Shown here: piece after piece, positions 1-64,000 of the stretch
How positions within the stretch are numbered: the first letter of the stretch is position 1
Layout: the number at the start of each line of letters is the position of its first letter
Assembly: GCA_022822725.1 (NCBI GenBank)
Contig: JAJEAN010000007.1
Location: forward strand, 1,125,045-1,189,044
From: Candidatus Latescibacterota bacterium
Lineage (GTDB): Bacteria; JAAXHH01
DNA length: 64,000 nt
Direction: 5' to 3'
Translations under genes and position numbers: made by a program
Notes under the pieces: model-generated
The model's database searches: none
Told to the model about the DNA's origin: nothing
Seen by the model: only the letters and a program-made list of their open reading frames with translations

Positions 1-1652
1 GGCCCGAGGAACAGAAACGATCCGATGGGCCGGTTGGGGTTCTTCAGCCCGGAGCGCGAACGCCGGATGGCCTTGCTCAGCACCTTGATGGCCATGTCCT
101 GGCCGATGATCCGCTTCTTCAGTTCGTCCTCCATGCGCAGCAAGCTCCTCGATTCCTGCTCCTCGAGGCGGAACATGGGAATGCCCGTCATGCTGGAGAT
201 GATCTGCGCCATGTCGTTCTCGGTGACGGTCACCACCTGGTCGGCTACCCGTTCGCGCCAGGCCATGAACGCCTCGTCGTACTCTCGCTGCAACTCCTCC
301 TGGCGGTCCCGCAGCGCGGCCGCGCGTTCGAACTCCTGCTGCTGGGCGGCCTCCACCTTCTTGCCCTGTATGGCCTGGAGCTGTTCCTCGATCTCCCGGA
401 TCTCCTCGGGGACCGTCATCTTGGACAGCTGCGCCCTGGAACCGGCCTCGTCAATGATGTCGATGGCCTTGTCCGGAAGGAAACGGTCCTTGATGTACCG
501 GTCCGACTGCTTCACGGCGAACTCGAGGGCGTCGTCCGTGTACTTGACGTGGTGGTAGTCTTCGAAACGGCTGCGCAGCCCTTTCAGCATGTCGATCGTT
601 TCCGGGATGCTCGGCTGGTCCACGATCACCTTCTGGAACCGGCGTTCGAGCGCACCGTCCTTCTCGATGTGCTTGCGGTACTCGTCGAGCGTCGTGGCGC
701 CGATGCACTGGAGCTCGCCCCGGGCGAGGGCCGGCTTAAAGATGTTGGAGGCGTCGAGACTGCCTTCGGCGCCGCCGGCTCCGACGATCGAATGAAGCTC
801 GTCGATGAAGATGATCACCTCGTCCGACTTGGTGATCTCGGCCATGAGGGATTTCAGCCGGTCCTCGAACTGGCCACGGTACTTGGTCCCGGCCACGATC
901 GAGGCCATGTCCAGCGTTACGACACGCTTGTTCTCCAGGATCTGGGGGACGCTTCGCTGCACGATGCGCTGCGCAAGCCCCTCGGCGATGGCGGTCTTGC
1001 CCACGCCGGGCTCGCCGATCAGCGCCGGGTTGTTCTTCTTCCGCCGGCTGAGGACCTGGGTGACCCGTTCGATCTCCTTGTCGCGGCCGATGACCGGATC
1101 GAGTTTGCCGCCGCGTGCCATTTCGGTGAGGTCGCGGCCAAAGTGATCCAGGAAGGGCGTGCGGCTGCGCTGTGCGTCCTTCTTGGTCACCGAACGGTCG
1201 CTCTGGATGTTCTGGATCTCTTCCTTGATCTTCTCGAACGTCACGTCGTAGGTCGAAAGTATCTGGGACGCGATCCCCTGCTTGTCCCGGACCAGCGCGA
1301 GCAGCAGGTGTTCGGTGCCCACGTATTTCGATTTCATGTTGTTGGCTTCGTGCGCGGCGATCTCCAGGGCCTGTTTCGCTCTCGGCGTAAAAGGCACCTG
1401 GCCGATGGTCAGCGCGCTCGACTGGGATACCGTAGCCTCCTCGATGGACTGACGAAGGTCCTCGAGGTCGATGCCCATATTGCGCAGCATGGCGGCCGCG
1501 GTCCCTTCCCCGTCCCTGATGAAGGCCAGCAGCAGGTGCTCCGTGGCGATGTAGTCATGCTGCAGTCTGGCGGCTTCTTCCCGGGCGATGTGCATCACCC
1601 GTTTGAACCGTTCCGTAAACTTGTTGTTGTTTCCCTGGGGCATCTCGAGCAT
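1..1652 (-). CDS. clpC: ATP-dependent Clp protease ATP-binding subunit ClpC, truncated by the window start (C-terminus missing)
   Basis: The reverse-complement translation from ATG at 1652 (preceded by AAGGGAGGG) gives [27 protein letters not shown].., two Clp_N repeats, Walker A GEPGVGKT, and [14 protein letters not shown]. It is not in the ORF track because it runs off the window edge. Confidence 0.9.
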
Positions 1653-1707
1653 CCCTCCCTTCATGATCCGGGGTCGTTGCCCCCGATCGGAGTGTTCGCC
1701 GTGTGTC

Positions 1708-2799
1708 TCAGAACCTCAAGTGTTCCCTGACCAGTTCCGCGCGCCGCTCATCCAGTTCCTCCGACGTCATTTCCCGGCCCGAGGCCATCCGGATGTGCGC
1801 AGGCTGTATCGCTATCATCAACTGGTTGAATGCACTGGTCTCCATGCCCTGGATGATGCCCACAAACGTGCCCATCCTGAGCATGGACAGCGCATCCAGC
1901 GCTTCCATCTCCCCTAGCAACCGGGCATGCTTCAGCAGTCCGTATGCCCGGGCCACTCTGTCCTCCGTCCGGCGTTTCGCCCGGCTTGCCAGGGCGTCGC
2001 AGGCCCGTTCCTCGAAGGAGGCCAGCCGGCGCGTGACACGGTCGAGCCGGTCGACGATCTCCTCCTCGGCGTGTCCCAGGGTGCACTGGTTGGACACCTG
2101 GTACATGTTGCCCGACCGTCCGGTGCCTTCGCCGTGCAGTCCCCGCACCGTGAACCCGATTTCCTCCAAGGCGCATCCCAGGGAAGCCATCTGGTCCGCC
2201 AGGGTCAGACCCGGAAGGTGCATCAACACCGAAAGGCGCATCCCGGTGCCCGTGTTGCTGGGACAGGACGTTAAATAACCAAACTCATCCGAGAAGGCAA
2301 AATCAAGTGTTTTGCTCAGTTCGGTATCGATTTTGTCCGCTTCCTGCCAGGCGGCGCGCACCTGCAGGCCACCCTTTATGGTCTGGAGGCGCAGGTGGTC
2401 TTCCTCGTTCACCATGAGGCTGAAGGTTTCGCCGGGGCCGATGAACACGCCGGCGGGCCGTGTGCCGTCCGCCAGGGACGGGCTGATCAACCGTCTTTCC
2501 ACCAGCACCCCGCGATCCAGTTCGGACGTGTCGAGCAATGAAAGGTACACCGACCTCGCCACGTTCTCACCGCGTTGGACGGCGTTTTCCACCTGTTCGA
2601 TCACACGGAACCGTTCGTTCTTGATCGAACGGTGCACGAAGGGCAGGGTGGTCAGGTTCCGCGCCAGGCGGGCCCGGCTGCTGACCACCAGGTCCGCCGT
2701 TTCGCCTTCGGGCACGCACCATTGCGGCACGTCGACCAGCAGTTCCGTGTACAGGTTTTCCATTGCGTTGTCCATGAGCCTGTCCATGGGCCTATCCAT
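1708..2799 (-). CDS. mcsB: Protein-arginine kinase McsB (ATP:guanido phosphotransferase family)
   Basis: 363 aa ORF with the phosphagen-kinase signature CPSNTGTGMRLSV and SSRARLARNL. It overlaps the mcsA stop by 8 nt. Confidence 0.85.
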   Translation of the reverse strand: MDRPMDRLMDNAMENLYTELLVDVPQWCVPEGETADLVVSSRARLARNLTTLPFVHRSIKNERFRVIEQVENAVQRGENVARSVYLSLLDTSELDRGVLVERRLISPSLADGTRPAGVFIGPGETFSLMVNEEDHLRLQTIKGGLQVRAAWQEADKIDTELSKTLDFAFSDEFGYLTSCPSNTGTGMRLSVLMHLPGLTLADQMASLGCALEEIGFTVRGLHGEGTGRSGNMYQVSNQCTLGHAEEEIVDRLDRVTRRLASFEERACDALASRAKRRTEDRVARAYGLLKHARLLGEMEALDALSMLRMGTFVGIIQGMETSAFNQLMIAIQPAHIRMASGREMTSEELDERRAELVREHLRF

Positions 2800-3118
2800 G
2801 CGCCACCTGCTGCCGGTCCGTACCGCGCTCCAGTTCGTTTATGCGGTCCCGCAGATTCGCCGCCTGCTCGTAAGCCTCCCGGCCGACGGCTTTCTTCAGG
2901 GCCCGCCTGAGGTCGATCAGTTCCCGCCGCATCTTCTGCCGGGACGGATCGGACACGGGGACCTTGCCCCGGTGGAACTCATTGCCGTGTATCTGCTTGA
3001 AGAGCGGGACCAGGGTCTCCTCGAAGGCGCGATAGCACGCGGCGCATCCCAACTGGCCCGATTCACCGAATTCCGCCGCGGACAGGCCGCATTGTGGACA
3101 GGACGTCTTTTTCATCAC
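2792..3118 (-). CDS. mcsA: McsA-like activator of McsB (CxxC zinc-finger plus UVR domain)
   Basis: 108 aa: [16 protein letters not shown] followed by a UvrB/UvrC-type motif EAYEQAANLRDRINELE. It lies immediately upstream of mcsB. Confidence 0.7.
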   Translation of the reverse strand: MMKKTSCPQCGLSAAEFGESGQLGCAACYRAFEETLVPLFKQIHGNEFHRGKVPVSDPSRQKMRRELIDLRRALKKAVGREAYEQAANLRDRINELERGTDRQQVAHG

Positions 3119-3897
3119 CGATCCAATCCCTGGCCGCCCTCCTGGTCCTGGCCGCCCTCCCGGTCCTGGCCGCCCTCCTGGGCCGCCACCGCGTTCAGCA
3201 GGCCGTCTTCAAGCCTGAATGCACAGTCCGCGCGCCGGCCCACGTCTTCGTCATGGGTGACGACCACGAAGGCCTGACCGTGCCTGCGGGACATTTCCCA
3301 CATCAGGTCCAGCAACGCCTCTCCGTTCCCGCGGTCCAGATTGCCGGAAGGCTCGTCCGCCAGCACGATATGGGGCCGGCCCACCAGGGCCCGGGCCACC
3401 GCGACCCGCTGCTGTTCACCACCGGACAGCGCGACCGGCTTGTGGTCGAGACGCGCCTCCAGACCCACCTCCGCGAGCAGGTCTGCCGCCCGGTCGCGGG
3501 CCGTGTTCCAGTCGCAACTTCCCACCAGCAAAGGCATCATCACGTTTTCCACCGCCGAGAACTCGGGAAGCAGGTGATGGGCCTGGAAGACGAAACCCAC
3601 GGTCCGGTTCCGTAACTCGGCCAGCCGGTCGTCCGGCAGGTCGAACACGTTCGTTTCACCGATGAAAACCTGGCCGGAAGTGGGCCGGTCCAGCGTCCCC
3701 AGGATATGCAGCAGGGTGCTTTTGCCCGCACCCGACGCGCCGTGCACCGCCACGATCTGCCCGCGGCGGATATCGATGTCGATGCCCTTCAGGATCTCGA
3801 GCCGGCCGTTGCCTGAAAGGAAGTCTTTGGTCAGGTTCCTCGCGCTCAGTACTTCATCGTTCCGGTTGCCGTCCGATATGGGCGGTTCGTAAGCCAT
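3115..3897 (-). CDS. lolD: ABC transporter ATP-binding protein, LolD-type
   Basis: Walker [13 protein letters not shown] signature [15 protein letters not shown] and Walker B ILADEP. The likely start is MAYEPP at 3897; the track ORF extends further upstream. It overlaps the mcsA start by 4 nt, and the C-terminal tail is (Q/R)EGGQ(D/G) x3. Confidence 0.8.
3130..3183. repeat. 18 bp x3 in-frame tandem repeat in the lolD 3' end
   Basis: ctggccgccctcctggtc / ctggccgccctcccggtc / ctggccgccctcctgggc, encoding [18 protein letters not shown] on the minus strand. Confidence 0.85.
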
Positions 3898-3941
3898 GCG
3901 CCTGGTTTTCAGCCCTCCCGCAACATGCCGCGCCGGCTTCG

Positions 3942-5267
3942 CTATTCGTGCCGGATCGCCTCGACCGGGACCAGGCCGGCGGCCTTCCGGGCCGGGTAGA
4001 CGGCGGCCATCACGCAGATCAGCATGGATCCCAGGGCGACGCTGGCGAAATCCAACGGGTCGACCTGCACGGGCAACGCGTCGATCAGGTAGATGTCCGG
4101 CGGCAGCGAAATAAACTCGAAGGTGCGCTGCGTCCAGCAGAGCACGTACCCGGTCGCGCATCCGAACAAGGTACCCAGGACGCCGACTACAGAACCCTGG
4201 ATGATGAATACCCTGGTGATGCTGGCGGCGGTGGCCCCCATGGACTTGAGAATGCCGATGTCCCGGGTCTTCTCAAGCACGACCATGATCAGGGTACTGG
4301 CGATGTTGAAAGCGGCCACCAGGATGATCAGATTGAGTATGGCGAAGGCGCCCCATTTCTCAAGTTCCATCCACCGGAACAGGCCCTCGTGCCGCTGCAT
4401 CCAGTCTACCGTAAAATACGCCACGGACGGGCTTGACGCAACAGGTGATTCGGCAGTCTCCTCCGCATAACGGTTCAGGGCGGCCTCGATCTCATCGGCG
4501 ATACGCCCCGCCTGGTTCCGGTCGGCGACCCGGACGGCAATGCCGTTTATGTCGCTCCCGAGTTTGAACAGCTTCTGGGATTCGGCCAGGGAGACATAGG
4601 CGGAGGAGGCGTCGTACTCGTAGAACCCGGTCTCCGAAATGCCCGTTACCCTGTAGGGCCGGATATAGGGCATGAGCGCCGATGTGAGCGAAAAGCCCTG
4701 GATGTTGCCCAGGGCCACCCTTTCGCCGACGATGATCCCCAACTGGTCCGCCAGGCCCCGGCCCAGGACGATACCGGGCAGCGGCCTGCCGTCCGGATTG
4801 GCCGGATCGGGCGCGGCCGTCAGGTCCAGGGCGCCGAAGGCGATGTTTTCCTCGAGGTTCGTGGCCAGGCGGCCCGTAGCGATGTCCAGCCCGTGCACGA
4901 TGACGCCTGCCGCCGCATTGCGCGTCGTGGGCACCGGTGCGCAGACGGCTTTCTCCAGCACGTAAGGCGAGGCCGATACCACGTCGTCCACCGACAGGAT
5001 GACGTCGATCAACGGGTCGTACCCGGAAATGGAACCATCACCGAGCAGCGAATACACATTGATATGCGCGCGCTCTCCGATGATCCGTTCCCGGACTTCG
5101 CTTTCAAAGCCGTTAAACAGGGAGAGGACGATGACGAGCGCGGCTACGCCCACCAGCACGCCGCCCACGGATATGTAGGTTATGAGAGAGACGAACCGGT
5201 TCTGCCGCTTGGCGCGCAGGTATCTCAGGGCGATGAACCATTCATATGACCATCGTTTACGCAGCAC
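3942..5267 (-). CDS. FtsX-like ABC permease, LolC/LolE family
   Basis: N-terminus ..RWSYEWFIALRYLRAKRQNRFVSLITYISVGGVLVGVAALVIVLSLFNGFE resembles LolC/E; large periplasmic loop; C-terminal FtsX helices. The start is uncertain (GTG at 5267 or upstream ATGs in the 509 aa track ORF). Confidence 0.75.
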   Translation of the reverse strand: MLRKRWSYEWFIALRYLRAKRQNRFVSLITYISVGGVLVGVAALVIVLSLFNGFESEVRERIIGERAHINVYSLLGDGSISGYDPLIDVILSVDDVVSASPYVLEKAVCAPVPTTRNAAAGVIVHGLDIATGRLATNLEENIAFGALDLTAAPDPANPDGRPLPGIVLGRGLADQLGIIVGERVALGNIQGFSLTSALMPYIRPYRVTGISETGFYEYDASSAYVSLAESQKLFKLGSDINGIAVRVADRNQAGRIADEIEAALNRYAEETAESPVASSPSVAYFTVDWMQRHEGLFRWMELEKWGAFAILNLIILVAAFNIASTLIMVVLEKTRDIGILKSMGATAASITRVFIIQGSVVGVLGTLFGCATGYVLCWTQRTFEFISLPPDIYLIDALPVQVDPLDFASVALGSMLICVMAAVYPARKAAGLVPVEAIRHE

Positions 5268-6841
5268 TATTCGGCATCCTGTGCGCCGGTCGCCCGGTCC
5301 GGCCTGCCCTCCGTTTCGACGGAGCCGGCCTCCGCGTCTGCTTCGGTCTCGTCCGGACCGCCGGAGCCGCCATCGAAGGATTCCCTGCGAAGATGGGGAA
5401 AAAGGAGCACGTCCTTGATGTTGGCCGAGTCGGTAACCAACATGGCCAGCCGGTCGATGCCGATCCCGCATCCCCCGGTGGGCGGCATGCCGTATTCCAT
5501 GGCGCGAAGGAAGTCTTCGTCCATGGCGTGGGCTTCCCCATCGCCTTTCCGCGCCATCTCCACCTGCTGCTCGAACCGGCGGCGCTGGTCCACCGGGTCG
5601 TTCAACTCGGTGAAGGCGTTGGCGAACTCGCTTCCGCAGATGAAGAGTTCGAACCGCTCGGTCAGGTCGGGATCGTCCCTGCGACGCTTGGCCAGGGGGG
5701 AGATCTCCACGGGGTAATCCGTGATGAAGGTCGGATTCACGAGGCGGTCCTGTACGAAGTGTTCGAATAGTTCGTCGATCATCCGGCCCCGGCCCAGGCC
5801 GGCGTCCACTTCCAGTCCCCGGTCGCTGCAGACCGCGGCGAGTTCCCCGGTCGAAAGGCCGGTGACGTCGATACCGCTGTACGTGCGGATGGCGTCCAGC
5901 ATGGGTATCCTCGGCCAGGGCGGCGTCAGATCGATGGGCTGGTCCTGGTACGTGTGCTCCAGCGTGCCGTTCACCTCCTCGAAGACCACGACGAAGAGGC
6001 GTTCCACCAGGTCCATGATGAACTGGAAATCGACGTAGGCGATATAGAACTCCAGCATGGTAAACTCGGGATTGTGCGTGCGGTCGATCCCTTCGTTCCT
6101 GAAGTCGTGCCCGATTTCATACACACGCTCCATGCCGCCGACGATCAGCCGCTTGAGGTAGAGTTCATCGGCGATGCGCATGTACAGCGGCATGTCGAGT
6201 GCCTGGTGGTGAGTCTTGAAGGGACGTGCAAGCGCGCCGCCGTAAAGGGGCTGGAGGATCGGCGTTTCGACTTCGATGAAGCCCTGGCCGTCCATGAACC
6301 GCTGGATGGACCGGATGAGCCTCGAACGCTTGAGGAAGACTTCCTTGACCCCGGGATTGATGATCAGGTCGACGTAGCGCTGCCGGTACCTGGTCTCGAT
6401 ATCCCGAAGGCCGTGCCATTTTTCGGGCAAGGCGCGCAGGGACTTGGACAGCAGCGTCAGTTCGTCTGCCATGACGGTGGTTTCACCGGTCCGGGTGGTG
6501 AAGACGGCGCCTTTCACGCCCAGGTAGTCCCCGACCTCGATCAGCTGGTTGTAGACCTCGTATGCGTCCGTTCCGACACGGTCGAGCCGGACGTAGATCT
6601 GGATCCGGCCGGTGCGGTCGAGCAGGTGGGCGAAGCCGGACTTGCCATGGCCCCGCTTGGAGATGATCCGGCCCGCTACCGAAATGGGCTCGGAGGATTC
6701 GATCAGCGCTTCCGCCTGATCGAGAATGGACTGGGCGGGATGGGTAACGTCGTAGCGGACGGGGTACGGATCAATGCCGCGCGCGCGGATCTCTTCGAGC
6801 TTTTCGTACCGTTGTCGGTTGAATTCGATCGGGCTGTTCAC
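5267..6841 (-). CDS. lysS: Lysine--tRNA ligase (class II)
   Basis: Class II motifs: FRNEGIDRTHNPEFTMLEFY and GGCGIGIDRLAMLVT; N-terminal OB-fold region ..RYEKLEEIRARGIDPYPVRYD. Proposed GTG start at 6841 with GGAG 10 nt upstream; an alternative ATG at 6964 would add a non-homologous 41 aa. A C-terminal acidic tail of about 35 aa is present. Confidence 0.85.
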   Translation of the reverse strand: MNSPIEFNRQRYEKLEEIRARGIDPYPVRYDVTHPAQSILDQAEALIESSEPISVAGRIISKRGHGKSGFAHLLDRTGRIQIYVRLDRVGTDAYEVYNQLIEVGDYLGVKGAVFTTRTGETTVMADELTLLSKSLRALPEKWHGLRDIETRYRQRYVDLIINPGVKEVFLKRSRLIRSIQRFMDGQGFIEVETPILQPLYGGALARPFKTHHQALDMPLYMRIADELYLKRLIVGGMERVYEIGHDFRNEGIDRTHNPEFTMLEFYIAYVDFQFIMDLVERLFVVVFEEVNGTLEHTYQDQPIDLTPPWPRIPMLDAIRTYSGIDVTGLSTGELAAVCSDRGLEVDAGLGRGRMIDELFEHFVQDRLVNPTFITDYPVEISPLAKRRRDDPDLTERFELFICGSEFANAFTELNDPVDQRRRFEQQVEMARKGDGEAHAMDEDFLRAMEYGMPPTGGCGIGIDRLAMLVTDSANIKDVLLFPHLRRESFDGGSGGPDETEADAEAGSVETEGRPDRATGAQDAE

Positions 6842-7104
6842 CCGTATGCTCCGAAGGACATCATGGTTGGTGGCGGACCCCGGTAGAGGCGCGTTGCGGG
6901 TTGATCGAAGCGCCGCCGGCCTGCCGGGCCGGACGGGCACCGGAATATAGGTGCGCCGGGCCATCCTGTCAACCAAAAAGGACTTTGGTACAGGGTGCGG
7001 GAAGGGCGCGCATGGTGGGCGTGAGGGGGAGTCTACGGGGACGCGCGGCGGCGTTTGCGGGATGGGCGGGATGGGCGCGCACGGCGGGCGCGAGGGCGGC
7101 GGCT

Positions 7105-8221
7105 TCAGGTGCTCTTCACGGCATCTCCACGACGGAGGTAGGCCTCGATGAAGGCATCGATCCCGCCGTTCATCACCGACTGGATGTTGCCGACTTCCGT
7201 TCCGGTCCGGTGGTCCTTTACCATGGTGTAGGGGTGGAAAACGTAGGAGCGAATCTGGCTGCCCCACGCGATGTCCTTCTTGTCGCCTTCAAGACGTTCC
7301 CTTTTCTCCCGGATCTCATCCTGTCGCTGCTGGTAAAGGCGCGACATGAGCACCTTCATGGCGCTTTCCCGGTTGCGGTGCTGGGACCGCTCCGACTGGC
7401 ACTGTACGACGATACCGGAGGGCCGGTGGGTGATTCGCACGGCCGAAGAGGTCTTGTTCACGTGCTGGCCCCCGGCGCCGCTCGCCCGGTAGACGTCGAT
7501 CTCCAGGTCCGTCTCGCTTAGATCGATATCGCCCGGATCGTCGATCTCGGGCAGCACGGAAACCGAGGCGAAGGAGGTGTGCCGCCGGTGGTTCGAGTCG
7601 AAGGGGGAGATGCGCACGAGGCGATGGACGCCGGCTTCCGCCTTGAGGTACCCATAGGCGTAGTCGCCCGTGACTTCGATGGATACGCTCTTGATGCCGG
7701 CTTCTTCGCCCGGCTGCAGGTCCAGGGTATCGAAGGCGTAGTCCCGGGATTCCATCCAGCGCAGGTACATGCGCATGAGCATTTCAGCCCAGTCCTGGGA
7801 CTCGGTTCCCCCTGCCCCGGGATGAATGGAAACGATGGCGTTCTTCGTGTCGTCGGGGGCCGACAGCATGCTCTGCAGTGTGGCCGCCTCCAGGAGATCC
7901 TGCAGCGATCGGACCCCTTCCTCTATCTCGTCGAATGCATCCCGGTCGTCCTCCTCTACGGCCATTTCAAAGAGGGTCTCCAGGTCCTCGACCTGGCTGT
8001 CCATCTCGTTCCAGCCATCGATGATCTTTTTGTGATCGCTGATCTGGCGGCTGACCACCTGGGCCCTGGCCGGGGTGTTCCAGAAGTCCGGTTCGCCCGT
8101 GACGCCTTCGAGCCGGGCCATCTCCACCTGCCGGTTCTCCAGGTCAAAGGCCCCTCCAGAGCCAGGACAATTGGTTGCGGCACGCTTCCAGCGCGTTCTT
8201 GATTTCCGATGGTTCCATCAT
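7105..8221 (-). CDS. prfB: Peptide chain release factor 2, requiring a programmed +1 frameshift
   Basis: Frame 1: MMEPSEIKNALEACRNQLSWLWRGL-stop (ATG at 8221). The stop lies within CTT TGA C at 8144-8150. Shifting +1 continues DLENRQVEMARLEG.. into the 340 aa ORF carrying SPF and GGQ motifs. Confidence 0.9.
8144..8162 (-). promoter_or_regulatory. prfB +1 ribosomal frameshift site (CTT TGA C) with internal SD-like GGAGGGG
   Basis: The minus-strand sequence reads tgg agg ggc CTT TGA Cct. This matches the conserved RF2 autoregulatory recoding signal. Confidence 0.85.
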
Positions 8222-8240
8222 CTTGGGCACATACTCCTTT

Positions 8241-9284
8241 CTAAAACCGCCTGAACGCTTCTTCCAGCAATTCCTGGTCGCGGATGGAGTCCGCCCCGGA
8301 GGAACGGACCGGGTCGCCGGACCGTATGCACGCCAGGAAGTGGGCGTTCGCCCGGCGAAACGCCCAGTCCCTCGGCGCCTGCGGCTGTGTGTGCTCCTGC
8401 ATGTCGCCCGCCCGGTAGACGGAGACACCGGCCGGCACGTTCCTGAGCAGCGGGGGCGGCGTAAGGACCTCCACCCATCCGTCTTCGAAATACACCTTTA
8501 CGCCCTCGTCCCAGAAATTCGCCGACAGCCGTCCCAGTTCGAGCACGGCGTCGAAGCCGTCCATGGCAAAGACCATCAGTTTTGTCGGACTGTCGAGGGT
8601 CGCGAATTTCAGCTCATGGACCTCGCCAAGCAGGTAGCGCATCAGGTTGATGTTGTGGCAGTACAGGTTGTTCATGCTGTAAATCTCCCTGATTCGCGCC
8701 TGTTCCAACCACTCCGGTGGCCGGGGCTCGATTTTCGGATAAGTCTCGTCCGTCGTAATCGGCGTACCGGCGTTGCAGACCCAGTCTCCCGCGAAACAAT
8801 GGCCCCTGGCGTGGGTGATCTTCCCGAGTTCGCCTGATGACGTCAGTTCTACGATGATTGAACGGGCCAGCTCCACACCGGTATCGAAGCGTTTCATGTA
8901 GCCGATCATCAGTTGGCGATCGTTGCGTTCCGCGGCCTCGACCATGCGGCGGGCGTCGGCCAGGTTGGTCGCCATGGGTTTTTCGAGATAGACGTGCTTG
9001 CCCGCGTTCAACGCGTCGATGGAAACCGTGGCGTGGGCGTCGTCGGAAGTGATCTGCACGATGGCGTCTATCGAGGGATCGGCGCAGAGTTCCTCGTGCG
9101 AATCGCAGACCCGGTGGACGCCGTAACGGTCCGCCACCAGGCGCGCCAGCCGGGGCCTGCGTTCGGCCAGAGCCACCACCTCGCATCCGTTCATTTCCGT
9201 GAAATTCGACAGATGGACCAGTTGCCCCATGAATCCCGCGCCGACGAAGCCGATCCTGATCCGGTCGTTTTTCGAAGATCCCAC
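8241..9284 (-). CDS. Gfo/Idh/MocA family NAD(P)-dependent oxidoreductase
   Basis: N-terminal Rossmann IRIGFVGAGFMG and EKP motif (VYLEKPMA). Confidence 0.8.
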   Translation of the reverse strand: MGSSKNDRIRIGFVGAGFMGQLVHLSNFTEMNGCEVVALAERRPRLARLVADRYGVHRVCDSHEELCADPSIDAIVQITSDDAHATVSIDALNAGKHVYLEKPMATNLADARRMVEAAERNDRQLMIGYMKRFDTGVELARSIIVELTSSGELGKITHARGHCFAGDWVCNAGTPITTDETYPKIEPRPPEWLEQARIREIYSMNNLYCHNINLMRYLLGEVHELKFATLDSPTKLMVFAMDGFDAVLELGRLSANFWDEGVKVYFEDGWVEVLTPPPLLRNVPAGVSVYRAGDMQEHTQPQAPRDWAFRRANAHFLACIRSGDPVRSSGADSIRDQELLEEAFRRF

Positions 9285-9320
9285 GCTATCCTCCGGGAGC
9301 CATTGCGCGCCTTTTCGCCG

Positions 9321-10019
9321 CTATATTAAACCTTTGCCGGCCAGGCTGGTAAAGGACTTTCGGCCGACAATGATGTGATCCAGCACCTTGATGTCGATCA
9401 TCTGGCCCGCGTCGACGAGCTGGGCCGTGATCTTGAGATCGTCCTGGCTCGGCGTGGGATCGCCGCTGGGATGGTTGTGCACGAAAATCACCGACGCGGC
9501 CGAATCGAGGATGGCAGGCTTGAACACCTCCCGGGGATGGACGATGCTCGCCGTAAGGCTGCCCACCGATACGGTCACGCCGCGGATCAGGCAGTTGCGT
9601 GCGTCCAGCATCAGGACCATGAAGATCTCCTTGCGCAGGTCCCGAAGCCTCGGCATGAAGTAGCGCGCCACGTCCGTGCTCGAAACGAAGGTCTTCTGAT
9701 CCATATCCTGCGCTTCGAGCCGGCGGCCGATTTCGATGGCGGAGGCGATCTGGGCAGCCTTGACTGGTCCCACGCCCGATACCTGGCACAACTCGCTCAA
9801 TTCCCGGGTGGCGAGGTGGCGCAGGCCGCCGAAGTGCTGCAGGAGTTGCCGTGAAATCTCAATGACGTCCCTGCCGCCCGCGCCGTTTCCCGTGCGCAGC
9901 AGCAAAGCAATCAATTCCGTGTCCGACAGCGTATGTATGCCGTACTTGAGCAGACGCTCCCTGGGCTTTTCGTCTTCCGGCCAGTCCCTGATCGGCGTTA
10001 CTCCCTGTAAATCGGTCAT
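9321..10019 (-). CDS. radC: RadC-family JAB/MPN domain protein
   Basis: HhH region (LSDTELIALLLRTG) and JAMM motif HNHPSGDPTPSQDD. The likely start is MTDLQG at 10019. Confidence 0.8.
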   Translation of the reverse strand: MTDLQGVTPIRDWPEDEKPRERLLKYGIHTLSDTELIALLLRTGNGAGGRDVIEISRQLLQHFGGLRHLATRELSELCQVSGVGPVKAAQIASAIEIGRRLEAQDMDQKTFVSSTDVARYFMPRLRDLRKEIFMVLMLDARNCLIRGVTVSVGSLTASIVHPREVFKPAILDSAASVIFVHNHPSGDPTPSQDDLKITAQLVDAGQMIDIKVLDHIIVGRKSFTSLAGKGLI

Positions 10020-10099
10020 CGCATCATCCTTTCTGCGGTTCAATGAGAACATTGCATGTTGACCGATTCAGTCGGAATCCGATCAGGCGATCTCGTAAT

Positions 10100-10981
10100 C
10101 TATGGCGCCTCCTCGCCTGGACGCTCCGCCGCTCCGGGATTCGTCTCCGGTGTGCCGCCCGTCTCCGCCGCGCCGGGATTCGTCTCCGGTGTGCCGCCCG
10201 AAACCGCCGGTTTCATCGCGTCCACGAAGGGCTTGAACAGGTCGATGGGGACGGGGAACAGCGTGGTGGAATTGTTCTCCGCCGCCACCACCGACAGCGT
10301 CTGCAGGTAACGTAACTGAATGGCGACGGGATGGGTGCCCATGACGTGGGCGGCTTCAGAGAGTTTCTCCGCGGCCTGCTGCTCGCCCAGGGCATTGATG
10401 ACCTTTGCCCGGCGTTCCCGTTCCGCCTCCGCCTGCTTGGCCATGGCGCGCTGCATCTCGATGGGCAGGTCGACGTTCTTGATGACGACCATGGACACCT
10501 TGATTCCCCAGGGTTCGGTTTGCTGGTCCAGCAGGATCTGCAGGTCCTCGTTGATCTTGTCCCGGTTGGACAGCAAATCGTCCAGTTCCACCTGCCCGAG
10601 TACGCTCCGCAGCGAGGTCTGGGCCAGCTGGTGGGTCGCCTGCAGGAAATCCTCCACCTCGGTGATCGCCCGTTCGGGATCAATGACCCGGAAGTATATC
10701 ACCGCGTTGACCTTGATGGACACGTTGTCCCGGGTAATCACGTCCTGGGCCGGCACGTCCTTGGTTACGGTACGCAGGCTGACCTTTTCCATTTTGTCGA
10801 TACCGGGGATCAGGATAATGATACCGGGTCCGTTCTTCCCGATGAGGGCCTTGGAAAGCCGACCCAGCCGGAATATCACACCCCGCTCGTACTCGCGGAG
10901 TATCTTGACCGCGTTGGTGAAGAGTATGATGAGGATCAGGATGATTACGATCGTCGACAGCTGAAATCCGTCAAAGAACAT
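10100..10981 (-). CDS. SPFH/band-7 (stomatin-like) membrane protein
   Basis: Band-7 core (..[33 protein letters not shown]..) followed by a coiled-coil region. The likely start is MFFDGFQ at 10981. The C-terminal tail carries a 13 aa duplication. Confidence 0.85.
10128..10205. repeat. 39 bp x2 in-frame tandem duplication in the SPFH gene 3' end
   Basis: gccgctccgggattcgtctccggtgtgccgcccgtctcc and gccgcgccgggattcgtctccggtgtgccgcccgaaacc, encoding [12 protein letters not shown] x2. Confidence 0.85.
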
Positions 10982-10997
10982 GGGCGTCCTCCCCTTA

Positions 10998-12305
10998 TTA
11001 CGTTGCGTCCGTATCTGAAACCAGGCTTTCCACCTTGAGTCGCAGGCCATTGACCTCCACTACCCGAACCGGCGTGTCGGGCTCGATGGGCGTTTCGCTC
11101 GTGGCGAACCAGTATTCGCCGTGGACGAACACCTTGCCGTTTCTACGATCCACGGCCGTGTGGGCGCGGCCGGACTCGCCGATCAGTCCCTGGCTGCCCG
11201 TAGTCGTGCGCCGCTTCTGGGCCTTCAGCGCATAACCCACGGCGAATAGCGTGAAGGCCGCGGTCGTGATCACGGCCGGAATGATGGCATACAGGGAAAT
11301 GCGCAGATAGGGATCGGGCGAATCGATGAGCATCATCGAACCGATCGTGAAGGAAACGGCGCCGCCGAGGGTCAGAAGGCCCCCGCTGACCACGAACAGT
11401 TCCGTGACGAACAACCCCAATCCGAGCAGGAGCAGCAGAAGCCCCGCGTAATTGATGGGCAGCGTCTGCAGGGCGAATAGCCCGATGACAATGCACATGC
11501 CGCCCACGACGCCGGGGAAAATGGCCCCGGGGTTGATGAACTCGTAGATGAGTCCGTAGAACCCGAGCATCATCAGGAGATAGGCTATATTTGGATTGGA
11601 GAGCACGTTCAGTACCCGGTGATGCCAGCTCATTTCCCTGATCTGTATCTCGGCGTCCTTCGTGCGCAACACCCGGCTGCCTTCCCGGACCTCAACGACG
11701 GTTCCGTCGATCCGAACTAGCAGGGAGTCCAGCGTGGCGACGTTCAGGTCCACCACGTTTTGCTCCACGGCTTCCCGGTCGGTCAGGGCCTCGGCCTTAC
11801 GCACCGCCAGCTCCGCCCAGTCCGCGTTCCGGCCGTGCTTGTCGGCGATGGACCGGATATAGCTCACGGAGAAGTTCTCGACCTTCTCCTGCATGGTCGA
11901 GTCCGCGACCGCACCGCCGATCCCCACCGGGCTGGCCGCGCCGATACTCGTGCCCGGCGCCATGGCGGCGACGTGGGCGCTCATGGTGATGAAGACGCCC
12001 GCGGACCCGGCGCCCGCGCCACTGGGCGCCACGTAGACCACTACAGGTACGTTGGACGCGAGCATTTCCTTGATGATCAACTGGGTGGACTCGAGGAGTC
12101 CTCCGGGTGTGTCGAGCATGATCACCAGGCATTCCGACCGGTCGTCTTCCGCGCGTCCGATCGCCGCGGTAACGTGCTGGACGCTGACCGGACCGATCGG
12201 GCCGGTCAGCCGGATGACGTCGACCCGGGATGCCGCGGCGTCCGCGCCCGGCCAGGCCAGCCCGAAGGCCAGCAGGATGCATTGGAGGGTTCGTATCGGG
12301 TTCAT
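10998..12305 (-). CDS. NfeD-family membrane-bound ClpP-class serine protease
   Basis: Signal peptide, ClpP/crotonase-fold N-terminal domain ([14 protein letters not shown]), four TM helices and a C-terminal OB domain. This is the classical partner of the SPFH gene immediately downstream. Confidence 0.85.
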
Positions 12306-12316
12306 GGTGGACGTGT

Positions 12317-12395
12317 CCGGTTGGTTCGTGAATGATTGGTGCGTGAACGATTGGTGCGTGAACGGTAACGGCCGGTTGGTTCGTGAACGGTAACG
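12317..12395. repeat. Intergenic array of four GTGAAC(G)-containing direct repeats upstream of nfeD
   Basis: ttcgtgaa (12326), gcgtgaac (12341), gcgtgaac (12356) and ttcgtgaac (12381), spaced about 15 bp apart. Confidence 0.7.
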
Positions 12396-12402
12396 ACGGC
12401 GG

Positions 12403-14442
12403 TTACGGCCGGTGATTCGGATTGAGCAGGTGAACGAGCTGGACGGCCTGGAACAGCGCGGCCGGTTCGATCTGGGGCCTGAGCGACCGGCGCCGCGGGA
12501 ACAGCGTGGTTTCTCCCATCATGGGCGGCGCCACCACGACTTCAACCTGGCCCGGGTTTATGCGAATGTTCCGCCTCGGACACTTGGGCCATATGGAATG
12601 AATGCCCCTGAAAGCCATGGGAATGATGACCACGTCGGGCGGAATCTTGCTGAAAAGTCCGTGTTGCAGGGGTATGGACTGGATGTCGAAGGCCGCCGTG
12701 GTCCCGGCGGCGTAGATGATGCCCGGCCGTTCTTCCAGCAGCCCGGCGAATCGCTGGGTCGCGTTGTTGGTATCTCCCGCGCGGGGCAGGACCACGTAGC
12801 CGTCGACCTCCTCGAGCAACCGGTCGAATTCCGCGGCGTTCACGCCGAACAGGGTCGTGCTCCATGAACCCAGGCGCAGCGTCACGTACTCCGTCAGTCC
12901 CGACCGGGACAGGATGGTGCATGGACGGGAGTCTTCCCAGCCCAGGGCGTCAAGCAGGACGCGGGACTGCAGCACCTTGTACATGACGGGATGGTCGAAG
13001 ACGCTCTGGTGGGTCGGAAAGAAAAGAACCTTGTACCGCCCCTCGTTGAGCTTGAGCACGCGGGCCAGCTCGCCGACCATCGGATCGACGTGGACCTTGA
13101 CCGTGATGCCGAAGATCTTCAGAGTCCTGTCGGCCCAGGTGAGACTGTTGTACCAGGCCGCTTCGAGCCGTTCCCGCTCGTCCCCGTGCTCCTCCTCGAT
13201 GGCGAGTTTGTTCCTGACGTACCGCCACGAGGCGCCGATCCACCGGGTCAGCCGGGTGGCGCGCTTGACGGGAGAATACCGGGCGTTTAGCCCTACGTGC
13301 GGATACTCCAGGAAATGGCCTGCGGCGGTCCGGTCCAGCAGGGGCGGCACCACCATGGGTTCCAGCATGGAGGAGAGTTCATCGGGGATTTTCGCCTTCT
13401 CCTCCTCATTGTCCTTCATGTGCTGATTGATCCGGTATATGACCAGGTTGCACTTGTCCATCAGGGCATGAGTCAGGTCGATCATGTCCCGGGTCAGGCT
13501 CGTATAGTGATGGCCGTACCAGTATCCGGTAGGCTTAAGCTGCGCGGGGTTCTCCTGGTGCGCCTGGAAGAACTCCACCATCATGGCCTGACCGAGCAGG
13601 ATGTCCTCCTGAACGCCGTCGATCTTGCGCTGGATATACTTGCTCGGGACGTGCCGGCGACAGAACTCGGCCAGCAGTTCGGCGTCGCTGATGATCTTCC
13701 AGACCGCGCAGCCGAACCACGCGAAGTTGGTATACGTATTGTAGCGCACGGCAAGCAGTTCACCGGCGGCCAGGTATTCGAGCGTCTTCTGCGCGGTGTT
13801 GTGGAAAATCTCTCTCAGCGTGGAGAGGGTTTCCTTGCCATCAAGCGTGCAGGGATAGGTAGCCTGCCAGATGGGGTCGTCCTCCGGAACGATGTCTTTG
13901 AGCTTCTCGGCGACAGGCTGGGCATGGGACAGGGGCACGCGGGAAAGTCTTGCCCCGGCCAGCGCGGCCTCGCCTTCGTCCGGGGTAAACAGGTTGCTCG
14001 CCCGGAGCGCTTCGACATAGACCGTCTGGTAAAGCTCGAGGAACTGGGCGGTGGCGTCCGGATCCTTCTGCAGGAACTGCTCCCGCACACGGGCGTACAA
14101 CTGGACCGACTGGTAGTAGTCGGGGGCGACCCGCCGGAACTGGTCGTAGGCCTCGCCCATCCGCTGGTCGCGCAGGCGGGGTACCCCTTCGTATATCGCG
14201 CCGATCAGTTTCGCGCGGTAGCCCAGACCTTCCAGCCCGATCGTTCCACCGGGCGTCCGCGAAGGCGGCCACTTCAGCAGTTCCGGATCGACGCCTTCGA
14301 AGTAGCCTTCACTGTTCGCCAGGTCCAGCACGCCCTGTGCGGCCTGGTCGTAGACCGTGAGCAGGACATCCACGTTCCTGATCAGCGTCTGGTGATCGAA
14401 CCAGATCGAAGCGGGATCGATTTTCCGGGTCGCGGTGTTCAT
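12403..14442 (-). CDS. Hypothetical 679 aa protein with a C-terminal GPAT/PlsB-like acyltransferase domain
   Basis: HX4D acyltransferase motif FFPTHQSVFDHPV; motif III-like IYAAGTTAAFD; motif IV-like VVIIPMAFRG. The N-terminal ~430 aa has no domain I recognise. The antisense + ORF 13297..14598 is compositionally biased and rejected. Confidence 0.6.
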   Translation of the reverse strand: MNTATRKIDPASIWFDHQTLIRNVDVLLTVYDQAAQGVLDLANSEGYFEGVDPELLKWPPSRTPGGTIGLEGLGYRAKLIGAIYEGVPRLRDQRMGEAYDQFRRVAPDYYQSVQLYARVREQFLQKDPDATAQFLELYQTVYVEALRASNLFTPDEGEAALAGARLSRVPLSHAQPVAEKLKDIVPEDDPIWQATYPCTLDGKETLSTLREIFHNTAQKTLEYLAAGELLAVRYNTYTNFAWFGCAVWKIISDAELLAEFCRRHVPSKYIQRKIDGVQEDILLGQAMMVEFFQAHQENPAQLKPTGYWYGHHYTSLTRDMIDLTHALMDKCNLVIYRINQHMKDNEEEKAKIPDELSSMLEPMVVPPLLDRTAAGHFLEYPHVGLNARYSPVKRATRLTRWIGASWRYVRNKLAIEEEHGDERERLEAAWYNSLTWADRTLKIFGITVKVHVDPMVGELARVLKLNEGRYKVLFFPTHQSVFDHPVMYKVLQSRVLLDALGWEDSRPCTILSRSGLTEYVTLRLGSWSTTLFGVNAAEFDRLLEEVDGYVVLPRAGDTNNATQRFAGLLEERPGIIYAAGTTAAFDIQSIPLQHGLFSKIPPDVVIIPMAFRGIHSIWPKCPRRNIRINPGQVEVVVAPPMMGETTLFPRRRSLRPQIEPAALFQAVQLVHLLNPNHRP

Positions 14443-14454
14443 GTCGGGTTCCTG

Positions 14455-15918
14455 TCAGCCCTGCGCGCCGTCCAGCGGATAGAGTTTCCTGCCAAGGCGG
14501 CGATAGGTGACCGCGCCGGCGTCATGGACGCCCGGTTCGGTGACCACGTGGATCGCACCCGCCCAGGGTTCGAATCCGGCCCGGAAGTGGGCCGATGACT
14601 TGACGCCGATGTAACGCATCTCCCTGGGATCCAGGCCGAGAGATTCCGAAAACGCCGTGTCGAAGGGCTGCTCGCGATCGTTCACGAGAATGACGTGTAC
14701 GCCTTCCTGCCGGATATGGGCCGACGGTCCCATCCTGCCCTCCAGGCCCGCGAGCATGGGGCCGTGGTACCGGAACCTGCCGTCCGACAGGGCCAGCACC
14801 TCCGCCGTCATGGTCACCGGTTTACCCTGCAGCGGCGTGGATTTACCCCCGACGTCCAGCGTAACCGTGGCGCCCACACCGGCGTCCATGCACCGGTCCA
14901 CGGACTCGGGGTCGACGATGTACAGGACGCAGGCGTCTTCGAGTCCGGCCTCGATAAACGTGCGCAGCATGGCCGTGCTGTCACCCGGTGAGCCGCCGCC
15001 CGTATTGTCGTTCCGGTCCGCCAGCACGGCGGGGAAAAGGCCCTCCTCGTGGACCCGTACCAGCGTCTCCTTCGTCGACGGCATGGGGTAATGCCAGTCG
15101 GCCCGCCTGTCGTACAGCCAGGTTCCCAGTTCGTCGGCGTAACGCTGGGCCGTCTCCTGATCGTCGTCCGTAACGATGTACACAGACGCGCCCATGTGGG
15201 GTATATCCGCCAGCGGGAAACAGGTGGCGATCGACCCGCAGACGACACCGGGCCTCGATTCGATTTCATGCAGGTAGTCGATCGCCTCCTTCATGGGCGA
15301 ATGGGCCGTCACCTGGTTCATGCCCCAGACCATGGGGATCTGGTGCAGCGCCATGGTGGGCCGCAAGCCTTCCTGCAGGATCCGGACGAGCACATCGGCG
15401 CATTCCCGCCCCCGCGGCGCCATGTCCACCTCCGGGTAGGACTCCCGGCCGATCAGCACGTCGGCCTGCTCGACCATCAGCGGGGTCATGTTGGAATGGA
15501 TATCGAGCTGGCCTACTATGGGCACGTCACCGACGAGATCCCGGACGGCGGAGAGGATGTACCCTTCGCCGTCGTCGATGCCTTCGGCCACCATGGCGCC
15601 GTGCAGTTCAAGCAGCACGCCGTCGAAGGGACCCGCGTTTCGAAAACCTTCCAGCATCTCGTCGACGATCTCGTCGAAGAGCGCCCGTGGCGTGGGACCG
15701 CTCGGATGGGGTTCGGCCACGATCGTGGGGATCAATTCGAACCCGTGGGATTCCGCGCCTTCGATGAAGCCGCCCGTGGGCTTGTTCGCACCACGGAACG
15801 CCCTGAGGATCTCGCCGCCTCGCAGGCCTCCGTACCGTTCCTGGTAGTTCCTCCGGGTGGTCTCCACGGTCGTAAACGTGCTCGTCTCGTGGGAGATGAC
15901 TCCGGTTACGACGCGCAT
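14455..15918 (-). CDS. M81-family metallopeptidase (MlrC/microcystinase-C-like, DUF1485+DUF1446)
   Basis: 487 aa; the N- and C-terminal halves resemble the MlrC family. Confidence 0.7.
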   Translation of the reverse strand: MRVVTGVISHETSTFTTVETTRRNYQERYGGLRGGEILRAFRGANKPTGGFIEGAESHGFELIPTIVAEPHPSGPTPRALFDEIVDEMLEGFRNAGPFDGVLLELHGAMVAEGIDDGEGYILSAVRDLVGDVPIVGQLDIHSNMTPLMVEQADVLIGRESYPEVDMAPRGRECADVLVRILQEGLRPTMALHQIPMVWGMNQVTAHSPMKEAIDYLHEIESRPGVVCGSIATCFPLADIPHMGASVYIVTDDDQETAQRYADELGTWLYDRRADWHYPMPSTKETLVRVHEEGLFPAVLADRNDNTGGGSPGDSTAMLRTFIEAGLEDACVLYIVDPESVDRCMDAGVGATVTLDVGGKSTPLQGKPVTMTAEVLALSDGRFRYHGPMLAGLEGRMGPSAHIRQEGVHVILVNDREQPFDTAFSESLGLDPREMRYIGVKSSAHFRAGFEPWAGAIHVVTEPGVHDAGAVTYRRLGRKLYPLDGAQG

Positions 15919-15934
15919 TCGACCCCCTGCCGTT

Positions 15935-16303
15935 TCATGCCCGATATATACCGTAGACGAGAAGCAGCCAGCCGACGATGAACGCCACCCCGCCCAGTGG
16001 GGTCACGGCACCCAGCCACCGTACGCCTGTGAGACTCAACACGTACAGGCTGCCGGAAAACAACACCGTGCCCGCGATGAACGCCCATCCCGCGGCCGGT
16101 GAGACGGTATCCGGCCAGCGCGAGACCGCCCAAGCCGCGAAGAGCAGGCCGAAGGCATGATACATCTGGTACCTGACAGCGGTCTCGAAGATCTCCAGCA
16201 TTTCCGGTGGGATCCGGTCCTTCAGTCCATGGGCGCCGAACGCCCCGGCGACCACGCCCAGGAGCGCTGAGATACCACCGGATATGGCAAAAAGCTTTTC
16301 CAT
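15935..16303 (-). CDS. DUF423 family small membrane protein
   Basis: 122 aa with four TM helices (GAFGAHGL..). Confidence 0.7.
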   Translation of the reverse strand: MEKLFAISGGISALLGVVAGAFGAHGLKDRIPPEMLEIFETAVRYQMYHAFGLLFAAWAVSRWPDTVSPAAGWAFIAGTVLFSGSLYVLSLTGVRWLGAVTPLGGVAFIVGWLLLVYGIYRA

Positions 16304-16306
16304 AGC

Positions 16307-17083
16307 CTACCAGATCGGGGCCAGCCAACCGCCGTCCACAGGGAGGGCGGTACCGGTTATCCATTCGGCGTCGTCCGACGCGAAGAACACGCAGGCCCGG
16401 CCGATGTCTTTCGGCAGTCCGAGCCGGGGCAGGGGGGTCTTCTCCAGCGCCTCGTCGACCTGGTCCTGGGTCAGGTAGTCCTGGATGGGCGTCTCGATAT
16501 AGCCCGGACAGACCGCATTGGCGGTAATGCCGCGCGGCGCCAGTTCGACCGCCGTGTCGCGCGTCAGATTGACGACGCCGGCCTTGGCGGGTGCGTACGC
16601 CGGTCCTCCGCCGCCGTGGAAGGCGTGCACGGACGCGATGTTGATGATCCGTCCCGCGCGGGATTCCTTCAGGTGCGGCACGGCCGCGCGCGTAGTCAGG
16701 AACAGGGCCCGCAGATTCACGCCCATGACGCGGTCCCACGTCTCGACCGGGGTCGTCTGGCTGTCGCCCAGGGTGAAGATACCCGCGTTGTTGACCAGGA
16801 TATCCAGGCCGCCAAAGGCCTCCAGCGTCCGGTCGACCAGTCGGTTGACGGCCGATTCGTCCGACACGTCGGCCTGCACGAAGAGTCCGTCGGAACCCAT
16901 CTCCTTCAAGGCCGCCACGGTGGGCGTCGTCACGTCCTGGTCATGGTACTTTCCCGGTCTCGGCCGTTCGACGAGGTCGCAGACCACGACGCTGGCCCCT
17001 TCCCTGGCCAGTTCGATGCATATACCTCGCCCTATACCGGAACTGCCGCCCGTGACGATAGCGACCCGACTTTCGAGTTTCAA
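16307..17083 (-). CDS. SDR family oxidoreductase
   Basis: TGGSSGIGRG, NNAG and YxxxK (YAPAKAG). Confidence 0.85.
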   Translation of the reverse strand: MKLESRVAIVTGGSSGIGRGICIELAREGASVVVCDLVERPRPGKYHDQDVTTPTVAALKEMGSDGLFVQADVSDESAVNRLVDRTLEAFGGLDILVNNAGIFTLGDSQTTPVETWDRVMGVNLRALFLTTRAAVPHLKESRAGRIINIASVHAFHGGGGPAYAPAKAGVVNLTRDTAVELAPRGITANAVCPGYIETPIQDYLTQDQVDEALEKTPLPRLGLPKDIGRACVFFASDDAEWITGTALPVDGGWLAPIW

Positions 17084-17182
17084 GAGGTCCTCAGTCTAAC
17101 CTGGTAAGCGAACCGGAAAACGTTCTCACATGGAATGTAACCAGATCGAAAAACCGAGGCAAGGCAAGTGTTTATAAATGGA

Positions 17183-17211
17183 TTGCATTTTCTGAAATCC
17201 TCCTTAGTAAT
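17183..17211 (+). promoter_or_regulatory. Candidate sigma70-type promoter upstream of the enolase-superfamily gene
   Basis: TTGCAT at 17183-17188, a 17 nt spacer, then AGTAAT/TAGTAA within an AT-rich island. A GGAGG SD precedes the ATG at 17267. Confidence 0.3.
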
Positions 17212-17266
17212 ATAGGTTTCACGCCAGTCCCGACCCTACCGTCCCTTATCACCGCAGGAGGATTCC

Positions 17267-18526
17267 ATGAAGATCACGCACGCCGAACGTACGGCGCTGA
17301 ACGTGCCGTTCTACGCCCCGCACGTCGATCACGCCATGGCCCGGGCGAACACCCACAACGAGCGCGTCTGGGTGTACCGGCTGGAGACCGACAACGGCCT
17401 GGTCAGCATCACCGACGGCCACGGCGCCTCGGATACGGCCGGACTGGTCGGCAAGGACCCCTGGACCATTATGTGGGACGACGAAATCGGTTTCGGACCG
17501 CAGATCGCCGTATTCGACCTGTGCGGGAAGGATGCCGGGGTGCCCGTGCACGCTCTGCTGGGCAACAAGCTGCGGGACCGATGCCCCCTTTCGTGGTGGG
17601 ATATCGACATGGCGCCCGAGGACTGGGTCAAGGAGGCCGAGGAGTCCCTGCGGCGCGGCTACACGTCCTTCAAGATGAAGGCGCGGCCCTGGCGCGACAT
17701 CATCGCCCAGATCGACGCGGTGAGCGAGGTCGTCCCGGCCGACTACCGGTTCGACGTGGACTTCAACGGATTTCTCCTCACCCAGGCGAAAGCGGAGCAG
17801 ATCCTGTCCCAGCTCGACAAGCGGGTGAATGTAGGCATATACGAAAGCCCCTTTTACCTGCGCAAAGACCTCAAAGGCGCGCAGTTGCTCCGGGAACGCA
17901 TCCAGAAGCCCATCGTGGAACACTTCGGCGACGACGTCTGGCACGCGGAGGTCAGTGACGGATTCGTGGTCGGCGGCGGCGCCACGGGGACCATGCGGCA
18001 GGGCATCATGGCGGCCGCGTTGAACAAGCCCTTCTGGCTCCAGATGGTGGGCGCCGGCCTGACCACCACTTTCGCCGCCCACATCGGTTCGGTGCTGTCC
18101 CATGCCCAGCTGCCCTACATCACCTGCCACGAACTCTGGCAGACCGACCTGCTGACCGAACGGATCAAGGTGGTGGACGGGTACATGGAAGTGCCGGACA
18201 AGCCCGGTCTCGGCGTCGAGGTCGACGAGAAGGCCATCGAAACCTACGCCGTCGACGACGACGAACCCACGGCGGTGCAACGCTACCGGAGCAAGAAGCG
18301 CATCCTGCGCGTGGTCTGGCCGGGTATCGCCGGCAAACAGCGGGTCTGGGAGTTCACCGACGAGAGCATCTACCAGCCCGAATTCTACAAGGGCAATCTG
18401 CCGGGATTCGAAACGGGGGTGCACCTCGAGGTGATCGAAGACGACCAGAGCGCCGCCTTCGAGAAACGGCACGCGGAACTGACGCGGCGGGAGGCCGCTG
18501 TGGCCCGGGCGCCCAAGGGGATCTAG
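17267..18526 (+). CDS. Enolase-superfamily (MR/MLE-type) enzyme
   Basis: 419 aa with capping domain plus TIM barrel; metal-ligand-like D/E positions are present. Confidence 0.75.
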   Translation: MKITHAERTALNVPFYAPHVDHAMARANTHNERVWVYRLETDNGLVSITDGHGASDTAGLVGKDPWTIMWDDEIGFGPQIAVFDLCGKDAGVPVHALLGNKLRDRCPLSWWDIDMAPEDWVKEAEESLRRGYTSFKMKARPWRDIIAQIDAVSEVVPADYRFDVDFNGFLLTQAKAEQILSQLDKRVNVGIYESPFYLRKDLKGAQLLRERIQKPIVEHFGDDVWHAEVSDGFVVGGGATGTMRQGIMAAALNKPFWLQMVGAGLTTTFAAHIGSVLSHAQLPYITCHELWQTDLLTERIKVVDGYMEVPDKPGLGVEVDEKAIETYAVDDDEPTAVQRYRSKKRILRVVWPGIAGKQRVWEFTDESIYQPEFYKGNLPGFETGVHLEVIEDDQSAAFEKRHAELTRREAAVARAPKGI

Positions 18527-18529
18527 CCT

Positions 18530-19801
18530 TCACCGGGAACGCCTGAACGACTCTGGAATCACCCGCTGCGCCGCTTCGACCACGCGTTCTTCCACACCGT
18601 CGGCGAAGCGATTGGGCAATCCGAAATACACGGTGGCGTCGCCGGCTTCGTACCCGCCCTCCTTCCAGATCCGCCGGGAGGGTATGTAGCCGGGAAAATC
18701 GTTGGCGTACGCGCCTATCCACAACCTGGTGGGATCGTACATGCGCCTCAGTCTGACGGCATAGTCCGTGACGACCTCCCCCGCCAGGAAGACGATGGCG
18801 AGTTCATCTCCGAACGACCAGCCCTGGACCGGATAGCTGAGTGCTTCCGGGACCTTTTCGCCGCTGTCCATGCGGGTGATCCACTTCCGGGCGTGGTAGC
18901 CCGCGGCGCCTTCCTCCTCCGCCGCGGCCGTCCAGGCCTCTCGCGTAGGCAAGGCGTCGTAGGGCAGCGAGGCGTGGACCAGGCGGCACCGGATCTGTCC
19001 CGGCAAGGGGCGTCCGGGGATTTCGAGCAGGCGGTCCACTTCCCGGGCGATATCACCCCCGTGACGCCGGGAAAAGGAAAGGCCCGTGCGGGGAAAGGGA
19101 TTCGCGTTGGCGGCGCACCCGATGGTGACCAGGGCAACGGCTCCCGGGTGGTTCCGCTTGATCGATTCGGCCGCGAATCCCGCCCAGTCGCCGCACATGA
19201 AGTTGTCCGCAGGGCCGAATGTCGTGCAGTGGCTGGCATAGCTGACCCACACCGCCCTCGGGTTTCCTTCCGGATCGTCGACCCGTATCATGGGCATCAC
19301 GTGATCCACGGGTCCGATCTGCGCGCGCCGGTTGACCGCGAACCCGGCGTGTCCCTCGCTGTAACTCAGGCGGGACGGACTCCGGTTCGACAGCGCACGC
19401 AGTCCCACCTCCACGAGCCGTTCCGTCACTTCACCGGTATAGCGGTCGATATGCCGCTGGTGCGCCGCCGGGATATCCGTGCTGAACAGCATGGGCGCCG
19501 CGCCGGACAGCATGGGCGCGTTGTGGGTGTGGGTATAGCACAGGACGATGCGTTCCCGGTCAATCTTCGCCCGCCTGCCCAGTTCGCGCGCGACAGCCGC
19601 CGTCATCGATTCGGTCACGCCGCAGTTGTCCAGGGCCAGCATCAGGACCGGCCGCTCAGAGCCGAGGGCCAGGGCGCGGGCATACAGGGGCGACTTGATC
19701 TTCGCCGTTTCTTCCCTGCGTGCGCCGTAACCACTCAGGCGCACCGGGTAGTCGGGGGTTACGTCGACTTCGGACACGCCGACCGGGATCAGTTCGCTCA
19801 T
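18530..19801 (-). CDS. Neutral/alkaline ceramidase N-terminal-domain-like hydrolase
   Basis: 423 aa resembling Pfam Ceramidase_alk N-terminal domain. No signal peptide. Convergent with the preceding gene with only a 3 nt gap. Confidence 0.55.
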   Translation of the reverse strand: MSELIPVGVSEVDVTPDYPVRLSGYGARREETAKIKSPLYARALALGSERPVLMLALDNCGVTESMTAAVARELGRRAKIDRERIVLCYTHTHNAPMLSGAAPMLFSTDIPAAHQRHIDRYTGEVTERLVEVGLRALSNRSPSRLSYSEGHAGFAVNRRAQIGPVDHVMPMIRVDDPEGNPRAVWVSYASHCTTFGPADNFMCGDWAGFAAESIKRNHPGAVALVTIGCAANANPFPRTGLSFSRRHGGDIAREVDRLLEIPGRPLPGQIRCRLVHASLPYDALPTREAWTAAAEEEGAAGYHARKWITRMDSGEKVPEALSYPVQGWSFGDELAIVFLAGEVVTDYAVRLRRMYDPTRLWIGAYANDFPGYIPSRRIWKEGGYEAGDATVYFGLPNRFADGVEERVVEAAQRVIPESFRRSR

Positions 19802-19826
19802 CGGTCTTCCCTGCCTTTCGTGGCGA

Positions 19827-21750
19827 CTAGTACCATTCCGTCCGGTGAGGGGTCCCCGGGAAGAAGACCGCGTCGACCGCCAGGGACAGGACGACGCCGA
19901 GGAGAAACCCGAGGATTGCTCCGGTGAAAAACTTCTGCGCCGTGCGGTACATGCGCACGCCGCCGATGCGAATCAATACGATCTGCAGGAGCCAGGCGAG
20001 GAAAATCGGCAAAAAGGCGTTCCTCACCACGCCGCCCACGTCCCCGACGGCCATGCCGACGGGATGCAGGGGCCACCACGTGAAAAACGCCCTGCCGGCG
20101 ATGACCAGACCGTTGATCAGCATGCCGGACAACAGAAACAGGGCTTCGACGACCCCGATCTGGGCGGCGTTTGTCGCCCAGACGATGGTGCGTCCGAAGA
20201 AGAACGTACCCAGGCCGCCGGGTTGGGTATAGAGGTTGTTGGCGCCTGCAGTATGGCCGGAATGGACCAGGGAGACGACCGAAAGCACGACGCTGACGCC
20301 GATGGCCAGGCAAATACAGCCAAACAACCCGCGGCCGCGGCCTTCCAGCCGGCTTTTCAGCCACGCGATGTGCGAAAAACCGACCAGGGTGAAGGTCCGC
20401 CAGTTCCGCGCGAAACCATTGGCCATGCCCATCACGTTGATGTCCCGCATCGACAGGGAGGCCGTTCCGACCAGCCCTACCGTGAAGTAGTTGGGTTTCA
20501 CGGTGAGTTCCGCCATGACCAGCCCGGATTCGGCCACCACCCGGGCGAGTACCAGGTAGAAGGTGAACATGACGGCGAGAAAGAGCACGCCCACCGCGAT
20601 GGAGAGCCCGGCGCTGTACAGCCACAGCACCGCAAACGCCGAACCGCCCGCAAGCCCGATGAGCGCCCACCGGTAGGAAAACAGTTCGCGTGCCTCTACG
20701 TCGTCCCGGACGGGCCGCCACGCCGCGCGCCACACCGAGGCCAGGTGTCCCCTGGCGATCCAGACCAGCCATGCCGCAAAGACGATAACGCCGCCCATGT
20801 ACTGCATGCCGGTCAGTCCCCCCTGCACCACGCTGCCGCTCGTGGAGAACATGCCCATCCTGCTCAGCAGCCCCTGTTCAAGCACACCGAATAGCTGGAA
20901 GAACCAGAGACTGAAGAGAATGTCGGCGGGCGCGAAGAAAGCGAAGGACAGGGCGTAGATGTTCAGGTACAGGGGTATGCCCGGGAAGTAGGGGGCGATT
21001 TCCAGGGTGGCCACCGCCCCCGGATGAATGGGCAGCATGGGCAGCGCGCCCGAGTATGCCGCGCAGTTCCAGGCCATGGCGGAGAAGGTGAGGAGCAGCC
21101 CCGCCAGAAAAAGCCGGCTGCCGCCGCGTCCGGTACGCGATGGAACCCGGTCCTCCCCGGATTCGCCGATGAGCCTCAGGGCCGCTTCCGCCAGGGGGAA
21201 CCGAAGACGTTCGTACTCCATCCACTGCCTGCGGAAGATCACCACGATACAGGCGCCGATCAGCAGGAGTGCTGCGAACAGGCAGAGCCACCAGAACACG
21301 GGGGTCATCCAGACCGACCACGGGATCCGCTGGCCCGGTTGCAGGCCTTCGTAGAATCGTCGGGCCGATTCGAAATCGCTCAGGTAGACCCAGTGGGGCA
21401 GGTAGGGCAGGATGAGTTCGTCCCACCGGTTTTCGGGCGAGGCGAAGTAGGCGGGCGCCGCGATGGCGGAAACCATGTAGCGGGTGACGCCCAGGTCGGG
21501 CATCATGGACGCCGCCCAGCCCATGGCGAAGACCGTGAAGAGCTCGGTCCGGGTCAGCGCCCGTGCCGGACAGCAGGCCCGGCAGATCAGGTTGGGCAGG
21601 AGTACGAGGGCGAGGAACGGGACCAGAAAACCGGAGGGCAGATGGGCGAAAAGCATGAAATCGTAACCGCCCCGGTCGGCCAGGTACTGCGTGCCGAACC
21701 CGATGAGGCCCGACAGGAGGAGGCCGATGCCGGCCGCCCTCAGCGTTACG
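19827..21750 (-). CDS. Large polytopic membrane protein of unknown function
   Basis: At least 14 predicted TM segments. The track ORF (to 21893) overlaps the upstream OYE gene by 80 nt, so the true start is internal and unresolved. The N-terminus encodes a PDR x4 repeat. Confidence 0.55.
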
Positions 21751-21755
21751 GGCTG

Positions 21756-21791
21756 GCGGTCCGGGCGGTCCGGGCGGTCCGGGCGGTCCGA
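21756..21791. repeat. 9 bp x4 tandem repeat (ggcggtccg)
   Basis: Encodes PDRPDRPDRPDR at the 5' end of the membrane-protein ORF. Confidence 0.8.
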
Positions 21792-21813
21792 AAAACCCGG
21801 GGATTCGCCGTCC

Positions 21814-23253
21814 CTAGGGTTCTGGCGCTGTATCCAGCATCTCCTTGTAGATGTCTGCGTAGATCTTGTCCCGCGGCACGCACCCCACGGCAAACTGGCC
21901 GAGTTCGTTGTGCTTACCGCGCATCAGGGCGGTGCAGTAGCTGACCGTGATACAGCTCTTCTTGCGAATCATCTCGCCGTGCTCGGCCACGTCCTTCGCG
22001 AAATCGGGATAGGCCAAGGCACCTCTGCCCGATCCCATGACGGTCACCCGGCCGTCCCGGATATTCGCAGCGCCCGCGTTGACCATGTACTTCTGCAGCC
22101 AGCTGTACCCGGTGCCCACGATGTGGAGTCCCGGATGTGCCGCGCAGAGAGCGGCGGCAGCGCGGAAGTGCCGCGCAACGCCGAACAGGGGATGTTCGGG
22201 GGCATCGTAGCCGTCCACCGGCGACCGCTCGGCCGGACGGCCCACGTGGGGATTGTAGTAGGGACTTCCCATGGTGGCGTTGATCATCTGGATCCCGGCT
22301 TCCTTGAGCAGGCCGGCCACGGCGACCGGTTCCGACAGGTCCTCCCGCAACGGATCTTCCGCGTCCACGCCGAATCCGGTGTGAAAGGGCACTGGATAGG
22401 GCGTACGGGGCGTGCCCGTGCCGGTATCCGGGTCGGTGGTGTACGGAATGCCGTCGTAAACGTTCATCCGGGTGGCCAGCAGAAACTCGTCTTCCGTTTC
22501 TTCGCGAATGCGTCCGATCACGTTCCGGACCAGCCGCGTCCGGTTCTCGAGACTCCCGCCGTAATCGCCTTCCCGGAGCCGCGCGGCCAGAAGTTCGGAG
22601 AGCAGGTAGCGATGGCACTGCTTGATATCCACAAAGTCGAATCCCAGTCTCCAGGCCAGGACCGCGGTGTCCACGAGGGCATCCTCCACCCGGCCGAGTT
22701 CGGCGTCCGTCAGCACCGGGTAGTCCGGGGTGACCGGTATCTTGCGCTTCTTGTCCACGAGGGTGACCGGATCGGCGGCGGGATCGTGGAAGGCGATCAG
22801 CGGCTTCCGGTAACTGTAACGGCCCGAGTGGGTCAGCTGCAGCCCGACCACCAGGTCGTCATCGCGGCCGTGGACGGTCCGGTGGGCCTCGCGGGTCTGC
22901 GCGAGCAGCGCCTCGAAGGAGGCGGCATTGCCATCGTGTAGCCAGAGCTGGCGGGTGTTCGCCCGGGCTTCCTCCATCACGGCCGTGGCCTCGCCCCAGA
23001 TCAATTTGGCTCCGCCCTCGCCGAACAGCCGCCAACGGCGGAACACCAGCTCGTCGGGCGAGCCGTCCAGATGTCCGTCGCAACCCTCCATGGGGTGCAC
23101 GGCCATGGAGTTGCCGATCGTGCGGTTCCCGAACCGAACGGGGCGCCAGAGCGGGTCGAGATCCTCGGTCAGTGGAATCTCCTCGTTCAAACCGAGGCGG
23201 TCTATATCCTGTTGCAGATCATCGAGCGAGCGGTAGCGAAAGTGCTTCGGCAT
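21814..23253 (-). CDS. Old Yellow Enzyme-like NADH:flavin oxidoreductase (2,4-dienoyl-CoA reductase-like TIM barrel)
   Basis: 479 aa; OYE-type barrel with extended insertions. Confidence 0.7.
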   Translation of the reverse strand: MPKHFRYRSLDDLQQDIDRLGLNEEIPLTEDLDPLWRPVRFGNRTIGNSMAVHPMEGCDGHLDGSPDELVFRRWRLFGEGGAKLIWGEATAVMEEARANTRQLWLHDGNAASFEALLAQTREAHRTVHGRDDDLVVGLQLTHSGRYSYRKPLIAFHDPAADPVTLVDKKRKIPVTPDYPVLTDAELGRVEDALVDTAVLAWRLGFDFVDIKQCHRYLLSELLAARLREGDYGGSLENRTRLVRNVIGRIREETEDEFLLATRMNVYDGIPYTTDPDTGTGTPRTPYPVPFHTGFGVDAEDPLREDLSEPVAVAGLLKEAGIQMINATMGSPYYNPHVGRPAERSPVDGYDAPEHPLFGVARHFRAAAALCAAHPGLHIVGTGYSWLQKYMVNAGAANIRDGRVTVMGSGRGALAYPDFAKDVAEHGEMIRKKSCITVSYCTALMRGKHNELGQFAVGCVPRDKIYADIYKEMLDTAPEP

Positions 23254-23329
23254 GTGTTCATCCAGTTCCTGTTTGATTCCATCGTATCACGCGGCCCGCA
23301 GGCCGCCGGTTGCGTTCATCATGCGATCA

Positions 23330-24406
23330 TCAAGGGACGGCGTACCATCGACGCAGCACCCGTTCTGCTTCCTTGTTCTGAGGACTGAATTCAATCCTGT
23401 CCTCGGTGATGCGGCGCGCGTCCGGGTACCATTTCCACACGAACATTCCCCGGAACCAGGGCACTTTGCCGACGGTCCGGAACAGGGCTTCGTAAGCGTT
23501 GACCTGCTCGTTCGGATCGACCTGGTGGACTTCCGGGTTGGCTTCCCCGCGGCGGTTCCGCCTTCTCGGCGGCCATTCCCAGGGCCGGATGGTCGACCCG
23601 GGAGAGTTCTTGTAACCGACTTCCGTGAAAAGCACGGGTTTGCCGTGCGTCTCGGCCAGCCGGCCGATGTTTTCGATATGGGGTTCCCACCCGGCCATGA
23701 TTTCGGTGACGCTCGGACCGTGCCGGCGGGTCAGGGGGAAGTAGGCGTTGACGCCGATGTAATCGAGGTGGGACCAGAACTCGACCACATCGTAATCCGC
23801 GTGCCAGTTCGCCGCGTAGGTAAGCCTCCCGTTGTAGACCGTCCTGATCTCCGCTATGAGCGACTTCCAGAATCCTGGACGGGACCGCACCGGATTGGAA
23901 AGTTCCGTGGCAATGCAGAGGATGTCCATGTGCTCCTCCTGCGCCAGTTCGGCATAGTGCAGGATGAACGTCCGGTAATCCGCCTCCCACTGCTTCCACT
24001 CCGCCTCCGACGTGAAATCGATCACGCCGACCCAGCCGTCGTCCACGGGCCTGGTCAGCCAGAGGTGGGGCTTGAGCATCAACCGGAATCCCTGTTCCCG
24101 GGCCTTCCTGGCCGTTGTCCGCAGTCCCTGGTCGGTCTCTCCCCAGAATCGTCCGCGACGATTCATGCGCACCGACGGCGTAGTGTGGTTCTCCATCCAT
24201 CCGAAAGGCGTCAGCGCCAGCCATTCAATGCCCATTTCGCGCGCCGCGGGCAGGGCGTCGTCCGGCATCTCCCAGCGGCCGCCCACCCAGGATACGCCTT
24301 TGTAGAAGTTCTCCAGCGCGAAGGGCGGTTCCTGTGCGGCTGGACGGTCGCACCACAGGACGGTGCAAGCCAACAATATAAGACTGAGGCAACGGATTGG
24401 CGTCAT
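23330..24406 (-). CDS. Secreted clan GH-A glycoside hydrolase (GH5/GH26/GH113-like)
   Basis: Signal peptide MTPIRCLSLILLACTVLWC; acid/base IATELSNP; nucleophile FTEVGY. Confidence 0.65.
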   Translation of the reverse strand: MTPIRCLSLILLACTVLWCDRPAAQEPPFALENFYKGVSWVGGRWEMPDDALPAAREMGIEWLALTPFGWMENHTTPSVRMNRRGRFWGETDQGLRTTARKAREQGFRLMLKPHLWLTRPVDDGWVGVIDFTSEAEWKQWEADYRTFILHYAELAQEEHMDILCIATELSNPVRSRPGFWKSLIAEIRTVYNGRLTYAANWHADYDVVEFWSHLDYIGVNAYFPLTRRHGPSVTEIMAGWEPHIENIGRLAETHGKPVLFTEVGYKNSPGSTIRPWEWPPRRRNRRGEANPEVHQVDPNEQVNAYEALFRTVGKVPWFRGMFVWKWYPDARRITEDRIEFSPQNKEAERVLRRWYAVP

Positions 24407-24416
24407 ATTAACGGAC

Positions 24417-24487
24417 CGGCGTTATGCCGATGAAAACGGCGTCATGCCGATGAAACGGCGTCATGATGAAACGGCGTCATGATGGAA
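24417..24487. repeat. Four tandem copies (16-20 bp) of the GH gene start-codon context
   Basis: cggcgt(c/t)atg(cc)gatgaaa(a) x4. On the minus strand each copy carries ATGACGCCG (M T P), the same start as the GH gene, creating short uORFs (MTPFHRHDAVFIGITPVR-stop and MTPFHHDAVSSA-stop). Confidence 0.8.
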
Positions 24488-24495
24488 CGCCCGGG

Positions 24496-25227
24496 TCAGG
24501 CGAACTGGTCCGTCCCCCTTGTGATGAGGCTGCCGAGGTCCTCTCCCCGGCAGATCCGTTCCATTGCACCGGGCGAGTTGAAGTCGAAAACGTGAATCGG
24601 CAGCCGGTTGTCGCGGGCCAGCAGCACGGCCGTCTGGTCCATTACCTTGAGATCGCGCTGTATGACCGAATCGTAACTGATGACCTTGTACCTGCGGGCG
24701 TCCGGGTTCTCCCGGGGATCGCTCGTGTAGATCCCGTCGGTGCCGTTCTTGGCCGAAAGCAGGACTTCGGTCCGAAGTTCCAGGGCGCGCAACACCGAAG
24801 GATAGTCCGTGGTCACGTACGGGTTCCCGGTGCCGGCGGCGAGCAGGACGATGCAGCCGCGCTCCAGGTGCCGGACGGCCCGGAGCCGGATGTAGGGTTC
24901 GGCCACGGTATTGATGGGAATGGCCGTCATGACCCGGACGTCGCCCGCCCCGCGTGAAGTCAGTGCGCCCCGGAGCATCATGCTGTTGATAACGGTCGCG
25001 ATCATGCCGATGTTGTCGGCCTCCGCCCGTTCGATACCCCAGTCCTGGCCCAGTTCGCCCTTGAAAATGTTGCCTCCGCCCGCTACGATCCCCACCTCGA
25101 CGCCCGCGGCATGCAGCTTCATGACCTCGCTGGCGATGTATTCGATGGCGGCAGGATCGAATCCCCAGGGATTTTGACCCGAAAGCGCTCCGCCGCTGAG
25201 CTTGACCAATACTCGTTTGTAACGCAC
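24496..25227 (-). CDS. pyrH: UMP kinase
   Basis: RVLVKLSGGAL, amino-acid kinase fold, 243 aa. Confidence 0.9.
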   Translation of the reverse strand: MRYKRVLVKLSGGALSGQNPWGFDPAAIEYIASEVMKLHAAGVEVGIVAGGGNIFKGELGQDWGIERAEADNIGMIATVINSMMLRGALTSRGAGDVRVMTAIPINTVAEPYIRLRAVRHLERGCIVLLAAGTGNPYVTTDYPSVLRALELRTEVLLSAKNGTDGIYTSDPRENPDARRYKVISYDSVIQRDLKVMDQTAVLLARDNRLPIHVFDFNSPGAMERICRGEDLGSLITRGTDQFA

Positions 25228-25236
25228 GGGTCCTCC

Positions 25237-26556
25237 TTATCGGTTTGCGGATAATTGGGTGCTGAACCGTACGGGATAGGGCGCCGCGTCTACCCTTCGT
25301 TTGAAGCGCGCGGGAAGGCTGTCCAGTTGCGACGCCCTCCTGCGGCCGGCCTCGGAAAGGTCCGGCAACAGACCGTCAAGGCGGCCGTTGCGAAGGACAC
25401 GGCCCAGCAGGGGTTCCCACTCCGGTGATCCGGACGGTTCGCCTTCCCGGGTCACCCGGTCCTCCGCGAATTCCCCGCGCCCGTCGCGCCGCCGCCAGAC
25501 CTGCTTGGCATAGGGCCGGGTCTGCTTCCCCTCGCTCAGTTTGAAAACCGGCCGCGTACCGGAAGGCGATTCCAGCGCGCACAGCTTGTAAACGCCGCTC
25601 AGGGTCGGCGCGTCCGGCGAGTTGACCAGTTCGTTGCCCACACCGAAGAGATCCGCGGGAACCCCGGATTCGACCAGCGAAGCGATACGAAACTCGTTCA
25701 AATCCCCGCTGAGCATGATCCTAGTATCCGTCATTCCCGCCTCGTTCAGGACGTCGCGAACCCGCCTCGCCTGCCCGGCCAGGTCGCCGCTGTCGAGCCG
25801 CACCCCCTTCAGGGACGGGCCAATCCTGGTCGCCAGCCTGGCGGCCTCGACCGGGTCGTAAGTGTCCAGCAACAGCGTGGTGCTCTCGGGGAAAACGCGA
25901 TGATAGGCGCGGAAGGCCTCCAACTCGCTTTCGAAGGTCATGATCCAGGAGTGGGCGGCGGTCCCGTAGACGGTGATGTCGAACTGCCGTCCCGCCTCCA
26001 CGTTGGACGTCCCTATGCAACCCCCGATGACCGCGGCCCGGGCCGCCAGGAGTCCCGCCTCGGGTCCGTGGGCCCGGCGGCTTCCGAATTCCACCACACC
26101 CCTGCCCGCGGCCGCTTCGACGATGCGCGCCGCCTTCGTGGCGACCAGGGTCTGGTGGTTTACCGTCGCCAGCAGGAAAGTCTCGACGATCTGGGCTTCG
26201 ATTAAAGGCGCCGTAATCCGAATCAGGGGTTCACCGGCGAAAACCACGGTCCCTTCGGGTACGGCCCAGAGATCTCCCGTAAACCGGAAAGAAGACAAGA
26301 AATCGAAAAAGCCATCCGGAATCCGTTGAAACGGCGGCAACGTCTTCAGATGAGCGACGTCGTCCGCTGAGAACCTGAGCGCGGACAGGTAGTCGACAGC
26401 CTGCCGCAGCCCGGCCGCGACGAGCCAGGACCGCTCTGCCGGCAGGTCCCTGACGAACAACTCGAAGGTGGCTCTTTCCCGGCGTCCGTTCACGAAATAG
26501 CCGGCCGCCATCGTGAGTTCGTACAGATCGGTCGCCAGCGAAGGCGACCAGTCCAT
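25237..26556 (-). CDS. pncB: Nicotinate phosphoribosyltransferase
   Basis: NAPRTase family (..LATDLYELTMAAGYF..). The likely start is MDWSPS at 26556. Confidence 0.8.
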   Translation of the reverse strand: MDWSPSLATDLYELTMAAGYFVNGRRERATFELFVRDLPAERSWLVAAGLRQAVDYLSALRFSADDVAHLKTLPPFQRIPDGFFDFLSSFRFTGDLWAVPEGTVVFAGEPLIRITAPLIEAQIVETFLLATVNHQTLVATKAARIVEAAAGRGVVEFGSRRAHGPEAGLLAARAAVIGGCIGTSNVEAGRQFDITVYGTAAHSWIMTFESELEAFRAYHRVFPESTTLLLDTYDPVEAARLATRIGPSLKGVRLDSGDLAGQARRVRDVLNEAGMTDTRIMLSGDLNEFRIASLVESGVPADLFGVGNELVNSPDAPTLSGVYKLCALESPSGTRPVFKLSEGKQTRPYAKQVWRRRDGRGEFAEDRVTREGEPSGSPEWEPLLGRVLRNGRLDGLLPDLSEAGRRRASQLDSLPARFKRRVDAAPYPVRFSTQLSANR

Positions 26557-26648
26557 CGGGCAGGAACCTATCTGGCGCATGTAGATCCGCCCCCGGAAAC
26601 CCGGCACTGCTTCCGGCGCTGACCCGGCCTGGCCGGCCAGGCTGACCG

Positions 26649-27923
26649 CTAAATCTCCGCTTCCAGTTCGACCGGTTCGTCGTACGCCACGCCGTCCACT
26701 TCGAACCCGAACAGCTGGCGGAAACCCCGCTTGTAGGCACCGTAGTCAGTCAGGGCACGGAAGTTGTCCGTCGTAATCGTCGGCCACACTGAATCGATTT
26801 CCCGCTGGACCGAATCGCCCAGTTCCAGGTCGTCGAGGCGGATCCGGTTCTCCTCGTCGAGCGTCGGCGTCCTGCCCGGGCCAATATGGTCGTTGAACAT
26901 CCGCACCATCTGGTGGATCGGATCCTCGTGCAGGCCCCGTTCCCTCATGATACGGTATAGCAGGCTGATGTAGAGGGGGACGACCGGGATCGCGGCCGAA
27001 GCCTGGGTGATCACGGCCTTGTTTACCGAAACCATGGCCTTTCCCCCTACAGATGACCGGAGCCCGCCGTCGATTGCTTTCGTCGTCTGTTCCAGGTGTT
27101 CCTTCGCACGGCCGATGGTGCCGCTCCGGTAAATGGGCCAGGTCAGGGCGGGCCCGATGTACGAGAACGGAATGAACCGGGCACCGTCGGCCAGCAACCC
27201 GGCGTCCAGCAGGGCCTCGCTCCACCGGTGCAGGTCGTCGCCGCCCATTACGCCCACCGTCCCGCGGATGCCTTCGTCCGATGCCGGTTCCACGGTGACC
27301 TCGCTGATGACCTCGCGGTTCAGATCGATGGTCTTTCCCACGTAGGTCTCCCCGATGGGACTGAGCACGGCCTGGTAGGTCTCGCCCGTGTCCGGATCGG
27401 TGCGTCTCGGGGAGGCCAGGCTGTAGACGACCAGGTCCACCTGGCCCAGCCGGGACGCGACGAGTTCCACGGTCTTGCGCTTGATCTCATGGGAGTAGGC
27501 ATCGCCATTTACATTGGCCGAGACCAGTCCGTTCTCAGTCGCGTACCTTTGATAGGCCGCGGTGTTATAGTATCCCGGCGTACCGCATCGGGTACCGCTG
27601 CTTTCGCGTTCGAAAAAAACGCCCACCGTGGCGGCGCCGTACATCGCGCCCGCCGCGATCCGCGCCGCCAGGCCGTATCCCGTCGACGCGCCGATCACCA
27701 GTACGCGGAGCGGTCCGGCGCCGTTTTTCCGGGTTGCCCGGCCGGATTGGTCCACCTGGCCGGACTGGCCGGTCTGGCTGGATTGGTCCACCTGGCCAGC
27801 CTGGCCGGGTCGGGCAGACCGGGCGACCTGTATCTGGGCGTTGACGTTCGAGGCGCAACCGGCGGGATGCGCCGTGGTACAGATAAAGCCCCGGATGCGT
27901 GGCTCGACGACGGCCGTGGCCAT
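26649..27923 (-). CDS. fabV: Trans-2-enoyl-CoA/ACP reductase FabV with a 20-residue Q/G-rich insertion
   Basis: Collinear with Vibrio FabV (RIRGFICTTAHPAGC .. VLVIGASTGYGLA .. YSLASP .. LTWPIY). An extra segment, GQAGQVDQSSQTGQSGQVDQSG, comes from a 36 bp x2 DNA repeat. Confidence 0.85.
   Translation of the reverse strand: MATAVVEPRIRGFICTTAHPAGCASNVNAQIQVARSARPGQAGQVDQSSQTGQSGQVDQSGRATRKNGAGPLRVLVIGASTGYGLAARIAAGAMYGAATVGVFFERESSGTRCGTPGYYNTAAYQRYATENGLVSANVNGDAYSHEIKRKTVELVASRLGQVDLVVYSLASPRRTDPDTGETYQAVLSPIGETYVGKTIDLNREVISEVTVEPASDEGIRGTVGVMGGDDLHRWSEALLDAGLLADGARFIPFSYIGPALTWPIYRSGTIGRAKEHLEQTTKAIDGGLRSSVGGKAMVSVNKAVITQASAAIPVVPLYISLLYRIMRERGLHEDPIHQMVRMFNDHIGPGRTPTLDEENRIRLDDLELGDSVQREIDSVWPTITTDNFRALTDYGAYKRGFRQLFGFEVDGVAYDEPVELEAEI
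27744..27815. repeat. 36 bp x2 imperfect tandem repeat inside fabV
   Basis: ggattggtccacctggccggactggccggtctggct and ggattggtccacctggccagcctggccgggtcgggc. Confidence 0.8.
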
Positions 27924-27951
27924 AGGTTTTTTCCCTTCCCGTTGTTGAAGC

Positions 27952-28797
27952 TTATGCTATGGGTACCGGCGTCGCGCGCCGTCCGTCGAAGGACATGGCT
28001 TCCCCGTAACCGCAGGATTCCGCAAGCGTCCTGACCCGGTCGAAATCCCGGCCGATGTCTTCCACCACGTGGGCGTCGGAAGCCGTCGTGATGGAGATCC
28101 CGCGACGGGCGCACGCCTCCAGCAGGGGGCGCTCCGGGTAGATCCTCCCCACGGGTTTGCGAAAGCCGGCCGAACTGATCTCCACGCAGAGCCCCTCCTG
28201 CCCGCTCACCTGTTCTGCAAAGGTCTCGTACAGGTCCGATATGTCGCCTTCGGGCATATGCCCCATCACCTTGATCAGATCCGGGTGGGACATGGAATCG
28301 AAACACCCGGTCTGCACGGCCTGTCCCAGCAGGCGGAAGTAATCCCGGTAGGCCTGGTCCACCGACCGCCGGTCCCACTCGTCCGCCATGGATGCCAGGT
28401 CGAATCCCCAGTCCCCGATCCAGTGCACCGATCCCAGTACGAAGTCCCATGGATACCCGTCGACGATCCGCTCGATGACCGGTTCCCTGCCTTCGATGTA
28501 ATCCATCTCGATACCGGTCTTTATGGGCAGCCCCTCCCGGCGCGCGGACTGGAGCAGGTCCACGTATTCGTCCATGTCGTAGAAACACTTCTCGTCGGAC
28601 CAGGGCCTGTCCACGATGTCCCTGGCCTGCACGAAATGGTACACATGCTCCGTAATGGCGATTTCCCGCACGCCGTGTTCGGCCGCCGAGGCCGCGAAAC
28701 GGCGCATGGTGTCCATGGGATCCGTGCCGTCCGGGCGGCTGTCCGGCGTCCTGCCAAAGGGATAGTAATTCTCCACGTGCATGTGGTAATCGAGCAT
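27952..28797 (-). CDS. PHP-domain phosphoesterase (HisJ-family histidinol-phosphatase-like)
   Basis: MLDYHMHVE.. ITEH .. SDAH metal-binding histidines. The likely start is at 28797. Confidence 0.7.
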   Translation of the reverse strand: MLDYHMHVENYYPFGRTPDSRPDGTDPMDTMRRFAASAAEHGVREIAITEHVYHFVQARDIVDRPWSDEKCFYDMDEYVDLLQSARREGLPIKTGIEMDYIEGREPVIERIVDGYPWDFVLGSVHWIGDWGFDLASMADEWDRRSVDQAYRDYFRLLGQAVQTGCFDSMSHPDLIKVMGHMPEGDISDLYETFAEQVSGQEGLCVEISSAGFRKPVGRIYPERPLLEACARRGISITTASDAHVVEDIGRDFDRVRTLAESCGYGEAMSFDGRRATPVPIA

Positions 28798-28912
28798 GGT
28801 TCGCCCTCGCAGACGCAGGAGGTCTAAAACGCGTAGAATCTGGTTGCGATCGCTGGTAATGATAACCAGTGGCCCGTGCAAAATCAAACCAATTCTGGGT
28901 GCGGCGTATGGC

Positions 28913-28941
28913 TTGACAGGGCACTTTCGGTGTTCTAATTT
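28913..28941 (+). promoter_or_regulatory. Candidate promoter for trmB
   Basis: Perfect -35 TTGACA at 28913-28918, a 17 nt spacer and a weak -10 TAATTT, 49 nt upstream of the trmB ATG. Confidence 0.3.
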
Positions 28942-28989
28942 GCCCGGTGAAGCGTCCGTTCGTACACCCCGTGCCCCATCGCCTTTTCA

Positions 28990-29634
28990 ATGGTACAAAT
29001 GACCTTTTCCTCCGAACCACGTCAATCCTCGGCCGTCTCACGGGAGGTGGAATTCCGCATCCGGGAAAACGAGGATCAGGTCCGATGGGACCGGTTGTTC
29101 GGTAACGAAAGCCCCGTGGAAGTCGAGATCGGCTGCGGCAAGGGCCGTTTCCTGATCAATTCGGCCATGGCCTTTCCGGGGATCAACTACATCGGCATCG
29201 AAAGGGCGTTGCGGTATTTCCGCATCATGAAGGAAAGGGTGGTCCGGCGGGAACTGGACAATGTCCGCCTGCTGCGCGACGACGCCGTGTATTTCGTGGA
29301 AAGATTCATACCCGACGGGGCGGTCTCGGCCTACCATATCTACTTTCCCGACCCCTGGCCGAAGAAACGGCACCGGAAACGCCGTTTGTTCAACACCCGG
29401 TTCCTGGAAGAGATCGAACGCACGCTGGCGTCGGAGGGTACCCTCGACTTCGCCACGGACTACGTAGAATACTACGAAGAGATCCATGCCCTGCTCGAAG
29501 CGTCGGACCGATTGGACGCGCTGGAGGAGATCCCTGAACGGGTAAGGGAACTGGGCCGCGACCTGACCAATTTCGAGACGAAGTATACCGCGGAGGGCCG
29601 GGCCATATACCGCGGGGCGTACGTGAAACCCTAA
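28990..29634 (+). CDS. trmB: tRNA (guanine46-N7)-methyltransferase
   Basis: VEIGCGKGRFL and the DPWPKKRH motif. Confidence 0.85.
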   Translation: MVQMTFSSEPRQSSAVSREVEFRIRENEDQVRWDRLFGNESPVEVEIGCGKGRFLINSAMAFPGINYIGIERALRYFRIMKERVVRRELDNVRLLRDDAVYFVERFIPDGAVSAYHIYFPDPWPKKRHRKRRLFNTRFLEEIERTLASEGTLDFATDYVEYYEEIHALLEASDRLDALEEIPERVRELGRDLTNFETKYTAEGRAIYRGAYVKP

Positions 29635-29650
29635 CAGAAAGGAAAGCTCC

Positions 29651-30109
29651 ATGCTTAAGGCAGGCGATCCAGCACCCGATTTCACGATGGAGGCGGACAA
29701 GGGCGGAAGCGTTTCGCTCAAGGACCTCAGAGGCAAGACGGTCGTGCTGTACTGGTATCCCAAGGACGACACGCCCGGTTGCACCCGGGAGTCCTGCGCC
29801 TTCAGGGACCATTACCAGACGTTTCAGAACCAGGACGTCCAGGTCTTCGGCGTCAGTTGCGACGACATCCCTTCCCACGAAAAATTCAGTGCGAAGTTCG
29901 ACCTGCCCTTCCCGTTGCTGAGCGACCCGGACACCTCCGTATCCACGGCGTACGGCGTGTACAAGGAGAAGACGAACTACGGCCGGAAGTACATGGGGAT
30001 CGAGCGATCGACCTTCGTCATCGACGGGGAAGGCCGGATATCCAGGATCTATCGCAACGTAAAGGTGGACGGCCACGTCGAGAAGGTGCTGGGCGAGGTG
30101 TCCGGCTGA
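29651..30109 (+). CDS. bcp: Thioredoxin-dependent peroxiredoxin Bcp
   Basis: VVLYWYPKDDTPGCTRESC.. (peroxidatic Cys) plus resolving Cys; 152 aa. Confidence 0.9.
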   Translation: MLKAGDPAPDFTMEADKGGSVSLKDLRGKTVVLYWYPKDDTPGCTRESCAFRDHYQTFQNQDVQVFGVSCDDIPSHEKFSAKFDLPFPLLSDPDTSVSTAYGVYKEKTNYGRKYMGIERSTFVIDGEGRISRIYRNVKVDGHVEKVLGEVSG

Positions 30110-30132
30110 AGGGCGCTATAACGAATACCGTG

Positions 30133-30999
30133 CTACAGCATATACCGTTTCAGGTGCGCTCGCGCCCGGACGAAGCCTTCTTCTTCCAGCTCCCACGAGC
30201 CATAATACCGCCCGTCCTCGTGCTCGATGCTCAGTATGCCGTCGTAGCCGAAGTCCTCGAGCCGTTTCACGATGAGCGCCCAGTCGGCCAGACCCTCACC
30301 GGGGATGCAGTAACGCCAGCAGCCTTCACCGAAGGCGATCGGGGAACCGAAGGAAGGCTTGATTCTGCCGTACAGATAAAGGGCTTCCTCGTCGAAGACA
30401 GTGTCCTTGGCGTGCACGTGGTGGGCCCGATGGCCGAATTCTTTCAGGAAACGCAACGGATCGACGCCCAGGCGGATCAGGTGCGACGGGTCGTAGTTGA
30501 TGCCGAAGGCGCGCGACGGGCAGGCCTCGAACATGGCCCGCAGCATCTCGGGCGTGGCGCCGATCCGCTCATGGTGAGTCGATCCCCCGGGCCAGCCTTC
30601 GAGGGCGATGGTCGCTCCGTGGGACTCGGCGAAATCCACGATGTCGGGCATCGTGCGCTTCCACTGCAGGAAGGTCGCCTCGCGGCCCTGGGCGGGATCC
30701 TCGGGGGCCGGTGCGACGTAGAACAGGTTGGTCACGCCGTGGTCGACCGCGCGCTGGATGGAATCCCTGGACGCGCCCAGTGCCTGCGCCCGTTGACCGG
30801 CGTCATCGCTCAGCAATTCCGTGCCCGCGACGAGGTCCACCTGGCCGATGGCCACGCCGTGTGCTTCGGCGTTCCGGACCATGTCGCCGTCGATCCGGGA
30901 CACGTCGATCGCATCGAAGCCCTTCTCGGCCATCCACGCGCATACCTCTTCGAAGGGCATGGCGTTCAAACGGCCCGTACTGCGAATCCCCACTCTCAT
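30133..30999 (-). CDS. Sugar phosphate isomerase/epimerase (xylose-isomerase-like TIM barrel)
   Basis: AP_endonuc_2-like barrel. The likely start is MRVGIRSTG at 30999. Confidence 0.65.
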   Translation of the reverse strand: MRVGIRSTGRLNAMPFEEVCAWMAEKGFDAIDVSRIDGDMVRNAEAHGVAIGQVDLVAGTELLSDDAGQRAQALGASRDSIQRAVDHGVTNLFYVAPAPEDPAQGREATFLQWKRTMPDIVDFAESHGATIALEGWPGGSTHHERIGATPEMLRAMFEACPSRAFGINYDPSHLIRLGVDPLRFLKEFGHRAHHVHAKDTVFDEEALYLYGRIKPSFGSPIAFGEGCWRYCIPGEGLADWALIVKRLEDFGYDGILSIEHEDGRYYGSWELEEEGFVRARAHLKRYML

Positions 31000-31030
31000 T
31001 GAAACACTCCTTATGCTTGAGAAAACGTCA

Positions 31031-31059
31031 TTGACACAACCGCCCGCCAATGTATATGA
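31031..31059 (+). promoter_or_regulatory. Candidate promoter for bioY
   Basis: Perfect -35 TTGACA at 31031-31036 and TATATG at 16 nt spacing, 85 nt upstream of the bioY ATG. Confidence 0.3.
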
Positions 31060-31143
31060 ACCTGCATGAGGTGGCAAGGCAAAGCAGCCCATTCGGGCAT
31101 GCGGAAGTAATCCGGTTACGCCGGAACGACAGAAAGGGTCCTT

Positions 31144-31695
31144 TTGTCCAGGAACGTGCGGTTGGCCACGGCCTCCCTGATGGCAGCACTGACGGCGGTG
31201 AGCGCTTATATCAACATACCGATCGGCCCCGTGCCGATCACGATGCAGACCTTCTTCGTCCTGCTTTCCGGCGCCGTACTCGGCGGCCGCTGGGGTGCCG
31301 GCAGCCAGGCGGTCTACGTCTGCCTCGGACTCGCCGGCATCCCTGTATTCGCCGGTGGCATGACCGGCCCGGCGGTCGTGCTTTCACCCACCTTTGGTTA
31401 CCTTGTGGGGTTCGTTTTCTGTGCGTTTCTGACCGGTAGTTACCTGGACCGATTCACCCGGCGCAGCGTCTTCCATCTAACCGCCGGTATGCTGCTCGGG
31501 CATGTCGCCATCTTCGGTTGCGGCCTTTTGTATCTATACGCCTACTTCAATTTCTACGCGGGCGTGGAGACCACCTGGCCCGTCACGCTGGCTGTCGGAC
31601 TGATCCCTTTCCTCCCCTTAGGACTGGTCAAACTCGTCCTGGCGATTTCCGTCACCCGGACCCTTTCGAAGTATGTCCGGCTGGAAAATCCGTGA
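31144..31695 (+). CDS. bioY: Biotin transporter BioY
   Basis: 183 aa, 6 TM, with the PITMQTFFVLLSG motif. Confidence 0.8.
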   Translation: MSRNVRLATASLMAALTAVSAYINIPIGPVPITMQTFFVLLSGAVLGGRWGAGSQAVYVCLGLAGIPVFAGGMTGPAVVLSPTFGYLVGFVFCAFLTGSYLDRFTRRSVFHLTAGMLLGHVAIFGCGLLYLYAYFNFYAGVETTWPVTLAVGLIPFLPLGLVKLVLAISVTRTLSKYVRLENP

Positions 31696-31828
31696 ACCTT
31701 CCATCGGGTCGGACATGATACTCGCTGGTCCGCAGTCACCGGGCACCTTAGCCCGCTGTTGACACGCCATTGCCGCTATTGTATAGTCTTTAGCCTGCCG
31801 GGATCCAGCGTTCCGCATCGATACCTTC

Positions 31829-33655
31829 ATGCACACGACTGCCACAGGAATGGTTATGAAGAAGGAGACACGATCGGTCCAACCCGTAGGCGCGCGCGTC
31901 CCGCCCCTTTCCGCACGAGGTCATGCCGCCGCCGTCAAGGCCCTTTCCGCACGGAGACGTACCGCCGCCGTCAAGGCCCTTTCCGCACGGAGACGTACCA
32001 TCGTCGCCGCAGCCTGCCTTGCCGGGGTGATCTGCTGCTTCCTGCCGGCCGCCATGCTGACCGGCGCCGTCCCCGCGGTCAACTCCATCGGCAAGGAGAT
32101 GCCGCCGGACGCGGCGACCCTGGACCGGCAGGTGTTCCGATACACGCTGGTCGAACCGCTGACCTTCGATGTCAGTATCAACCTGTACGAAGGCCAGGGA
32201 GCGCTGGTCCTGTTCGAACGCCTGGTCATGCTCGACAAGAACCTGGAGCTTGTCGGGGCCGCGGCTTCCTCGTGGGAACAGTCGGCCGACGGGCTGCGCT
32301 GGACGTTCAAACTCCGCCCAGACGGGATGTGGAGCGATGGCCGCAGGGTCACGGCACACGACTTCGAATACACCTACAAGCGGTTCCTCGATCCGGCCGT
32401 GGCAAGCCCGTACGCCTTCTTCTACTACGAAATCAAGGGCGCTCGCCCCTTCAACCAGGGCAGCGTGACGGACCCGTCGACCGTGGGCGTACGGGCCCTG
32501 GACGATTTGACGCTGGAGATCGAAACGGAGAAGCCCTGTCCCTACCTGCCCTTCATCGTCGCGTTCACCGGGTCGGGACCAGTACCCCGGTGGCAGGTCG
32601 AAAAACACGGGGTCCAATGGAGCGAGGCGGGGAACCTGGTATCCAGCGCGAGCTACACCCTCTCCGAATGGCAGAAGGGCAGGCAGGCCACGCTGACCCT
32701 CAACCCCTTCTATACCGGTCCTCACATGGGGTACCTCGAGAAAATCGTCCAGGTCTTCACCACGGGACACCCGGGCACCCCGCCGTATGAGAACGACGAG
32801 ATCGACTATCTCAGGGTCATGCTGACCGACCTGCCCTTTATCGAAAACCATCCGACGTTGAAGAACGAACTCGCGTACTACGCCTTTCCGGAAACCTGGT
32901 ACCTCTTCTTCAAGACCGGCGAACCGCCCTTCGACGATGTCCGCGTGCGGCGCGCCATCAGCCACGCCATCGACCGCGAGGTGTTGTGCAGTGTCGTGCT
33001 GCGCAATACCGGAGTGCCGGCATACTCGATGCTGCCACCCAGGTTTCCCGGCAGTGCGGACGCGTCCATACAGTCCGTCCAGGCCTATGATCCGGACCGC
33101 GCCAGGGCCCTTCTGGCGGAAGCGGGTTATCCGGACGGCAAGGGGTTTCCAGCGATCGATTTCTGGATCGGCAAGGCCAATCCCCAGATCAGCTACACCG
33201 CACAGGCCGTGCAGGCGATGCTGGCCAATACCCTGGGCCTGCGGCTCCGCATGCGGGGATCGGAAGACAAGGTATACCGGGACAACATGTACGAGTGGAA
33301 CATTCCCATGGGCCTGGGTGGGTTCAATGTGGACTATCCCGATCCGAACAACCTGCTCGGCATGGTGTGGAGGTCGCAGCCGAGGGGTTTCGGGCGACAG
33401 GACTGGCGCAACGACGACTTCGACCGGCTGATCGACGCGGCGGCGGCCGAAATGGATCACGACAAACGCATGGGCATGTACCGAGAAGCGGAACGGATCC
33501 TGGTGGAAGACGTGGGCGGCGCGTTTCTGTACCACAACATGACGGTAGAACTGCGAAAACCGTACCTCAAGGGTCTCGAAGTCAACAAGTTCGGATACGC
33601 GATGTTCTCCTGGATCGGCGTCATGCACACAAAGATGTACATCGCCCGCCATTAA
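31829..33655 (+). CDS. ABC transporter substrate-binding protein, family 5 (peptide/nickel/opine type); orphan
   Basis: SBP_bac_5 fold. The N-terminus contains a 12 aa duplication. No cognate permease or ATPase lies adjacent. Confidence 0.8.
   Translation: MHTTATGMVMKKETRSVQPVGARVPPLSARGHAAAVKALSARRRTAAVKALSARRRTIVAAACLAGVICCFLPAAMLTGAVPAVNSIGKEMPPDAATLDRQVFRYTLVEPLTFDVSINLYEGQGALVLFERLVMLDKNLELVGAAASSWEQSADGLRWTFKLRPDGMWSDGRRVTAHDFEYTYKRFLDPAVASPYAFFYYEIKGARPFNQGSVTDPSTVGVRALDDLTLEIETEKPCPYLPFIVAFTGSGPVPRWQVEKHGVQWSEAGNLVSSASYTLSEWQKGRQATLTLNPFYTGPHMGYLEKIVQVFTTGHPGTPPYENDEIDYLRVMLTDLPFIENHPTLKNELAYYAFPETWYLFFKTGEPPFDDVRVRRAISHAIDREVLCSVVLRNTGVPAYSMLPPRFPGSADASIQSVQAYDPDRARALLAEAGYPDGKGFPAIDFWIGKANPQISYTAQAVQAMLANTLGLRLRMRGSEDKVYRDNMYEWNIPMGLGGFNVDYPDPNNLLGMVWRSQPRGFGRQDWRNDDFDRLIDAAAAEMDHDKRMGMYREAERILVEDVGGAFLYHNMTVELRKPYLKGLEVNKFGYAMFSWIGVMHTKMYIARH
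31928..31999. repeat. 36 bp x2 perfect tandem duplication in the SBP 5' region
   Basis: gccgccgtcaaggccctttccgcacggagacgtacc x2, encoding AAVKALSARRRT x2. Confidence 0.9.
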
Positions 33656-33715
33656 AAGCGAAGGCATCGAAGACGACGGCCCGGAAGACGGTCGATTGGA
33701 AGGAGAGCGCGGGAC

Positions 33716-34558
33716 TTGAACGGGGATGGGGTCGTAACCGAAGACGTCGTACGCCAATACCGGGAAGACGGCGCGGTATGCATACGACAGGCCTTCAGTC
33801 CGCAATGGGTGTCCGTCGTGGAAGCCGGCGTGTCACGCAACCTGGCCGAGCCCAGCGATTACGCGGGCACCCTGAAGGCCGGCGAGGCGGACCGGGGCGG
33901 GTTTTTCGACGACTACTGCAACTGGCAGCGGATTCCCGAGTACCGCGACTTCGTGTATGCGTCGCCCGCGGGCGCCATGACGGCGCGGCTCATGGAATCG
34001 CGGAGTTCCGTTTTCTATCACGAGCACCTGCTGGTCAAATGGCCCGGCACGCTCAAAAGGACGCCCTGGCACCACGACCAGCCCTATTACCCGGTAAACG
34101 GCCGCCAGAACGTATCCCTGTGGATGCCGCTGGACCCGGTTCCCAAAGCGTCCAGCGTCCGGTTCGTCCGGGGTTCCCACGACTGGGGAAGGTGGTTTGT
34201 ACCCCGCAAGTTCGCCACCGAGCGCAATTACGCCATCGAGGACGCATCGGCGCAATCCATGCTCGGAGACCGGCCCTTCGAGGACGTGCCGCCTATCGAC
34301 GAAAACCCTGAAGACTACGAGATCCTGGCATGGGACATGGAACCCGGCGACGTCATCGCCTTTCACATGTGCACGCTGCACGGCGCGGCGGGCAACCAGT
34401 CTCTCACCGATGCGCGCCGGGTCCTGGCCACCCGCTGGCTCGGAGACGACGCCCGGTTCGCGGCCCGACCCTGGGAGATCTCCCCCACGGAGACCGGGGG
34501 GCTCGCCCCCGGAGACCCCATGGCCTGCGACCTGTTCCCCCGAGTCTGGTCCGCATGA
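33716..34558 (+). CDS. Phytanoyl-CoA dioxygenase (PhyH) family Fe(II)/2-oxoglutarate oxygenase, copy 1
   Basis: HxD...H facial triad context (WHHDQPYYP, HMCTLHGA); 280 aa. Confidence 0.75.
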   Translation: MNGDGVVTEDVVRQYREDGAVCIRQAFSPQWVSVVEAGVSRNLAEPSDYAGTLKAGEADRGGFFDDYCNWQRIPEYRDFVYASPAGAMTARLMESRSSVFYHEHLLVKWPGTLKRTPWHHDQPYYPVNGRQNVSLWMPLDPVPKASSVRFVRGSHDWGRWFVPRKFATERNYAIEDASAQSMLGDRPFEDVPPIDENPEDYEILAWDMEPGDVIAFHMCTLHGAAGNQSLTDARRVLATRWLGDDARFAARPWEISPTETGGLAPGDPMACDLFPRVWSA

Positions 34559-34571
34559 CGGAGCGCGTGCA

Positions 34572-35381
34572 ATGAACCACCGGTTGTCGAGCGAACAGAT
34601 TGCCTCCTACCGTGAGAACGGCTTTCTCATCATAGAAGACTTTCTGAACGAATCAGAACTGGTGACCTGGCGGTCCGCGGTGGATGAAGCGGTTTCGCTA
34701 AGAGACCGGAACAGGATGCCCGAAGGGTCCTACCACCTGCCCGGGAAGGTAACGGCGGATGACGAAGCCGTATTCCGGCAGCGGATCAACCTGTGGATGG
34801 ATCACGAAGGCGTCCGCGCGCTGATGCTGGACGGGCGGCTGGGGAAGATGGCGGCGGACCTGGAGGGGGTCGACGGGATCCGGATCTGGCACGACCAGGC
34901 CCTGATCAAGCTGCCCTGGGCCAATCCCACCACCTGGCACCAGGACAATACCAAGTGGTCCTTCGCGTCGGAACACGCCATCACCATCTGGGTCGCCCTG
35001 GACGAAGTGACGACCCAGAACGGCTGCATGTTCTTCATGCCCGGTTCACACAAAAAGAGGCGCGACGATTTCCCGGCGGCGGGGAAACAGGTGGGGGCCA
35101 TGTTCGAGGCGTATCCCGATCTCGGCCGGATGGACCCCGTGCCCGTCGTCATGCCGGCGGGGGGATGTTCCTTCCACAACGGCCTGATCGTGCACGCCGC
35201 CAACGCGAACATGACGCCAAGGCCGCGCCGCGCGTTCACCTGCGCCTACATGCCCGACCACAGCACGTTCAACGGCATCCCAAACGTGCTTCCGAACCGT
35301 ATCCTCGATACGATCGAATTCGGCGACCCGCTGGATGACAACGCACAGAACCCGCTTATATACTCGAAAGACGTTTCCTGA
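34572..35381 (+). CDS. PhyH-family Fe(II)/2-oxoglutarate oxygenase, copy 2
   Basis: ATG at 34572 (MNHRLSSEQIASYRENGFLII..), 13 nt after the copy-1 stop; WHQDNTKW .. FHNGLIVHAA. The track shows it embedded in the longer ORF 34197..35381. Confidence 0.75.
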   Translation: MNHRLSSEQIASYRENGFLIIEDFLNESELVTWRSAVDEAVSLRDRNRMPEGSYHLPGKVTADDEAVFRQRINLWMDHEGVRALMLDGRLGKMAADLEGVDGIRIWHDQALIKLPWANPTTWHQDNTKWSFASEHAITIWVALDEVTTQNGCMFFMPGSHKKRRDDFPAAGKQVGAMFEAYPDLGRMDPVPVVMPAGGCSFHNGLIVHAANANMTPRPRRAFTCAYMPDHSTFNGIPNVLPNRILDTIEFGDPLDDNAQNPLIYSKDVS

Positions 35382-35400
35382 AAAGCACCGCCCTGACTGA

Positions 35401-38130
35401 GTGCGAGGAGGTACATCGATGATAAGGCTCACCGTCCTGCCGCTTTGTTGCCTGGTTCTTCTCGCCGGGATGATCCCCCGGACCACAGAAGCGCAGGATT
35501 TCGAATACTGGCCCGGTACCGAGTACGATCCCTCGGTGCCCACCGCGGAGGAGGTCCTGGGTTTCCGGATCGGGGACCGGATCACGCCCCACGCGGGACT
35601 GATGAAGTACCTGGAAGCGCTCGAGTCGGCCCTGCCCGGCCAGGTGCGCATACTCGAGTACGCCCGGTCCTGGGAAGGGCGTAAGCTGGTGTACGCTTTC
35701 GTGGGGTCTCCGGAACGTATCGGCGCGCTTGCGGAAGTCAGCGCGGGCATGAAACGGCTGGCCGACCCGAGAATAACCCCTCGTGCGAGCGCCGACAGCC
35801 TGATCGCTTCGCTGCCGGTAATCGTCAACCTGAGCTATGCCGTCCACGGCAACGAGATATCCCCGGGGGATGCGGCGCTGCTCACGGCCTACCACCTGCT
35901 GGCGGCCCGCAACGACCCGGTGGTTGACCGGATCCTCGAAGAGACGATCGTGATGATCGACCCCGTTCAGAATCCGGACGGACGGGACCGGTTCGTCCAT
36001 AATTACGAGATCGCCGAAGGCCTGGAACCGAATGCCAGTCCGCTTGCGGCCGAGCACAACGAACCGTGGCCCGGGGGCCGGACCAACCACTACTACTTCG
36101 ACCTGAACCGCGACTGGATTTCGCTTAACCACCCCGAGACCCTGGGCCGGGTGAAGGTCCTGCAGGACTACTACCCGCCCGTATTCGTCGATCTGCACGA
36201 GATGGGTTCCAACTCGACCTATTACTTCGCGCCCGAGGCGATACCCTATAACCCGCACCTGGCCGGGGATCAGCGGGAGAGTCTCCAGCTCTTCGGCAGG
36301 AACAACGCGAAGTGGTTCGATCACTATGGTTTTTCATACTTCACTCGGGAGATCTTCGACGCCTTCTATCCGGGTTACGGCGCCAGCTGGCCGTCCTACT
36401 ACGGCAGTGTGGCCATGACCTACGAACAGGCGTCGGCCCGGGGGCTTGTCGTCAAGAGAAGCGACGCGTCGGTCATGCACTTCAGGGACACGGTCCGTCA
36501 CCACTTCGTCGCCTCCATCGCCACCAGCGAAACGGCTGCGATCCACCGGGAAAAGCTCCTGGCGGATTTCTACGCCTACCGGCTGTCCGCGATCGAAGAA
36601 GGCCGCAGCGAGGATGTCAGGGCCTTCATCCTTCCACGCAGGCCGGACGGCAACACCTCGGGCGTGGACAAGCTCGCCTGGCTCATGGCCTATCACGGCG
36701 TGGAGGTGCAGCAGGCAGGAGCGGACTTCCGGTCCGGAGGCGAGACCTATCCCGCGGGCAGCTACGTCATTTCCCTCGCCCAGCCGGCCAAGCGCCTGGC
36801 GCGCACACTCCTGGACAAGCACGTTCCCATGGATGACGACTTCATCGAGGAACAGGAGCGGCGGCGGAGCAAGGGCATGGGCGACCAGATCTACGACGTA
36901 ACCGCATGGTCGTTCCCGCTGATGTACAACGTGGAGGCCGTGGCCGTGGACCGGATGGTGGAGGGAGATCTCGCCCTGGTCGATCCGGTCATGGTCCCAC
37001 CGGGTTCAATCCAGGGCGGCCCGGCGGAAGTCGCCTACCTGGTGCCCTGGGGCACCCAGGCCGCCGGACGTCTGCTGGCCGCGTCGCACAGGGCAGGACT
37101 CCGTGTTTTCAGCTCCGACCTGGCCTTCGTACAGGGAGACCGGCGCTATCCATCCGGCACGTTGATTTTCAAAGTCAAGGAGAACCCGGAACACCTGCAC
37201 GAAACCCTGGAGGCCATCGCCGCGTCCTCGGGCGCGGAGGTCATCGCGACGGACACCGGCTGGGTCGATGAAGGACCCAACTTCGGCAGCAACAACGTGG
37301 TCTACATGCGCAAGCCGCGAATCGCCCTGGCCTGGGACCGCCCCACCCGCGCCTACAACGCGGGCGCCACCCGTTTCGTCGTCGAACGCCAGATCGGTTA
37401 CCCGGTAACGCCCATCAGGACGCGCCAGCTCGCCACGGCCGACCTGAGAGACTTCGACGTGCTGCTGCTGCCGGATCCGGGATTCGGCGGCACCTACGGC
37501 GCCGTACTCGGCGACAGAGGAACCCGCCGTATCAGGGAGTGGGTGCGCGGCGGCGGCACGGTGGTCGGACTGGGCGCCGGCGCCACGGCCTACCTGGCGG
37601 CAGAATCTACCGGCCTGCTTTCGACGACCAGAGAGGACGAGGCCGAAGACGCCGGCAACGGCGACGGTGGCGATTCCGGTGACGGAAACGGCTCCGGACG
37701 CATTTTCGAGACGGAAGACGAATACCTTCAGTCTTTGAATCCCGATGATCCCGCACCGCCGTCCTCGCAGGGCGTGCTCCTCAAGGCCGGGCTCGACCCG
37801 GACCACTGGCTGGCGGCGGGAAGGGACCGCACCGTGAACGCCCTGGTGAGCGGCAGCTCGATCTTTACGCCGCTCAAGCTCGACGCGGGCAATAACGTGG
37901 CGGTCTTTCTGGGTCCCGACGATGTCCTCGCCAGCGGGTTCGCCTGGGAAGGCAGCACGAAACAGCTGGCCTTCAAGCCCCTGCTCATGGAAGAGCGGCA
38001 CGGCCGCGGCCTGGCCATCGGGTTCACGGCGGACCCGAACTTCAGGGCCTACATGGACGGCCTGAATATCCTGCTGCTCAACGCGATCTTCCGCGCTCCG
38101 GCCCACGCGGCAGCGGTGGTGACGGAGTAG
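35401..38130 (+). CDS. Secreted M14-family zinc carboxypeptidase with a long C-terminal extension
   Basis: Signal peptide; HGNE zinc ligands; NPDG; 909 aa. Confidence 0.8.
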   Translation: MRGGTSMIRLTVLPLCCLVLLAGMIPRTTEAQDFEYWPGTEYDPSVPTAEEVLGFRIGDRITPHAGLMKYLEALESALPGQVRILEYARSWEGRKLVYAFVGSPERIGALAEVSAGMKRLADPRITPRASADSLIASLPVIVNLSYAVHGNEISPGDAALLTAYHLLAARNDPVVDRILEETIVMIDPVQNPDGRDRFVHNYEIAEGLEPNASPLAAEHNEPWPGGRTNHYYFDLNRDWISLNHPETLGRVKVLQDYYPPVFVDLHEMGSNSTYYFAPEAIPYNPHLAGDQRESLQLFGRNNAKWFDHYGFSYFTREIFDAFYPGYGASWPSYYGSVAMTYEQASARGLVVKRSDASVMHFRDTVRHHFVASIATSETAAIHREKLLADFYAYRLSAIEEGRSEDVRAFILPRRPDGNTSGVDKLAWLMAYHGVEVQQAGADFRSGGETYPAGSYVISLAQPAKRLARTLLDKHVPMDDDFIEEQERRRSKGMGDQIYDVTAWSFPLMYNVEAVAVDRMVEGDLALVDPVMVPPGSIQGGPAEVAYLVPWGTQAAGRLLAASHRAGLRVFSSDLAFVQGDRRYPSGTLIFKVKENPEHLHETLEAIAASSGAEVIATDTGWVDEGPNFGSNNVVYMRKPRIALAWDRPTRAYNAGATRFVVERQIGYPVTPIRTRQLATADLRDFDVLLLPDPGFGGTYGAVLGDRGTRRIREWVRGGGTVVGLGAGATAYLAAESTGLLSTTREDEAEDAGNGDGGDSGDGNGSGRIFETEDEYLQSLNPDDPAPPSSQGVLLKAGLDPDHWLAAGRDRTVNALVSGSSIFTPLKLDAGNNVAVFLGPDDVLASGFAWEGSTKQLAFKPLLMEERHGRGLAIGFTADPNFRAYMDGLNILLLNAIFRAPAHAAAVVTE

Positions 38131-38176
38131 CACGACAGGTACGACAGCGGCGTTCAACAGAAAGGCGGTACGAAGG

Positions 38177-39184
38177 ATGTCCACCATTCCCATGCGCAAT
38201 ACCCCGCCCGACCATGGCATAAGGGTACCGTACGAAACCCATTCGGCGTTTATCCGGGCGCTTTTCGTTTCGGCCGGCATGGGCGTCGATGAAGCGGAAC
38301 TGATGGGCAGAATACTCGCCACGGCCGACAAGCGCTGCGTGTACAGTCACGGCACGCAGCAGGCGCTGGGGTACCTGCCGAAGCTACGCGACGGCGAGGT
38401 GAATCCACGCCCCGACGTAACCGTGGTCCGCGAATCGGAGACCGTCGTGGTCCTGGACGGGGACGGCGGCATGGGGTACGGACCGTCCCACCGGGGCATG
38501 GAGACCGCCATCGAGAAGGCGCTGGCCCATGGCCTGGGAGCGGCCACTACCCGGAATCACTATCATTTCGGCGCGGCCGGAAATTACTCCCGCATGGCCC
38601 TCGAACACGGGTGCGTGGGATGGGCGCTGTCCACCCACCGCGTCGCCCTCGATCCAGATAATGTGATTATGTCCGCAAGCGGCGGTTCGCCCATGAGCCT
38701 GGCCTTCCCGACGCGCAGCCAGCCACCCCTGGTGCTCGACATGGCCGCGGTTTTCATGGGATACAAAGACGAACTGTTCCAGGAGTTCTATGCGCTGTTC
38801 GCCAAGAGCCTGGGTCTCGCGGTCGCCCTGCAGGCACTCGGCGGCATTCTGGCCGGCATCTGGAGACCGGAATTTCAAGCGCCGCAGGCGAAATGGGAAT
38901 CCAACCAGGGCGCCTTCCTGCTGGCCATGAAGGTCGATCACTTCATGGACCTGGACGAGTTCGAGCAGACCCTGGACGAGTTCGTATCGAAGGCGAGAAA
39001 GATGAGACCGTTCCCGGGCATGCCACACGCGGAACTGCCCGGCGGCATGGAGTGGCGGTGGGAAAGGGAAAACGAGGAGAAGGGCGTCCCGCTGAGCGAC
39101 GACCATCGCGCGAAGCTGGAGGAAATCGCGCACACGTTTAACGTAGAGCCGCCTTACGGGTCGTTCGAATCCACGCGATTCTGA
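38177..39184 (+). CDS. Ldh_2 family (malate/L-lactate/Pyr2C-reductase-type) NAD(P)H oxidoreductase
   Basis: 335 aa; Ldh_2 fold (..HYHFGAAGNYS..). Confidence 0.75.
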   Translation: MSTIPMRNTPPDHGIRVPYETHSAFIRALFVSAGMGVDEAELMGRILATADKRCVYSHGTQQALGYLPKLRDGEVNPRPDVTVVRESETVVVLDGDGGMGYGPSHRGMETAIEKALAHGLGAATTRNHYHFGAAGNYSRMALEHGCVGWALSTHRVALDPDNVIMSASGGSPMSLAFPTRSQPPLVLDMAAVFMGYKDELFQEFYALFAKSLGLAVALQALGGILAGIWRPEFQAPQAKWESNQGAFLLAMKVDHFMDLDEFEQTLDEFVSKARKMRPFPGMPHAELPGGMEWRWERENEEKGVPLSDDHRAKLEEIAHTFNVEPPYGSFESTRF

Positions 39185-39311
39185 GCCCAATTCGCGACGA
39201 ATTCGCGACGCCGCCGCGGAGCCGAAACGCATTCGAAACGATTCCGCGCGGAGCCTGCGGGGACTATGCGGGGTCGTCGTGGAGCCTGCGGGGCCGAATC
39301 TTAGACCGCGA

Positions 39312-39728
39312 TCAGGAAGACGGCCGGTCGAACCAGGTTTCGTGCACGCGCAGCCACTCCAGGCCGTTCGGCTTCTCCTCATTGCGGCGGAAGACCGCGG
39401 TGCTGTGCCTCGAAGTCGTCTCCCCGCCCTCCGTCTGCCATTCCTCGTATTCCGCGACAACGAGCGCCCGGTCTTCCTCCAGCACCCGTACGTGCTCGAT
39501 CCAGATTCGGATGCCCTGCCGGCCGGCGTGGGCGTCATAGAGGCCTTTCAGCAACGGCCCGCGTTCCACTTTGTTGCCCTGCGGCATGACGATTACGAAG
39601 GCCTCGCCGAGGGCGGTATCTATTCGGTTGAAAGCCTCCGCGGTCCTGGGGACCCGGCCGTTGAACCAGTCTTCGAAGCACCGGTGCAACGTGTCGATTT
39701 CGTTTCGGCATGCTTCATGAATCTGCAT
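39312..39728 (-). CDS. SnoaL-like/NTF2-fold (DUF4440-like) protein
   Basis: 138 aa with an alpha+beta cone composition. Confidence 0.55.
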   Translation of the reverse strand: MQIHEACRNEIDTLHRCFEDWFNGRVPRTAEAFNRIDTALGEAFVIVMPQGNKVERGPLLKGLYDAHAGRQGIRIWIEHVRVLEEDRALVVAEYEEWQTEGGETTSRHSTAVFRRNEEKPNGLEWLRVHETWFDRPSS

Positions 39729-39825
39729 GGATGAACCCGGTTTCCGGTCGCGAGGTGCAGGAGTTCAAAACTGATTGAGTAACTTAAATCAATGAAGTAA
39801 GTCGTTAACGAGGCCGTCCGGTAAT

Positions 39826-40368
39826 TCAGCGGCCCACCTTGAAGCCCACCGTGGCGTAGACCGCGCTTGTGCTGACGCCCTTGTCCAGGCTGATATACCT
39901 TCCTTCCAGGCCCACGAACACGATGCCCAGCGACATGCCGATCATAACGCCCGGATGCGCATAATAGGTATCTGTCGTCCGGGTAATGACCGTCCTGGTA
40001 TCGTCGTCTTCCTGGTTCACCGTCTCCTCCGAGTCCTGTGCCCGTCCTACGCCTATCATGGCGCGCACGAGAATGGGAGATGATACCAGCGTAACGCCCG
40101 CGTCCACCCCGTACAACAGCAGGGATTTCTCGCCGTCGCCTTCTATGGTCGAAAGGTGATAGGTCGCCCTCGCCCCGACGTGAATGGTCCGAATGCCGGA
40201 CGGCAGGTTCAGAATCACGCCGCCGCCCCCGCCTCGCTCATATTCGTTCAGGGCCTGTCCGCCGTGGAAGCTGAACTCCGCGCCCTGGGCATGGACCGGT
40301 TCCACGGCCGGGAAAGCGAATAGAGATACAACAATGAATATCCGATAGGCCAACCTTTTCCCGGGCAT
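39826..40368 (-). CDS. Small outer-membrane beta-barrel protein
   Basis: Signal peptide MPGKRLAYRIFIVVSLFAFPAVEPVHAQG, alternating amphipathic strands, and a C-terminal aromatic residue. Confidence 0.5.
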   Translation of the reverse strand: MPGKRLAYRIFIVVSLFAFPAVEPVHAQGAEFSFHGGQALNEYERGGGGGVILNLPSGIRTIHVGARATYHLSTIEGDGEKSLLLYGVDAGVTLVSSPILVRAMIGVGRAQDSEETVNQEDDDTRTVITRTTDTYYAHPGVMIGMSLGIVFVGLEGRYISLDKGVSTSAVYATVGFKVGR

Positions 40369-40625
40369 GGACTTCCTTTGCGTTAGGTCCGGATGACGGG
40401 TAAAGCGATCAGCCGGATCCCCAATCAGCAATACGACAGGCATTGAGTTTCGCGATCCGTAATGATGATAGCCCGGGCCGGTGGTTTCCGTCCATTACTT
40501 TCTTCGCACGTTTAACGAAACCTGTTTGCAGCCGGCCCCACAAAAAGTAGATATTAAGTCCTGCAATCCAACCCGCGGCTCAATGGTCCAAAACCGCAGA
40601 CAACCACTTTCCCGGCTGAAAACGT

Positions 40626-42845
40626 ATGGCTTCCAGCGCAACTGAACATACAACCTCATCACGCGCGGGTTTGTTCTCAGGACAGCGCATCGCCTCAGGA
40701 CAGCGCATCGCTGCGATAACCACCGGCTTCACCTCCGGCCTGGGCCTCCTCGTCGCACAGGTCGCGTACGGCAGCTATATCTTCTCAGGTCCGCTGGCTC
40801 CGTATGCTTCCCAGGGGGTGGGACTGGTGTTGTTCGGAAACTTCGCGGCCTGCCTGATCATCGCCCTGGCGGGCGGCTTCCGCGGGGCGATCGCCGGCCT
40901 TTCACCCGCGCTGGTCATCGCCATGGCGGTTATTGGTTCCTCGCTGGACGCGGAAGGCGACGTGTTGTACGTCACTACCGCAAGCGCCCTGATCATTTGC
41001 GCCGTGGTAACCGGATTCTGCTGCCTCGCCATCGGCAGATTGCGGCTTGCCAACCTGGTACGCTTCATTCCCTATCCCGTGACGGGCGGTTTCGTCGCGG
41101 GTATCGGCGGCGCGGTCTGTCTTGCGGCCATGGCCCTGATGGGCGCGGACCTGCACTGGCGGACGATGCTCACGATCCTGGAACCCGGTGTACTCTGGAA
41201 GTGGATTCCCGGCGTGATCTATGGCGCCGCACTGTATTTCGCCATCAAAAAGTGGGGCAATCCGCTTATCCTGCCCGTCAGCGTGCTGGCGGCCGTCGTT
41301 GTCTATCACCTGGTGCTTGAAACGCTTGGCATCTCCGGTGACGAGGCGAGGGCGGCCGGACTCCTTCTGACGAGTACGGCGGAGGGGAACCTGTGGCCTT
41401 CCCTGTGGCCCGCCGACCTGCTCGGGGTGGACTGGGGCCTGATGGCTTCCCAGGCCCATCATATGGTCATGCTGATCGTCGTCGCCTTCATCAGCGTCGT
41501 CATGAACTACGCGGGACTCGAGTTGGCCACGAACGAGGAGCTGGACTGGGACAGGGAGTTCAGGGTGACCGGCTTCGCAAGCCTGGCCGCGGGCCTGGGC
41601 GGCTGCACGGTCGTGACCTATATCGTGCCCGCGTCCCTGCGCAGCAAGCTGTTCGGGGCCATGACCAGGATGACCGGCGTGGTCGCGGCGCTGGTCATAG
41701 GCTTCGCGCTGTTCCTGGGTGACGGCATGCTGGAATACGTGCCCGCACCACTCGTGGGAGGCATCCTGGTCTTCGCCGGCCTGGGCATGCTGGACGAGGG
41801 GCTGGTCAAATGCTGGAGGCGCCTCCCCAGGCTGGAATACGGTATCATCCTGCTGATTTTCATTGCAGTCACAACCTGGGGATTGCTCGAGGGGATTGGC
41901 ATCGGAATGCTCGTAACCCTCGTGTTTTTCGCAGTACGCCTCAGTCGCGTGGAACCCATCGCTTCGCGGTTTTCCCTGCAGGACCGCAAAAGCACCAAGG
42001 CTCGCCCCGTTCCCGACCGCACTATTCTGCTCCGGGAAGGTCAGCGGGTCCGGGGGTTCCGGTTGCGGGGCTATCTGTTCTTCGGCAGCGTCTACCCGCT
42101 GGCCGATCGGCTGAAACAGACCATGAGCGGCGATGCCAGGCCCGTTTGCATCCTGGTGGACTTCGCCGCCGTTTCCGGGTACGACTTCTCGGCCGTAAGT
42201 GTCCTGGGCAGGTTTTTGAGCGCGGCCCATGGGGCGGGGACGCGGGTCGTGTTGTGCGCATTGCCGGAGGGTCTGCGTGAAGGCCTCGAACGGGACCTAC
42301 CACCCGCCGTGTTCGAACATCTCGATTTCGAACAGGACCTGGACCACGCCATCGAACGCTGCGAGGATGCCGTCCTGGAGGGTTGGAATCTCCCCGGCGA
42401 TCCGTCGGCGGAACGGCGGTTCTCGTTGCTGGAGCATACCGCTGACGATCTCGAGCACCACCTGGACCGCCTGATCGTCTTTGAAAACCTGGTGGAATCG
42501 TTGCAGCAGTGGCTGACTCCACAACAGTATGCCACCGGCGAAGTGCTCGTGGGACCGGATGCGCCCGCGGAAAACCTCCAACTCCTGCTGGCGGGGAGGG
42601 CTTCAGGCTATGACGCTTCGGGGGTGCGTCTGTTTCAATGCGTTCCGGGAGACGGCATATGGCCGAGTGACAGCCCTGCCCGGAAAGCGATTCGCGTGGT
42701 CGCGGACGAACCCTGCCGGACGATGGTGCTGACCCCGGTTACCCGCGAGTGGCTGGAACAGCACAGGCAACAACTGACCCTCGGTCTGTACCGGTACCTG
42801 CTGGAAGGTCGGCACCCGTCGGAAACCGACCCGGACTCCTCCTGA
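40626..42845 (+). CDS. SulP-family anion transporter with C-terminal STAS and extra regulatory domain
   Basis: 739 aa; Sulfate_transp core, STAS domain; the N-terminus carries an SGQRIA x2 duplication. Confidence 0.8.
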   Translation: MASSATEHTTSSRAGLFSGQRIASGQRIAAITTGFTSGLGLLVAQVAYGSYIFSGPLAPYASQGVGLVLFGNFAACLIIALAGGFRGAIAGLSPALVIAMAVIGSSLDAEGDVLYVTTASALIICAVVTGFCCLAIGRLRLANLVRFIPYPVTGGFVAGIGGAVCLAAMALMGADLHWRTMLTILEPGVLWKWIPGVIYGAALYFAIKKWGNPLILPVSVLAAVVVYHLVLETLGISGDEARAAGLLLTSTAEGNLWPSLWPADLLGVDWGLMASQAHHMVMLIVVAFISVVMNYAGLELATNEELDWDREFRVTGFASLAAGLGGCTVVTYIVPASLRSKLFGAMTRMTGVVAALVIGFALFLGDGMLEYVPAPLVGGILVFAGLGMLDEGLVKCWRRLPRLEYGIILLIFIAVTTWGLLEGIGIGMLVTLVFFAVRLSRVEPIASRFSLQDRKSTKARPVPDRTILLREGQRVRGFRLRGYLFFGSVYPLADRLKQTMSGDARPVCILVDFAAVSGYDFSAVSVLGRFLSAAHGAGTRVVLCALPEGLREGLERDLPPAVFEHLDFEQDLDHAIERCEDAVLEGWNLPGDPSAERRFSLLEHTADDLEHHLDRLIVFENLVESLQQWLTPQQYATGEVLVGPDAPAENLQLLLAGRASGYDASGVRLFQCVPGDGIWPSDSPARKAIRVVADEPCRTMVLTPVTREWLEQHRQQLTLGLYRYLLEGRHPSETDPDSS
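40676..40711. repeat. 18 bp x2 perfect tandem duplication
   Basis: ctcaggacagcgcatcgc x2 in the sulP 5' region. Confidence 0.9.
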
Positions 42846-42891
42846 AGCTTTCCGACTTCTGACTGGACATTTTCAGTTTTGGGGTATATGC

Positions 42892-43680
42892 CTAGAACTC
42901 GTAAGCGGTCTCCAGCGGCTGCCCTTCCTCGATGGCCCGTCGCGACCTGGTTTCTTTCTCCTCCAGTTCCCCGATCTGCCGTATGACGTCCGGCAACGCC
43001 GCGCTTGGAAAGGCCATCACGCCGTTCACGTCCGCGGCGACCACGTCGCCCGGGGCGATTTCGATTCCTCCACAGACCACCGGCACGTTGGCGGCTACCG
43101 GACGGATCACCGAACCGGGGCCGTAGAGACAGATCCCCGCCGCGTAGACCGGCAGGCCGACTTCTTCCATGCCCTCGATATCCCGGCAGCCGCCGTCGGT
43201 GACCAGGCCGGACAGGCCCTTCTGACGACAGGCCAGTACGATCACGTCTCCGAACATGCTGAGAATCTCGCTGGTACCGCTGGCGGTCACCCAGATCGAG
43301 CCGGGTTCCGCTTCGTCCACGGGACGAAAGACGAAGGAACGGATATCGTCTCTCGTGGTCGGGGTGCCTGTCTCTTCGTACTTCGTCGTCACGGCCGGGC
43401 CCACGATCGTACCCCGGACCGGGAACATCGGGCGTACGCTACGGGACATGGCCAGGCTTGTGCGGTCGTGGCCCAGCCGGACCAGCGCGTCCATGATCAG
43501 GGGGGTAGGCACGTTTCGGAGCGCATTGAACACCGTCCTGTCTGCTGATGCCGATGCATCGCGATCCATATCCTGTGCGCCTTGTGCCGTGGCCAGGTTG
43601 GCCAGGCTTCCCGCTGCGGTTATGGCCATCCCGGTCTTCAGAAACCCTCTGCGAGACAGGTTCCGGTCTTCTGAGATCAT
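42892..43680 (-). CDS. RraA-family (RraA/HMG-CHA aldolase/MenG-like) protein with a twin-arginine signal peptide
   Basis: Tat motif SRRGFLK plus h-region TGMAITAAGSLANLATAQG, followed by the RraA fold (..GDVIVLACRQ.. GGCRD..). Confidence 0.75.
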   Translation of the reverse strand: MISEDRNLSRRGFLKTGMAITAAGSLANLATAQGAQDMDRDASASADRTVFNALRNVPTPLIMDALVRLGHDRTSLAMSRSVRPMFPVRGTIVGPAVTTKYEETGTPTTRDDIRSFVFRPVDEAEPGSIWVTASGTSEILSMFGDVIVLACRQKGLSGLVTDGGCRDIEGMEEVGLPVYAAGICLYGPGSVIRPVAANVPVVCGGIEIAPGDVVAADVNGVMAFPSAALPDVIRQIGELEEKETRSRRAIEEGQPLETAYEF

Positions 43681-43771
43681 GATCCACTCCCCTGGTTATT
43701 GAGGTGCAAGGTCCGCGCCGGCAACGGTACCGGCTGTCATCCGACTTCCAGCCCAACTGGCGATTAATCTA

Positions 43772-43800
43772 TTGATACGGCGGTATTTCCCGTCTATAAT
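43772..43800 (+). promoter_or_regulatory. Near-consensus sigma70 promoter for the LarA-family gene
   Basis: -35 TTGATA at 43772-43777, exactly 17 nt of spacer, -10 TATAAT at 43795-43800. Confidence 0.55.
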
Positions 43801-43834
43801 TACGATACCTGTCTGAAATCCCTAATGTATAGAC
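43792..43834. promoter_or_regulatory. 7 bp inverted repeat (GTCTATA..TATAGAC) overlapping the -10 and +1 region; candidate operator
   Basis: Arms at 43792-43798 and 43828-43834, with an inner tgtctg..cagaca pair, in an AT-rich island. Confidence 0.4.
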
Positions 43835-43904
43835 AGATAGACCGAAGTCCGCTCGCTCCAATCCTTTACGTTGCACGGTGCCTTCCCGTTACACGAGGTG
43901 CGCG

Positions 43905-45500
43905 ATGAAATACCTTACCTATTCCGGCAACAACATCATTCACGCCGAACTGCCGGAAGAAGCATCGGTGTTCTTTCCGCCGCCGCCGCTGCCGGGAATC
44001 CCGAATAAAGACATCCCGGGCCGGGTCAGGGCGGCCTTCGAATCCCCCCTGGACATGCCGCCTTTGGAAGAACTGGTCGACGAGAAGAGTCGGATCCTCA
44101 TCGCCTTCGATGACAACTGCCAGCCCTTTCCGGCCACCGCGCCGCCCGATATCCGCCAGCTCGCCATCGAGGCGCTGCTGGACCTGCTCGACAGCTACGG
44201 GGTGAAGCAGGAGAACATCGAACTCATGTGCGCGGTCGCGCTGCACCGCAAGATGAAGACCCACGAAATGGCGGCCATGCTGGGCAAGCGGATCATGAAG
44301 GCCTTCCACCCCCGTCAACTGGTCAACTTCGACGCCGAAGATCCCGACGACATCGTCGTACTGGGCACGACCGAGGAGGGCGAACCGGTGGAGACCAGCA
44401 GAAAGGTCATCGAGAGCGACCTGGTGATCTACGTGGACTCCATACAGATTCCCCTGAACGGCGGGCACAAGTCCGTGGCCGTCGGCCTGGGCACCTACAA
44501 CAGCATCGCGCCGCACCACGCGCCCCAGATGACCGCGGAAAAACCTCACGTCATGCAGCCCGAAGGTTCGGACATGCACGGATCGATCGAGCGCATCAGC
44601 CGCGTCATCCTGAAGCACACCCGCATCATGGTCCTCGAGGCCGCCATGAATAACGCGTCCTATCCGCCCATGATGCGCTATCTCAGCAAACCGGCCGAGC
44701 GGTGCAACCTTTTCGAGAAAATCCTGAAGGCGACGACGCCGACTTCCATGGGCCTGCTGCCCGAATCGTTGCGCTTCCGGGTCTTCAAGGGCATTCAGAG
44801 CGCCTACCTGCCCGTCGATATCAACGCCGGATCCATCGACGCCGTCCACGAACCGACCTTGCAGACCCTGAAAGACCAGCTGCTGGTCACGACCGACCAC
44901 CAGCACGATACACTGGTCTTCGGCCTGCCCGATCTCAGTCCCTACTCCGTCGGAACGCGGATCAACCCCGTCCTGGTCCTTAGCGACGTCCTCGGCTACG
45001 TCTTCAACTGGTTCTACAACAAGCCCTTCGTCAAGCCGGGGGGCGTGGTGATCATCCTGAACCCGGTCTTCGAATTCTTCCACCCGGAGTATCACGTCGC
45101 CTACGAGAAGTTCTGGAACGAGGTGCTGCCCGAAACCCAGGACCCCTTCGAGATGCAATCAGGGTTCCAGGAAAAGTTCGCCCGGGACCCTCACCTGGTC
45201 GACTGCTACCGGAACCGCTTCGCCCACCACGGCTTCCATCCCTTCACCGTCTGGTACTGGGCGACCTATCCGTTGAAATACCTGTCCCGGGTAATCCTGG
45301 CCGGACCAAAAACCGACTTCGCCGCCAAAAGGCTGGGGGTGTCCTGGGCGCCGGACCTGGAGCACGCCCTGGGCCAGGCCCGCGAAGTTACCGGCGGCGA
45401 CGACGTGGTGGCTCTTACAATCCCCCCCTTCATGTACATGCAGGTGAACGACGGCACGGCCGGCCTGAGCAGGCACGGCCAGGCCAGCGCGGCCGGCTAG
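43905..45500 (+). CDS. LarA-family (nickel-pincer-nucleotide-dependent 2-hydroxyacid racemase/epimerase) homolog
   Basis: MKYLTYSGNNIIHAELPE.., RILIAFDDNCQPFP (DHTRP-like), GGHKSV (the cofactor-lysine motif GGRKSV in LarA); 531 aa counted from 43905. Confidence 0.7.
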   Translation: MKYLTYSGNNIIHAELPEEASVFFPPPPLPGIPNKDIPGRVRAAFESPLDMPPLEELVDEKSRILIAFDDNCQPFPATAPPDIRQLAIEALLDLLDSYGVKQENIELMCAVALHRKMKTHEMAAMLGKRIMKAFHPRQLVNFDAEDPDDIVVLGTTEEGEPVETSRKVIESDLVIYVDSIQIPLNGGHKSVAVGLGTYNSIAPHHAPQMTAEKPHVMQPEGSDMHGSIERISRVILKHTRIMVLEAAMNNASYPPMMRYLSKPAERCNLFEKILKATTPTSMGLLPESLRFRVFKGIQSAYLPVDINAGSIDAVHEPTLQTLKDQLLVTTDHQHDTLVFGLPDLSPYSVGTRINPVLVLSDVLGYVFNWFYNKPFVKPGGVVIILNPVFEFFHPEYHVAYEKFWNEVLPETQDPFEMQSGFQEKFARDPHLVDCYRNRFAHHGFHPFTVWYWATYPLKYLSRVILAGPKTDFAAKRLGVSWAPDLEHALGQAREVTGGDDVVALTIPPFMYMQVNDGTAGLSRHGQASAAG

Positions 45501-45560
45501 GTCAACGCGACAGTTCAGCGCGGCCGGCCTGAGCAGGCACGGCCAGGTCAGCGCGGCCGG
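45461..45560. repeat. Two 36 bp direct repeats (1 mismatch) 64 bp apart, spanning the LarA-family stop codon
   Basis: cggcctgagcaggcacggccagg(c/t)cagcgcggccgg at 45461-45496 and 45525-45560. Confidence 0.8.
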
Positions 45561-46592
45561 TTAAGTCAGCGCGCGGCGGAGTCTTCCCACCAGGTCGGGG
45601 GACGGCGTGAAGGGCAGGGCAACGACCGCCCGGTCCAACGCACTTTCGTAAATCCCCAGCATCACGGCGAAATCGCTGAGCGCCGAGTCGATGTTCAGCG
45701 GATGAACGGCGGTGTCGTCCGCCAGCCAGTCGATCATCGCTTCGGTCATCGCCGCCTGGCCGAGAACGTCCTCCTCCGCGTAGTCGTGTTCCCCGCGCGC
45801 ATGTTTATGGTCGATCCTGGATTCCCAGCCGTGCATGGTCCAGTGCACGAAACCTCGCTCCCCGTACACCGCGATCCGCTTGTGGACGTTTGCCGCTCCG
45901 CCGGGGATGACGCGCGGGGCAGTGGCGCCGCAACGCAATAACGCGCTCACGCCATTGTCGTAGTTGATGACCCCTGCGCACTCGTCCGGCGCGTAGTGGT
46001 GTCGGGGCGTTTCAGCCAGCCCTTCCGCACCGGAGACCTGCCCGAAAACGTCGACAGGCGCCGCATCGGGATTGAAAGCGCCTATGGCCTGCAGCGCGTG
46101 CGTACCCTGGTAGGCCGGGTTCATCCCGGCACTGGCCTCGATGAAGCGCAGATTCCCGATGGCGCCGTCTTTCACCAGCCTTTGCAGCCGGCTTCGGCGC
46201 GGATGGAAGTGAAGCTGGTGGTTGACGGCGATCTTGACACGGGCCTTCCGCGCGAAGTCCCTGATCGCCAGGAAATCCTCGCCCTGGATGGCCAGGGGTT
46301 TTTCGACCAGTACGGCCGGGACGCCCGCCGCCTCCGCCGCTTCGAAGATCTCCAGGCGTACAGACGGCGGCGTGTTTACATGGACCAGGTCGGGTTTCTC
46401 CCGCGCGAACATCTCGCGGTAGTCCGTGTACCGCGCAGGTACGTCGAATGCCGACCCAAACGCCTCGAGCTTGTCCCGCCGGCGACTCGATACGGCCACC
46501 AGCCGGCCGCGCTCGACGTGCCGATAGGCCTCGGCCAGCCCGCGGGCCCTCCCGCCGCTGACCCCGATGATTGCGCTCTTGATCATGCTCAT
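45561..46592 (-). CDS. Gfo/Idh/MocA family oxidoreductase
   Basis: IIGVSGG Rossmann and VEKP. The start at MSMIKS (46592) is inferred. Confidence 0.8.
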   Translation of the reverse strand: MSMIKSAIIGVSGGRARGLAEAYRHVERGRLVAVSSRRRDKLEAFGSAFDVPARYTDYREMFAREKPDLVHVNTPPSVRLEIFEAAEAAGVPAVLVEKPLAIQGEDFLAIRDFARKARVKIAVNHQLHFHPRRSRLQRLVKDGAIGNLRFIEASAGMNPAYQGTHALQAIGAFNPDAAPVDVFGQVSGAEGLAETPRHHYAPDECAGVINYDNGVSALLRCGATAPRVIPGGAANVHKRIAVYGERGFVHWTMHGWESRIDHKHARGEHDYAEEDVLGQAAMTEAMIDWLADDTAVHPLNIDSALSDFAVMLGIYESALDRAVVALPFTPSPDLVGRLRRALT

Positions 46593-46644
46593 GTTCGACT
46601 CGCCCGTTCGACGGTACGCGCCCCGGATGGTACCGGCAAGCACT

Positions 46645-47664
46645 TCAGGACCAGGGCTGGATGACGACCTTCGCGCATTCGCCGGTCACCTGCGTTTCCC
46701 AAGCCTGCTGGATATCGTCCAGGGGAAACAGGTGAGTGATGAATCGATCCAGTTTTTCCGGATTCCGCGCGATGACGCCCATGATGTCGTGGGCGCCCTT
46801 CATGTTGTAATGCCAGGACCCCTTCAGATCGATGCCCTTGCGGATCATGTCGGGACTTACGACCAGCCGCGTTTCCGAGCCGCTCTCGCCGACGAAAGCG
46901 AGGCTCCCTCTCCTGCGCAGTGCGTCAATGCAGAACCTGTGTGCGGCCGGCGAACCCGAGCAATCGATGGCCTTGTCCACCCCGATGCCGCCGGTCAGGT
47001 CGCGTATGCGTTCCATCGCGTGTTCGTCCCGGGGATCGATGACGTAGGCAGCGCCCAGTTCCCTGGCCTTCAAAGTTCGGTAGGGATGGGATTCCACGGC
47101 AATGACCTCGGCGCCCAGATGGCCGGCGCAGATCACGCCGCCCAGGCCTACCGGACCCATCCCGGTGATCAGTACGGTCTCGCCGCCGCGGACTCGCAGG
47201 CGGTCCAGCGCGCCGAACGTCGGTCCCAGCCCGCAGCAGGCCATGGCCCCGTGCTCATAGGACATGCCATCGGGGATCGGCGTCAGCAGCCAGTCCGGCT
47301 TGAGCATGTACTGGGCCAGGGTCGCCATCCCTTCTTCAGAACCGGTAAACCCGGCGAAATCCACGCCGTTTTCGCAGTGTATGTAGTCGCCGGAACGGCA
47401 TAGCGAACAGCCTCCGCAAGGATACCCCGGCATGACCACCACCCGGTCTCCCACCTGCGCCCGACCAGGCTGCGCGACCTCGACGACTTCGCCGGACGCC
47501 TCGTGGCCGAGATAGTCCGCCCTGTTGCCGGCGGCAAATCCCTTATACTCGGTGCAGAGCGGCGCCGCGTGTATCTTGATCAGTACCCAGTTATCCTTCG
47601 GTTTCGGTATGGCGGCCTCTACGATCCCGCCCTGCGTTTTGCCCAGAATTACCGCTCTTTTCAC
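46645..47664 (-). CDS. Zinc-dependent MDR alcohol/polyol dehydrogenase
   Basis: GHEASGEV and C-x2-C-x2-C-x7-C structural zinc; GMGPVG Rossmann. It lies 1 nt upstream of the Gfo gene. Confidence 0.85.
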   Translation of the reverse strand: MKRAVILGKTQGGIVEAAIPKPKDNWVLIKIHAAPLCTEYKGFAAGNRADYLGHEASGEVVEVAQPGRAQVGDRVVVMPGYPCGGCSLCRSGDYIHCENGVDFAGFTGSEEGMATLAQYMLKPDWLLTPIPDGMSYEHGAMACCGLGPTFGALDRLRVRGGETVLITGMGPVGLGGVICAGHLGAEVIAVESHPYRTLKARELGAAYVIDPRDEHAMERIRDLTGGIGVDKAIDCSGSPAAHRFCIDALRRRGSLAFVGESGSETRLVVSPDMIRKGIDLKGSWHYNMKGAHDIMGVIARNPEKLDRFITHLFPLDDIQQAWETQVTGECAKVVIQPWS

Positions 47665-47797
47665 AGGAGATTACTCCCACGGGAAACCGGGTTTCAAATC
47701 ATGGTCCGCCATCGAAAGGCCGTGCGATTCGTAAGCTGCAATATAAGCCCCGTCCGAACTTGACGCAACCTGCCGAAGGCTGTTACTTGGTAAGTCG

Positions 47798-49045
47798 ATG
47801 AGCAGACTCTACCACAACGAGTCCGGCCGGGTCATTCCCGCGTTTTGCGAGGAACTTACCCGGTTCCGGCGGGCCCGTGTCATCCTCGATCTGCCGGCAA
47901 CCCGGTCAGACGCGGTCCTGTTCGTGCTGGTCCGGCCCCATCGGGTCGACGGCAATCCGCTGAACTGGTCTGTCAACGGGGTTCGTCAGGCGGATATCGA
48001 TGCGGAGCCGGATCTCCACTACAGATGGTACGAGGGAACCGTTAAGGCCGGTGACCTGCGCGAAGGAGACAACGTGGTGGAGCTATGGACCGAAGACCGC
48101 GCGATGACGGGGTGGTCGCTCGCGCTGGAGGCCGGCGGCGCCCGGTCACGCTGTGCACTGACCGACGATGGCGGAACCAACTGGCGCTACGACCGTATGG
48201 GATACCTGAACGCGGTCCAGGGGAATTACTGCGTGCGTGTCCGGCTGCAGGAAGGCCGGGACGACCCGCCTCCCGAGATGGCGTGGGAATCCGTCGATCA
48301 TCCCAGGGTACGGTCGCTCCGAGATCTTCTCCCGCGCGGCGCCAGGAACGGCTCCGATCGGTATGCCCAGGTACGGGAGCTGTCTTCCTGGCTGGCTTCG
48401 AGCTGGGAGCATTCAGGATCCGCACGGGCGACGGCCTACACGCCCTGGGACGCCGAAACCATTCTCGCCTGGGGCGGCAGCCGGCGCGGTCACAATGGCG
48501 AGCGCCCCATTGCCATGTGCGTGCATTACGCCGTAGCCTTTGTCAGTGCCTGCCAGGCGCTTCGGATTCCGGCGCGCTGCGCGATACTGATGGGCACGCC
48601 GAACAGCTTCGAAGGCCATTTCGTGGCGGAGGTATGGTTCGACGAGTATCGGAAATGGGTGATGGTCGACCCGAACTGTGACGCAATCCTTTTCCGGAAT
48701 GGGCAACCGCTGTCCATCGAAGAAATTCAGGCATTGGGAGACCGGCTGGAACCATACGTGGAATGGGGCAGGGGTTCGAGGTACCAGCGGACCTTCGCTC
48801 ACATACGTGCATTCATTCGAACCAGTCTGCTTCGGGGAGTGTGTTTCCGGCACCGAAGCGTCTGGCCGCGGACGGACTTCCTGTCCCATCCCGAGTTTTC
48901 TCCGCCCGGTCACGGGTCGGTATCCTACTGTGAGACCGACCTGGTCTGGACGGAAAAGGACGTGGAGGACGGATTCGGGATGTTCCGGTATTTTGCGCCG
49001 GCCGCTTACTTTACGGCGCCACCCGACAGGGCCGCCTATGCCTGA
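47798..49045 (+). CDS. Transglutaminase-like (papain-fold Cys-His-Asp) domain protein
   Basis: Catalytic Cys context IAMCVHYAVAFVSACQALRIPARC, His in GHFVAEVWF and Asp in WVMVDP. Confidence 0.7.
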   Translation: MSRLYHNESGRVIPAFCEELTRFRRARVILDLPATRSDAVLFVLVRPHRVDGNPLNWSVNGVRQADIDAEPDLHYRWYEGTVKAGDLREGDNVVELWTEDRAMTGWSLALEAGGARSRCALTDDGGTNWRYDRMGYLNAVQGNYCVRVRLQEGRDDPPPEMAWESVDHPRVRSLRDLLPRGARNGSDRYAQVRELSSWLASSWEHSGSARATAYTPWDAETILAWGGSRRGHNGERPIAMCVHYAVAFVSACQALRIPARCAILMGTPNSFEGHFVAEVWFDEYRKWVMVDPNCDAILFRNGQPLSIEEIQALGDRLEPYVEWGRGSRYQRTFAHIRAFIRTSLLRGVCFRHRSVWPRTDFLSHPEFSPPGHGSVSYCETDLVWTEKDVEDGFGMFRYFAPAAYFTAPPDRAAYA

Positions 49046-50051
49046 TCTGATCACGAGTGAAGAACTGCTGATCGACCGGATGACGGCCCCGTCGCAACGG
49101 GTCACCGAGGCCGTATCGGAACTGGACGGCGACGTGGCGATCCTGGGCGTCGGCGGCAAGATGGGACCGACGCTGGCGGAACTCCTCGTGCGGGCCGGCG
49201 CCCGGCGTGTGATCGGCGTCTCCCGGTTCAGCGACGCCATGGTAAAAGCCTACCTGGAAGACGCGGGCGTGGAAACGGTTCAGGCGGACCTGCTTGACGA
49301 GGCGGACCTGGCCCGTCTGCCCGATGCCGCAAACATCCTCTTTCTCGCGGGATTCAAGTTCGGCGCCACGGGCAACACGCCGATGACGTGGGCGATGAAC
49401 GCATGGCTGCCCGGCCGGATCATGCGCCGGTATGCCGGCTCCCGTATCATCTATGTCAGTTCGGGCAACGTGTACGCCTATTCACCGGTAACCGGAGCCG
49501 GCTCCGACGAAGAGGCCGAAATCGGACCGGTAGGCGAATACGCCCAGTCGAGACTGGGTGGAGAACGCATCACCGAGCATCTCTGCGTCGAACAGGGCAC
49601 GCCCCTGCTCATCGTCCGGCTGTTTTACGCCACGGAATTGCGCTATGGCATCATGCACGACCTCGCCAGGAAGATCCACGACGACGTGCCGATCGACCTC
49701 GCCATGGGCCATGTAAACCAGATCTGGCAGGGAGACGCGAACAGCTACCTCGCGCGCTTGTTCCCGTTCTGCAGCAGTCCGGCCACGGTCCTGAATATGA
49801 CGGGACCGGATAAACTCTCCGTCCGCGGGGTGTCCGAAATGCTTGGGCGGCGAATGGAGCGTGAGCCGCTTTTTACCGGCCACGAGAGCGATACGGCGCT
49901 GCTTGGCGACGCCCGCAGACTGTTCGACAGGCTGGGCAGACCGGAGATGCCAATTGAGCGGATTGCCGACTGGGTGGCCCATTGGATTAGCATCGGGGGC
50001 CGAAGTCTCGATAAGCCCACGGGATATGAGTCCCGGTCCGGCCGTTTCTGA
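49038..50051 (+). CDS. NAD(P)-dependent epimerase/dehydratase-family oxidoreductase
   Basis: ATG at 49038 overlaps the upstream stop (ATGCCTGA); Rossmann ILGVGGKMG; 337 aa. Confidence 0.7.
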   Translation: MPDLITSEELLIDRMTAPSQRVTEAVSELDGDVAILGVGGKMGPTLAELLVRAGARRVIGVSRFSDAMVKAYLEDAGVETVQADLLDEADLARLPDAANILFLAGFKFGATGNTPMTWAMNAWLPGRIMRRYAGSRIIYVSSGNVYAYSPVTGAGSDEEAEIGPVGEYAQSRLGGERITEHLCVEQGTPLLIVRLFYATELRYGIMHDLARKIHDDVPIDLAMGHVNQIWQGDANSYLARLFPFCSSPATVLNMTGPDKLSVRGVSEMLGRRMEREPLFTGHESDTALLGDARRLFDRLGRPEMPIERIADWVAHWISIGGRSLDKPTGYESRSGRF

Positions 50052-50077
50052 ATACGGAACATGTACTGGAGTCTATC

Positions 50078-51139
50078 ATGGATACGATGATGCCCCAGGC
50101 GGTCCGGGAGGCCTTGAAAGAAGGCGTGGTGATCCCGGCTCATCCGCTGGCCGTTACGGCGGACAGGCGCCTGGATGAACGACGCCAAAGGGCGCTGACC
50201 AGATACTACATCGCAGCCGGTGCGGGCGGTCTCGCCGTGGGCGTCCACACGACCCAGTTCGAGATCCGGGGCCCGGCATACGGGCTTTACGAACCGGTGC
50301 TCGGCCTGGCCGCGGAGGTGATGGACCGGGAGGCGCCGGCGGAATTCATCCGGATCGCCGGGATCTGCGGGAAAACGGCGCAGGCGGGGCAGGAAGCGGA
50401 AACGGCACGGTCCCTCGGCTACCACGCGGGCCTGCTCAGCCTGACCGCCATGAAAGGCGCCACCGACGACGAACTCATCACGCACTGCCGGACCGTGGCC
50501 GACGTGATTCCCGTCATGGGATTCTACCTGCAGCCCGCCGTCGGCGGCCTCGTGCTCCCCTACCGCTTCTGGCGCCGCTTCGTTGAACTGGAGGGCGTCG
50601 TGGCCATCAAGGTCGCGGCCTTCAATCGGTACCACACGCTCGACGTGCTGAGAGCCCTGGCGGAATCGGGCAGGCAGGAAGAGATCACGCTTTACACGGG
50701 CAATGACGACAACATCGTGATGGACCTTCTGACGGAGCACGCGTTCCTGTGCGGCGCCGCGCGCCGATCGGTGCGGTTCAAAGGCGGGCTGCTTGGTCAC
50801 TGGGCCGTGTGGACCCGCGGAGCGGTTGAACTGCTGCGGGCATGCCACGGCGCCGCCCTGTCCGGCGAGGCCGTACCCCAAAGTCTGCTGACCCGGTCGA
50901 TCGAGGTTACGGACTGCAACGCGGCCTTCTTCGATCCGGCCCACGATTTCGCCGGATGCATCCCCGGAATACACGAGGTGCTTCGCAGGCAGGGACTGCT
51001 CGAGGGCACATGGTGCCTGAATCCGGAAGAAACGCTTTCACCAGGCCAGTACGAGGAAATAGACCGGGTATACCGCGCCTATCCTCATCTCAACGACGAT
51101 CAGTTTGTCGCCGAAAACCTGGATGACTGGCTCGGATGA
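50078..51139 (+). CDS. DapA/NAL-family class I aldolase (dihydrodipicolinate-synthase-like)
   Basis: N-terminal alignment to DapA (VVIPAHPL..GVHTTQFE) and candidate Schiff-base Lys in VAIKVAAFN. Confidence 0.65.
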   Translation: MDTMMPQAVREALKEGVVIPAHPLAVTADRRLDERRQRALTRYYIAAGAGGLAVGVHTTQFEIRGPAYGLYEPVLGLAAEVMDREAPAEFIRIAGICGKTAQAGQEAETARSLGYHAGLLSLTAMKGATDDELITHCRTVADVIPVMGFYLQPAVGGLVLPYRFWRRFVELEGVVAIKVAAFNRYHTLDVLRALAESGRQEEITLYTGNDDNIVMDLLTEHAFLCGAARRSVRFKGGLLGHWAVWTRGAVELLRACHGAALSGEAVPQSLLTRSIEVTDCNAAFFDPAHDFAGCIPGIHEVLRRQGLLEGTWCLNPEETLSPGQYEEIDRVYRAYPHLNDDQFVAENLDDWLG

Positions 51140-51186
51140 TCGGCCAGTCAGGATGAACATCTGATAAACCGGAAACGGAGCGAAAC

Positions 51187-52302
51187 GTGAAGATAACCCG
51201 AATCGAAGCCATTCCCATCGAAGTGCCGCTCAAGCAGGGCATGACCACGAAAACGGCCCATGGCGAGCACATCGTCTCCCCCTATGTCATCCTCCGGGTT
51301 CACACGGACGAGGGGCTGACCGGACTGGGCGAGGCTACGGTCGCGCCGCGCTGGAGCGGAGAAACGTCCGCCTCCTGTACCGCTGCCGTCCGGGACCTGG
51401 TGGAACCCGCGCTGAAGGGCGAGGACCCGGCGGACGTGAACCGGCTCTGCGGCGTCATGGACGAAGTCATCAAGCTGAACCCCTTCACCAAGGCGGCCGT
51501 GGAGATGGCGCTGTGGGACCTGGCCGGGAAGAGCGCGGGCAGGCCCCTCTACCAGCTGCTGGGCGGAAAGGTCCGGCAGGAAATCCCTATGAAAATGGTG
51601 GTCGGCGCCTTCGACGTACCGACTTCCGTGGCCCTGGCGGAAAAGTTCCTGCAGTGGGGCGTTCAGTGTCTCAAGGTCAAAGTGGGGCTGGACCCCGAAG
51701 AGGACCTCGAACGCGTCCGGGCGGTCCGTGCGCTGGCCGGCCCCGACATACGAATGAGCATCGACGCGAATTGCGGGTGGCCGCCGGCGGTGGCGCGCCG
51801 CATGCTTCGCCTCCTCGAACCGCTGGACATCCTCTTCGCCGAACAGCCTTCCGCACCGCAGTTCGACGATGAAGCGGCCCTGATCCGCACGGGCACGACC
51901 ATCCCCATCATGGCGGACGAAAGCGTATTCACCCTTCACGACGCCATGCAGACCGCCCTTCGCCGGTCCGCCGATATCATCAGCGTCTATCCGGGCAAGA
52001 ACGGGGGCATCGGACAGACGCTGGGCATTTCGCACGTGGCGAGCGCGGCGGGGCTGCGTTGCCACATGGGCAGCAATCTCGAGCTGGGGATCGGCACGGC
52101 GGCCATGCTTCACGTAGCGGCCAGCGTGGAAGCCATCGACAGTGAGACCTATCCCGGCGACCTCCTCGGCCCGCTGTATCATGAAGGCGATATGATCGAG
52201 ACGCCGCTGGAACTCGGACCGGTCACCGCCAGGATCCCGGACGGCCCGGGACTCGGGGTCACCCTGGATGAAGCGCAGGTCGCACGCTGGAAGGACAGAT
52301 AA
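51187..52302 (+). CDS. Mandelate racemase/muconate lactonizing enzyme family (enolase superfamily)
   Basis: KVKVG, metal ligands D (SIDANCGW), E (FAEQP) and D (MADES). Confidence 0.85.
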   Translation: MKITRIEAIPIEVPLKQGMTTKTAHGEHIVSPYVILRVHTDEGLTGLGEATVAPRWSGETSASCTAAVRDLVEPALKGEDPADVNRLCGVMDEVIKLNPFTKAAVEMALWDLAGKSAGRPLYQLLGGKVRQEIPMKMVVGAFDVPTSVALAEKFLQWGVQCLKVKVGLDPEEDLERVRAVRALAGPDIRMSIDANCGWPPAVARRMLRLLEPLDILFAEQPSAPQFDDEAALIRTGTTIPIMADESVFTLHDAMQTALRRSADIISVYPGKNGGIGQTLGISHVASAAGLRCHMGSNLELGIGTAAMLHVAASVEAIDSETYPGDLLGPLYHEGDMIETPLELGPVTARIPDGPGLGVTLDEAQVARWKDR

Positions 52303-52329
52303 ACACACCGAACCACAGAAAGGACAACC

Positions 52330-53388
52330 ATGCCTGACGATCGGACATACAGAGCCTGCGTGGTGGGCTTGAGCGGCATCGGGGCGGGGCGGCCCAATGT
52401 CGAAGGCGACCACGGAATGGGCCACGTAATGCCCAACTGCCACGTACCCGCCTATGCCCAATTACCGTTCACGGAAGTCGTCGGCGTCTGCGACCTGAAG
52501 GACGATCTCGTGCAGGGCACCCTGAAGGACTGGTCGGTCACCTTTCCCGGTTTGCGGGGGTTTGCGGACTATAGGGAAATGCTCGAAACCTGCAAGCCCG
52601 ATATTCTGAGCGTGGTCACCTCGGACCATCGCCACGCCGACATCGTCGTGGACGCGGTCGAGGCCGGCGTCCGGGGTATATATTGCGAAAAACCCATCGC
52701 CACCTCACTGGCGGACGCCGACCGCATGATCGCCGCGGTGGAGCGCGGGAACGTGCCCATGACCATCAACCACACCCGCCGCTGGGGAACGGTATACAGG
52801 GAGGTCAAGAAACTGCTCGATGACGGTGTGATCGGCGAATTGAAACGCATCGTGCTGAACTTCGGCGGTCCCAGGGCCATTCTCTTTCGCAATGGCACCC
52901 ACATGATCGATATGACCTGTTTTCTGGCGGGATCGCGGCCCGCCTGGGTTTTCGCCGAACTCGACGAAGGCTACGAGGACTACTGGCCCTACCAGGGCGA
53001 CGGCGGCCGGAACGCGGACCTGGAACCGGGCTGCTCCGGCTTCATCCATTTCGAGAACGGCGTGCGGGCCTTCTATAACGGTTCCAAGGGACGGGAATGC
53101 CGCGGAGGATACCAGCTGGACGGCACCGACGGATGGATGTTCGTCCACGAGGACTATTACGAGATCGACAAGGGTGACGGGATCCAGACCATCGCGCCGA
53201 AGGGACCGACCCATTACTATTCTTCGGCCGCCGTCCGGGACCTCGTCCACGTCATGGAACACGGCGGGGAAACCGTCTCGCCGCCGCGCGCGGCGCGGGA
53301 CACCCTGGAGATCATCCTGGGCTTCCTCGCGTCGCAGAAGCACGGCAACGTACGCATCGATTTTCCGCTGGACGAAAACGCCGTATAA
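52330..53388 (+). CDS. Gfo/Idh/MocA family oxidoreductase
   Basis: CVVGLSGIG and CEKPIA. Confidence 0.8.
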   Translation: MPDDRTYRACVVGLSGIGAGRPNVEGDHGMGHVMPNCHVPAYAQLPFTEVVGVCDLKDDLVQGTLKDWSVTFPGLRGFADYREMLETCKPDILSVVTSDHRHADIVVDAVEAGVRGIYCEKPIATSLADADRMIAAVERGNVPMTINHTRRWGTVYREVKKLLDDGVIGELKRIVLNFGGPRAILFRNGTHMIDMTCFLAGSRPAWVFAELDEGYEDYWPYQGDGGRNADLEPGCSGFIHFENGVRAFYNGSKGRECRGGYQLDGTDGWMFVHEDYYEIDKGDGIQTIAPKGPTHYYSSAAVRDLVHVMEHGGETVSPPRAARDTLEIILGFLASQKHGNVRIDFPLDENAV

Positions 53389-53411
53389 ATTGCCATGAGT
53401 GATCACCGGCC

Positions 53412-55454
53412 ATGAGCGTTCGCATCGCCATAGACACGGGCGGCACGTTTACCGATCTCGTCCTGTCCGATCCCGGGACGGGCCGCCTGGTGTTCCACAA
53501 GGTGCCGAGCACGCCGGCCGATCCGAGCCGGGCGCTGGTGGACGGGGTCAAGGACCTCGTCAACCGGGCCGGCGTCGCGCATGAGGATATCCTGTTCCTC
53601 ATACACGGCACCACGGTGGCTACCAATACCATCCTGCAGCGGCAGGGCGCCCACACGGCCTTCATTACCACCGAGGGCTTCCGGGACGTGCTCCATATAC
53701 AGCGGCAGGACCGGCCCCACCTGTACAACATGCGTGTTCGCCGGCCCCCCGCCCTCGTGCCCCGGTCCCTGCGGTATGAACTGCCGGAGCGCATCCTGTA
53801 CGACGGATCGGAAGCGCTTCCCGTAAACACGAATCGACTGGAAGAACTGGTGGAATCGCTCAGGGCGGAAGGGATAGAAGCGGTCGGCATCGGGTTGCTG
53901 CACAGCCATATCAATCCCGAACACGAGCGGTCCGTCGGCGCAGTGCTGCGGCGGGCGCTGCCGGACGCCACCGTCTGCCTCTCATCCGATCTGAGCCGGG
54001 AAGAAGGCGAATACGAGCGGTTCAGCACCTGTGCCATGAACGCCTACGTGCAGCCGGTGATGACGAACTACCTGAAACGGGTGAACGATGCGCTGTCCGA
54101 GGCTTCAGTCGCCGCGCCGCTATACGTAATGAAGTCAAACGGCGGAGTCACTTCGGCCGAGCACGCCGCCGATCATTGCGTGCATACGTTCCTGTCGGGC
54201 CCGGCCGGCGGTGTGGTGGCCGGCGCGGAGATCGGCCGGCGGCTCGATCGCCCCAACCTCATTACGGCCGACATGGGCGGGACCAGCTTCGACGTGGCCA
54301 TGATCCATAAACGGAATATCGCCTTCGCGAAGAACGCGGAAATAGACGGACTGGCCCTGAAGGCGCCGATGATGGATATACACACGATCGGTGCGGGAGG
54401 CGGAAGCATCGCGTGGATCGATTCCGGCGGTGCCCTGCGGGTGGGACCGCGATCCGCGGGGGCCAGGCCGGGCCCCGCCTGCTACCCGAAAGGTGGCGAC
54501 GAACCCACGGTGACGGACGCGAACCTGGTGCTGGGCCGGCTCTCGACAGACAGCCTGCTGGGCGGCGCGATTACCCTCGATCCGTCCTCCGCCCGGCGTG
54601 TGATCGAGCACAAGATAGCCTCCAGGCTGAACTGTACCGTGGAGGAAGCCGCCGAAGGCATCATCCGGGTGATCAACGCCTCCATGACGGCGGCCATCCG
54701 CAAGCTCACCGTGGAACGGGGATACGATCCGCGCCGGTTCACGCTGGTGCCCTTCGGCGGCGCGGGACCGCTTCACGGCGTCGAACTCGCCCGGGAACTG
54801 GACGTAAGCGACATAGTAGTTCCCCTTGCGCCCGGCGTCGCCTCGGCCGAGGGCCTGGTTTTCTCGAATTTGCGATCGGACAGGATCCAGACGCACGTGG
54901 AATTGCTGGCAAGGCTCGAGGAAACTGAATTCGAGAAGATGCTGGAAGACCTGGCCGTGCAGGCGGCGGGGGACTTGACTTCCTCGGCGGAGGCAAGCGA
55001 TCCGGTAATCAGCAGGCGTGTAGGCCTCAGATACGCGGGACAGGGCTACGACATTCCGATCGATCTGCCTGGTGGTCCCGTTGACCTTCCTGCCCTCGAA
55101 TCGGCCTTTCATGTCGAACACGAGCGGCAGTACGGCTTCGCGCGCCGGGATCAGCGGGTCCAACTGGTCAACATATGGGTTTCCGCGGAATTGCCGATCT
55201 CGGACGACCTGCGCAGACCCTCGGAACGGGCCGAATCAAAGCAGCCCGCACCGCGTTCCACCCGCCCCGTCTACCTGTCCGGCAACTGGCACGAAACGGC
55301 TGTCTACGAACGGTCCCGGTTGCGTCCGGGCCAGCGGATCGAAGGACCGGCCATCATAGAGCAGCTTGATTCGACGACGTTGATCTGGCCCGGTGGGCAC
55401 GCCTGTATAGATGCCTGGGATCAGATCGCCGTCGCGGGTGTGGAGACGCCATGA
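53412..55454 (+). CDS. hyuA: Hydantoinase/oxoprolinase family, A subunit (ATP-dependent cyclic amide hydrolase)
   Basis: IAIDTGGTFTD N-terminus, DMGGTSFD; 680 aa. Confidence 0.85.
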   Translation: MSVRIAIDTGGTFTDLVLSDPGTGRLVFHKVPSTPADPSRALVDGVKDLVNRAGVAHEDILFLIHGTTVATNTILQRQGAHTAFITTEGFRDVLHIQRQDRPHLYNMRVRRPPALVPRSLRYELPERILYDGSEALPVNTNRLEELVESLRAEGIEAVGIGLLHSHINPEHERSVGAVLRRALPDATVCLSSDLSREEGEYERFSTCAMNAYVQPVMTNYLKRVNDALSEASVAAPLYVMKSNGGVTSAEHAADHCVHTFLSGPAGGVVAGAEIGRRLDRPNLITADMGGTSFDVAMIHKRNIAFAKNAEIDGLALKAPMMDIHTIGAGGGSIAWIDSGGALRVGPRSAGARPGPACYPKGGDEPTVTDANLVLGRLSTDSLLGGAITLDPSSARRVIEHKIASRLNCTVEEAAEGIIRVINASMTAAIRKLTVERGYDPRRFTLVPFGGAGPLHGVELARELDVSDIVVPLAPGVASAEGLVFSNLRSDRIQTHVELLARLEETEFEKMLEDLAVQAAGDLTSSAEASDPVISRRVGLRYAGQGYDIPIDLPGGPVDLPALESAFHVEHERQYGFARRDQRVQLVNIWVSAELPISDDLRRPSERAESKQPAPRSTRPVYLSGNWHETAVYERSRLRPGQRIEGPAIIEQLDSTTLIWPGGHACIDAWDQIAVAGVETP

Positions 55455-57142
55455 AGACCGACCCCATTACGCTGGAGCTGATGCGCAACCGGTGGACGGG
55501 CATCGCGGAAGAAATGTGCGCCGCCCTGATCCGCACCAGTTACTCCACCAACATCAAGGACCGCCGGGACTGCTCCGCGGCCATCGTGCAGCCCACGGGG
55601 GAGATCCTGGCCCAGGCCGAATCGGGCGTGCCGCTCCATCTCGGCGTGATGCCCGGGGTAGTCCGGTCCATCCTGGAAGCCTACCCCGTGTCGGTCATGC
55701 GGCCAGGCGACGTCTATATCACGAACCTGCCGTATCCGGAAGGACCGGGGCATCTGCCGGACGTTTCCCTGGTCTCCGCCATATTTCACGAAGGGCGACC
55801 CATCGCGCTCGCGGCATCCACCGCCCACCACGTGGACATGGGCGGGTTCGCACCCGGCAGCATGCCTTTCGGAGTGACGGAAATCTACCAGGAGGGGCTG
55901 CAGATCCCTCCGCTTCCCATCTTCAAAGAGGGACGGCTCGACGAAGAGATCTATAAACTGATCAACCAGAACGTGCGGACGCAGTACGAAGTGCGCGGGG
56001 ACTTGATGGCCCAGTTCGCCTGCGCCCAGATCGGCCAGCAGCGGGTGAGTGAGCTCATGTCCCGGGAGTCTCCGGCTGAAGTCATTCGCTACATGGACGA
56101 GATCCAGGACTATGCGGAACGCAGGATGCGCGCGGGGATAGGGACCCTTCCGGACGGCGCGTATACCTTCGAGGATTACCTGGACGACGACGGGGTCACC
56201 GATGAGCCGGTTAAAATCATGGTCACCCTGACTGTCTCGGGCGACGCGTTGCGCGCGGATTTCTCAGGGAGCAGCGACCAGGTCCTGGGTCCGCTGAACG
56301 CACGTCTGCCGGCGGCCCATTCCTGCATCAGCTACGTCTGCAAGGCGGTGATCGATCCCGATCTGCCTGCCTGCGCCGGGGCGTACAGGCCCCTGGATAT
56401 CTTCGCCCCGGAGGGTTCCATCCTACAGGCTACCTACCCCGCGGCCATCGGCAATGCCAATATCCTGACGGACCAGCGCGTCGTGGACGTGCTGATGGGC
56501 GCACTGTACCAGGCTGCGCCCGGCCGGGTGTGCGCGGCCTGCAGCGGCGAGATGAACCTGGTCAATATCGGCGGGATCGATCCCGCTTCCGGGGATTACT
56601 ACAACTACGTGGAAACCTATGCAGGCGGCCAGGGCGCCATGTACGACCTCGACGGCGAAGACGGCGTGCATACCCACCTCACCAACACGCGGAACGCGCC
56701 GGTCGAAGTCATGGAGCGCACTTACCCGCTGAGGGTCGAGCGGTACGGCCTGATCCCCGACACCGACGGACCAGGACGCCGGCGCGGCGGTTGCGGCATG
56801 ATGCGGGAACTGAAGTGCCTGGGAGAACGCACCATCATCACGCTGGGATCCGACCGGCGGAAATTCACGCCGTGGGGCCTCGAAGGCGGCGGCAACGCGA
56901 CGGGCGCCCACTGTTACGTCATCGACACCGAAGGACGCGAGAAGGAAATACCTACCAAGGCCCACACCGAACTGTACAAAAACGACGTCCTGAGGATCGA
57001 GACGCCCGGCGGCGGCGGCTGGGGAGACCCGGCGGAGCGGGACCGCACCATGGTGCAGGAGGACGTCCGGAACGGGCTCGTAAGCGAGAAAAGGGCGAAC
57101 GAACAGTACGGTTGCAGGCAGGACCGGAAACCGGAAAACTGA
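55451..57142 (+). CDS. hyuB: Hydantoinase/oxoprolinase family, B subunit
   Basis: 4 nt ATGA overlap with hyuA; Hydantoinase_B fold; 563 aa. Confidence 0.85.
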   Translation: MKTDPITLELMRNRWTGIAEEMCAALIRTSYSTNIKDRRDCSAAIVQPTGEILAQAESGVPLHLGVMPGVVRSILEAYPVSVMRPGDVYITNLPYPEGPGHLPDVSLVSAIFHEGRPIALAASTAHHVDMGGFAPGSMPFGVTEIYQEGLQIPPLPIFKEGRLDEEIYKLINQNVRTQYEVRGDLMAQFACAQIGQQRVSELMSRESPAEVIRYMDEIQDYAERRMRAGIGTLPDGAYTFEDYLDDDGVTDEPVKIMVTLTVSGDALRADFSGSSDQVLGPLNARLPAAHSCISYVCKAVIDPDLPACAGAYRPLDIFAPEGSILQATYPAAIGNANILTDQRVVDVLMGALYQAAPGRVCAACSGEMNLVNIGGIDPASGDYYNYVETYAGGQGAMYDLDGEDGVHTHLTNTRNAPVEVMERTYPLRVERYGLIPDTDGPGRRRGGCGMMRELKCLGERTIITLGSDRRKFTPWGLEGGGNATGAHCYVIDTEGREKEIPTKAHTELYKNDVLRIETPGGGGWGDPAERDRTMVQEDVRNGLVSEKRANEQYGCRQDRKPEN

Positions 57143-57153
57143 CGGGATCCAAT

Positions 57154-57171
57154 CGACCGGATTCGGGGTCG
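57154..57171 (+). terminator. GC hairpin after hyuB (no U-tract)
   Basis: cgacc-ggattcgg-ggtcg. Confidence 0.2.
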
Positions 57172-57238
57172 GCTCAACTACGGAATCTGGAAATGACGAC
57201 CGGTCGGAACGGCACGAAACAGCGCGGTCACCCAGGCG

Positions 57239-58000
57239 TCAGTAGAGGCCCGGTACCAGGGCCCTGCGATTTGCCGGATAATCGCTGAACGTTTCCCGGT
57301 ACCATCGGTGGTTGCTCCGTGCCCGCGGGGCGAGATTGGCGATGGCGAACAGCATGAATGCAAGGCCGCACGACGACCAGGTGGCGACCGCCCAGCCTGC
57401 CCATTCGAGGATTTCCCCCAGGTAGTTCGGACACGAGACGAAGCGGAACCCGCCGCCCCGCGGTATCGCATAGCCCGTCTCACCGGGCCGGCGCAGGCGC
57501 ATGAGCGTGTTGTCGGCGTGGAGGTTGAGCGCGAACCCGGCGAGGAATATCCCGACCCCGATCAGGAAGCGGGGGTCGGCGATCCATTCAGTGGCGTACT
57601 CGCCGAATTCCGAAACGAAGCGGGCGTTGATGTACGCGTTGACCGCATTGAACAGAAAGCCGGAGCCGACCACCACAAGGGGCGTCTTCCGGCCGCTTGC
57701 CCGGACACGAAACGGATAGACGAAGGTCCGGTTCAGATAGTGGCCCTGCCACATGGCCAGGAACAGCAGCGGCACGAACTGGAACGCGCCCTTGCCATTG
57801 AGATAGACGACGAGGAAGACCGCGGGTGCCGGCAACTCCATGATGATCCACGCGAGCCTGGCGGAAACGTGTGGCCCCCAGCCCGCACCCGCGTAGTGGC
57901 GTCCGTAGGGCGCGGTCCTGCGTAGCAGGTACAGGAACGTCACGGGCGCCGACGCAATGATCGCCCATATCAGTATCCCGTGCAGACGTTCTTCGGTCAT
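57239..58000 (-). CDS. Steroid 5-alpha-reductase/DUF1295 family membrane NADPH reductase
   Basis: 253 aa, about 6 TM, C-terminal FRFVSCPNYLGEILEWAGWA typical of 3-oxo-5-alpha-steroid 4-dehydrogenase C-terminal domain. Its start abuts the upstream stop (58000/58001). Confidence 0.7.
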   Translation of the reverse strand: MTEERLHGILIWAIIASAPVTFLYLLRRTAPYGRHYAGAGWGPHVSARLAWIIMELPAPAVFLVVYLNGKGAFQFVPLLFLAMWQGHYLNRTFVYPFRVRASGRKTPLVVVGSGFLFNAVNAYINARFVSEFGEYATEWIADPRFLIGVGIFLAGFALNLHADNTLMRLRRPGETGYAIPRGGGFRFVSCPNYLGEILEWAGWAVATWSSCGLAFMLFAIANLAPRARSNHRWYRETFSDYPANRRALVPGLY

Positions 58001-59029
58001 TCACGCCTCTTCACTCAGCATGCCGTGTTCGTCGAACCAGCGGTACGTGTCCTCTATCGATTCCGCGAGCGAGCGCGGGTTGAACCCGAGTTCCGCCCGC
58101 GCCTTGGTGCTGGATATCCGCCGATTGGCATGGGCCATGACGCGGACGGATGCTGGCGTGTAGAGCGGAGGACGTCCACGAAACCGATCCAGGACGACCT
58201 GGAAGGGTGCCCATACCCGGGCGGCGAAAATGGGGAACTGGAGGCGGGGTGCGGCTACTCCGGTCGCCTGCTCGCAAAGCTCCGCCAGTTCTTGCACGGT
58301 GTGCCAGTTTCCTGACAGCAGGTAGTTCTCTCCACATCTCCCCTGAGTCTCTGCGGCTATCGCGGCCGACGAGACATCGCGCACGTCAACCCAGTCGTAA
58401 CCACCTGCGATCAGCGCGGGAAGCCGCCTGCGGCGGAGGTCGAGAAACAGCTGCCCCATCGGCGACGGAGCGCCGTCATAGGGGCCGATCACGCTGGTCG
58501 GATTCAGGATCACGGCATCGAGGCCGCGGTCGATGCCGCAACGGACTTCCGCTTCGCCGGCGGCTTTCGAACGGTCGTAAGGCGCGGCGCGGCGGCTGTC
58601 GGCCGGACGGCGGCTTTCATCGAGCACTTCGTCCAGCGGGTGCTGGTCGAACGCGTGGATGGAGGAAACGTGAACCAGGCGCCGTACACCGCATGCAAGG
58701 GCCGCTTCCACGACATTGCGGGTGCCCAGGACATTCGTGCGATGGAAATCCCGGGCCCTTACGGTGCCGATCGAGACCAGCGCGGCCAGATGGAACACGG
58801 TTTCCGCGCCCGTGAAGGCCGCGATCAGCGATTCCTTGTCGAGCAGGTCGCCATTGACCCATGTAATGCCGAGATCCGCCACGGTCCCTCGACGCTTCCG
58901 GAAGGTCGCACGGACCCGGCGGGGCCCGTACTTGTCGGCAAGAGCCCGTGCCAATACCCCGCCGATCTGCCCGCTCGCACCCGTAATCACCCGTACGCTG
59001 TGAGGCCGTCCGTCGTCAGATGATCTCAT
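58001..59029 (-). CDS. Extended-SDR, 3beta-hydroxysteroid-dehydrogenase/NAD-epimerase family
   Basis: ATG at 59029; ITGASGQIGG; NVLGTRNVVEAA (3beta-HSD-like); YDRSK catalytic dyad. Confidence 0.7.
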   Translation of the reverse strand: MRSSDDGRPHSVRVITGASGQIGGVLARALADKYGPRRVRATFRKRRGTVADLGITWVNGDLLDKESLIAAFTGAETVFHLAALVSIGTVRARDFHRTNVLGTRNVVEAALACGVRRLVHVSSIHAFDQHPLDEVLDESRRPADSRRAAPYDRSKAAGEAEVRCGIDRGLDAVILNPTSVIGPYDGAPSPMGQLFLDLRRRRLPALIAGGYDWVDVRDVSSAAIAAETQGRCGENYLLSGNWHTVQELAELCEQATGVAAPRLQFPIFAARVWAPFQVVLDRFRGRPPLYTPASVRVMAHANRRISSTKARAELGFNPRSLAESIEDTYRWFDEHGMLSEEA

Positions 59030-59094
59030 TGCGAATGACTCGATCCGCGAATCGTAGACCGGACCAGGCGCTGGAGAAGCAGGCTCATGCGAAC

Positions 59095-61122
59095 TCAGGT
59101 TCGCAATTCGTGCCGCTGCTCGGCGATCCTGAACTTTAGTTTGTTGCTGGGCGACTGCGAGGGGAAGGGGTCCATCGGCAACCGCTTGTAGGGGCGGGCC
59201 AGTTCGAGCTTGTAGTAATGCGTGAGCATCAGCAGGTTGATCGCCATGTGCATGTTGGCCCATCGGTGCCCGAGACAGGAGTGCGTGCCCAGTCCGAAAG
59301 GCGCGTAGCCTTTGCCAAGGTGCTCGTTTCGCGGGGGCACGTAGCGGTCGATGTCGAAGGTCTGTGGATCGGGAAACGCCTCTTCCAGGTAGTGCGTGGC
59401 CGTCTGTGCAATCACGAGTTGCGTCCCGACCGGTAATTCGAAACCCACCACCACGCAGGTATTCATCACCGTGCGCATGGCCATGGGCGCGATCGGACTC
59501 ATCCGCAGCGTCTCCATCAGCACCCGGTGGGTCACGTCGATCCGGTCCGGCTTGAAGTCGTCCTCGCCGGGATCGCCATCAGCCCACAGCGCGTCCGCTT
59601 CGGCCGTGACCCGCTCGTACAGATCAGGATTCTGCAGCAGCCAGTAAAGGGCGAAGCCAACCTGGTCGCCCAGGTACATGGCGGTCATCAGGATCGCCCC
59701 CAGCGGCAGCGACAGGTCCGATTCGGGAAGGAACTGGGGATCCGTCGCGTGCAGGGCCAGATACGCGTCCACCACGTCCTTATGCATCCCGACCCTTTGC
59801 GCGGCCGTATGTGTACTTTGCATACGTTCCATGATCCGTTTCATGGTTTTAGCCCGACGGCGCATCGACGGGGTTTTGAGCATGAAACGCGGCAGCATCT
59901 TCATGATGCCTACATTGAGCACCCGTGCCTTGTATTTAAGCGCGTCGACGATCTCGGCCTGCGTGTCAATGCTGGCGAAGAGCGGCGAAGACTGCGCGTT
60001 CAGCAATGGCCGCAGCATCACCTGCGACGGCATCGTGCTGCCGACGTCCCAACCCGCCATGTGCGCGCGGGTCAGGTCATAGACCTCGTCCAGGCGGTCG
60101 GTCAAGGTCTTGCGAGAGTATGCGGGCTGGAGCGACTTGCGAAAACGAAAGTGATCGGCCCCGTCAACCGAATGCATCGAGCGCGACACGCCGTACGCCC
60201 TGTCCACCTCCTCGAAGTACTCCTTGGACCGCAGGAACACGCGCCCCATGCGTTGGGCCCATTCATTCGTCTTCACCCCCGCCAGGAAGATGATGTTCTT
60301 GCGGAACGGGATCCGTAGCTCGAACACCGGACCATACTTTTCAGCCAAAATGGCGAACGCTGACGGCAGCCTGCCCGCTATCAGCTCGCGGTTGAATACC
60401 AGGTCACGCAGGGCCACGGCTGGAATCGGCTTGGTCAACGAGGGCTGGCGAAGCGAGGGCGCGACGATGCTCTGGCCCACCGCCGCCGCAATCGCCCGCC
60501 CGATCAGTTCCATCTTGCAGATAAATTCAACCCGCTCTTCCGCCTCCTCATCCAGTTGGAAAATGAAGCGCATGACATCGCAGGTATTTAACAGGCAAAT
60601 AACGATGATGTCTCTGGGCTCGGGAATCTCGTTCAGGAAGATCGCCTTGCTGATGCGCGTCTTGATGAATTGGCCCGCGCTACCTTCCTGGGAGTCGCTG
60701 GACTGGTCCGTGTGCCAGACAGAAGGAGCCAGTGTCCAGAAGTCGCCCTCGTGGTGTTCCAGGATCTTCTGGTCAACCATGCGATCAAGCACGGAATCTA
60801 TGATAGACTCCGCACGGGGAGCGAGTTTTTCTATCCAGTACTGCGTGTTGTGTTTAACGGATTCGCTTGCGATTTCTTCCAGTATGTCGTCCAGGGTGGT
60901 GTTTCCCGTTTCCCTCCGGTCCACCAGGAACAGGGACTCCATGTCCGTATCGATGCGAGATCTCAGCGAAAGTTCCCCGAGCACCGCGCCGACCACGGCG
61001 CAGTTCAGATTCCAGCCGGGCACCTGATGGAAGTACCCCGTCTCCTCGTTGAGGAGCATCAGGATGAATTCCTGGGTCAGCGTTAATGGTTGGGTCTTCA
61101 CTGCTTCTGTAGGAGTAGCCAT
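59095..61122 (-). CDS. Fusion protein: N-terminal GPP34/GOLPH3-like domain plus C-terminal cytochrome P450
   Basis: ATG at 61122 with GGAG upstream. Residues ~10-230: PLTLTQEFILMLLNEETGYFHQVPGWNLNCAVVGAVLGELSLRSRI aligns with the GOLPH3 motif [44 protein letters not shown]. The C-terminus carries ETLR, FDIDRY and heme-loop FGLGTHSCLG. The I-helix reads LGDQVG (no conserved Thr). Confidence 0.7.
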   Translation of the reverse strand: MATPTEAVKTQPLTLTQEFILMLLNEETGYFHQVPGWNLNCAVVGAVLGELSLRSRIDTDMESLFLVDRRETGNTTLDDILEEIASESVKHNTQYWIEKLAPRAESIIDSVLDRMVDQKILEHHEGDFWTLAPSVWHTDQSSDSQEGSAGQFIKTRISKAIFLNEIPEPRDIIVICLLNTCDVMRFIFQLDEEAEERVEFICKMELIGRAIAAAVGQSIVAPSLRQPSLTKPIPAVALRDLVFNRELIAGRLPSAFAILAEKYGPVFELRIPFRKNIIFLAGVKTNEWAQRMGRVFLRSKEYFEEVDRAYGVSRSMHSVDGADHFRFRKSLQPAYSRKTLTDRLDEVYDLTRAHMAGWDVGSTMPSQVMLRPLLNAQSSPLFASIDTQAEIVDALKYKARVLNVGIMKMLPRFMLKTPSMRRRAKTMKRIMERMQSTHTAAQRVGMHKDVVDAYLALHATDPQFLPESDLSLPLGAILMTAMYLGDQVGFALYWLLQNPDLYERVTAEADALWADGDPGEDDFKPDRIDVTHRVLMETLRMSPIAPMAMRTVMNTCVVVGFELPVGTQLVIAQTATHYLEEAFPDPQTFDIDRYVPPRNEHLGKGYAPFGLGTHSCLGHRWANMHMAINLLMLTHYYKLELARPYKRLPMDPFPSQSPSNKLKFRIAEQRHELRT

Positions 61123-61467
61123 CAGCCTCAGTCTCCCTGCATGATATCCAAACCATCGGCCAATCGCCCTTGTTGCACTTGTAGTTAAGGTAATACTCGG
61201 GCCTGGGGGCAGCAAGTCATATTTTGGTCAGGTTCAGGCTCGGGACAGTGTCGGGGAATGGCCCGCCACAGGTCGATCGGCGACCGAATCGCTAAACCCT
61301 GTGCGAGCATCCTCTACCAGGGAAGCTTCCCGCCCGCCCGGCCGGCGTTTCAGGAATGTGCGCGATGGCGCGCGTCTGAAATCCGCTTGGGAAACGGCAA
61401 CGGCTTCAGGCCGATGTTGCTTCACGCATATTCTATCTCGGTCCACCGTCGCCGTGTGCAATTTTAC

Positions 61468-61499
61468 TTGCAAAAAGGCCCATCGCCCGGGCATATAAT
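61468..61499 (+). promoter_or_regulatory. Candidate promoter for the Rieske oxygenase gene
   Basis: TTGCAA at 61468-61473 and a perfect TATAAT at 61494-61499. The spacer is 20 nt (suboptimal). It sits in an AT-rich patch of a 428 bp divergent intergenic region. Confidence 0.3.
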
Positions 61500-61550
61500 T
61501 ACAGGATCCTTCACTGCACCTGCAGACGGCCACGGCGCCCTTACGGATGT

Positions 61551-62639
61551 ATGCCTATGAACAGGAACACTACCGATCGGATCGCCGAACCTGTCGCAGG
61601 CAAAGCTGCCAGCCGTCCAGCCACCGACATGCCGGATCGACTGCCTCCCTTCCCGGAAGGCTGGTACCTGGTTACATCCCGCAAGACCCTGCTGCGCGAG
61701 AAGCTGATCGAGAAGAAGTGGATGGGTGAGGATATCGTCGCCTGGTGTGACGAGCAGGGCCGTACCTGCGTAGCCGACGCCGTCTGTCCGCACATGGGCT
61801 CGCACCTGGGCCCGGCCGTTGGCGGGCGGATTTGCAACGGCCGCCTCGTCTGCCCGTTCCACGGATTCGAATTCGACGCGACCGGCAAGTGCGTAGCGAC
61901 GCCGAACGCGCCGGCCCCGAAAGCCGCCAGACTAAGCATATACGAGACCCGGGAGATCTTCGGCCTGGTCTTCGCCTGGTACGGAATCGGCGGAAGGCCG
62001 CCGCAATGGCACCTGCCTGGCGAACCGCCCACCGACACGGAATGGGGCGAACTGGGATTTCTGAACCTCAGGTTCCGCAGCCATCCCCAGGAAACCGCGG
62101 AGAACTCGGTGGACTTAGGGCACCTGCGGTACGTGCACGGGTACGACAATGTTAATCCGGTCGGATCGGTTGAGGTGGAAGGCGCGTACCTGAGAAGTGG
62201 TTTCGAATTCAAGCGCGTCCGCAGGATCCTGGGACTGACCGACATGGTCTACGAAGTCTCCGCGGTCGCGCATCTTTACGGACTGGGCTACTCTTTTGTC
62301 GAAATCCACGAGAAAACTATCGATATGCACGCGAGATTCTGGGTCCTTACTACCGCTGTCGACGGCACCCACATAGATCTCGTATTGGCAAGCCAGTTGC
62401 AGGAAATCCGAAAGCCCCGGCGGTTCATTTCGGGCCTGGGTTTCCTGCCATCGAAGCTGCGCCAGAGACTGATGAACCGGATTCTGCTTGCACAGCAGAA
62501 AAGGGATGTGCTGCAGGACGTGGTGATCTGGGAAAGGAAGCGGTTCAGGACGCCTCCCCGGCTGTGCAAGTCCGACGGCCCAGTCGGACTGTTTCGCCGC
62601 TATTGCCGGCAATTCTATCCTGAATCATCCATGGACTGA
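61551..62639 (+). CDS. Rieske [2Fe-2S] non-heme-iron mono-oxygenase alpha subunit (KshA/SdmA/Neverland-like, single-component type)
   Basis: Rieske CPHMGSHL..CPFHG; mononuclear iron motif D-x2-H-x4-H (DLGHLRYVH); 362 aa. Confidence 0.8.
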   Translation: MPMNRNTTDRIAEPVAGKAASRPATDMPDRLPPFPEGWYLVTSRKTLLREKLIEKKWMGEDIVAWCDEQGRTCVADAVCPHMGSHLGPAVGGRICNGRLVCPFHGFEFDATGKCVATPNAPAPKAARLSIYETREIFGLVFAWYGIGGRPPQWHLPGEPPTDTEWGELGFLNLRFRSHPQETAENSVDLGHLRYVHGYDNVNPVGSVEVEGAYLRSGFEFKRVRRILGLTDMVYEVSAVAHLYGLGYSFVEIHEKTIDMHARFWVLTTAVDGTHIDLVLASQLQEIRKPRRFISGLGFLPSKLRQRLMNRILLAQQKRDVLQDVVIWERKRFRTPPRLCKSDGPVGLFRRYCRQFYPESSMD

Positions 62640-62655
62640 CTGGTGCGGGGACCAG
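62640..62655 (+). terminator. Short GC hairpin directly after the Rieske stop
   Basis: ctggt-gcgggg-accag; no U-tract. Confidence 0.2.
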
Positions 62656-62738
62656 ATACACAGCAGCTGAACGCGAAAGCTGCGGGTCAATGGCGTCGAG
62701 AACGTGCAAAGCGCTGCCTGCACCTGCGGACCGAGGGC

Positions 62739-63614
62739 CTAACCACCTTCCTCCAGCTCCGCCAGGGCTTCCAGAACGTCCTGCAGGATGAACTCGTCGT
62801 AGGCATCCCGTACCGGTAGTCCGGCCGCCTTCGACAGCAACGCCCCGGCCCGCTCACGGCCGCCCTCGCGGTCGAGTTCAGGAAGATTGAGCGCATACTC
62901 CAACAGTATGACCCTCGAGTCCGGTGCGAGTTCCAGCGCCCGCTCGAAGTGGCTGATGGCGTCCTCGCGATTTCCTTTGTACAAGAACCGGGCGATACGT
63001 CCGGCACTGGCGATGCCGGCGTGCCAGCTACCCAGGGCCATGTGCGTCTGGGCGAAGTCGGGACTGATGGCGAGCGCGTCTTCGAGCAGACCCCGGATCT
63101 TGCCCGCCAGGCCCCGGCGAAGTGCCGTGATCTTTCCGACGCTCTGGGCATATCGTCCAACGGCGTGCGCGGACCGGTAATACGCTTCGGCATTGGCCGA
63201 ATCGGCACGCACCGCCTCCTCTCCCAGTTTCATCGCGCGTTCCAGGAACTCCTTCCGGTCATCCCCGACCGCCACGTGGTGACCGTACACCGCGAGCGAT
63301 TGCGCTGCCAGGGCGTAGCCTTCGGAGGTGCCCAGGGCTTCCGCGAGATCCGCCGCTTCGAGAAAGCGGCCTTCCTCGAATGCGGTCCGCGCTTCGTCAA
63401 CCTCGAGAAAGCGGCCTTCCTCGAATGCGGTCCGCGCTTCGTCAATCGACTGGGCGTTCGCGTCGGCAGCGCCGAAGAGGCTGGCCGCGCCGACCAGGCT
63501 GGCCGCACCCGTCCCGCCGACCAGGCCGGCTGCGCTGGCCAGGCTGAGCAGGCCAGCCGCCAGGAGCACGAATCTGCCGGTCGCCGCGAATAGAACATAT
63601 CGGATTTGGGTCAT
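62739..63614 (-). CDS. Secreted tetratricopeptide-repeat protein
   Basis: Signal peptide followed by an Ala-rich linker and TPR-like helices. It contains a 15 aa perfect duplication. Confidence 0.6.
   Translation of the reverse strand: MTQIRYVLFAATGRFVLLAAGLLSLASAAGLVGGTGAASLVGAASLFGAADANAQSIDEARTAFEEGRFLEVDEARTAFEEGRFLEAADLAEALGTSEGYALAAQSLAVYGHHVAVGDDRKEFLERAMKLGEEAVRADSANAEAYYRSAHAVGRYAQSVGKITALRRGLAGKIRGLLEDALAISPDFAQTHMALGSWHAGIASAGRIARFLYKGNREDAISHFERALELAPDSRVILLEYALNLPELDREGGRERAGALLSKAAGLPVRDAYDEFILQDVLEALAELEEGG
63358..63447. repeat. 45 bp x2 perfect tandem duplication inside the TPR gene
   Basis: tcgagaaagcggccttcctcgaatgcggtccgcgcttcgtcaa(c/t)c x2, encoding DEARTAFEEGRFLE(V/A) twice. 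Confidence 0.9.
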
Positions 63615-63781
63615 CTGATCATCCGGTTCGATTCAGGTGATGGGCATTTCGCGTGATGACTCTGCGATGCGGGTTCTCAGCTGTAAATGTATGTGATGAA
63701 AGGGAGTTACGCAAGTCTATTCGTTGCGGAGAGGTCGATCCGAGAGATGGTTTACGAACGTATCATACGAGGCTTTGGCCT

Positions 63782-64000
63782 TCATCCATGCGCCGGAACC
63801 TGTTCCTGTGCGGCCGCAAGACCCTTGGATCCGCCGCGCAAGGCGATCAACCGCTGATGTATGGAGGACAGGGCGGGGACGACCACCATCAGGATGGCCG
63901 TAGTGAAGAGAATACCGCACCCGAGGGACGCGGCGAAGGGGATCAGGAACTGGGCCTGTATGGCGGGTTCCAGGATGAGGGGCATGAAGCCGAGGAACGT
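63782..64000 (-). CDS. C-terminal fragment of an RND/MMPL-superfamily-like transporter (the gene continues beyond the window)
   Basis: ..[51 protein letters not shown].., a hydrophobic terminal TM pair typical of RND C-termini. Confidence 0.35.

Follow-up and report, generated by a model that had tools for sequence, protein, structure and literature searches.

Which kind of compound is degraded by a bacterial operon that ends in a hydantoinase/oxoprolinase gene pair? The question is raised by seven co-oriented plus-strand genes packed within positions 47798-57142 of the window, the whole 64,000-nucleotide stretch of Candidatus Latescibacterota DNA analyzed here (Table 1). After the ORF coordinates were recomputed, the positions, strand and spacing given in a preliminary description (overlaps of 8 and 4 nt, gaps of 23-47 nt) proved exact, the spacings in gene order being -8, +26, +47, +27, +23 and -4 nt. 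The start of the SDR gene, an ATG at 49038 that overlaps the stop of the transglutaminase-like gene by 8 nt, was confirmed by direct reading. The -8 and -4 nt overlaps imply translational coupling. A scan of the operon DNA found no promoter-like sites inside the operon, and its 6 terminator-like sites are at chance level (5.7 expected). The GC content is even across the region (0.63-0.64), which therefore bears no island signature. The families assigned earlier to the seven genes, and the presence upstream of a Gfo/Idh/MocA and Zn-ADH pair and a LarA homologue, are borne out by Pfam; the catalytic residues are intact, with the qualifications given below for the SDR and the aldolase.

Table 1. 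Features of the operon and of its upstream neighborhood in the window.
Feature	Position	Strand	Length (aa)	Evidence
Transglutaminase (TGase)-like Cys-His-Asp protein	47798..49045	+	415	Pfam Transglut_core, 46 bits
Atypical extended SDR	49038..50051	+	337	Pfam Epimerase, 45 bits
DHDPS/NAL-like class I aldolase-fold protein, 'VHTTQF' subfamily	50078..51139	+	353	Pfam DHDPS, 24.5 bits
Enolase-superfamily (MR/MLE) enzyme, MLE subgroup	51187..52302	+	371	Pfam MR_MLE_N, MR_MLE_C
Gfo/Idh/MocA NAD(P) oxidoreductase, Gfo_op	52330..53388	+	352	Pfam GFO_IDH_MocA
HyuA, ATP-binding subunit of hydantoinase/oxoprolinase/lactamase-type enzyme	53412..55454	+	680	Pfam Hydant_A_N, Hydantoinase_A, Hydant_A_C
HyuB, hydrolytic (metal-site) subunit; 4-nt overlap with HyuA stop	55451..57142	+	563	Pfam Hydantoinase_B, 619 bits
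Zn-dependent alcohol/polyol dehydrogenase (Zn-ADH), divergent from operon	46645..47664	-		Pfam ADH_N, ADH_zinc_N
Second Gfo/Idh/MocA oxidoreductase, Gfo_up	45561..46643	-		Pfam
LarA-superfamily (nickel-pincer nucleotide-dependent) 2-hydroxy-acid isomerase homologue	43878..45500	+		Pfam Lar_N
RraA-like class II aldolase/decarboxylase-family protein, TAT-like N-terminus	42892..43680	-		Pfam RraA-like, TAT_signal
SBP_bac_5 solute-binding protein	31829-33655	+		Pfam
Two PhyH dioxygenases	33716-35381	+		Pfam
M14-like protein	35401-38130	+	909	Pfam
Ldh_2 dehydrogenase	38177-39184	+		Pfam

The full gene order is found in 20 species-level genomes, namely 19 close relatives (74-98% identity) and the locus L045, and two additional copies are broken off at contig ends. 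The diverged full-order copies L045 (55-72% identity) and L109 (59-78%) each have different flanks; at L045 genes for DAO and for a Na:Ala symporter adjoin the operon. As the identical order returns in many genomes, the arrangement is beyond chance, and the conserved, co-oriented, polycistronic operon of catabolic type is real. The preliminary description had staked its proposal on this order being kept among relatives; it is kept, also in L045 and L109, so the objection that it is not conserved fails. Many of the genomes that carry the operon are sponge or coral MAGs.

The HyuA translation contains the ATP motifs DTGGT, DMGGT and GARPGP, and that of HyuB contains the His/Asp metal-site residues in GHLPD and AHHVD (criteria from PMC8453981). 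The PDB matches are 7hk5 (486 bits for HyuA, 286 for HyuB) and caprolactamase (419 bits for 6yra_A, 196 for CapB). The named comparators are the lactam and hydantoin hydrolases caprolactamase CapAB of P. jessenii (PDB 6YRA), 5-oxoprolinase OplAB/OPLAH and N-methylhydantoinase/HyuAB of Pseudomonas sp. NS671. The operon pair resembles them in its two-subunit architecture, translationally coupled genes, strong sequence matches, HyuA motifs (DxGGT, DMGGT, GxxPGP) and HyuB metal site. Unlike the caprolactam-type enzymes, HyuB has no vicinal Cys-Cys. The caprolactamase NCBIfam cut-offs are missed (CapA 560/1000, CapB 264/1000), and all HyuAB equivalogs score below cut-off.

A classical hydantoin or N-methylhydantoin (creatinine) route, in which an ATP-dependent hydantoinase yields an N-carbamoyl amino acid that is then hydrolyzed, appears very unlikely. 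HyuAB does belong to the hydantoinase/oxoprolinase family, its best PDB match was deposited as 'N-methylhydantoinase', sponge symbionts show an enrichment of hyuA/hyuB COGs (PMC5649159), and the closest related loci have a racemase-family gene between hyuA and hyuB. However, neither the operon nor the window ORFs scanned contain an N-carbamoyl-amino-acid amidohydrolase (M20, CN_hydrolase or isochorismatase type), a hydantoin or other racemase, a creatinine deaminase or a sarcosine oxidase, and no known hydantoin route makes use of the remaining five genes. In contrast to the known lactam and hydantoin routes, the operon also has no 6-aminohexanoate aminotransferase and is set among sugar-acid-type enzymes. 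It is most improbable that HyuAB acts as an acetone/acetophenone-carboxylase-like enzyme or that the operon makes a specialized metabolite: HyuA and HyuB are homologous to carboxylase subunits and the aldolase and SDR reactions are in principle reversible, but HyuB has 563 residues against about 776 in the carboxylase alpha subunit, the match is weak (48 bits), a gamma subunit gene is absent, as are NRPS, PKS, glycosyltransferase and export genes, and the adjoining dehydrogenases and aldolases are typical of catabolism.

Gfo_op is found immediately 5' of HyuA in all members of the HyuAB clade with upstream DNA available. Its best PDB matches are the glycoside 3-oxidoreductase DgpA (6e-17), scyllo-inositol dehydrogenase and GFOR.

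The transglutaminase-like protein consists of an N-terminal β-sandwich followed by the transglutaminase core, and no signal peptide was found in it. C241, H274 and D291 are invariant across 20 homologues. A search of PDB and NCBIfam gave no sequence match, whereas Foldseek with the AF2 model (pLDDT 83) matched animal transglutaminases and Rad4, and its N-terminal domain matched the β-sandwiches of CBM35, PA14 and rhamnogalacturonan lyase.

The preliminary description had left the subgroup of the MR/MLE enzyme to its active-site residues, and these place it in the MLE subgroup: 2p88, 1jpm and 3i4k align with it at the KxK motif (LKVKVG), at the D/E/D metal ligands and at the second lysine (YPGKNGG). 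The best PDB match is 2p88, which we take to be N-succinyl-Arg/Lys racemase. No NCBIfam equivalog reaches its cut-off, the top score being that of muconate cycloisomerase (216 bits, cut-off 335) and the second that of cis-3-hydroxy-L-proline dehydratase (142 bits). In the same alignment the enzyme lacks the DxD motif that dipeptide epimerases have. NSAR operons combine NSAR with an acyltransferase and a deacylase, and dipeptide epimerase operons combine YkfB/YcjG with murein-peptide peptidases. The operon resembles both in pairing a two-lysine MLE-subgroup enzyme with an amide-bond enzyme, but the partner has a transglutaminase fold and is not a GNAT, M20 or NlpC/P60 protein.

The second gene had been called an NAD epimerase/dehydratase. 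Membership of the Pfam Epimerase family holds, and the Rossmann motif GVGGKMGP and the FS(S/T)GNVY motif are present, but YxxxK is replaced by YAQSR in the operon's clade and by YAxSC..R in other phyla. As the canonical lysine is absent, it is possible that the SDR does not work as a conventional dehydrogenase. In the PDB it comes closest to the TerB oxidoreductase, at an E value of only 3e-5. The DapA/NAL aldolase claimed for the third gene likewise holds in part. The DHDPS family assignment stands, narrowly above the cut-off (22.1 bits), and K178 is aligned to the Schiff-base lysine of NAL, as is Y150 to its counterpart; there is no NCBIfam match. A family profile finds NAL first in the PDB (1e-7), then DHDPS (7e-7), and the protein is closest to N-acetylneuraminate lyases. 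With VHTTQF in place of GxTGE, the protein falls, by alignment, in a deep-branching uncharacterized subfamily, which is 58-70% identical over at least six phyla.

A single indivisible pathway of seven genes, as had been implied, is contradicted by partial variants. Comparison of loci indicates that the operon is made of three gene modules inherited separately elsewhere: the TGase-like and MR/MLE genes, the SDR and DHDPS-like genes, and Gfo_op with HyuAB. An MR/MLE orthologue (61-67% identity) lies directly 5' of the TGase-like gene in seven other species, and parallel clusters with both genes contain Amidase, DMFase-like, Amidohydro_2 and Peptidase_C26 genes along with DHDPS, UxuA-like and Gfo genes. 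L140 has only the SDR, DHDPS-like, Gfo and HyuAB genes, and its downstream synteny is common to L109. The TGase-like and MR/MLE genes have been lost together, though they are non-adjacent in L109. Conversely, L014 and L037 have the TGase, SDR, MR/MLE and Gfo genes without the DHDPS-like gene and HyuAB. The SDR and DHDPS-like pair occurs in at least six phyla, its hosts including Planctomycetota, Acidobacteriota, Alphaproteobacteria, Bacillota and Actinomycetota and, among them, cultured bacteria. Its surroundings are carbohydrate genes in every case, and in seven cultured genomes they comprise sugar ABC or TTT transporters, LacI/ROK/AraC regulators, Gfo/Idh/MocA with sugar-phosphate isomerase, acetylxylan esterase and GNAT genes. 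At L007 an aldehyde dehydrogenase gene follows the DHDPS-like gene. The operon's HyuAB clade is nested in a radiation that otherwise adjoins Asp/Glu-type racemase, FAD oxidase (DAO) and class-V aminotransferase genes (at least 17 loci), and in the closest related loci an Asp/Glu/hydantoin-racemase-family gene lies between hyuA and hyuB. In the operon HyuAB is a late addition out of this racemase/FAD-oxidase context.

The modular variants could mean separate substrates, and no sugar transporter, regulator or riboswitch was found adjoining the operon. A co-transcribed catabolic 'island' of independent two-gene modules would account for modules that occur without one another (L014/L037, L140, L001/L003, L015-L017 and L048-type loci) and for the absence of a shared regulator or transporter gene. 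It is nevertheless unlikely: the gene order and tight spacing survive at 55-78% identity despite the differing flanks of L045 and L109, the non-adjacent TGase and MR/MLE genes are gained or lost jointly, Gfo_op always adjoins HyuA in the operon's clade, and the overlaps imply coupled translation.

Attempts to place the locus as a hyu operon, a caprolactamase, a dipeptide epimerase operon or an oxidative uronate pathway all failed. The combination of a HyuAB-type amidase with sugar-acid-type enzymes matches no characterized pathway, as had been suspected; the missing carbamoylase and racemase and the missed caprolactamase cut-offs agree with this. We tentatively propose that the operon catabolizes a compound that resembles a sugar acid, bears nitrogen and is in part a cyclic amide. 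The carbohydrate side of this proposal is suggested by the context of the SDR and DHDPS-like pair, Gfo_op, LarA, the NAL-like aldolase and the CBM-like N-terminal domain of the TGase-like protein; the amide side is suggested by the HyuAB motifs, the TGase triad, the amidase-bearing parallel clusters, the context of the HyuAB radiation and the DAO of L045.

A precedent for a substrate combining 'sugar' and 'cyclic amide' may be the opening of an N-(polyhydroxyalkyl)-5-oxoproline lactam by HyuAB in the aga region of octopine-type Ti plasmids. The names agaE-agaF-agaG and a function in agropinic/mannopinic acid catabolism were reportedly given by Lyi, Jafri and Winans in 1999. In NC_002377 this region contains, in this order, an FAD oxidoreductase, HyuA and HyuB, with an ABC transporter alongside, and related HyuAB loci similarly pair HyuAB with DAO. 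HyuB identity is, however, only 37.7%, and an FAD oxidase is missing from the window operon; at L045 and L011 one is located close by. Nothing in the aga region corresponds to the TGase, MR/MLE, SDR and DHDPS-like genes of the operon.

Non-phosphorylative, oxidative sugar-acid routes use a sugar dehydrogenase, a lactonase, an enolase-superfamily dehydratase or cycloisomerase and a DHDPS-family aldolase or dehydratase (e.g. Udh-Gli-Gci-KdgD). The operon shares with them the extended SDR, enolase and DHDPS families and, it seems, the logic of oxidation, ring opening, dehydration and cleavage; Amidohydro_2 and UxuA-like genes occur in the parallel TGase clusters. It differs in that neither Udh nor KdgD is matched at the sequence level, an ATP-dependent C-N hydrolase takes the lactonase position and an extra Cys-His-Asp amidase-type enzyme is present.

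From superfamily membership it is possible to suggest a substrate class, an order of steps and the individual reactions. The substrate might be a small sugar acid of the amido or amino type, or a polyhydroxy compound related to these, in part a stable cyclic amide. Gfo_op and HyuAB would link NAD(P)-dependent oxidation with the ATP-driven opening of a ring of lactam type, analogous to a sugar 1-dehydrogenase and lactonase but with a C-N ring bond; HyuA would phosphorylate the lactim and HyuB hydrolyze the product, as proposed for caprolactamase and oxoprolinase. The MR/MLE enzyme would take the α-proton of the carboxylate, leading to epimerization, β-elimination or cycloisomerization, and the transglutaminase-like enzyme would cleave or transfer an amide or acyl group. 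After a redox step by the SDR, the DHDPS/NAL-like protein might split a 2-oxo-3-deoxy acid into pyruvate and an aldehyde, by aldol-type cleavage through a Schiff base at Lys178. In the five-gene variant L140 no gene is an obvious candidate for the dehydratase that would make such an acid, and the SDR, as said, has no canonical lysine. Zn-ADH, Gfo_up, the LarA-type epimerase and the RraA-like aldolase may process the products, aldehydes or hydroxy acids, or serve a related route of entry.

The LarA homologue (84-98% identity among relatives) is nearest to the NCBIfam family LarAH14/15/16 (502 bits, cut-off 740), and LarAH15 is a D-gluconate 2-epimerase (PMC11770544). The hydroxy-acid or sugar-acid connection suspected earlier is strengthened by this match together with the PDB matches of Gfo_op and the carbohydrate contexts of the SDR and DHDPS-like pair. 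The close clade and L014/L037 retain Zn-ADH alongside the operon; its NCBIfam matches (threonine 3-dehydrogenase, scyllo-inosose 3-dehydrogenase) are all under cut-off. The RraA-like gene, with a below-cut-off match to CHA aldolase/oxaloacetate decarboxylase, is conserved among relatives and in L014.

The main rival to the nitrogen-bearing sugar acid, itself rather unlikely, is catabolism of an amino-acid-derived N-heterocycle or a D-amino-acid or peptide derivative (proline, hydroxyproline or pyroglutamate type), plausibly from host collagen or peptidoglycan. HyuAB would be a (substituted) 5-oxoprolinase and the TGase-like protein a peptidase or deacylase; the MR/MLE enzyme would be an epimerase or dehydratase like hydroxyproline-betaine epimerase, cis-3-hydroxyproline dehydratase or the N-acyl-amino-acid racemases, and the DHDPS-like protein would resemble pyrroline-4-hydroxy-2-carboxylate deaminase or 4-hydroxy-2-oxoglutarate aldolase. 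The racemase, DAO and aminotransferase genes beside the closest HyuAB kin, the DAO and Na:Ala symporter of L045, the aldehyde dehydrogenase of L007 and the many sponge and coral hosts fit this alternative. The MR/MLE matches to 2p88 and cis-3-hydroxy-L-proline dehydratase also favor it, and the latter, pointing as readily to peptide- or proline-type substrates, counts against the sugar acid. Against it, the SDR and DHDPS-like pair lies in carbohydrate contexts in the seven cultured genomes, four polyol/sugar-type dehydrogenases and the gluconate-epimerase-like LarA are left unexplained, the DHDPS-like protein matches no NCBIfam equivalog, the MR/MLE enzyme has no DxD motif, a proline-racemase-type epimerase is absent from the window and DAO from the operon. 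In favor of the rival, the Ldh_2 family includes pyrroline-2-carboxylate reductases, and the upstream SBP_bac_5, M14-like (peptidase), two PhyH and Ldh_2 genes again point as readily to peptide- or proline-type substrates. Whether these genes (31829..39184) belong to the pathway is uncertain; L014 has a matching upstream series of SBP_bac_5, PhyH, PhyH and Ldh_2, and Ldh_2 is found in 15 close relatives.

The enzymes encoded in the operon come from known superfamilies, but no characterised pathway combines them in this way. The preliminary description had placed seven plus-strand genes at exactly the coordinates, overlaps and gaps that were obtained from ORF calling and recomputed spacing (in order, -8, +26, +47, +27, +23 and -4 nt), and Pfam searches agree with all seven of its family assignments, the match of the DHDPS-like protein being weak. 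The minus-strand Gfo/Idh/MocA and Zn-ADH pair and the plus-strand LarA homologue that it had reported upstream are present as well, and are accompanied by a RraA-like gene. The product of the latter, a member of an aldolase/decarboxylase family, has an N-terminus resembling a twin-arginine (TAT) signal, which is unusual for this cytoplasmic family. The GC content is flat across the operon region, and a scan for promoters and terminators gave no matches above chance inside the operon. No riboswitch or other RNA element reached the Rfam gathering thresholds, so that no ligand clue comes from this side.

Features of the window discussed in the text
Feature	Coordinates	Strand	Basis or remark
Group of catabolic-looking genes	14455-24406
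MR_MLE_C-only protein	17267-18526		within the preceding group
SBP_bac_5 to Ldh_2 gene series	31829-39184		upstream of operon
RraA-like protein	42892-43680	-
Operon ORF 1, transglutaminase (TGase)-like	47798-49045	+	Pfam
Operon ORF 2, SDR	49038-50051	+	Pfam
Operon ORF 3, DHDPS-like	50078-51139	+	Pfam, weak: 24.5 bits, cut-off 22.1
Operon ORF 4, MR/MLE	51187-52302	+	Pfam
Operon ORF 5, Gfo/Idh/MocA (Gfo_op)	52330-53388	+	Pfam
Operon ORF 6, HyuA	53412-55454	+	Pfam
Operon ORF 7, HyuB	55451-57142	+	Pfam
Sterol-type gene set	57239-62639		directly downstream of operon
3-oxo-5alpha-steroid 4-dehydrogenase family protein	57239-58000	-
Extended SDR	58001-59263	-	HpnA 217 bits, sterol demethylase SdmB 203 bits
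GPP34 + cytochrome P450 fusion, 706 aa	59095-61215	-
Rieske/KshA_C oxygenase	61551-62639	+	weak match to 4beta-methylsterol monooxygenase SdmA

A profile of the TGase-like family led to 80 species-representative loci, which were mapped by tblastn with 16 window proteins; the whole comparative sample comprised 160 loci from other genomes and metagenomes (L-numbers). The greedy longest-ORF caller used for neighbour clustering sometimes picks the wrong strand, for which reason the tblastn maps and the Pfam-annotated gene calls were taken as the basis of the conclusions. The complete seven-gene order is found in 20 species-level genomes. Nineteen of these are close relatives (protein identities 71-98%), in which the divergent Zn-ADH and Gfo genes, LarA and RraA are also kept; the relatives of the source MAG, whose contig is 2.54 Mb long, are labelled Gemmatimonadota, and many are sponge or coral MAGs, as judged by isolate names. 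The twentieth, L045 (Gemmatimonadota), is much more diverged (55-72% identity) and has quite different flanks with genes for a DAO-family FAD oxidoreductase (DAO), a Na:Ala symporter and an MFS transporter. In two further copies, L018 and L028, the contig ends before the operon is complete. L109 was added when metagenomes were scanned with HyuB; there the same seven genes (59-78% identity) have about 300 nt of AT-rich non-coding DNA (9700-10000 of that locus) between hyuA and hyuB, in place of the overlap in the window. The gene order, which the preliminary description had proposed to look for in relatives, is thus conserved well beyond the window, and the absence from all relatives that would have spoken against its reading is not what was found.

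Comparison of the partial variants shows that the operon is a composite of modules. The TGase-like and MR/MLE genes form one of them: an MR/MLE orthologue (61-67% identity, compared with 25-30% for paralogues) directly precedes the TGase-like gene in seven other species. L140 shares its downstream synteny with L109 and keeps the SDR, DHDPS-like, Gfo, HyuA and HyuB genes, yet lacks TGase and MR/MLE, which in L109 itself are non-adjacent. In L014 and L037, RraA, LarA, Gfo and Zn-ADH stand beside TGase, SDR, MR/MLE and Gfo, and there are no DHDPS-like or HyuAB genes. The SDR and DHDPS-like pair recurs (SDR 38-46%, aldolase 58-71% identity) in Pirellulales, Acidobacteriota, Nitratireductor, Paenibacillus, Rhodococcus, Aquisphaera, Mesobacillus, Tistrella and Streptomyces, next to sugar ABC or TTT transporters, LacI/ROK/AraC/TetR regulators, Gfo/Idh/MocA and sugar-phosphate isomerase genes, GNATs and esterases. 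Such mobility is what would be expected of independent modules that are merely co-transcribed, an explanation which we consider improbable; the seven genes keep their order even in the diverged copies.

Parallel clusters that contain the TGase-like gene, some with and some lacking the MR/MLE orthologue, occur in 12-18 genomes, most of which are labelled Latescibacterota. Their other genes encode Amidase, a DMFase-beta-like protein, Amidohydro_2, Peptidase_C26, Gfo/Idh/MocA, a classical DHDPS-family member and UxuA-like proteins. These conserved clusters have the same enzymatic themes, with hydrolytic amidases in place of HyuAB. They were seen at L048, L053, L092 and about 15 further Latescibacterota/Gemmatimonadota loci; the DMFase-beta-like protein (529 aa, DMFA2_C) resembles the N,N-dimethylformamidase beta subunit, and an unannotated protein of about 880 aa is also encoded.

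Gfo_op and HyuAB form the third module. Relatives of HyuB with 53-75% identity occur in Planctomycetota, Verrucomicrobiota and marine metagenomes in a different module, ordered HyuA, Asp_Glu_race gene, HyuB, DAO and, in some cases, a class-V aminotransferase (at least 17 loci). This racemase-bearing module is widespread in marine and planctomycete sequences (L015, L016, L017, L110-L112, L114, L122, L129, L132, L134, L146, L147, L153 and L178). In a neighbour-joining tree all Gfo-linked HyuB sequences form one clade nested within the racemase/DAO-linked radiation, and this HyuAB was thus recruited once. Since then Gfo_op has stood directly upstream of it. The DAO of L045 is only weakly linked to those of the related HyuAB loci (22-27% identity), and its orthology to them was rejected.

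In caprolactamase and its relatives the metal-site residues have been defined, and the caprolactamase beta-subunit pocket contains a vicinal Cys-Cys disulfide (PMC8453981). By the criteria of that work, the translated HyuA has all three ATP-site motifs and HyuB has the His/Asp metal-site residues. The ATP-dependent HyuA/HyuB pair is common to this operon and the hyu operon, and the Pfam Hydantoinase_A and Hydantoinase_B matches are strong. However, neither the operon nor the other window ORFs scanned contain an N-carbamoyl-amino-acid amidohydrolase (M20, CN_hydrolase or isochorismatase-type), and tblastn with the racemases of related HyuAB loci found no hydantoin racemase (Asp_Glu_race family) in the window. 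That racemase is confined to the other HyuAB lineages, and no remnant of it lies between hyuA and hyuB in the window, L045 or L109. With carbamoylase, racemase and oxidase all missing from the operon and from the window ORFs scanned, the classic hydantoin or creatinine route was rejected as highly improbable. The scores also stay below the NCBIfam caprolactamase cut-offs (CapA 560 bits against 1000, CapB 264 against 1000), and the window HyuB has no CC dipeptide, unlike CapB. HyuAB is homologous to 5-oxoprolinase of the OplAB/OPLAH type, and NCBIfam gave no oxoprolinase equivalog match. A carboxylase or biosynthetic role is the least probable reading of all: the alpha subunit of acetone/acetophenone carboxylase has about 776 aa, whereas HyuB has 563 and matches the acetone carboxylase alpha subunit only in part (48 bits), and there is no gamma-like gene. 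HyuAB belongs to the hydantoinase/oxoprolinase/lactamase family, but the low caprolactamase scores, the absence of Cys-Cys, the missing carbamoylase and racemase partners and the non-carboxylase subunit sizes set it apart from every characterised branch.

By context, the closest precedent is on the octopine Ti plasmid, where FAD-oxidase, HyuA and HyuB genes lie beside an ABC transporter (layout confirmed on NC_002377); the HyuB proteins are 37.7% identical. We take this trio to be the agropinic/mannopinic-acid genes agaEFG, presumably encoding a lactamase whose substrate is an N-(polyhydroxyalkyl)-5-oxoproline; confirmation of the aga functions was not found in the literature searched.

The MR/MLE protein has KxK at strand 2, the D/E/D metal ligands and the strand-6 Lys, with the segments LKVKVG, SIDAN, FAEQP, MADES and YPGKNGG aligning with 2p88, 1jpm and 3i4k. 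These active-site residues, from which the preliminary description had proposed to read the subgroup, carry the signature of the MLE subgroup of the enolase superfamily. The DxD motif after strand 8, which reportedly binds the substrate ammonium group in dipeptide (L-Ala-D/L-Glu) epimerases, is not kept: FDFDAPL of 1jpm corresponds to GDLLGPL, and the second Asp is missing. This weakens a dipeptide-epimerase or murein-peptide role, and the NCBIfam AEE scores are below cut-off (122/500 and 82/343). The score for muconate cycloisomerase (TIGR02534) is 216 bits against a cut-off of 335, and no catechol-pathway genes are found near the operon.

In the DHDPS-like family K178 is invariant and Y150 nearly so; they align with the Schiff-base Lys165 and catalytic Tyr137 of N-acetylneuraminate lyase (NAL). 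The GxTGE carboxylate-binding motif is replaced throughout the family by VHTTQF. NCBIfam gave no match and hence no named equivalog (DapA, NanA, KdgD), and a family profile found weak NAL and DHDPS matches in the PDB (best E-value 1e-7). The SDR, compared with its orthologues in L001, L003, L014, L045 and L098-L104, is atypical: of the classical Ser-Tyr-Lys (YxxxK), Tyr is kept and Lys is gone. The window clade has Y-A-Q-S-R-L-G-G, with Lys replaced by Arg, and in other phyla, cultured bacteria among them, the sequence is Y-A-x-S-C-(L/V)-(G/A)-R, with Cys at the Lys site and a compensating Arg three residues on. The replacement thus covaries between clades, such that Arg is present at either +4 or +7 from Tyr. 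The sole PDB match of the SDR is TerB. The TGase-like protein matches the transglutaminase-like superfamily in Pfam and has an invariant C241, H274, D291 triad. In its AF2 model (pLDDT 83) a beta-sandwich precedes the TGase core; animal transglutaminases and Rad4 are the best fold matches of the protein, and the N-terminal domain matches CBM35, PA14 and rhamnogalacturonan-lyase domains. The family profile has no match among PDB sequences. In plasmids of cultured bacteria, TGase-like orthologues are absent and MR/MLE proteins reach at most 38% identity. As NCBIfam matches and close solved-structure homologues are lacking, three operon families appear, from their sequences, to have no characterised member.

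The oxidative uronate pathway (Udh/Gci/KdgD) has the same superfamilies as the operon but no sequence-level orthology to it; attractive by composition, it was rejected because the SDR is unlike Udh and the DHDPS-like protein unlike KdgD. Literature searches found nothing relevant to this enzyme combination, and the hyu, CapAB, dipeptide-epimerase and uronate comparisons each failed in part or whole, which bears out the view in the preliminary description that no nameable pathway fits.

Two themes recur in all these contexts. The first is carbohydrate and hydroxy-acid chemistry: Gfo_op is nearest to glycoside 3-oxidoreductase DgpA, scyllo-inositol dehydrogenase and GFOR, the DHDPS-like enzyme to N-acetylneuraminate lyases, and the LarA homologue to the LarAH14/15/16 family, which includes the D-gluconate 2-epimerase LarAH15 (PMC11770544). 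A CBM-like domain is predicted in the TGase-like protein, and the SDR and aldolase pair lies among carbohydrate genes in cultured bacteria. The second is amide and amine chemistry, represented by HyuAB and the TGase triad in the operon, SBP_bac_5 and the M14-like peptidase upstream, amidases in the parallel clusters, GNAT genes beside the SDR and aldolase pair, the DAO and Na:Ala symporter at L045, and racemase, DAO and aminotransferase genes in the wider HyuAB radiation. The simplest reconciliation, which we infer tentatively, is that the substrate might be an N-bearing, sugar-acid-like compound that exists partly as a stable cyclic amide. The main rival, a proline-, pyroglutamate- or peptide-type substrate, is rather unlikely; it is supported by the neighbours of related HyuAB loci, by the upstream PhyH, Ldh_2, M14 and SBP_bac_5 genes, and by the resemblance of MR/MLE to N-acyl-amino-acid racemases and hydroxyproline dehydratase.

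With an N-bearing sugar-acid-like substrate, Gfo_op would serve as the dehydrogenase and HyuAB as an ATP-driven lactamase, the two being analogous to a dehydrogenase-lactonase pair. MR/MLE and TGase would carry out alpha-proton chemistry beside an amide and the cleavage of that amide, and the SDR and DHDPS-like enzymes a redox step and Schiff-base C-C cleavage yielding pyruvate. It is conceivable, if doubtful, that this constitutes an undescribed oxidative pathway, in which ATP-dependent HyuAB replaces the lactonase and gives marine Gemmatimonadota, many of them associated with sponges or corals, access to amido sugar acids or to N-heterocycles derived from sugars. Candidate substrates would be aldonolactams, iminosugar oxidation products, agropinic-acid-type N-(polyhydroxyalkyl)-5-oxoprolines and de-N-acetylated nonulosonic-acid cyclisation products.

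The operon is not categorically new, being one among many uncharacterised catabolic clusters, which limits the surprise. To our knowledge, very few physiological substrates of ATP-dependent HyuAB-type lactamases are known, and the operon gives one clade of HyuAB a conserved setting of defined enzymes. It is also tied to the reported enrichment of hyuA/hyuB COGs in sponge symbionts, for whose role the paper concerned gives no more than a hydantoin or host-colonisation guess (PMC5649159). A HyuAB-lactamase pathway, if real, would account for this enrichment and provide first functions for three widespread uncharacterised families: the 415-aa CBM-like and transglutaminase-core protein, the VHTTQF DHDPS-like subfamily and the Tyr-Arg/Cys SDR. 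Part of the value lies in the clean dissection by comparative data into three modules, each independently testable. As the SDR and VHTTQF pair occurs at 58-63% identity in cultured bacteria (Streptomyces, Paenibacillus, Rhodococcus, Mesobacillus, Tistrella, Nitratireductor and Aquisphaera), genetic work in such hosts can establish what it does, and no Gemmatimonadota culture is needed. Knowing this function would allow thousands of entries named 'dihydrodipicolinate synthase family protein' to be annotated and would reveal a new turnover route for N-containing carbohydrates or heterocycles.

The region farther upstream includes a series of SBP_bac_5, two PhyH, a 909-aa protein with a weak Peptidase_M14 match, and Ldh_2. 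Relatives and L014 keep this series in their upstream regions as well, and the SBP_bac_5 gene has no gene for an ABC permease or ATPase next to it. Still farther upstream, the group of catabolic-looking genes encodes, besides the MR_MLE_C-only protein, an M81/MlrC-like metallopeptidase, a classical SDR, a ceramidase-like protein, a DUF6785/DUF6784 membrane protein, an Oxidored_FMN protein and a GH113 glycoside hydrolase. On the other side of the operon, the Rieske and GPP34-P450 genes of the sterol-type set stay nearby in relatives, and this set may represent sterol modification in sponge-associated Gemmatimonadota.

Follow-up and report, generated by a model that had tools for sequence, protein, structure and literature searches.

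The window analysed here is a 64-kb stretch of a scaffold obtained from an Ircinia metagenome (Kelly 2022 data set), which belongs to a Latescibacterota symbiont of Ircinia sponges and has its nearest MAG relatives in Ircinia radix and I. bocatorensis. At one end of it we find a three-gene operon on the minus strand. The first gene encodes a 675-aa fusion of a GPP34 (GOLPH3-like) domain with a cytochrome P450 (positions 59095-61122), where the GPP34 domain covers residues ~15-215 (60478-61080, PF05719) and the P450 domain residues ~254-655 (59158-60363, PF00067). A 65-nt spacer (59030-59094, from the gene calls at L001/L053) separates the fusion from an extended SDR (342 aa, 58001-59029, Pfam Epimerase and 3Beta_HSD), which falls in the 3β-HSD-like HpnA/SdmB group and whose raw ORF extends to 59263. 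The SDR stop codon abuts the start codon of the third and last gene, an SRD5A/Steroid_dh reductase of 253 aa (57239-58000, PF02544), leaving a junction of 0 nt at 58000/58001. All these features lie where a sequence-only reading had placed them, and for the gap and the junction the source contig's own, separately made gene calls agree. On the other side of a 428-bp divergent intergenic region (61123-61550), with neither a sigma-70 consensus site nor an Rfam match, a Rieske oxygenase with a KshA_C domain is encoded on the plus strand (61551-62639, called start 61557; 360-362 aa, PF00355 and PF19298). This gene is followed by two more on the minus strand, a TPR/RMD1-3-like protein of 291 aa (62739-63614; Pfam TPR and PF21033 RMD1-3 in the precomputed annotation) and the 3′ end of an RND permease (63782-64000), represented by the last 72 codons out of 1074. 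Read along the scaffold, the genes are OEP-MFP-RND-TPR, next the Rieske gene on the other strand, and last GPP34-P450-SDR-SRD5A.

The catalytic motifs are intact in all four enzymes of this cassette, and each of these proteins scores below the curated cut-offs set for characterised families of sterol enzymes. As already pointed out for the cyclase and the squalene epoxidase, the 64-kb window keeps no further sterol gene, including oxidosqualene cyclase, CYP51 and ERG24. Ferredoxin or reductase ORFs were likewise absent near the cassette in the 59 loci scanned. The co-occurrence of these genes in related genomes, proposed beforehand as a test of their association, was indeed observed: the P450-SDR-SRD5A order, with spacings of 64-67 nt and then 0-1 nt, is also present at loci L003, L005, L007 and L056/L057, and the P450-SDR pair at L002, L004, L008 and L055. 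Since this order and spacing recur in MAGs of several phyla (Latescibacterota, Acidobacteriota, Verrucomicrobiota and others), the arrangement is not due to chance.

Both halves of the fusion are well supported by their Pfam models (PF05719, 100.4 bits with a cut-off of 29.1; PF00067, 111.8 bits with a cut-off of 22.8), and the architecture is common to more than 120 protein clusters with 66-95% identity, a genome search giving 51 genome loci that carry it. Such an architecture was published by Ferreira et al. 2025 (Microbiome 13:4) under the name of GPP34_L for sponge symbiont MAGs of many phyla, and the window protein shows its defining features, an N-terminal PF05719 and a C-terminal PF00067 in a single polypeptide from a sponge-associated bacterium. 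GPP34-Rieske fusions exist as well, and they connect the P450 and the Rieske enzyme as oxygenase partners by way of domain fusion. Regarding the P450 half, its family profile found the Methylococcus capsulatus CYP51 (6mi0) as best PDB match (105 bits, E 2e-29), CYP51s being the best solved-structure matches instead of fatty-acid or polyketide CYPs; CYP125 and CYP142 were not among the top PDB matches. The heme-thiolate loop FGLGTHSCLG (FGLGTHxCxG in the family, with an invariant C616) and the EXXR motif (invariant E537 and R540) are intact. The I-helix motif AG(Q/H)HTS of CYP51, however, is absent, and an invariant Y483-x-G-D486 occupies its place (aligned segment M-Y-L/M-G-D-Q). CYP51 was therefore rejected as the identity of this P450: scores of 75-105 bits (75.5 bits for the single window sequence) compare with 348 bits to 6mcw for the true CYP51 of L008, which keeps the I-helix FAGQHTS and shows only 24.6% identity with the fusion P450 over 240 aa, and true CYP51s reside beside the fusion in both L008 and L056. 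From its sequence, the fusion P450 is classed as a divergent CYP51 relative.

The SDR contains the motifs TGASGQIGG, NVLGTRNV and YDRSK, and its best PDB match is 3wj7 (E 3.7e-43). Its description as a 3β-HSD-type, SdmB-like partner holds for the 3Beta_HSD match and for the group, but not for the precise family, as it scores 217.5 bits with the NCBIfam model HpnA (cut-off 367.65) and 203 bits with SdmB (cut-off 600). Both identities were rejected at these equivalog cut-offs, and similarity places the protein in the SdmB/HpnA extended-SDR group, yet in neither of the named families. The assignment of the third gene to the 5α-reductase family was confirmed. PF02544 reached 171 bits (cut-off 22.6, E 1.8e-50), and the alignment with PbSRD5A (7c83), a biochemically active bacterial steroid 5α-reductase (PMC7815742), is full-length (residues 12-251, 278 bits, E 6.7e-82), compared with 154 bits (E 3.3e-44) for human SRD5A2 and 47 bits for a TECR-type enzyme. 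In the PbSRD5A alignment the reductase keeps the catalytic Glu (MELP) and Tyr (HYLNRT), together with all eight NADPH-binding residues (N, D, R, N, E, R, H, Y). On the other hand, the Gln of the QEY motif, which is essential in human SRD5A2 (Q56), is replaced by Met in the window reductase, as it is in 114 of its 120 nearest protein clusters.

For the Rieske protein (PF00355, 58.7 bits; PF19298 or KshA_C, 80.7 bits with a cut-off of 23.3), the metal sites CPHMGSHL...CPFHGFEF and DLGHLRYVH are intact and invariant among homologs. KshA steroid hydroxylases, and not aromatic-ring oxygenases, are its best solved-structure matches by sequence (E 3e-21, 21-24% identity), and KshA was also the top Foldseek match of a predicted model of low confidence. 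Of the KshA/SdmA architecture initially proposed, only the KshA part stands: the SdmA model NF052579 aligned to no more than the Rieske half, with 34.6 bits (cut-off 600), in comparison with 408.8 bits full-length for a separate SdmA-like gene in L008, and SdmA was rejected. The RND fragment noted at the window edge is indeed present, but it belongs to a complete OEP-MFP-RND tripartite pump. The 1074-aa permease matches NCBIfam RND_permease_2 with 409 bits and is followed, past the edge, by genes for an MFP (412 aa) and an outer-membrane factor (509 aa); the same type of pump adjoins the cassette in L007 and L055, although differently arranged. The TPR/RMD1-3-like gene between the Rieske and RND genes had gone unmentioned in the sequence-only reading. 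Its product has a hydrophobic, signal-peptide-like N-terminus, and homologs with 43-46% identity adjoin GPP34-P450 in loci of Thermodesulfobacteriota and Dadabacteria. Similarity with the sterol binder BstC was not significant (hhalign E 0.089), and the protein is a candidate periplasmic lipid carrier or adaptor.

A wider panorama was offered by the neighbours of GPP34-P450 fusions at 57 loci from about ten phyla, which were checked with Pfam and NCBIfam models. MMPL transporters with a sterol-sensing domain, distantly HpnN-like, were found at 30 loci and KshA_C Rieske proteins at 26, followed by sterol C-24 methyltransferases (SMT, Sterol_MT_C) and FAD oxidases (15 each), SDRs of the window type (11), ERG4/24 (9), SRD5A (7) and squalene epoxidase/oxidosqualene cyclase (SE/OSC, 7). 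At least one sterol-linked neighbour, not counting the FAD oxidase, occurs at 49 of the 57 loci, and the fusion lacks any of them at the remaining eight; SDR and SRD5A are found with the fusion in its closer relatives only. Moreover, in two lineages GPP34-P450-SDR(-SRD5A) abuts a complete sterol biosynthesis cluster. At L008, whose P450 is 86% identical to that of the window, an SdmB-like SDR, SMT, ERG2, SE-OSC, a true CYP51, ERG24 and an SdmA-like Rieske protein are all encoded divergently from GPP34-P450-SDR; the SE-OSC there reaches 724 bits with TIGR03463. At L056/L057, GPP34-P450-SDR-SRD5A lies ~2 kb from SMT, SE-OSC, ERG24 and a P450 that is 66% identical to the CYP51 of L008. In addition, L029 groups MMPL-SSD, GPP34-P450, OSC and SE. 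Kelly et al. 2022 described clusters of steroid genes (CSG, ERG24-CYP51-LSS) from symbionts of Ircinia, and Brown et al. 2023 bacterial sterol clusters that contain an SMT. For the closest Latescibacterota MAGs, 97.8% complete, the entry reads 'CSG present = No', a flag that records the three-gene ERG24-CYP51-cyclase cluster only.

Steroid tailoring was already suspected from the window itself, and the comparative neighbourhood supports it. A similar set of enzymes could nevertheless start the breakdown or detoxification of host sterols, with a 3β-HSD, a KshA-like 9α-hydroxylase and a side-chain P450 acting as in the 9,10-seco pathway. The KshA enzymes as closest solved relatives of the Rieske protein would fit such catabolism, an efflux pump would suit detoxification, and steroid degraders are reported from sponge metagenomes. 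However, KstD, KshB, Hsa, FadD, FadE and thiolase genes are not among the conserved neighbours of the 57 loci, the partners found there are biosynthetic or tailoring enzymes (SMT, ERG4/24, ERG2, OSC, CYP51, SdmA), and the P450 is related to CYP51, with CYP125 and CYP142 missing from its top PDB matches. An SRD5A-type reductase is not known to belong to the catabolic pathway, and altogether this explanation seems unlikely. Somewhat less credence still is given to the tailoring of non-sterol isoprenoids, where an HpnA-like SDR and an SRD5A3/TECR-like reductase would act on hopanoids, other triterpenoids or polyprenols. Among NCBIfam models, HpnA does score highest for the SDR, the conserved MMPL transporters resemble HpnN at a distance, the SRD5A superfamily also reduces polyprenols and enoyl-CoAs (PDB 22of match), and the QEY motif is altered. 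But the cyclases found by the cassette are of the oxidosqualene and not of the squalene-hopene type (TIGR03463, 724 bits, versus 272 bits for the hopene cyclase), Sterol_MT_C methyltransferases, ERG2, ERG24 and CYP51 occur among the neighbours, hpn genes were found in no locus, and the reductase is far nearer to PbSRD5A and SRD5A2 than to the TECR-type enzyme.

A different proposal concerns the fusion itself, which may be a host-manipulation factor whose GPP34 domain binds PI4P of the host and disturbs phagosome maturation, the P450 and its neighbours being accessory or unrelated. In GOLPH3, the PI4P pocket is formed by W81, R90, R171 and R174 (GOLPH3 numbering), as reportedly described by Wood et al. 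2009 and Dippold et al. 2009. A profile alignment to 9qpq/3kn1, of low score (24 bits) but with G91/G45 and the WIE motif as anchor points, places V44, E105 and I108 of the fusion at R90, R171 and R174, whereas the counterpart of W81 is ambiguous (P35 or W37). The V, E and I are conserved in the family, and no basic residue occupies any of the three positions among 34 members. The absence of a visible signal peptide at the N-terminus of the fusion, the intact and strongly conserved P450 as partner domain, and the membrane-lipid or sterol enzymes and transporters that adjoin it at those 49 loci also argue against such a role. In its favour, the Pfam match of the GPP34 domain is solid and its AF2 model confident (pLDDT 85-93), and Ferreira et al. 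2025 found GPP34_L exclusively in sponge symbionts and proposed PI4P binding and phagocytosis evasion, in a work that looked at flanking genes for the short form alone and does not mention sterols. Host manipulation, which is not strictly exclusive of a sterol function, appears to us as the most improbable of these alternatives.

The explanation that we consider likely, as judged from sequence comparisons, is that the locus represents a horizontally mobile cassette of sponge symbionts for the tailoring and export of sterols. Sterol tailoring is favoured by the presence of cassette homologs beside SMT, ERG4/24, MMPL-SSD, oxidosqualene cyclase, CYP51 and SdmA, and sterols are most likely the substrates on the basis of homology and gene neighbourhood. 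In such a scheme, the SDR would oxidise the 3β-hydroxyl of the sterol and shift the Δ5 double bond to Δ4, giving a 3-oxo-Δ4 sterol whose Δ4 bond would be reduced by the SRD5A enzyme with NADPH to the 5α-3-ketone, with a possible re-reduction to the 5α-stanol. The P450, as a neofunctionalised CYP51 relative, might oxidise another carbon of the sterol, while the GPP34 domain would hold it at the membrane or feed it with substrate, in place of a transmembrane anchor. The Rieske enzyme could hydroxylate or desaturate the ring system, and the RND pump and the TPR protein may move substrate or product across the envelope. As the ERG24-CYP51-cyclase cluster is missing from the closest near-complete MAGs of Latescibacterota, this lineage probably uses exogenous sterols as substrates, taken either from the host or from other symbionts nearby. 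A metabolic reading is thereby given to a P450 fusion that has so far been seen as a host-evasion factor.

By its identical architecture and its ecological setting, the window fusion belongs to the GPP34_L group of Ferreira et al. 2025, but in contrast to their interpretation it is flanked by sterol genes and lacks three of the four residues that bind PI4P. CYP51, as known from M. capsulatus (6mi0/6mcw), is the best solved family over the whole P450 domain and has the heme-thiolate and EXXR motifs in common with it, whereas the window P450 is fused to GPP34, has Y-x-G-D in the I-helix and co-exists with true CYP51s. Similarly, the Rieske protein shares with KshA the KshA_C-type catalytic domain and the metal sites, but no KshB-type reductase is encoded near its gene in the 59 scanned loci. 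The reductase shows full-length homology with the seven-TM SRD5A enzymes (PbSRD5A 7c83, SRD5A2 7bw1 and plant DET2), and its combination with an enzyme of the 3β-HSD type mirrors the route from Δ5-3β-ol through 3-oxo-Δ4 to 5α; unlike known SRD5A enzymes, it carries Met for the QEY Gln across the clade and its gene is translationally coupled to that of an HpnA/SdmB-like SDR. As in the BstABC (Methylococcus) and HpnN systems, an RND-superfamily transporter and a helical TPR-like protein lie beside the sterol enzymes, although the window pump is of the tripartite AcrB type with MFP and OEP, not HpnN/BstA-like, and the transporters of other cassette loci are HAE3/MMPL proteins with sterol-sensing domains. 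Finally, in comparison with the sterol clusters of Kelly and Brown, the window cassette has no cyclase, CYP51, ERG24 or SMT and its enzymes are of different families or paralogs, but both share the same sponge microbiomes and the same cross-phylum transfer, and they are physically joined in L008 and L056/L057.

The cassette is built around a gene for a GPP34-cytochrome P450 fusion (59095-61122, minus strand, 675 aa), followed on the same strand by an extended SDR after a 65-nt gap (58001-59029, 342 aa) and, with 0 nt in between, by an SRD5A/Steroid_dh membrane reductase (57239-58000, 253 aa). Divergent from this operon, across a 428-bp spacer, lies the plus-strand gene of a Rieske + KshA_C oxygenase (61551-62639), beyond which two genes lie on the minus strand, one (62739-63614) encoding a TPR/RMD1-3-like protein whose N-terminus resembles a signal peptide and the other, an RND permease gene at the window edge, present as its 3' end (63782-64000). 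The sequence-only reading had described this gene set and layout, and the gap, the junction, the divergent Rieske gene and the RND fragment were all located; the TPR gene between the last two had been passed over. Longer raw ORFs for the SDR (to 59263) and the P450 (to 61215) were dropped, the called starts being backed by homologs. Active sites are intact in the window proteins: the heme loop and EXXR of the P450, the CxH/CxxH and iron-binding His pair of the Rieske protein, the GxxGxxG and YxxxK of the SDR, and the Glu, Tyr and NADPH-binding residues of SRD5A. The source scaffold (796 kb), which comes from one of the Ircinia sponge metagenomes of Kelly et al. 2022, holds the whole locus: a pump consisting of a 509-aa outer-membrane factor, a 412-aa membrane-fusion protein and a 1074-aa RND permease is followed by the TPR gene, by the Rieske gene, which runs on the other strand, and finally by GPP34-P450, SDR and SRD5A.

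As had been claimed, the 64-kb window contains neither cyclase nor squalene epoxidase (SE), nor does it hold CYP51, ERG24, a sterol C-24 methyltransferase (SMT) or any further sterol gene. The genes adjoining the cassette (51187-57142) encode unrelated MR/MLE enolase-superfamily, GFO/IDH/MocA oxidoreductase and hydantoinase A/B proteins; the hydantoinase genes are kept in the homologous locus L003, about 2.7 kb farther from SRD5A. With GC3 values of 0.73-0.82 the cassette genes resemble those that flank them, and composition gives no support for a recent transfer. No Rfam match and no sigma-70 consensus site were found in the 428-bp divergent intergenic region. The TPR gene carries a perfect in-frame 45-bp tandem duplication (63358-63445) repeating 15 aa (DEARTAFEEGRFLE-V/A), which also occurs in the L003 homolog and is missing from the L002, Thermodesulfobacteriota and Dadabacteria homologs. 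Beside it, a GC-rich 14/18-bp repeat makes up the signal-peptide-like region (63465-63564), and the length of this repeat varies among close relatives. Homology of the TPR protein to BstC was not significant by PDB sequence search, BLASTP or hhalign (E 0.089).

The best solved relatives of the P450 family profile are CYP51s (105 bits, E 2e-29, whole domain), followed by CYP102-like enzymes, taxadiene hydroxylase, CYP3A and steroidogenic P450s; CYP125 and CYP142 are not among the top solved-structure matches. The protein is not itself a CYP51: its score is one third of that of the genuine CYP51 encoded at locus L008 of an Opitutales MAG (348 bits to M. capsulatus CYP51, FAGQHTS signature), it is only 24.6% identical to that enzyme, and its I-helix has an invariant Y483-x-G-D486 where CYP51s carry AG(Q/H)HTS. 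The AlphaFold2 model of the fusion, made from 66-95% identical homologs only, is confident for the GPP34 domain alone, with the P450 part below pLDDT 50; because that part is poor, no weight is given to how Foldseek ranked its matches (CYP51, BM3 and others, rmsd 12-14 Å). For the Rieske protein the nearest solved structure is KshA (E 3e-21), and the SdmA-type assignment had to be given up (34.6 bits against a 600-bit cut-off); Foldseek also places KshA on top (TM ~0.45), which may agree weakly with the sequence result, the Rieske domain being poorly modelled. The SDR, taken earlier as 3beta-HSD-type, does fall within the HpnA/SdmB group, under both family cut-offs. SRD5A is closely homologous over its full length (E 6.7e-82) to PbSRD5A, a progesterone-reducing enzyme that dutasteride inhibits (PMC7815742). 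In the clade of the window protein, Met-Glu-Tyr replaces the Gln-Glu-Tyr signature (Met in 114 of the 120 closest clusters, P0241-P0360); the Gln is essential in human SRD5A2, and the change may mean that the substrate is another one or that the mechanism varies. A motif scan for redox partners over all small ORFs of 59 loci gave spurious matches only.

In a neighbourhood scan across related genomes, taking one genome per species, clustering ORFs and checking representatives with Pfam and NCBIfam, the fusion was found in 51 loci (49-96% identity) and the cassette genes were seen to co-occur. The window is most closely matched by Latescibacterota MAGs obtained from Ircinia (P450 96% identical), and other carriers are labelled Dehalococcoidia/Chloroflexota, Acidimicrobiia (Ca. 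Poriferisodalis), Poribacteria, Dadabacteria, Thermodesulfobacteriota, Binatia, Bryobacterales, Opitutales and Alphaproteobacteria. Among 57 loci, the recurrent neighbours are KshA_C-type Rieske oxygenases (26), HAE3/MMPL transporters with sterol-sensing/Patched domains (23 + 7), SMTs with Sterol_MT_C (15), a FAD amine-oxidase-like protein (15), the cassette SDR (11), the TPR protein (10), AcrB-type RND (9), ERG4/ERG24 reductases (9), SRD5A (7) and squalene epoxidase/oxidosqualene cyclase (OSC; 7). At least one sterol-linked neighbour, leaving out the FAD oxidase, the TPR protein and AcrB-type RND, is present in 49 of the 57, which backs the sterol-type tailoring put forward by the sequence-only reading, with its orthology details corrected.

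In several loci, cassette genes lie beside genes of sterol biosynthesis. At L008, where P450 and SDR are 86% and 84% identical to the window proteins, a fused SE-OSC (TIGR03463, 724 bits), the CYP51, an SdmA-like Rieske gene (409 bits), an SdmB-like SDR, SMT, ERG2 and ERG24 are all divergent from GPP34-P450-SDR. On the 4.7-Mb contig of L056/L057, which is labelled circular, the spacing of the window is kept between GPP34-P450, SDR and SRD5A (83% identical), and some 2 kb farther along there are SMT, SE-OSC, a P450 sharing 66% identity with the CYP51 of L008, and ERG24. L029 brings together an MMPL transporter with sterol-sensing domain (MMPL-SSD), GPP34-P450, OSC and SE, and in L055 and L007 the Rieske, GPP34-P450, SDR and RND pump genes are rearranged, with SRD5A too in L007. 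These differing arrangements and sterol-cluster contexts indicate that the cassette is modular; it moves between phyla and has repeatedly been wired into sterol gene sets. Resolvase (serine recombinase) genes just upstream of GPP34-P450 in L054 (6061-6558), L056 (2733-3695) and L057 (2772-3692) fit a mobile unit. Among 72,556 plasmids no fused homolog was found, the sole match being a 27% identical Planktothrix P450.

Other features of these loci can be mentioned here. SE and OSC form one polypeptide of ~1147 aa in L008 (2593-6039) and L056 (11635-15078), and are separate genes in L029. Two paralogous GPP34-P450 genes occur in each of L016, L031, L041 and L050, close and on the same strand in the last three, among SMT, ERG4/24, FAD-oxidase and MMPL-SSD genes. 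The FAD amine-oxidase-like neighbour (462 aa; e.g., L022 8362-9750) matches PPO or HpnE models through its N-terminal Rossmann part alone, and a sterol desaturase is one possibility for it. In a Dehalococcoidia clade (~59-60% identity; L012, L013, L015, L018, L042, L045), GPP34-P450 stands alone in variable, unrelated contexts, with no conserved neighbour.

The GPP34-P450 architecture was published under the name GPP34_L by Ferreira et al. 2025 (PMC11706023), who found it only in sponge symbionts, of many phyla, and proposed that GPP34 binds host PI4P and so blocks phagosome maturation; flanks were studied there for the short form only, and the word 'sterol' is absent. Although such a host effector would not be strictly incompatible with a sterol role, we give it very little credence. 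The PI4P-binding residues of GOLPH3 (R90, R171, R174) correspond to V44, E105 and I108 in a profile alignment that is weak at 24 bits but anchored, and no member of the GPP34-P450 family has a basic residue there, which argues against canonical PI4P binding; moreover, the fusion has no signal peptide and its gene neighbourhood is metabolic. The loss of these residues, together with the rare GPP34-Rieske and GPP34-ABC ATPase fusions reported in the same paper, suits a general membrane/lipid docking module for enzymes acting on membrane lipids.

Steroid catabolism appears improbable here: every other pathway gene is missing from the cassette neighbourhood, the partner genes are biosynthetic, and genes for fatty-acid β-oxidation or ring cleavage are not among the recurrent neighbours in the 57 loci. 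Tailoring of a non-sterol isoprenoid is highly improbable, since the cyclases found beside the cassette act on oxidosqualene by family, and since the reductase resembles SRD5As active on steroids far more than it does TECR-type enzymes. Given the operon structure, intact active sites, family relationships and conserved association with sterol genes that are directly observed, we consider it probable that the locus is a sterol-tailoring cassette, with much less confidence in any particular order of reactions. By analogy with 3β-HSD/SdmB-type SDRs, the SDR would oxidise the 3β-hydroxyl, the double bond passing from Δ5 to Δ4, and an NADPH-dependent 5α-reduction, as in SRD5A/DET2 enzymes, would come next, possibly followed by re-reduction to a stanol. 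From their families, the P450 and the Rieske protein might each add one oxidation (hydroxylation, demethylation or desaturation), with electron donors presumably encoded elsewhere, and the RND system may carry substrate or product.

Whose sterols would be tailored is suggested by Table S1 of Kelly et al. 2022, where the closest Latescibacterota MAGs (97.8% complete, 7-55 contigs) are marked 'CSG present: No' (CSG, steroid gene cluster) and the Opitutales MAG of L008 'Yes'. Since this flag covers the clustered ERG24-CYP51-LSS trio only, the absence of a cyclase from the Latescibacterota lineage is likely rather than proven. If truly absent, this lineage would tailor sterols of the host or of neighbouring symbionts, as would fit the adjacent envelope-spanning pump and the TPR protein, whose N-terminus is signal-peptide-like. 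The presence of the cassette in lineages without a cyclase cluster suggests that symbionts may take up and remodel sterols made by others, and sterol remodelling without sterol synthesis could then be a currency of the symbiosis. Whether unusual sterols and sterane biomarkers stem from sponges or from their symbionts is actively debated. A far-reaching version, which we hold as rather unlikely, would see in the cassette a symbiont machinery rebuilding host or community sterols, in GPP34 a prokaryotic membrane/sterol docking module for oxygenases and not a PI4P-binding effector, and in part of the 'sponge' sterol signature and its derived sterane biomarkers a bacterial product. Possible products would be 5α-stanols, extra ring unsaturation or hydroxylation and nor-sterol nuclei, made alongside symbiont C-24 methyltransferases.

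GPP34-P450 fusions (2025, PMC11706023), steroid gene clusters in Ircinia symbionts (Kelly et al. 2022) and functional symbiont SMTs (2023) were already published. A literature search joining GPP34, sponge and sterol returned nothing relevant, and the searched literature holds no link between these three lines, no GPP34-P450-SDR-SRD5A operon with Rieske and pump partners, and no evidence against PI4P binding by GPP34_L. If our reading is right, with relevance for sponge symbiosis, bacterial sterols and sterane biomarkers, a protein published as a possible phagocytosis-evasion factor would be the core enzyme of a sterol-modifying module. Among known systems, the cassette is classed as a kind of bacterial sterol gene cluster, and it would bring to bacterial sterol chemistry four uncharacterised enzyme families: a P450 derived from CYP51 whose I-helix carries Tyr and Asp, a Rieske oxygenase resembling KshA, a third SDR of the HpnA/SdmB type and an SRD5A with Met-Glu-Tyr.

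Follow-up and report, generated by a model that had tools for sequence, protein, structure and literature searches.

The window, a 64,000-nucleotide stretch of a Candidatus Latescibacterota genome, carries a GPP34–cytochrome P450 fusion gene at 59095..61122 on the minus strand, where a single unbroken open reading frame encodes 675 aa plus stop. The frame is open from either 61215 (TTG) or 61122 (ATG) and terminates at 59095–59097. Judged from the sequence, the ATG at 61122 is likely to be the translation start because the Shine-Dalgarno-like motifs GGGAGA and GAGG lie 4–15 nt 5' of it and homologues of ~675 aa begin there. This element (GGGAGA...GAGG; 61126..61137, minus strand), identified by sequence inspection, represents a putative ribosome-binding site. 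The upstream TTG is unlikely to be used since homologues start at the Met of the ATG at 61122.

Domain analysis places a GPP34/GOLPH3-fold domain at residues 15–215 (60478..61080, minus strand; PF05719, 100.6 bits against a cutoff of 29.1, E 1.6e-28), where the match spans profile positions 1–198 of 201 and is joined by Foldseek matches and a profile alignment to 3kn1 and 9qpq. A cytochrome P450 domain with a class-II/CYP51-like fold occupies residues 254–655 (59158..60363, minus strand; PF00067, 112 bits against a cutoff of 22.8, E 4.1e-32). Between them lies a short, low-confidence linker at residues 222–228 (60439..60459, minus strand; pLDDT <50). Family alignments show a conserved I-P motif after the linker, which opens the P450 N-terminal region, and P234 is invariant. 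The P450 motifs quoted in the preliminary description are all present, namely ExxR (E537/R540), FDIDRY and the heme-binding loop FGLGTHSCLG (59269..59298, minus strand) with Cys616 as axial ligand, and each is invariant or near-invariant across the family. A regex search found this loop to be the only one of its kind in the window, and C616 is invariant. The I-helix oxygen-activation segment, MTAMYLGDQVGF, covers residues 479–490 (59653..59688, minus strand), as defined from column counts and unaligned segments. A search of NCBIfam returned no equivalog for the fusion, with the best matches, pentalenene oxygenase and ApyO, far below cutoff.

The AF2 model of the fusion is compact and comprises two domains (pLDDT 89.1, pTM 0.83), with pLDDT <50 limited to residues 1–10, 135–146 and 222–228. 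This model was built on a 98-sequence alignment with diverse members from a profile search; a shallow alignment (66–95% identity) left the P450 half at pLDDT <50. The fusion proposed in the preliminary description is therefore real, with both domains above their Pfam cutoffs in one open reading frame and two folded domains joined by a short linker in the model.

Inspection of the flanks reveals that the fusion heads an operon that continues with an SDR and a steroid 5α-reductase. The SDR, an NAD(P)-dependent Epimerase/3β-HSD protein of SdmB/HpnA-like type (58001..59029, minus strand; PF01370, PF01073), follows the fusion on the same strand after 65 nt and is co-located with it in 6 related loci. 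Its NCBIfam scores are 218 bits for HpnA and 204 bits for SdmB (SdmB cutoff 600), both below cutoff. The start of the steroid 5α-reductase family membrane enzyme (57239..58000, minus strand; PF02544, E 1.8e-50) abuts the SDR stop (TGAATG), and the protein scores 278 bits to bacterial SRD5A 7C83 and 154 bits to human SRD5A2 7BW1. Divergent from the fusion, across a 428-bp intergenic region, lies a gene for a Rieske [2Fe-2S] oxygenase with a KshA-type C-terminal domain (61551..62639, plus strand; PF00355, PF19298). Its best PDB matches are KshA (71–79 bits), and it scores 34.6 bits against SdmA (NCBIfam cutoff 600). Because their scores are far under the cutoff of 600, the SDR and the Rieske protein are relatives and not orthologues of SdmB and SdmA. 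Further along is a TPR protein (62739..63614, minus strand; Pfam TPR matches), whose gene is found near the fusion in 8 loci from Latescibacterota, Thermodesulfobacteriota and Dadabacteria. By eye, the N-terminal hydrophobic stretch in its translation resembles a signal peptide. Neither a redox partner (ferredoxin/reductase) nor further sterol genes were found in the rest of the window.

Breadth and earlier description of the family

Over 2,000 protein clusters share the ~675-aa GPP34–P450 architecture, some of them on megabase contigs. The best 120 matches from one search (66–95% identity) and the best 120 from another (31–61% identity) are without exception two-domain proteins of ~660–690 aa, and many of these 240 listed homologues are located on 1–7 Mb contigs. 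In 51 genome loci, spread over about ten phyla, the fusion is contiguous. An assembly or frameshift artefact is ruled out because thousands of contiguous homologues have the same architecture, many on long contigs, and their like length also disposes of a frameshift-merged gene pair, an error that the preliminary description had raised. The nearest genomes to the fusion are Ca. Latescibacterota MAGs (96% identity), and the closest loci come from MAGs of Latescibacterota, Poribacteria, Ca. Poriferisodalis, Dehalococcoidia, Binatia and Dadabacteria, lineages typical of sponge microbiomes. Several paralogues of the fusion are present per genome, also in tandem. Standalone P450 relatives of ~440–460 aa are found at 30–37% identity.

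The domain combination had been taken as undescribed, which fails in light of the 656 GPP34+P450 proteins, termed GPP34_L, reported from many phyla and all from sponge symbionts (Ferreira et al. 2025, Microbiome 13:4, PMC11706023). That study analyzed flanks for the short GPP34 form only, proposed no P450 substrate and favored PI4P binding with phagosome evasion. The product of 59095..61122 has PF05719 followed by PF00067, ~675 aa and a spread over several phyla in common with GPP34_L, may come from the same kind of host organisms, and by its architecture is a member of the published group. Beyond what was published for GPP34_L, its gene has flanks indicative of sterol metabolism, and the protein lacks the PI4P pocket residues. 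That is to say, the GPP34–P450 architecture is already known, while the sterol-gene setting and the loss of PI4P-pocket residues look new. No link of GPP34 to sterols was found in the searchable literature, nor was anything relevant found there on sulfotransferases with sponge-symbiont sterols.

The GPP34 domain and the P450 catalytic center

In the AF2 model, the GPP34 domain consists of a helical core and a β-hairpin at residues 121–131. Foldseek comparison of the modelled N-domain gives TM 0.64 (9qpq_B) and 0.60 (3kn1) for GOLPH3 and 0.52 for Vps74 (2zih), and the GPP34-family profile matches GOLPH3 3kn1 at E 1.8e-5. The domain thus resembles GOLPH3/Vps74 (3KN1, 9QPQ, 2ZIH) in its helical fold with β-hairpin (TM 0.52–0.64) and its Pfam GPP34 match, and a predicted role as a peripheral membrane adaptor would be a further likeness if the docking proposed below holds. 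In contrast to GOLPH3/Vps74, with which it shares 16–20% identity, the domain is acidic (pI 4.6), is fused to an enzyme and is found in a bacterium, which has no Golgi.

Binding of PtdIns4P by GOLPH3 needs W81, R90, R171 and R174 (Wood et al. 2009, PMC2806290). The three arginines are replaced by V, E and I in the fusion. The R90 equivalent is V44, a position that is V/A/I in the family and basic in 0 of about 140 sequences; the R171 equivalent is E105, near-invariant E/D by column counts; and the R174 equivalent is I108, which is Ile in this clade. The sole pocket residue roughly kept is W81, which corresponds to W37 with an offset of 0–2 residues by alignment. At the sequence level, the GOLPH3-type PI4P pocket is dismantled in the fusion. 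Sequence inspection also found no signal peptide on the protein. The PI4P tethering envisaged in the preliminary description is consequently unsupported, because R90, R171 and R174 are lost and the pI is 4.6.

In eukaryotic microsomal P450s, an N-terminal transmembrane anchor leads through a Pro-rich hinge into a class-II-type fold. The fusion has these parts in the same order, beginning with an N-terminal element that is predicted to target membranes. Unlike the transmembrane helix of microsomal P450s, this element is a ~215-residue soluble domain whose membrane binding we infer.

An acid–alcohol pair in the I-helix (AGx[DE]T) is typical of P450 O2 activation, though not obligatory. In the fusion, the acid and Thr positions, anchored on the conserved F490, are held by M482-Y483, and Y483 is Tyr in all clade sequences examined. 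The earlier observation that the Thr is missing is true clade-wide, but the register assigned to it (LGDQVG) was off by a few residues. Distant paralogues retain H-T or E-T (AG-L-H-T or VG-I-E-T), and the I-helix of a middle subfamily reads AGHY(T)GS. With Met-Tyr in place of acid/Thr, the clade may activate oxygen differently or catalyze an unusual reaction.

Among solved P450s, CYP51 is nearest in sequence (79 bits, 20–25% identity) and also ranks among the top structural matches (TM 0.81, Foldseek), with structural closeness to sterol P450s barely above that to BM3, CYP184A1 and CYP170A1. CYP51 and CYP46-type sterol P450s are distant relatives of the P450 half, a heme-thiolate enzyme. P450 nomenclature assigns proteins to the same family at an identity of at least 40%. 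Classification as a true CYP51 was rejected, as identity lies below this value and both AG(Q/H)HTS and the B'/B'-C loop motifs are missing; in the alignment to 6mi0, AMYL-GDQ faces AGHHTSS, and conservation is lacking in the B' region. The Methylococcus capsulatus CYP51–ferredoxin (6MCW, 7SNM) is likewise a bacterial fusion protein, and CYP51 acts on sterols. The present protein differs from it in having an N-terminal GPP34 instead of a C-terminal ferredoxin, Tyr in place of the I-helix Thr, no CYP51 signatures and an identity of 20–25%.

Sterol-type genes around the relatives

A sterol-type neighbor is present in 41 of the 51 loci and absent from 10. Neighbors in other phyla include oxidosqualene cyclase (OSC), squalene epoxidase, sterol methyltransferase (SMT), ERG4/24 reductase and sterol-sensing MMPL transporters, where the cyclases have the oxidosqualene-type DCTA motif and squalene epoxidase lies adjacent. 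A Rieske gene is found in 22 of the 51 loci, in 19 cases immediately upstream of the fusion and in divergent orientation, and again in locus L057. An amine-oxidase/phytoene-desaturase-like flavoprotein is a neighbor in 15 loci. MMPL scores are partly HpnN-like, below the NCBIfam cutoff. Taken alone, neither a Rieske nor an MMPL gene is specific to sterols. Among the distant-paralogue loci, one of seven (L055) is without informative context.

Known sterol clusters include sdmA/sdmB with SMT (Brown et al. 2023, PMC10070321), the 'CSG' ERG24–CYP51–LSS (Kelly et al. 2022, PMC9531527) and the msb cluster (PMC7074536). These bacterial and sponge-symbiont clusters resemble the present loci in their NAD(P) reductase and Rieske pair, ERG24-type reductase, SMT, and squalene epoxidase with OSC. 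They differ in that no GPP34-fused P450 is mentioned in those papers. The CYP51 of the Kelly et al. clusters is probably not the GPP34 fusion, given a 1,698-nt alignment versus 2,025 nt as compared by description, and msbD of the Melophlus cluster is described as an ordinary demethylase (PMC7074536).

The lipid substrate suggested in the preliminary description is plausible because the gene neighborhoods point to sterols. From these neighborhoods, we infer that the P450 substrate is a lipid, most likely a sterol.

Proposed function and competing explanations

On balance, we lean toward the cytoplasmic GPP34_L enzyme being a sterol-tailoring P450 with a GPP34 docking or presenting module. The P450 half would oxidize a sterol or sterol-like triterpenoid, whether symbiont-made or host-derived, and the fusion would act with the SdmB/3β-HSD-like dehydrogenase, the steroid 5α-reductase and the divergent KshA-like Rieske oxygenase. 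GPP34 immediately precedes the Pro-rich hinge, the place of the membrane anchor in microsomal P450s. There, it most likely docks the soluble P450 on the bacterial membrane or a membrane partner, or presents the sterol for hand-off, and any such docking would be independent of a GOLPH3-type PI4P pocket. Several observations run against sterol tailoring, including the 10 of 51 loci without a sterol-type neighbor and the uninformative L055, SDR and MMPL proteins that are also HpnA/HpnN-like, structural matches near BM3, CYP184A1 and CYP170A1, and the ferredoxin/reductase partner not found in the window.

In actinobacteria, CYP125, KshA and 3β-HSD start sterol degradation. A catabolic role, where the P450, KshA-like Rieske and 3β-HSD-like proteins begin to degrade host sponge sterols for carbon, is unlikely here. 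KshA is the nearest solved relative of the Rieske protein and the operon pairs a 3β-HSD family match with a Δ4-3-ketosteroid 5α-reductase; however, KstD, Hsa ring-cleavage and side-chain β-oxidation genes were not seen in the window or the loci, and recurrent neighbors are biosynthetic (OSC, squalene epoxidase, SMT, ERG4/24) or serve export (MMPL, RND, ABC). It also seems quite unlikely that the fusion is the symbiont sterol 14α-demethylase, a divergent CYP51 joined to GPP34. Identity of 20–25% falls below 40%, the I-helix His-Thr and B' signature are lost in the clade, and several paralogues per genome with tandem copies are unlike a housekeeping CYP51. Moreover, sponge-symbiont sterol clusters are reported with their own shorter CYP51 (1,698 versus 2,025 nt; msbD). 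These points outweigh the position of CYP51s as best PDB sequence matches (79 bits) and among the top structural matches, the OSC, squalene epoxidase and ERG4/24-family reductases as neighbors, and the resemblance of the sister-subfamily AGHY(T)GS to the CYP51 AGHHTSS.

The published proposal of a secreted effector, where GPP34 binds host phagosome PI4P and blocks maturation with the P450 as an accessory (Ferreira et al. 2025), draws on the GPP34 fold and Pfam membership and on a published distribution confined to sponge symbionts, of which the phyla here are typical. We consider it very unlikely for this protein, where three of four PtdIns4P residues are replaced (the R90 position being basic in 0 of about 140 sequences) and the acidic domain (pI 4.6), without signal peptide, is covalently joined to a heme enzyme needing reducing partners. 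Furthermore, its gene shares an operon with integral-membrane steroid enzymes and has sterol biosynthesis genes adjacent. Least probable of all is a non-sterol lipid substrate (hopanoid, carotenoid-like polyene or fatty acid) with coincidental sterol-type neighbors. CYP184A1 and BM3, close structural matches, are fatty-acid-acting P450s, the SDR scores best as HpnA-like, MMPL is partly HpnN-like, and the amine-oxidase/phytoene-desaturase-like flavoprotein lies beside the fusion in 15 loci. In contrast, all HpnA/HpnN NCBIfam scores are under cutoff, the cyclases have the oxidosqualene-type DCTA motif beside squalene epoxidase, and Sterol_MT_C, ERG4/ERG24 and SRD5A are domains associated with sterols or steroids.

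Extending the sterol-tailoring explanation to the whole family is more tentative. Instead of reading PI4P, GPP34 may serve sterol-tailoring oxygenases (P450s, occasionally Rieske) by docking them on the membrane or presenting sterols to them, with symbionts as major modifiers of sponge sterols. If true, the paralogues and adjacent methyltransferases, reductases, sulfotransferases and exporters would be the means of that modification, with products possibly stanols and hydroxylated or sulfated steroids, and the clade whose I-helix Thr has become Tyr would catalyze a P450 reaction outside the canonical type.

The only published hypothesis, a PI4P effector that blocks phagosome maturation, conflicts with the sequence, and in one P450 clade of the family, Tyr takes the place of the catalytic Thr. 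Sterol tailoring would bear on the role of the GPP34 domain in bacteria and provide a natural case of a soluble domain replacing a P450 membrane anchor. If the enzyme is sterol-tailoring, it would also bear on which organisms produce and alter the unusual sponge sterols, a question underlying the use of 24-isopropylcholestane and related steranes as the oldest animal biomarkers.

The GPP34–P450 open reading frame and its relatives

The GPP34–P450 fusion occupies one open frame on the minus strand, with its stop codon at 59095–59097 and possible starts at TTG 61215 and ATG 61122. ATG 61122 is the likely true start because it is preceded at 4–15 nt by Shine-Dalgarno-like motifs, GGGAGA and GAGG, and the fusion homologues, ~675 aa in length, share this first Met. 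Pfam places both proposed domains in the frame well above their cutoffs, GPP34 (PF05719) at residues 15–215 (100.6 bits, cutoff 29.1, E 1.6e-28) and p450 (PF00067) at residues 254–655 (112 bits, cutoff 22.8, E 4.1e-32). The frame contains the ExxR motif and heme loop FGLGTHSCLG named in the preliminary description, and across the fusion family C616, E537 and R540 do not vary. An AlphaFold2 model (98-sequence alignment; mean pLDDT 89.1, pTM 0.83) depicts two domains, with pLDDT below 50 only at residues 1–10, 135–146 and the linker, 222–228. The modelled N-domain resembles GOLPH3 (TM 0.60–0.64) and Vps74 (TM 0.52).

An assembly or frame artefact was rejected on the basis of contiguous two-domain homologues. 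The best 120 clusters listed by a word-indexed search (66–95% identity) are every one ~675 aa with both Pfam domains, and several matches are located on 2–6 Mb contigs. At E ≤ 1e-30 the matches of a profile search number at least 2,042 clusters, and each of the 120 listed (31–61% identity, plus cluster P0001) has both domains. An exhaustive representative search gave ~45 full-length representatives at identities as low as ~25%, and the fusion is encoded contiguously in 51 genome loci.

The architecture is already known, and the preliminary description was wrong to call it undescribed, since cytochrome P450 is the second domain in 656 of 663 long-form GPP34 proteins ("GPP34_L") of sponge symbionts, which also have a short form (Ferreira et al. 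2025, Microbiome 13:4, PMC11706023). In the same study the long form was seen in sponge symbionts alone, spread over many phyla; its authors noted rare GPP34+Rieske and GPP34+ABC fusions, reported P450 genes ≤5 genes away from short GPP34 genes, and proposed GPP34 to be a secreted protein that binds PI4P of the host. Our loci agree with the sponge-symbiont picture: Ca. Latescibacterota MAGs supply the nearest ones (96% identity), and remoter ones belong to Dehalococcoidia, Ca. Poriferisodalis (L022, Acidimicrobiia), Binatia, Dadabacteria, Thermodesulfobacteriota and Poribacteria. Poribacteria were given the short form only (PMC11706023), whereas locus L032 (664-2682) encodes the long form in a MAG labelled Candidatus Poribacteria (isolate Plut_88885, 4-kb contig).

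Several genomes seem to have more than one paralogue, some in tandem. Two fusion genes adjoin in several Thermodesulfobacteriota and other loci (L030, with Cys loops at 4886 and 7813; L040; L049; L056:10001-14295). In L056 the second copy is in two parts, a GPP34 fragment of 97 aa and another of 551 aa, perhaps through a frameshift. The homologues P0055 and P0294, each on a 5,387,818-bp contig, suggest two paralogues of one genome. Standalone P450s of ~440–460 aa (P0167, P0180, P0191, P0200) matched the P450 half only, at 30–37% identity and 200–300 bits, and are much closer to it than CYP51 is; these could be unfused relatives or the P450s reported beside short GPP34 genes.

The lipid pocket and the I-helix

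In GOLPH3, W81/R90 and R171/R174 line the sulfate/PtdIns4P pocket, with W88/R97 and K178/R181 as the Vps74 equivalents, and alanine at these residues abolishes binding (Wood et al. 2009, PMC2806290). Equivalences were drawn from a 22-sequence N-domain profile aligned to GOLPH3 PDB sequences, with numbering in agreement at W81, R90, R171 and R174. Position 44, equivalent to R90, is V/A/I in 43/43 members of the window protein's clade and A/V/S/T/G in 45 wider representatives, and is never basic. The R171 equivalent, position 105, is Glu in all 43 clade members and mostly D/E in the wider set. R174 corresponds to position 108, which is Ile here, I/T/L/V across the clade, and Arg in none but the most distant subfamily. 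W81 corresponds to a Trp at about position 37, shifted by 0–2 residues from one alignment to another. The GPP34 domain of the window protein is acidic (pI 4.6; 37 D+E versus 20 K+R), and neither a signal peptide nor a TM segment was found in the protein sequence. Given the lost pocket residues, the acidic domain and the lack of a signal peptide or TM segment, the sequences do not support a canonical PI4P mechanism for the family. The initial interpretation holds in part: the fusion is real, and the PI4P-type tether, like the novelty of the architecture, is not upheld.

Inspection of the I-helix divides the family into three subfamilies. Distant members (≤35% identity to the window protein) carry A-G-L-H-T or V-G-I-E-T, that is, a CYP51-like His-Thr or canonical acid-Thr; the middle group (39–45%) carries IAGHY(T)GS, comparable to CYP51 AGHHTSS; and the window's clade (≥54%) carries (M/I/V)(T/A)(A/S/G)(M/V/A)-Y-(L/M)-G-D. 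When the conserved F490-x-L-Y sets the register, Tyr483 falls at the Thr position and is Tyr in all clade sequences examined, and Met/Val/Ala takes the acid/His position. The acid–alcohol pair is indeed missing, as first described, with the original register slightly off, and its loss implies a putative altered proton delivery or non-standard reaction in the clade.

Gene neighbourhoods of the fusion

Within the window, an NAD(P)-dependent SDR of the Epimerase/3β-HSD family (58001–59029) begins 65 nt after the fusion; its HpnA-like and SdmB-like scores, 218 and 204 bits, both fall short of the cutoffs. The SDR stop and the start of a steroid 5α-reductase gene (57239–58000; PF02544, E 1.8e-50) run together as TGAATG, and the reductase matches the bacterial SRD5A structure 7C83 at 278 bits and human SRD5A2 at 154 bits. 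Divergent from the fusion and 428 bp upstream lies a Rieske oxygenase with a KshA-type C-terminal domain (61551–62639), whose top PDB matches are KshA (71–79 bits), and beyond it a TPR protein (62739–63614). The TPR gene holds a perfect 45-bp in-frame tandem duplication (63358-63445; 2.0 copies, 100% match) that doubles the peptide DEARTAFEEGRFLE(V/A); the Latescibacterota homologue at L001 has a single copy. An AcrB-type RND pump adjoins the TPR/Rieske/fusion cluster in the closest relatives (L001:253-3471, L002-L004, L006) and would lie just past window position 64000. The other ~57 kb is unrelated metabolism, where a second P450, an obvious ferredoxin and further sterol genes were sought and none found. 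Also in the window are an ATP:guanido phosphotransferase (1708-2799, minus strand; PF00217, E 4e-60) and a neutral/alkaline ceramidase-like ORF (18530-19801, minus strand; PF04734, E 1e-10), both of families better known from eukaryotes.

Neighbour ORFs of the 51 fusion loci were clustered, and recurrent clusters were annotated and counted within ±6 kb of the fusion. A KshA-like Rieske gene occurs at 22 loci, 19 times directly upstream and divergent as in the window. The other recurrent neighbours are an MMPL transporter with a sterol-sensing domain (PF12349/Patched SSD; 21 loci), a FAD amine-oxidase-like flavoprotein (15), sterol C-24 methyltransferase (Sterol_MT_C; 12), a TPR protein (8), ERG4/ERG24 sterol reductase and an SdmB-like SDR (6 each), squalene epoxidase (5), a triterpene cyclase with the oxidosqualene-type VTDCTAE motif (4) and steroid 5α-reductase (3). 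At least one sterol-type neighbour is present at 41/51 loci and at least one strictly sterol-specific gene at 21/51; by rough estimate, assuming ~10 such genes per genome of 3–5 Mb, a sterol-specific gene would be expected in only a few per cent of 12-kb windows placed at random. The flavoprotein, the third most frequent neighbour, is amine-oxidase/phytoene-desaturase-like (PF01593; e.g. L015:4463-5932). A conserved ~450-aa protein without a Pfam match (L034:1879-3225 and five other loci) is a repeated neighbour of the fusion, SMT and ERG4/24 genes in loci of Dadabacteria and Thermodesulfobacteriota.

Seven loci of remoter paralogues (31–44% identity) were examined with Pfam-annotated neighbours. 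L057 repeats the divergent Rieske/KshA_C arrangement and has an RND efflux system, and in L053 the fusion lies directly between OEP–MFP–AcrB (upstream) and an ERG3/ERG25-type FA_hydroxylase (downstream), with an MMPL-SSD protein also present. Paralogues at 31–35% identity to the window protein are flanked by sulfotransferases: three in a row directly upstream in L054 (6241-9982), one adjoining in L052 (11996-13057), and one adjacent in L058 (12201-16503), together with APS-kinase/PAPS genes and three more P450s. This hints that a lipid is hydroxylated and then sulfated. L052 and L056 also carry ABC exporters, AcrB and an acyltransferase–ankyrin protein, and the L055 neighbourhood is uninformative.

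A candidate sterol-tailoring P450

Published sponge-symbiont sterol clusters comprise SMT with sdmA/sdmB and OSC (Brown et al. 2023, PMC10070321), ERG24–CYP51–LSS "CSGs" in 115 Ircinia MAGs (Kelly et al. 2022, PMC9531527), and the msb cluster of SDR, Rieske protein, sterol reductase, demethylase and fused epoxidase/cyclase (PMC7074536). GPP34 is absent from the accounts of all three, and our literature search found no relevant paper joining GPP34, sterol and bacteria. The published sterol-cluster CYP51 alignment spans 1,698 nt, shorter than the 2,025-nt fusion gene, so the fusion is probably an additional tailoring P450 rather than the cluster's demethylase. The pocket loss, the Thr-to-Tyr clade and the sterol-gene neighbourhood are additions for which no literature counterpart was found, and each is directly testable.

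The best-supported reading, held with slightly better than even confidence, is a cytoplasmic, membrane-associated, sterol-tailoring P450. A place in sterol catabolism, weighed with both the KshA-like Rieske genes and the squalene epoxidase and cyclase genes in view, is unlikely. A divergent CYP51, to which the I-helices of the other subfamilies bear some likeness and which the length comparison disfavors, seems a little less likely again. We doubt still more a PI4P effector, the role proposed in print for GPP34; the pocket residues for it are replaced. Least probable is action on a non-sterol lipid; strictly sterol-specific genes recur beside the fusion.

On the sterol-tailoring reading, the role of the GPP34 domain would be to dock the P450 to a membrane or membrane partner, or to present substrate. 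It holds the place, before the Pro hinge, that the anchor occupies in microsomal P450s, and this conserved hinge residue ahead of the P450 (P234) is invariant. Reasoning from known enzyme families and from sponge steroid chemistry, the fusion and its operon partners could plausibly convert Δ5-3β-hydroxysterols to Δ4-3-ketones and then to 5α-reduced, further oxygenated products. The sulfotransferase and exporter genes near its paralogues raise the possibility that the family supplies steroids, hydroxylated or sulfated, to an export route.
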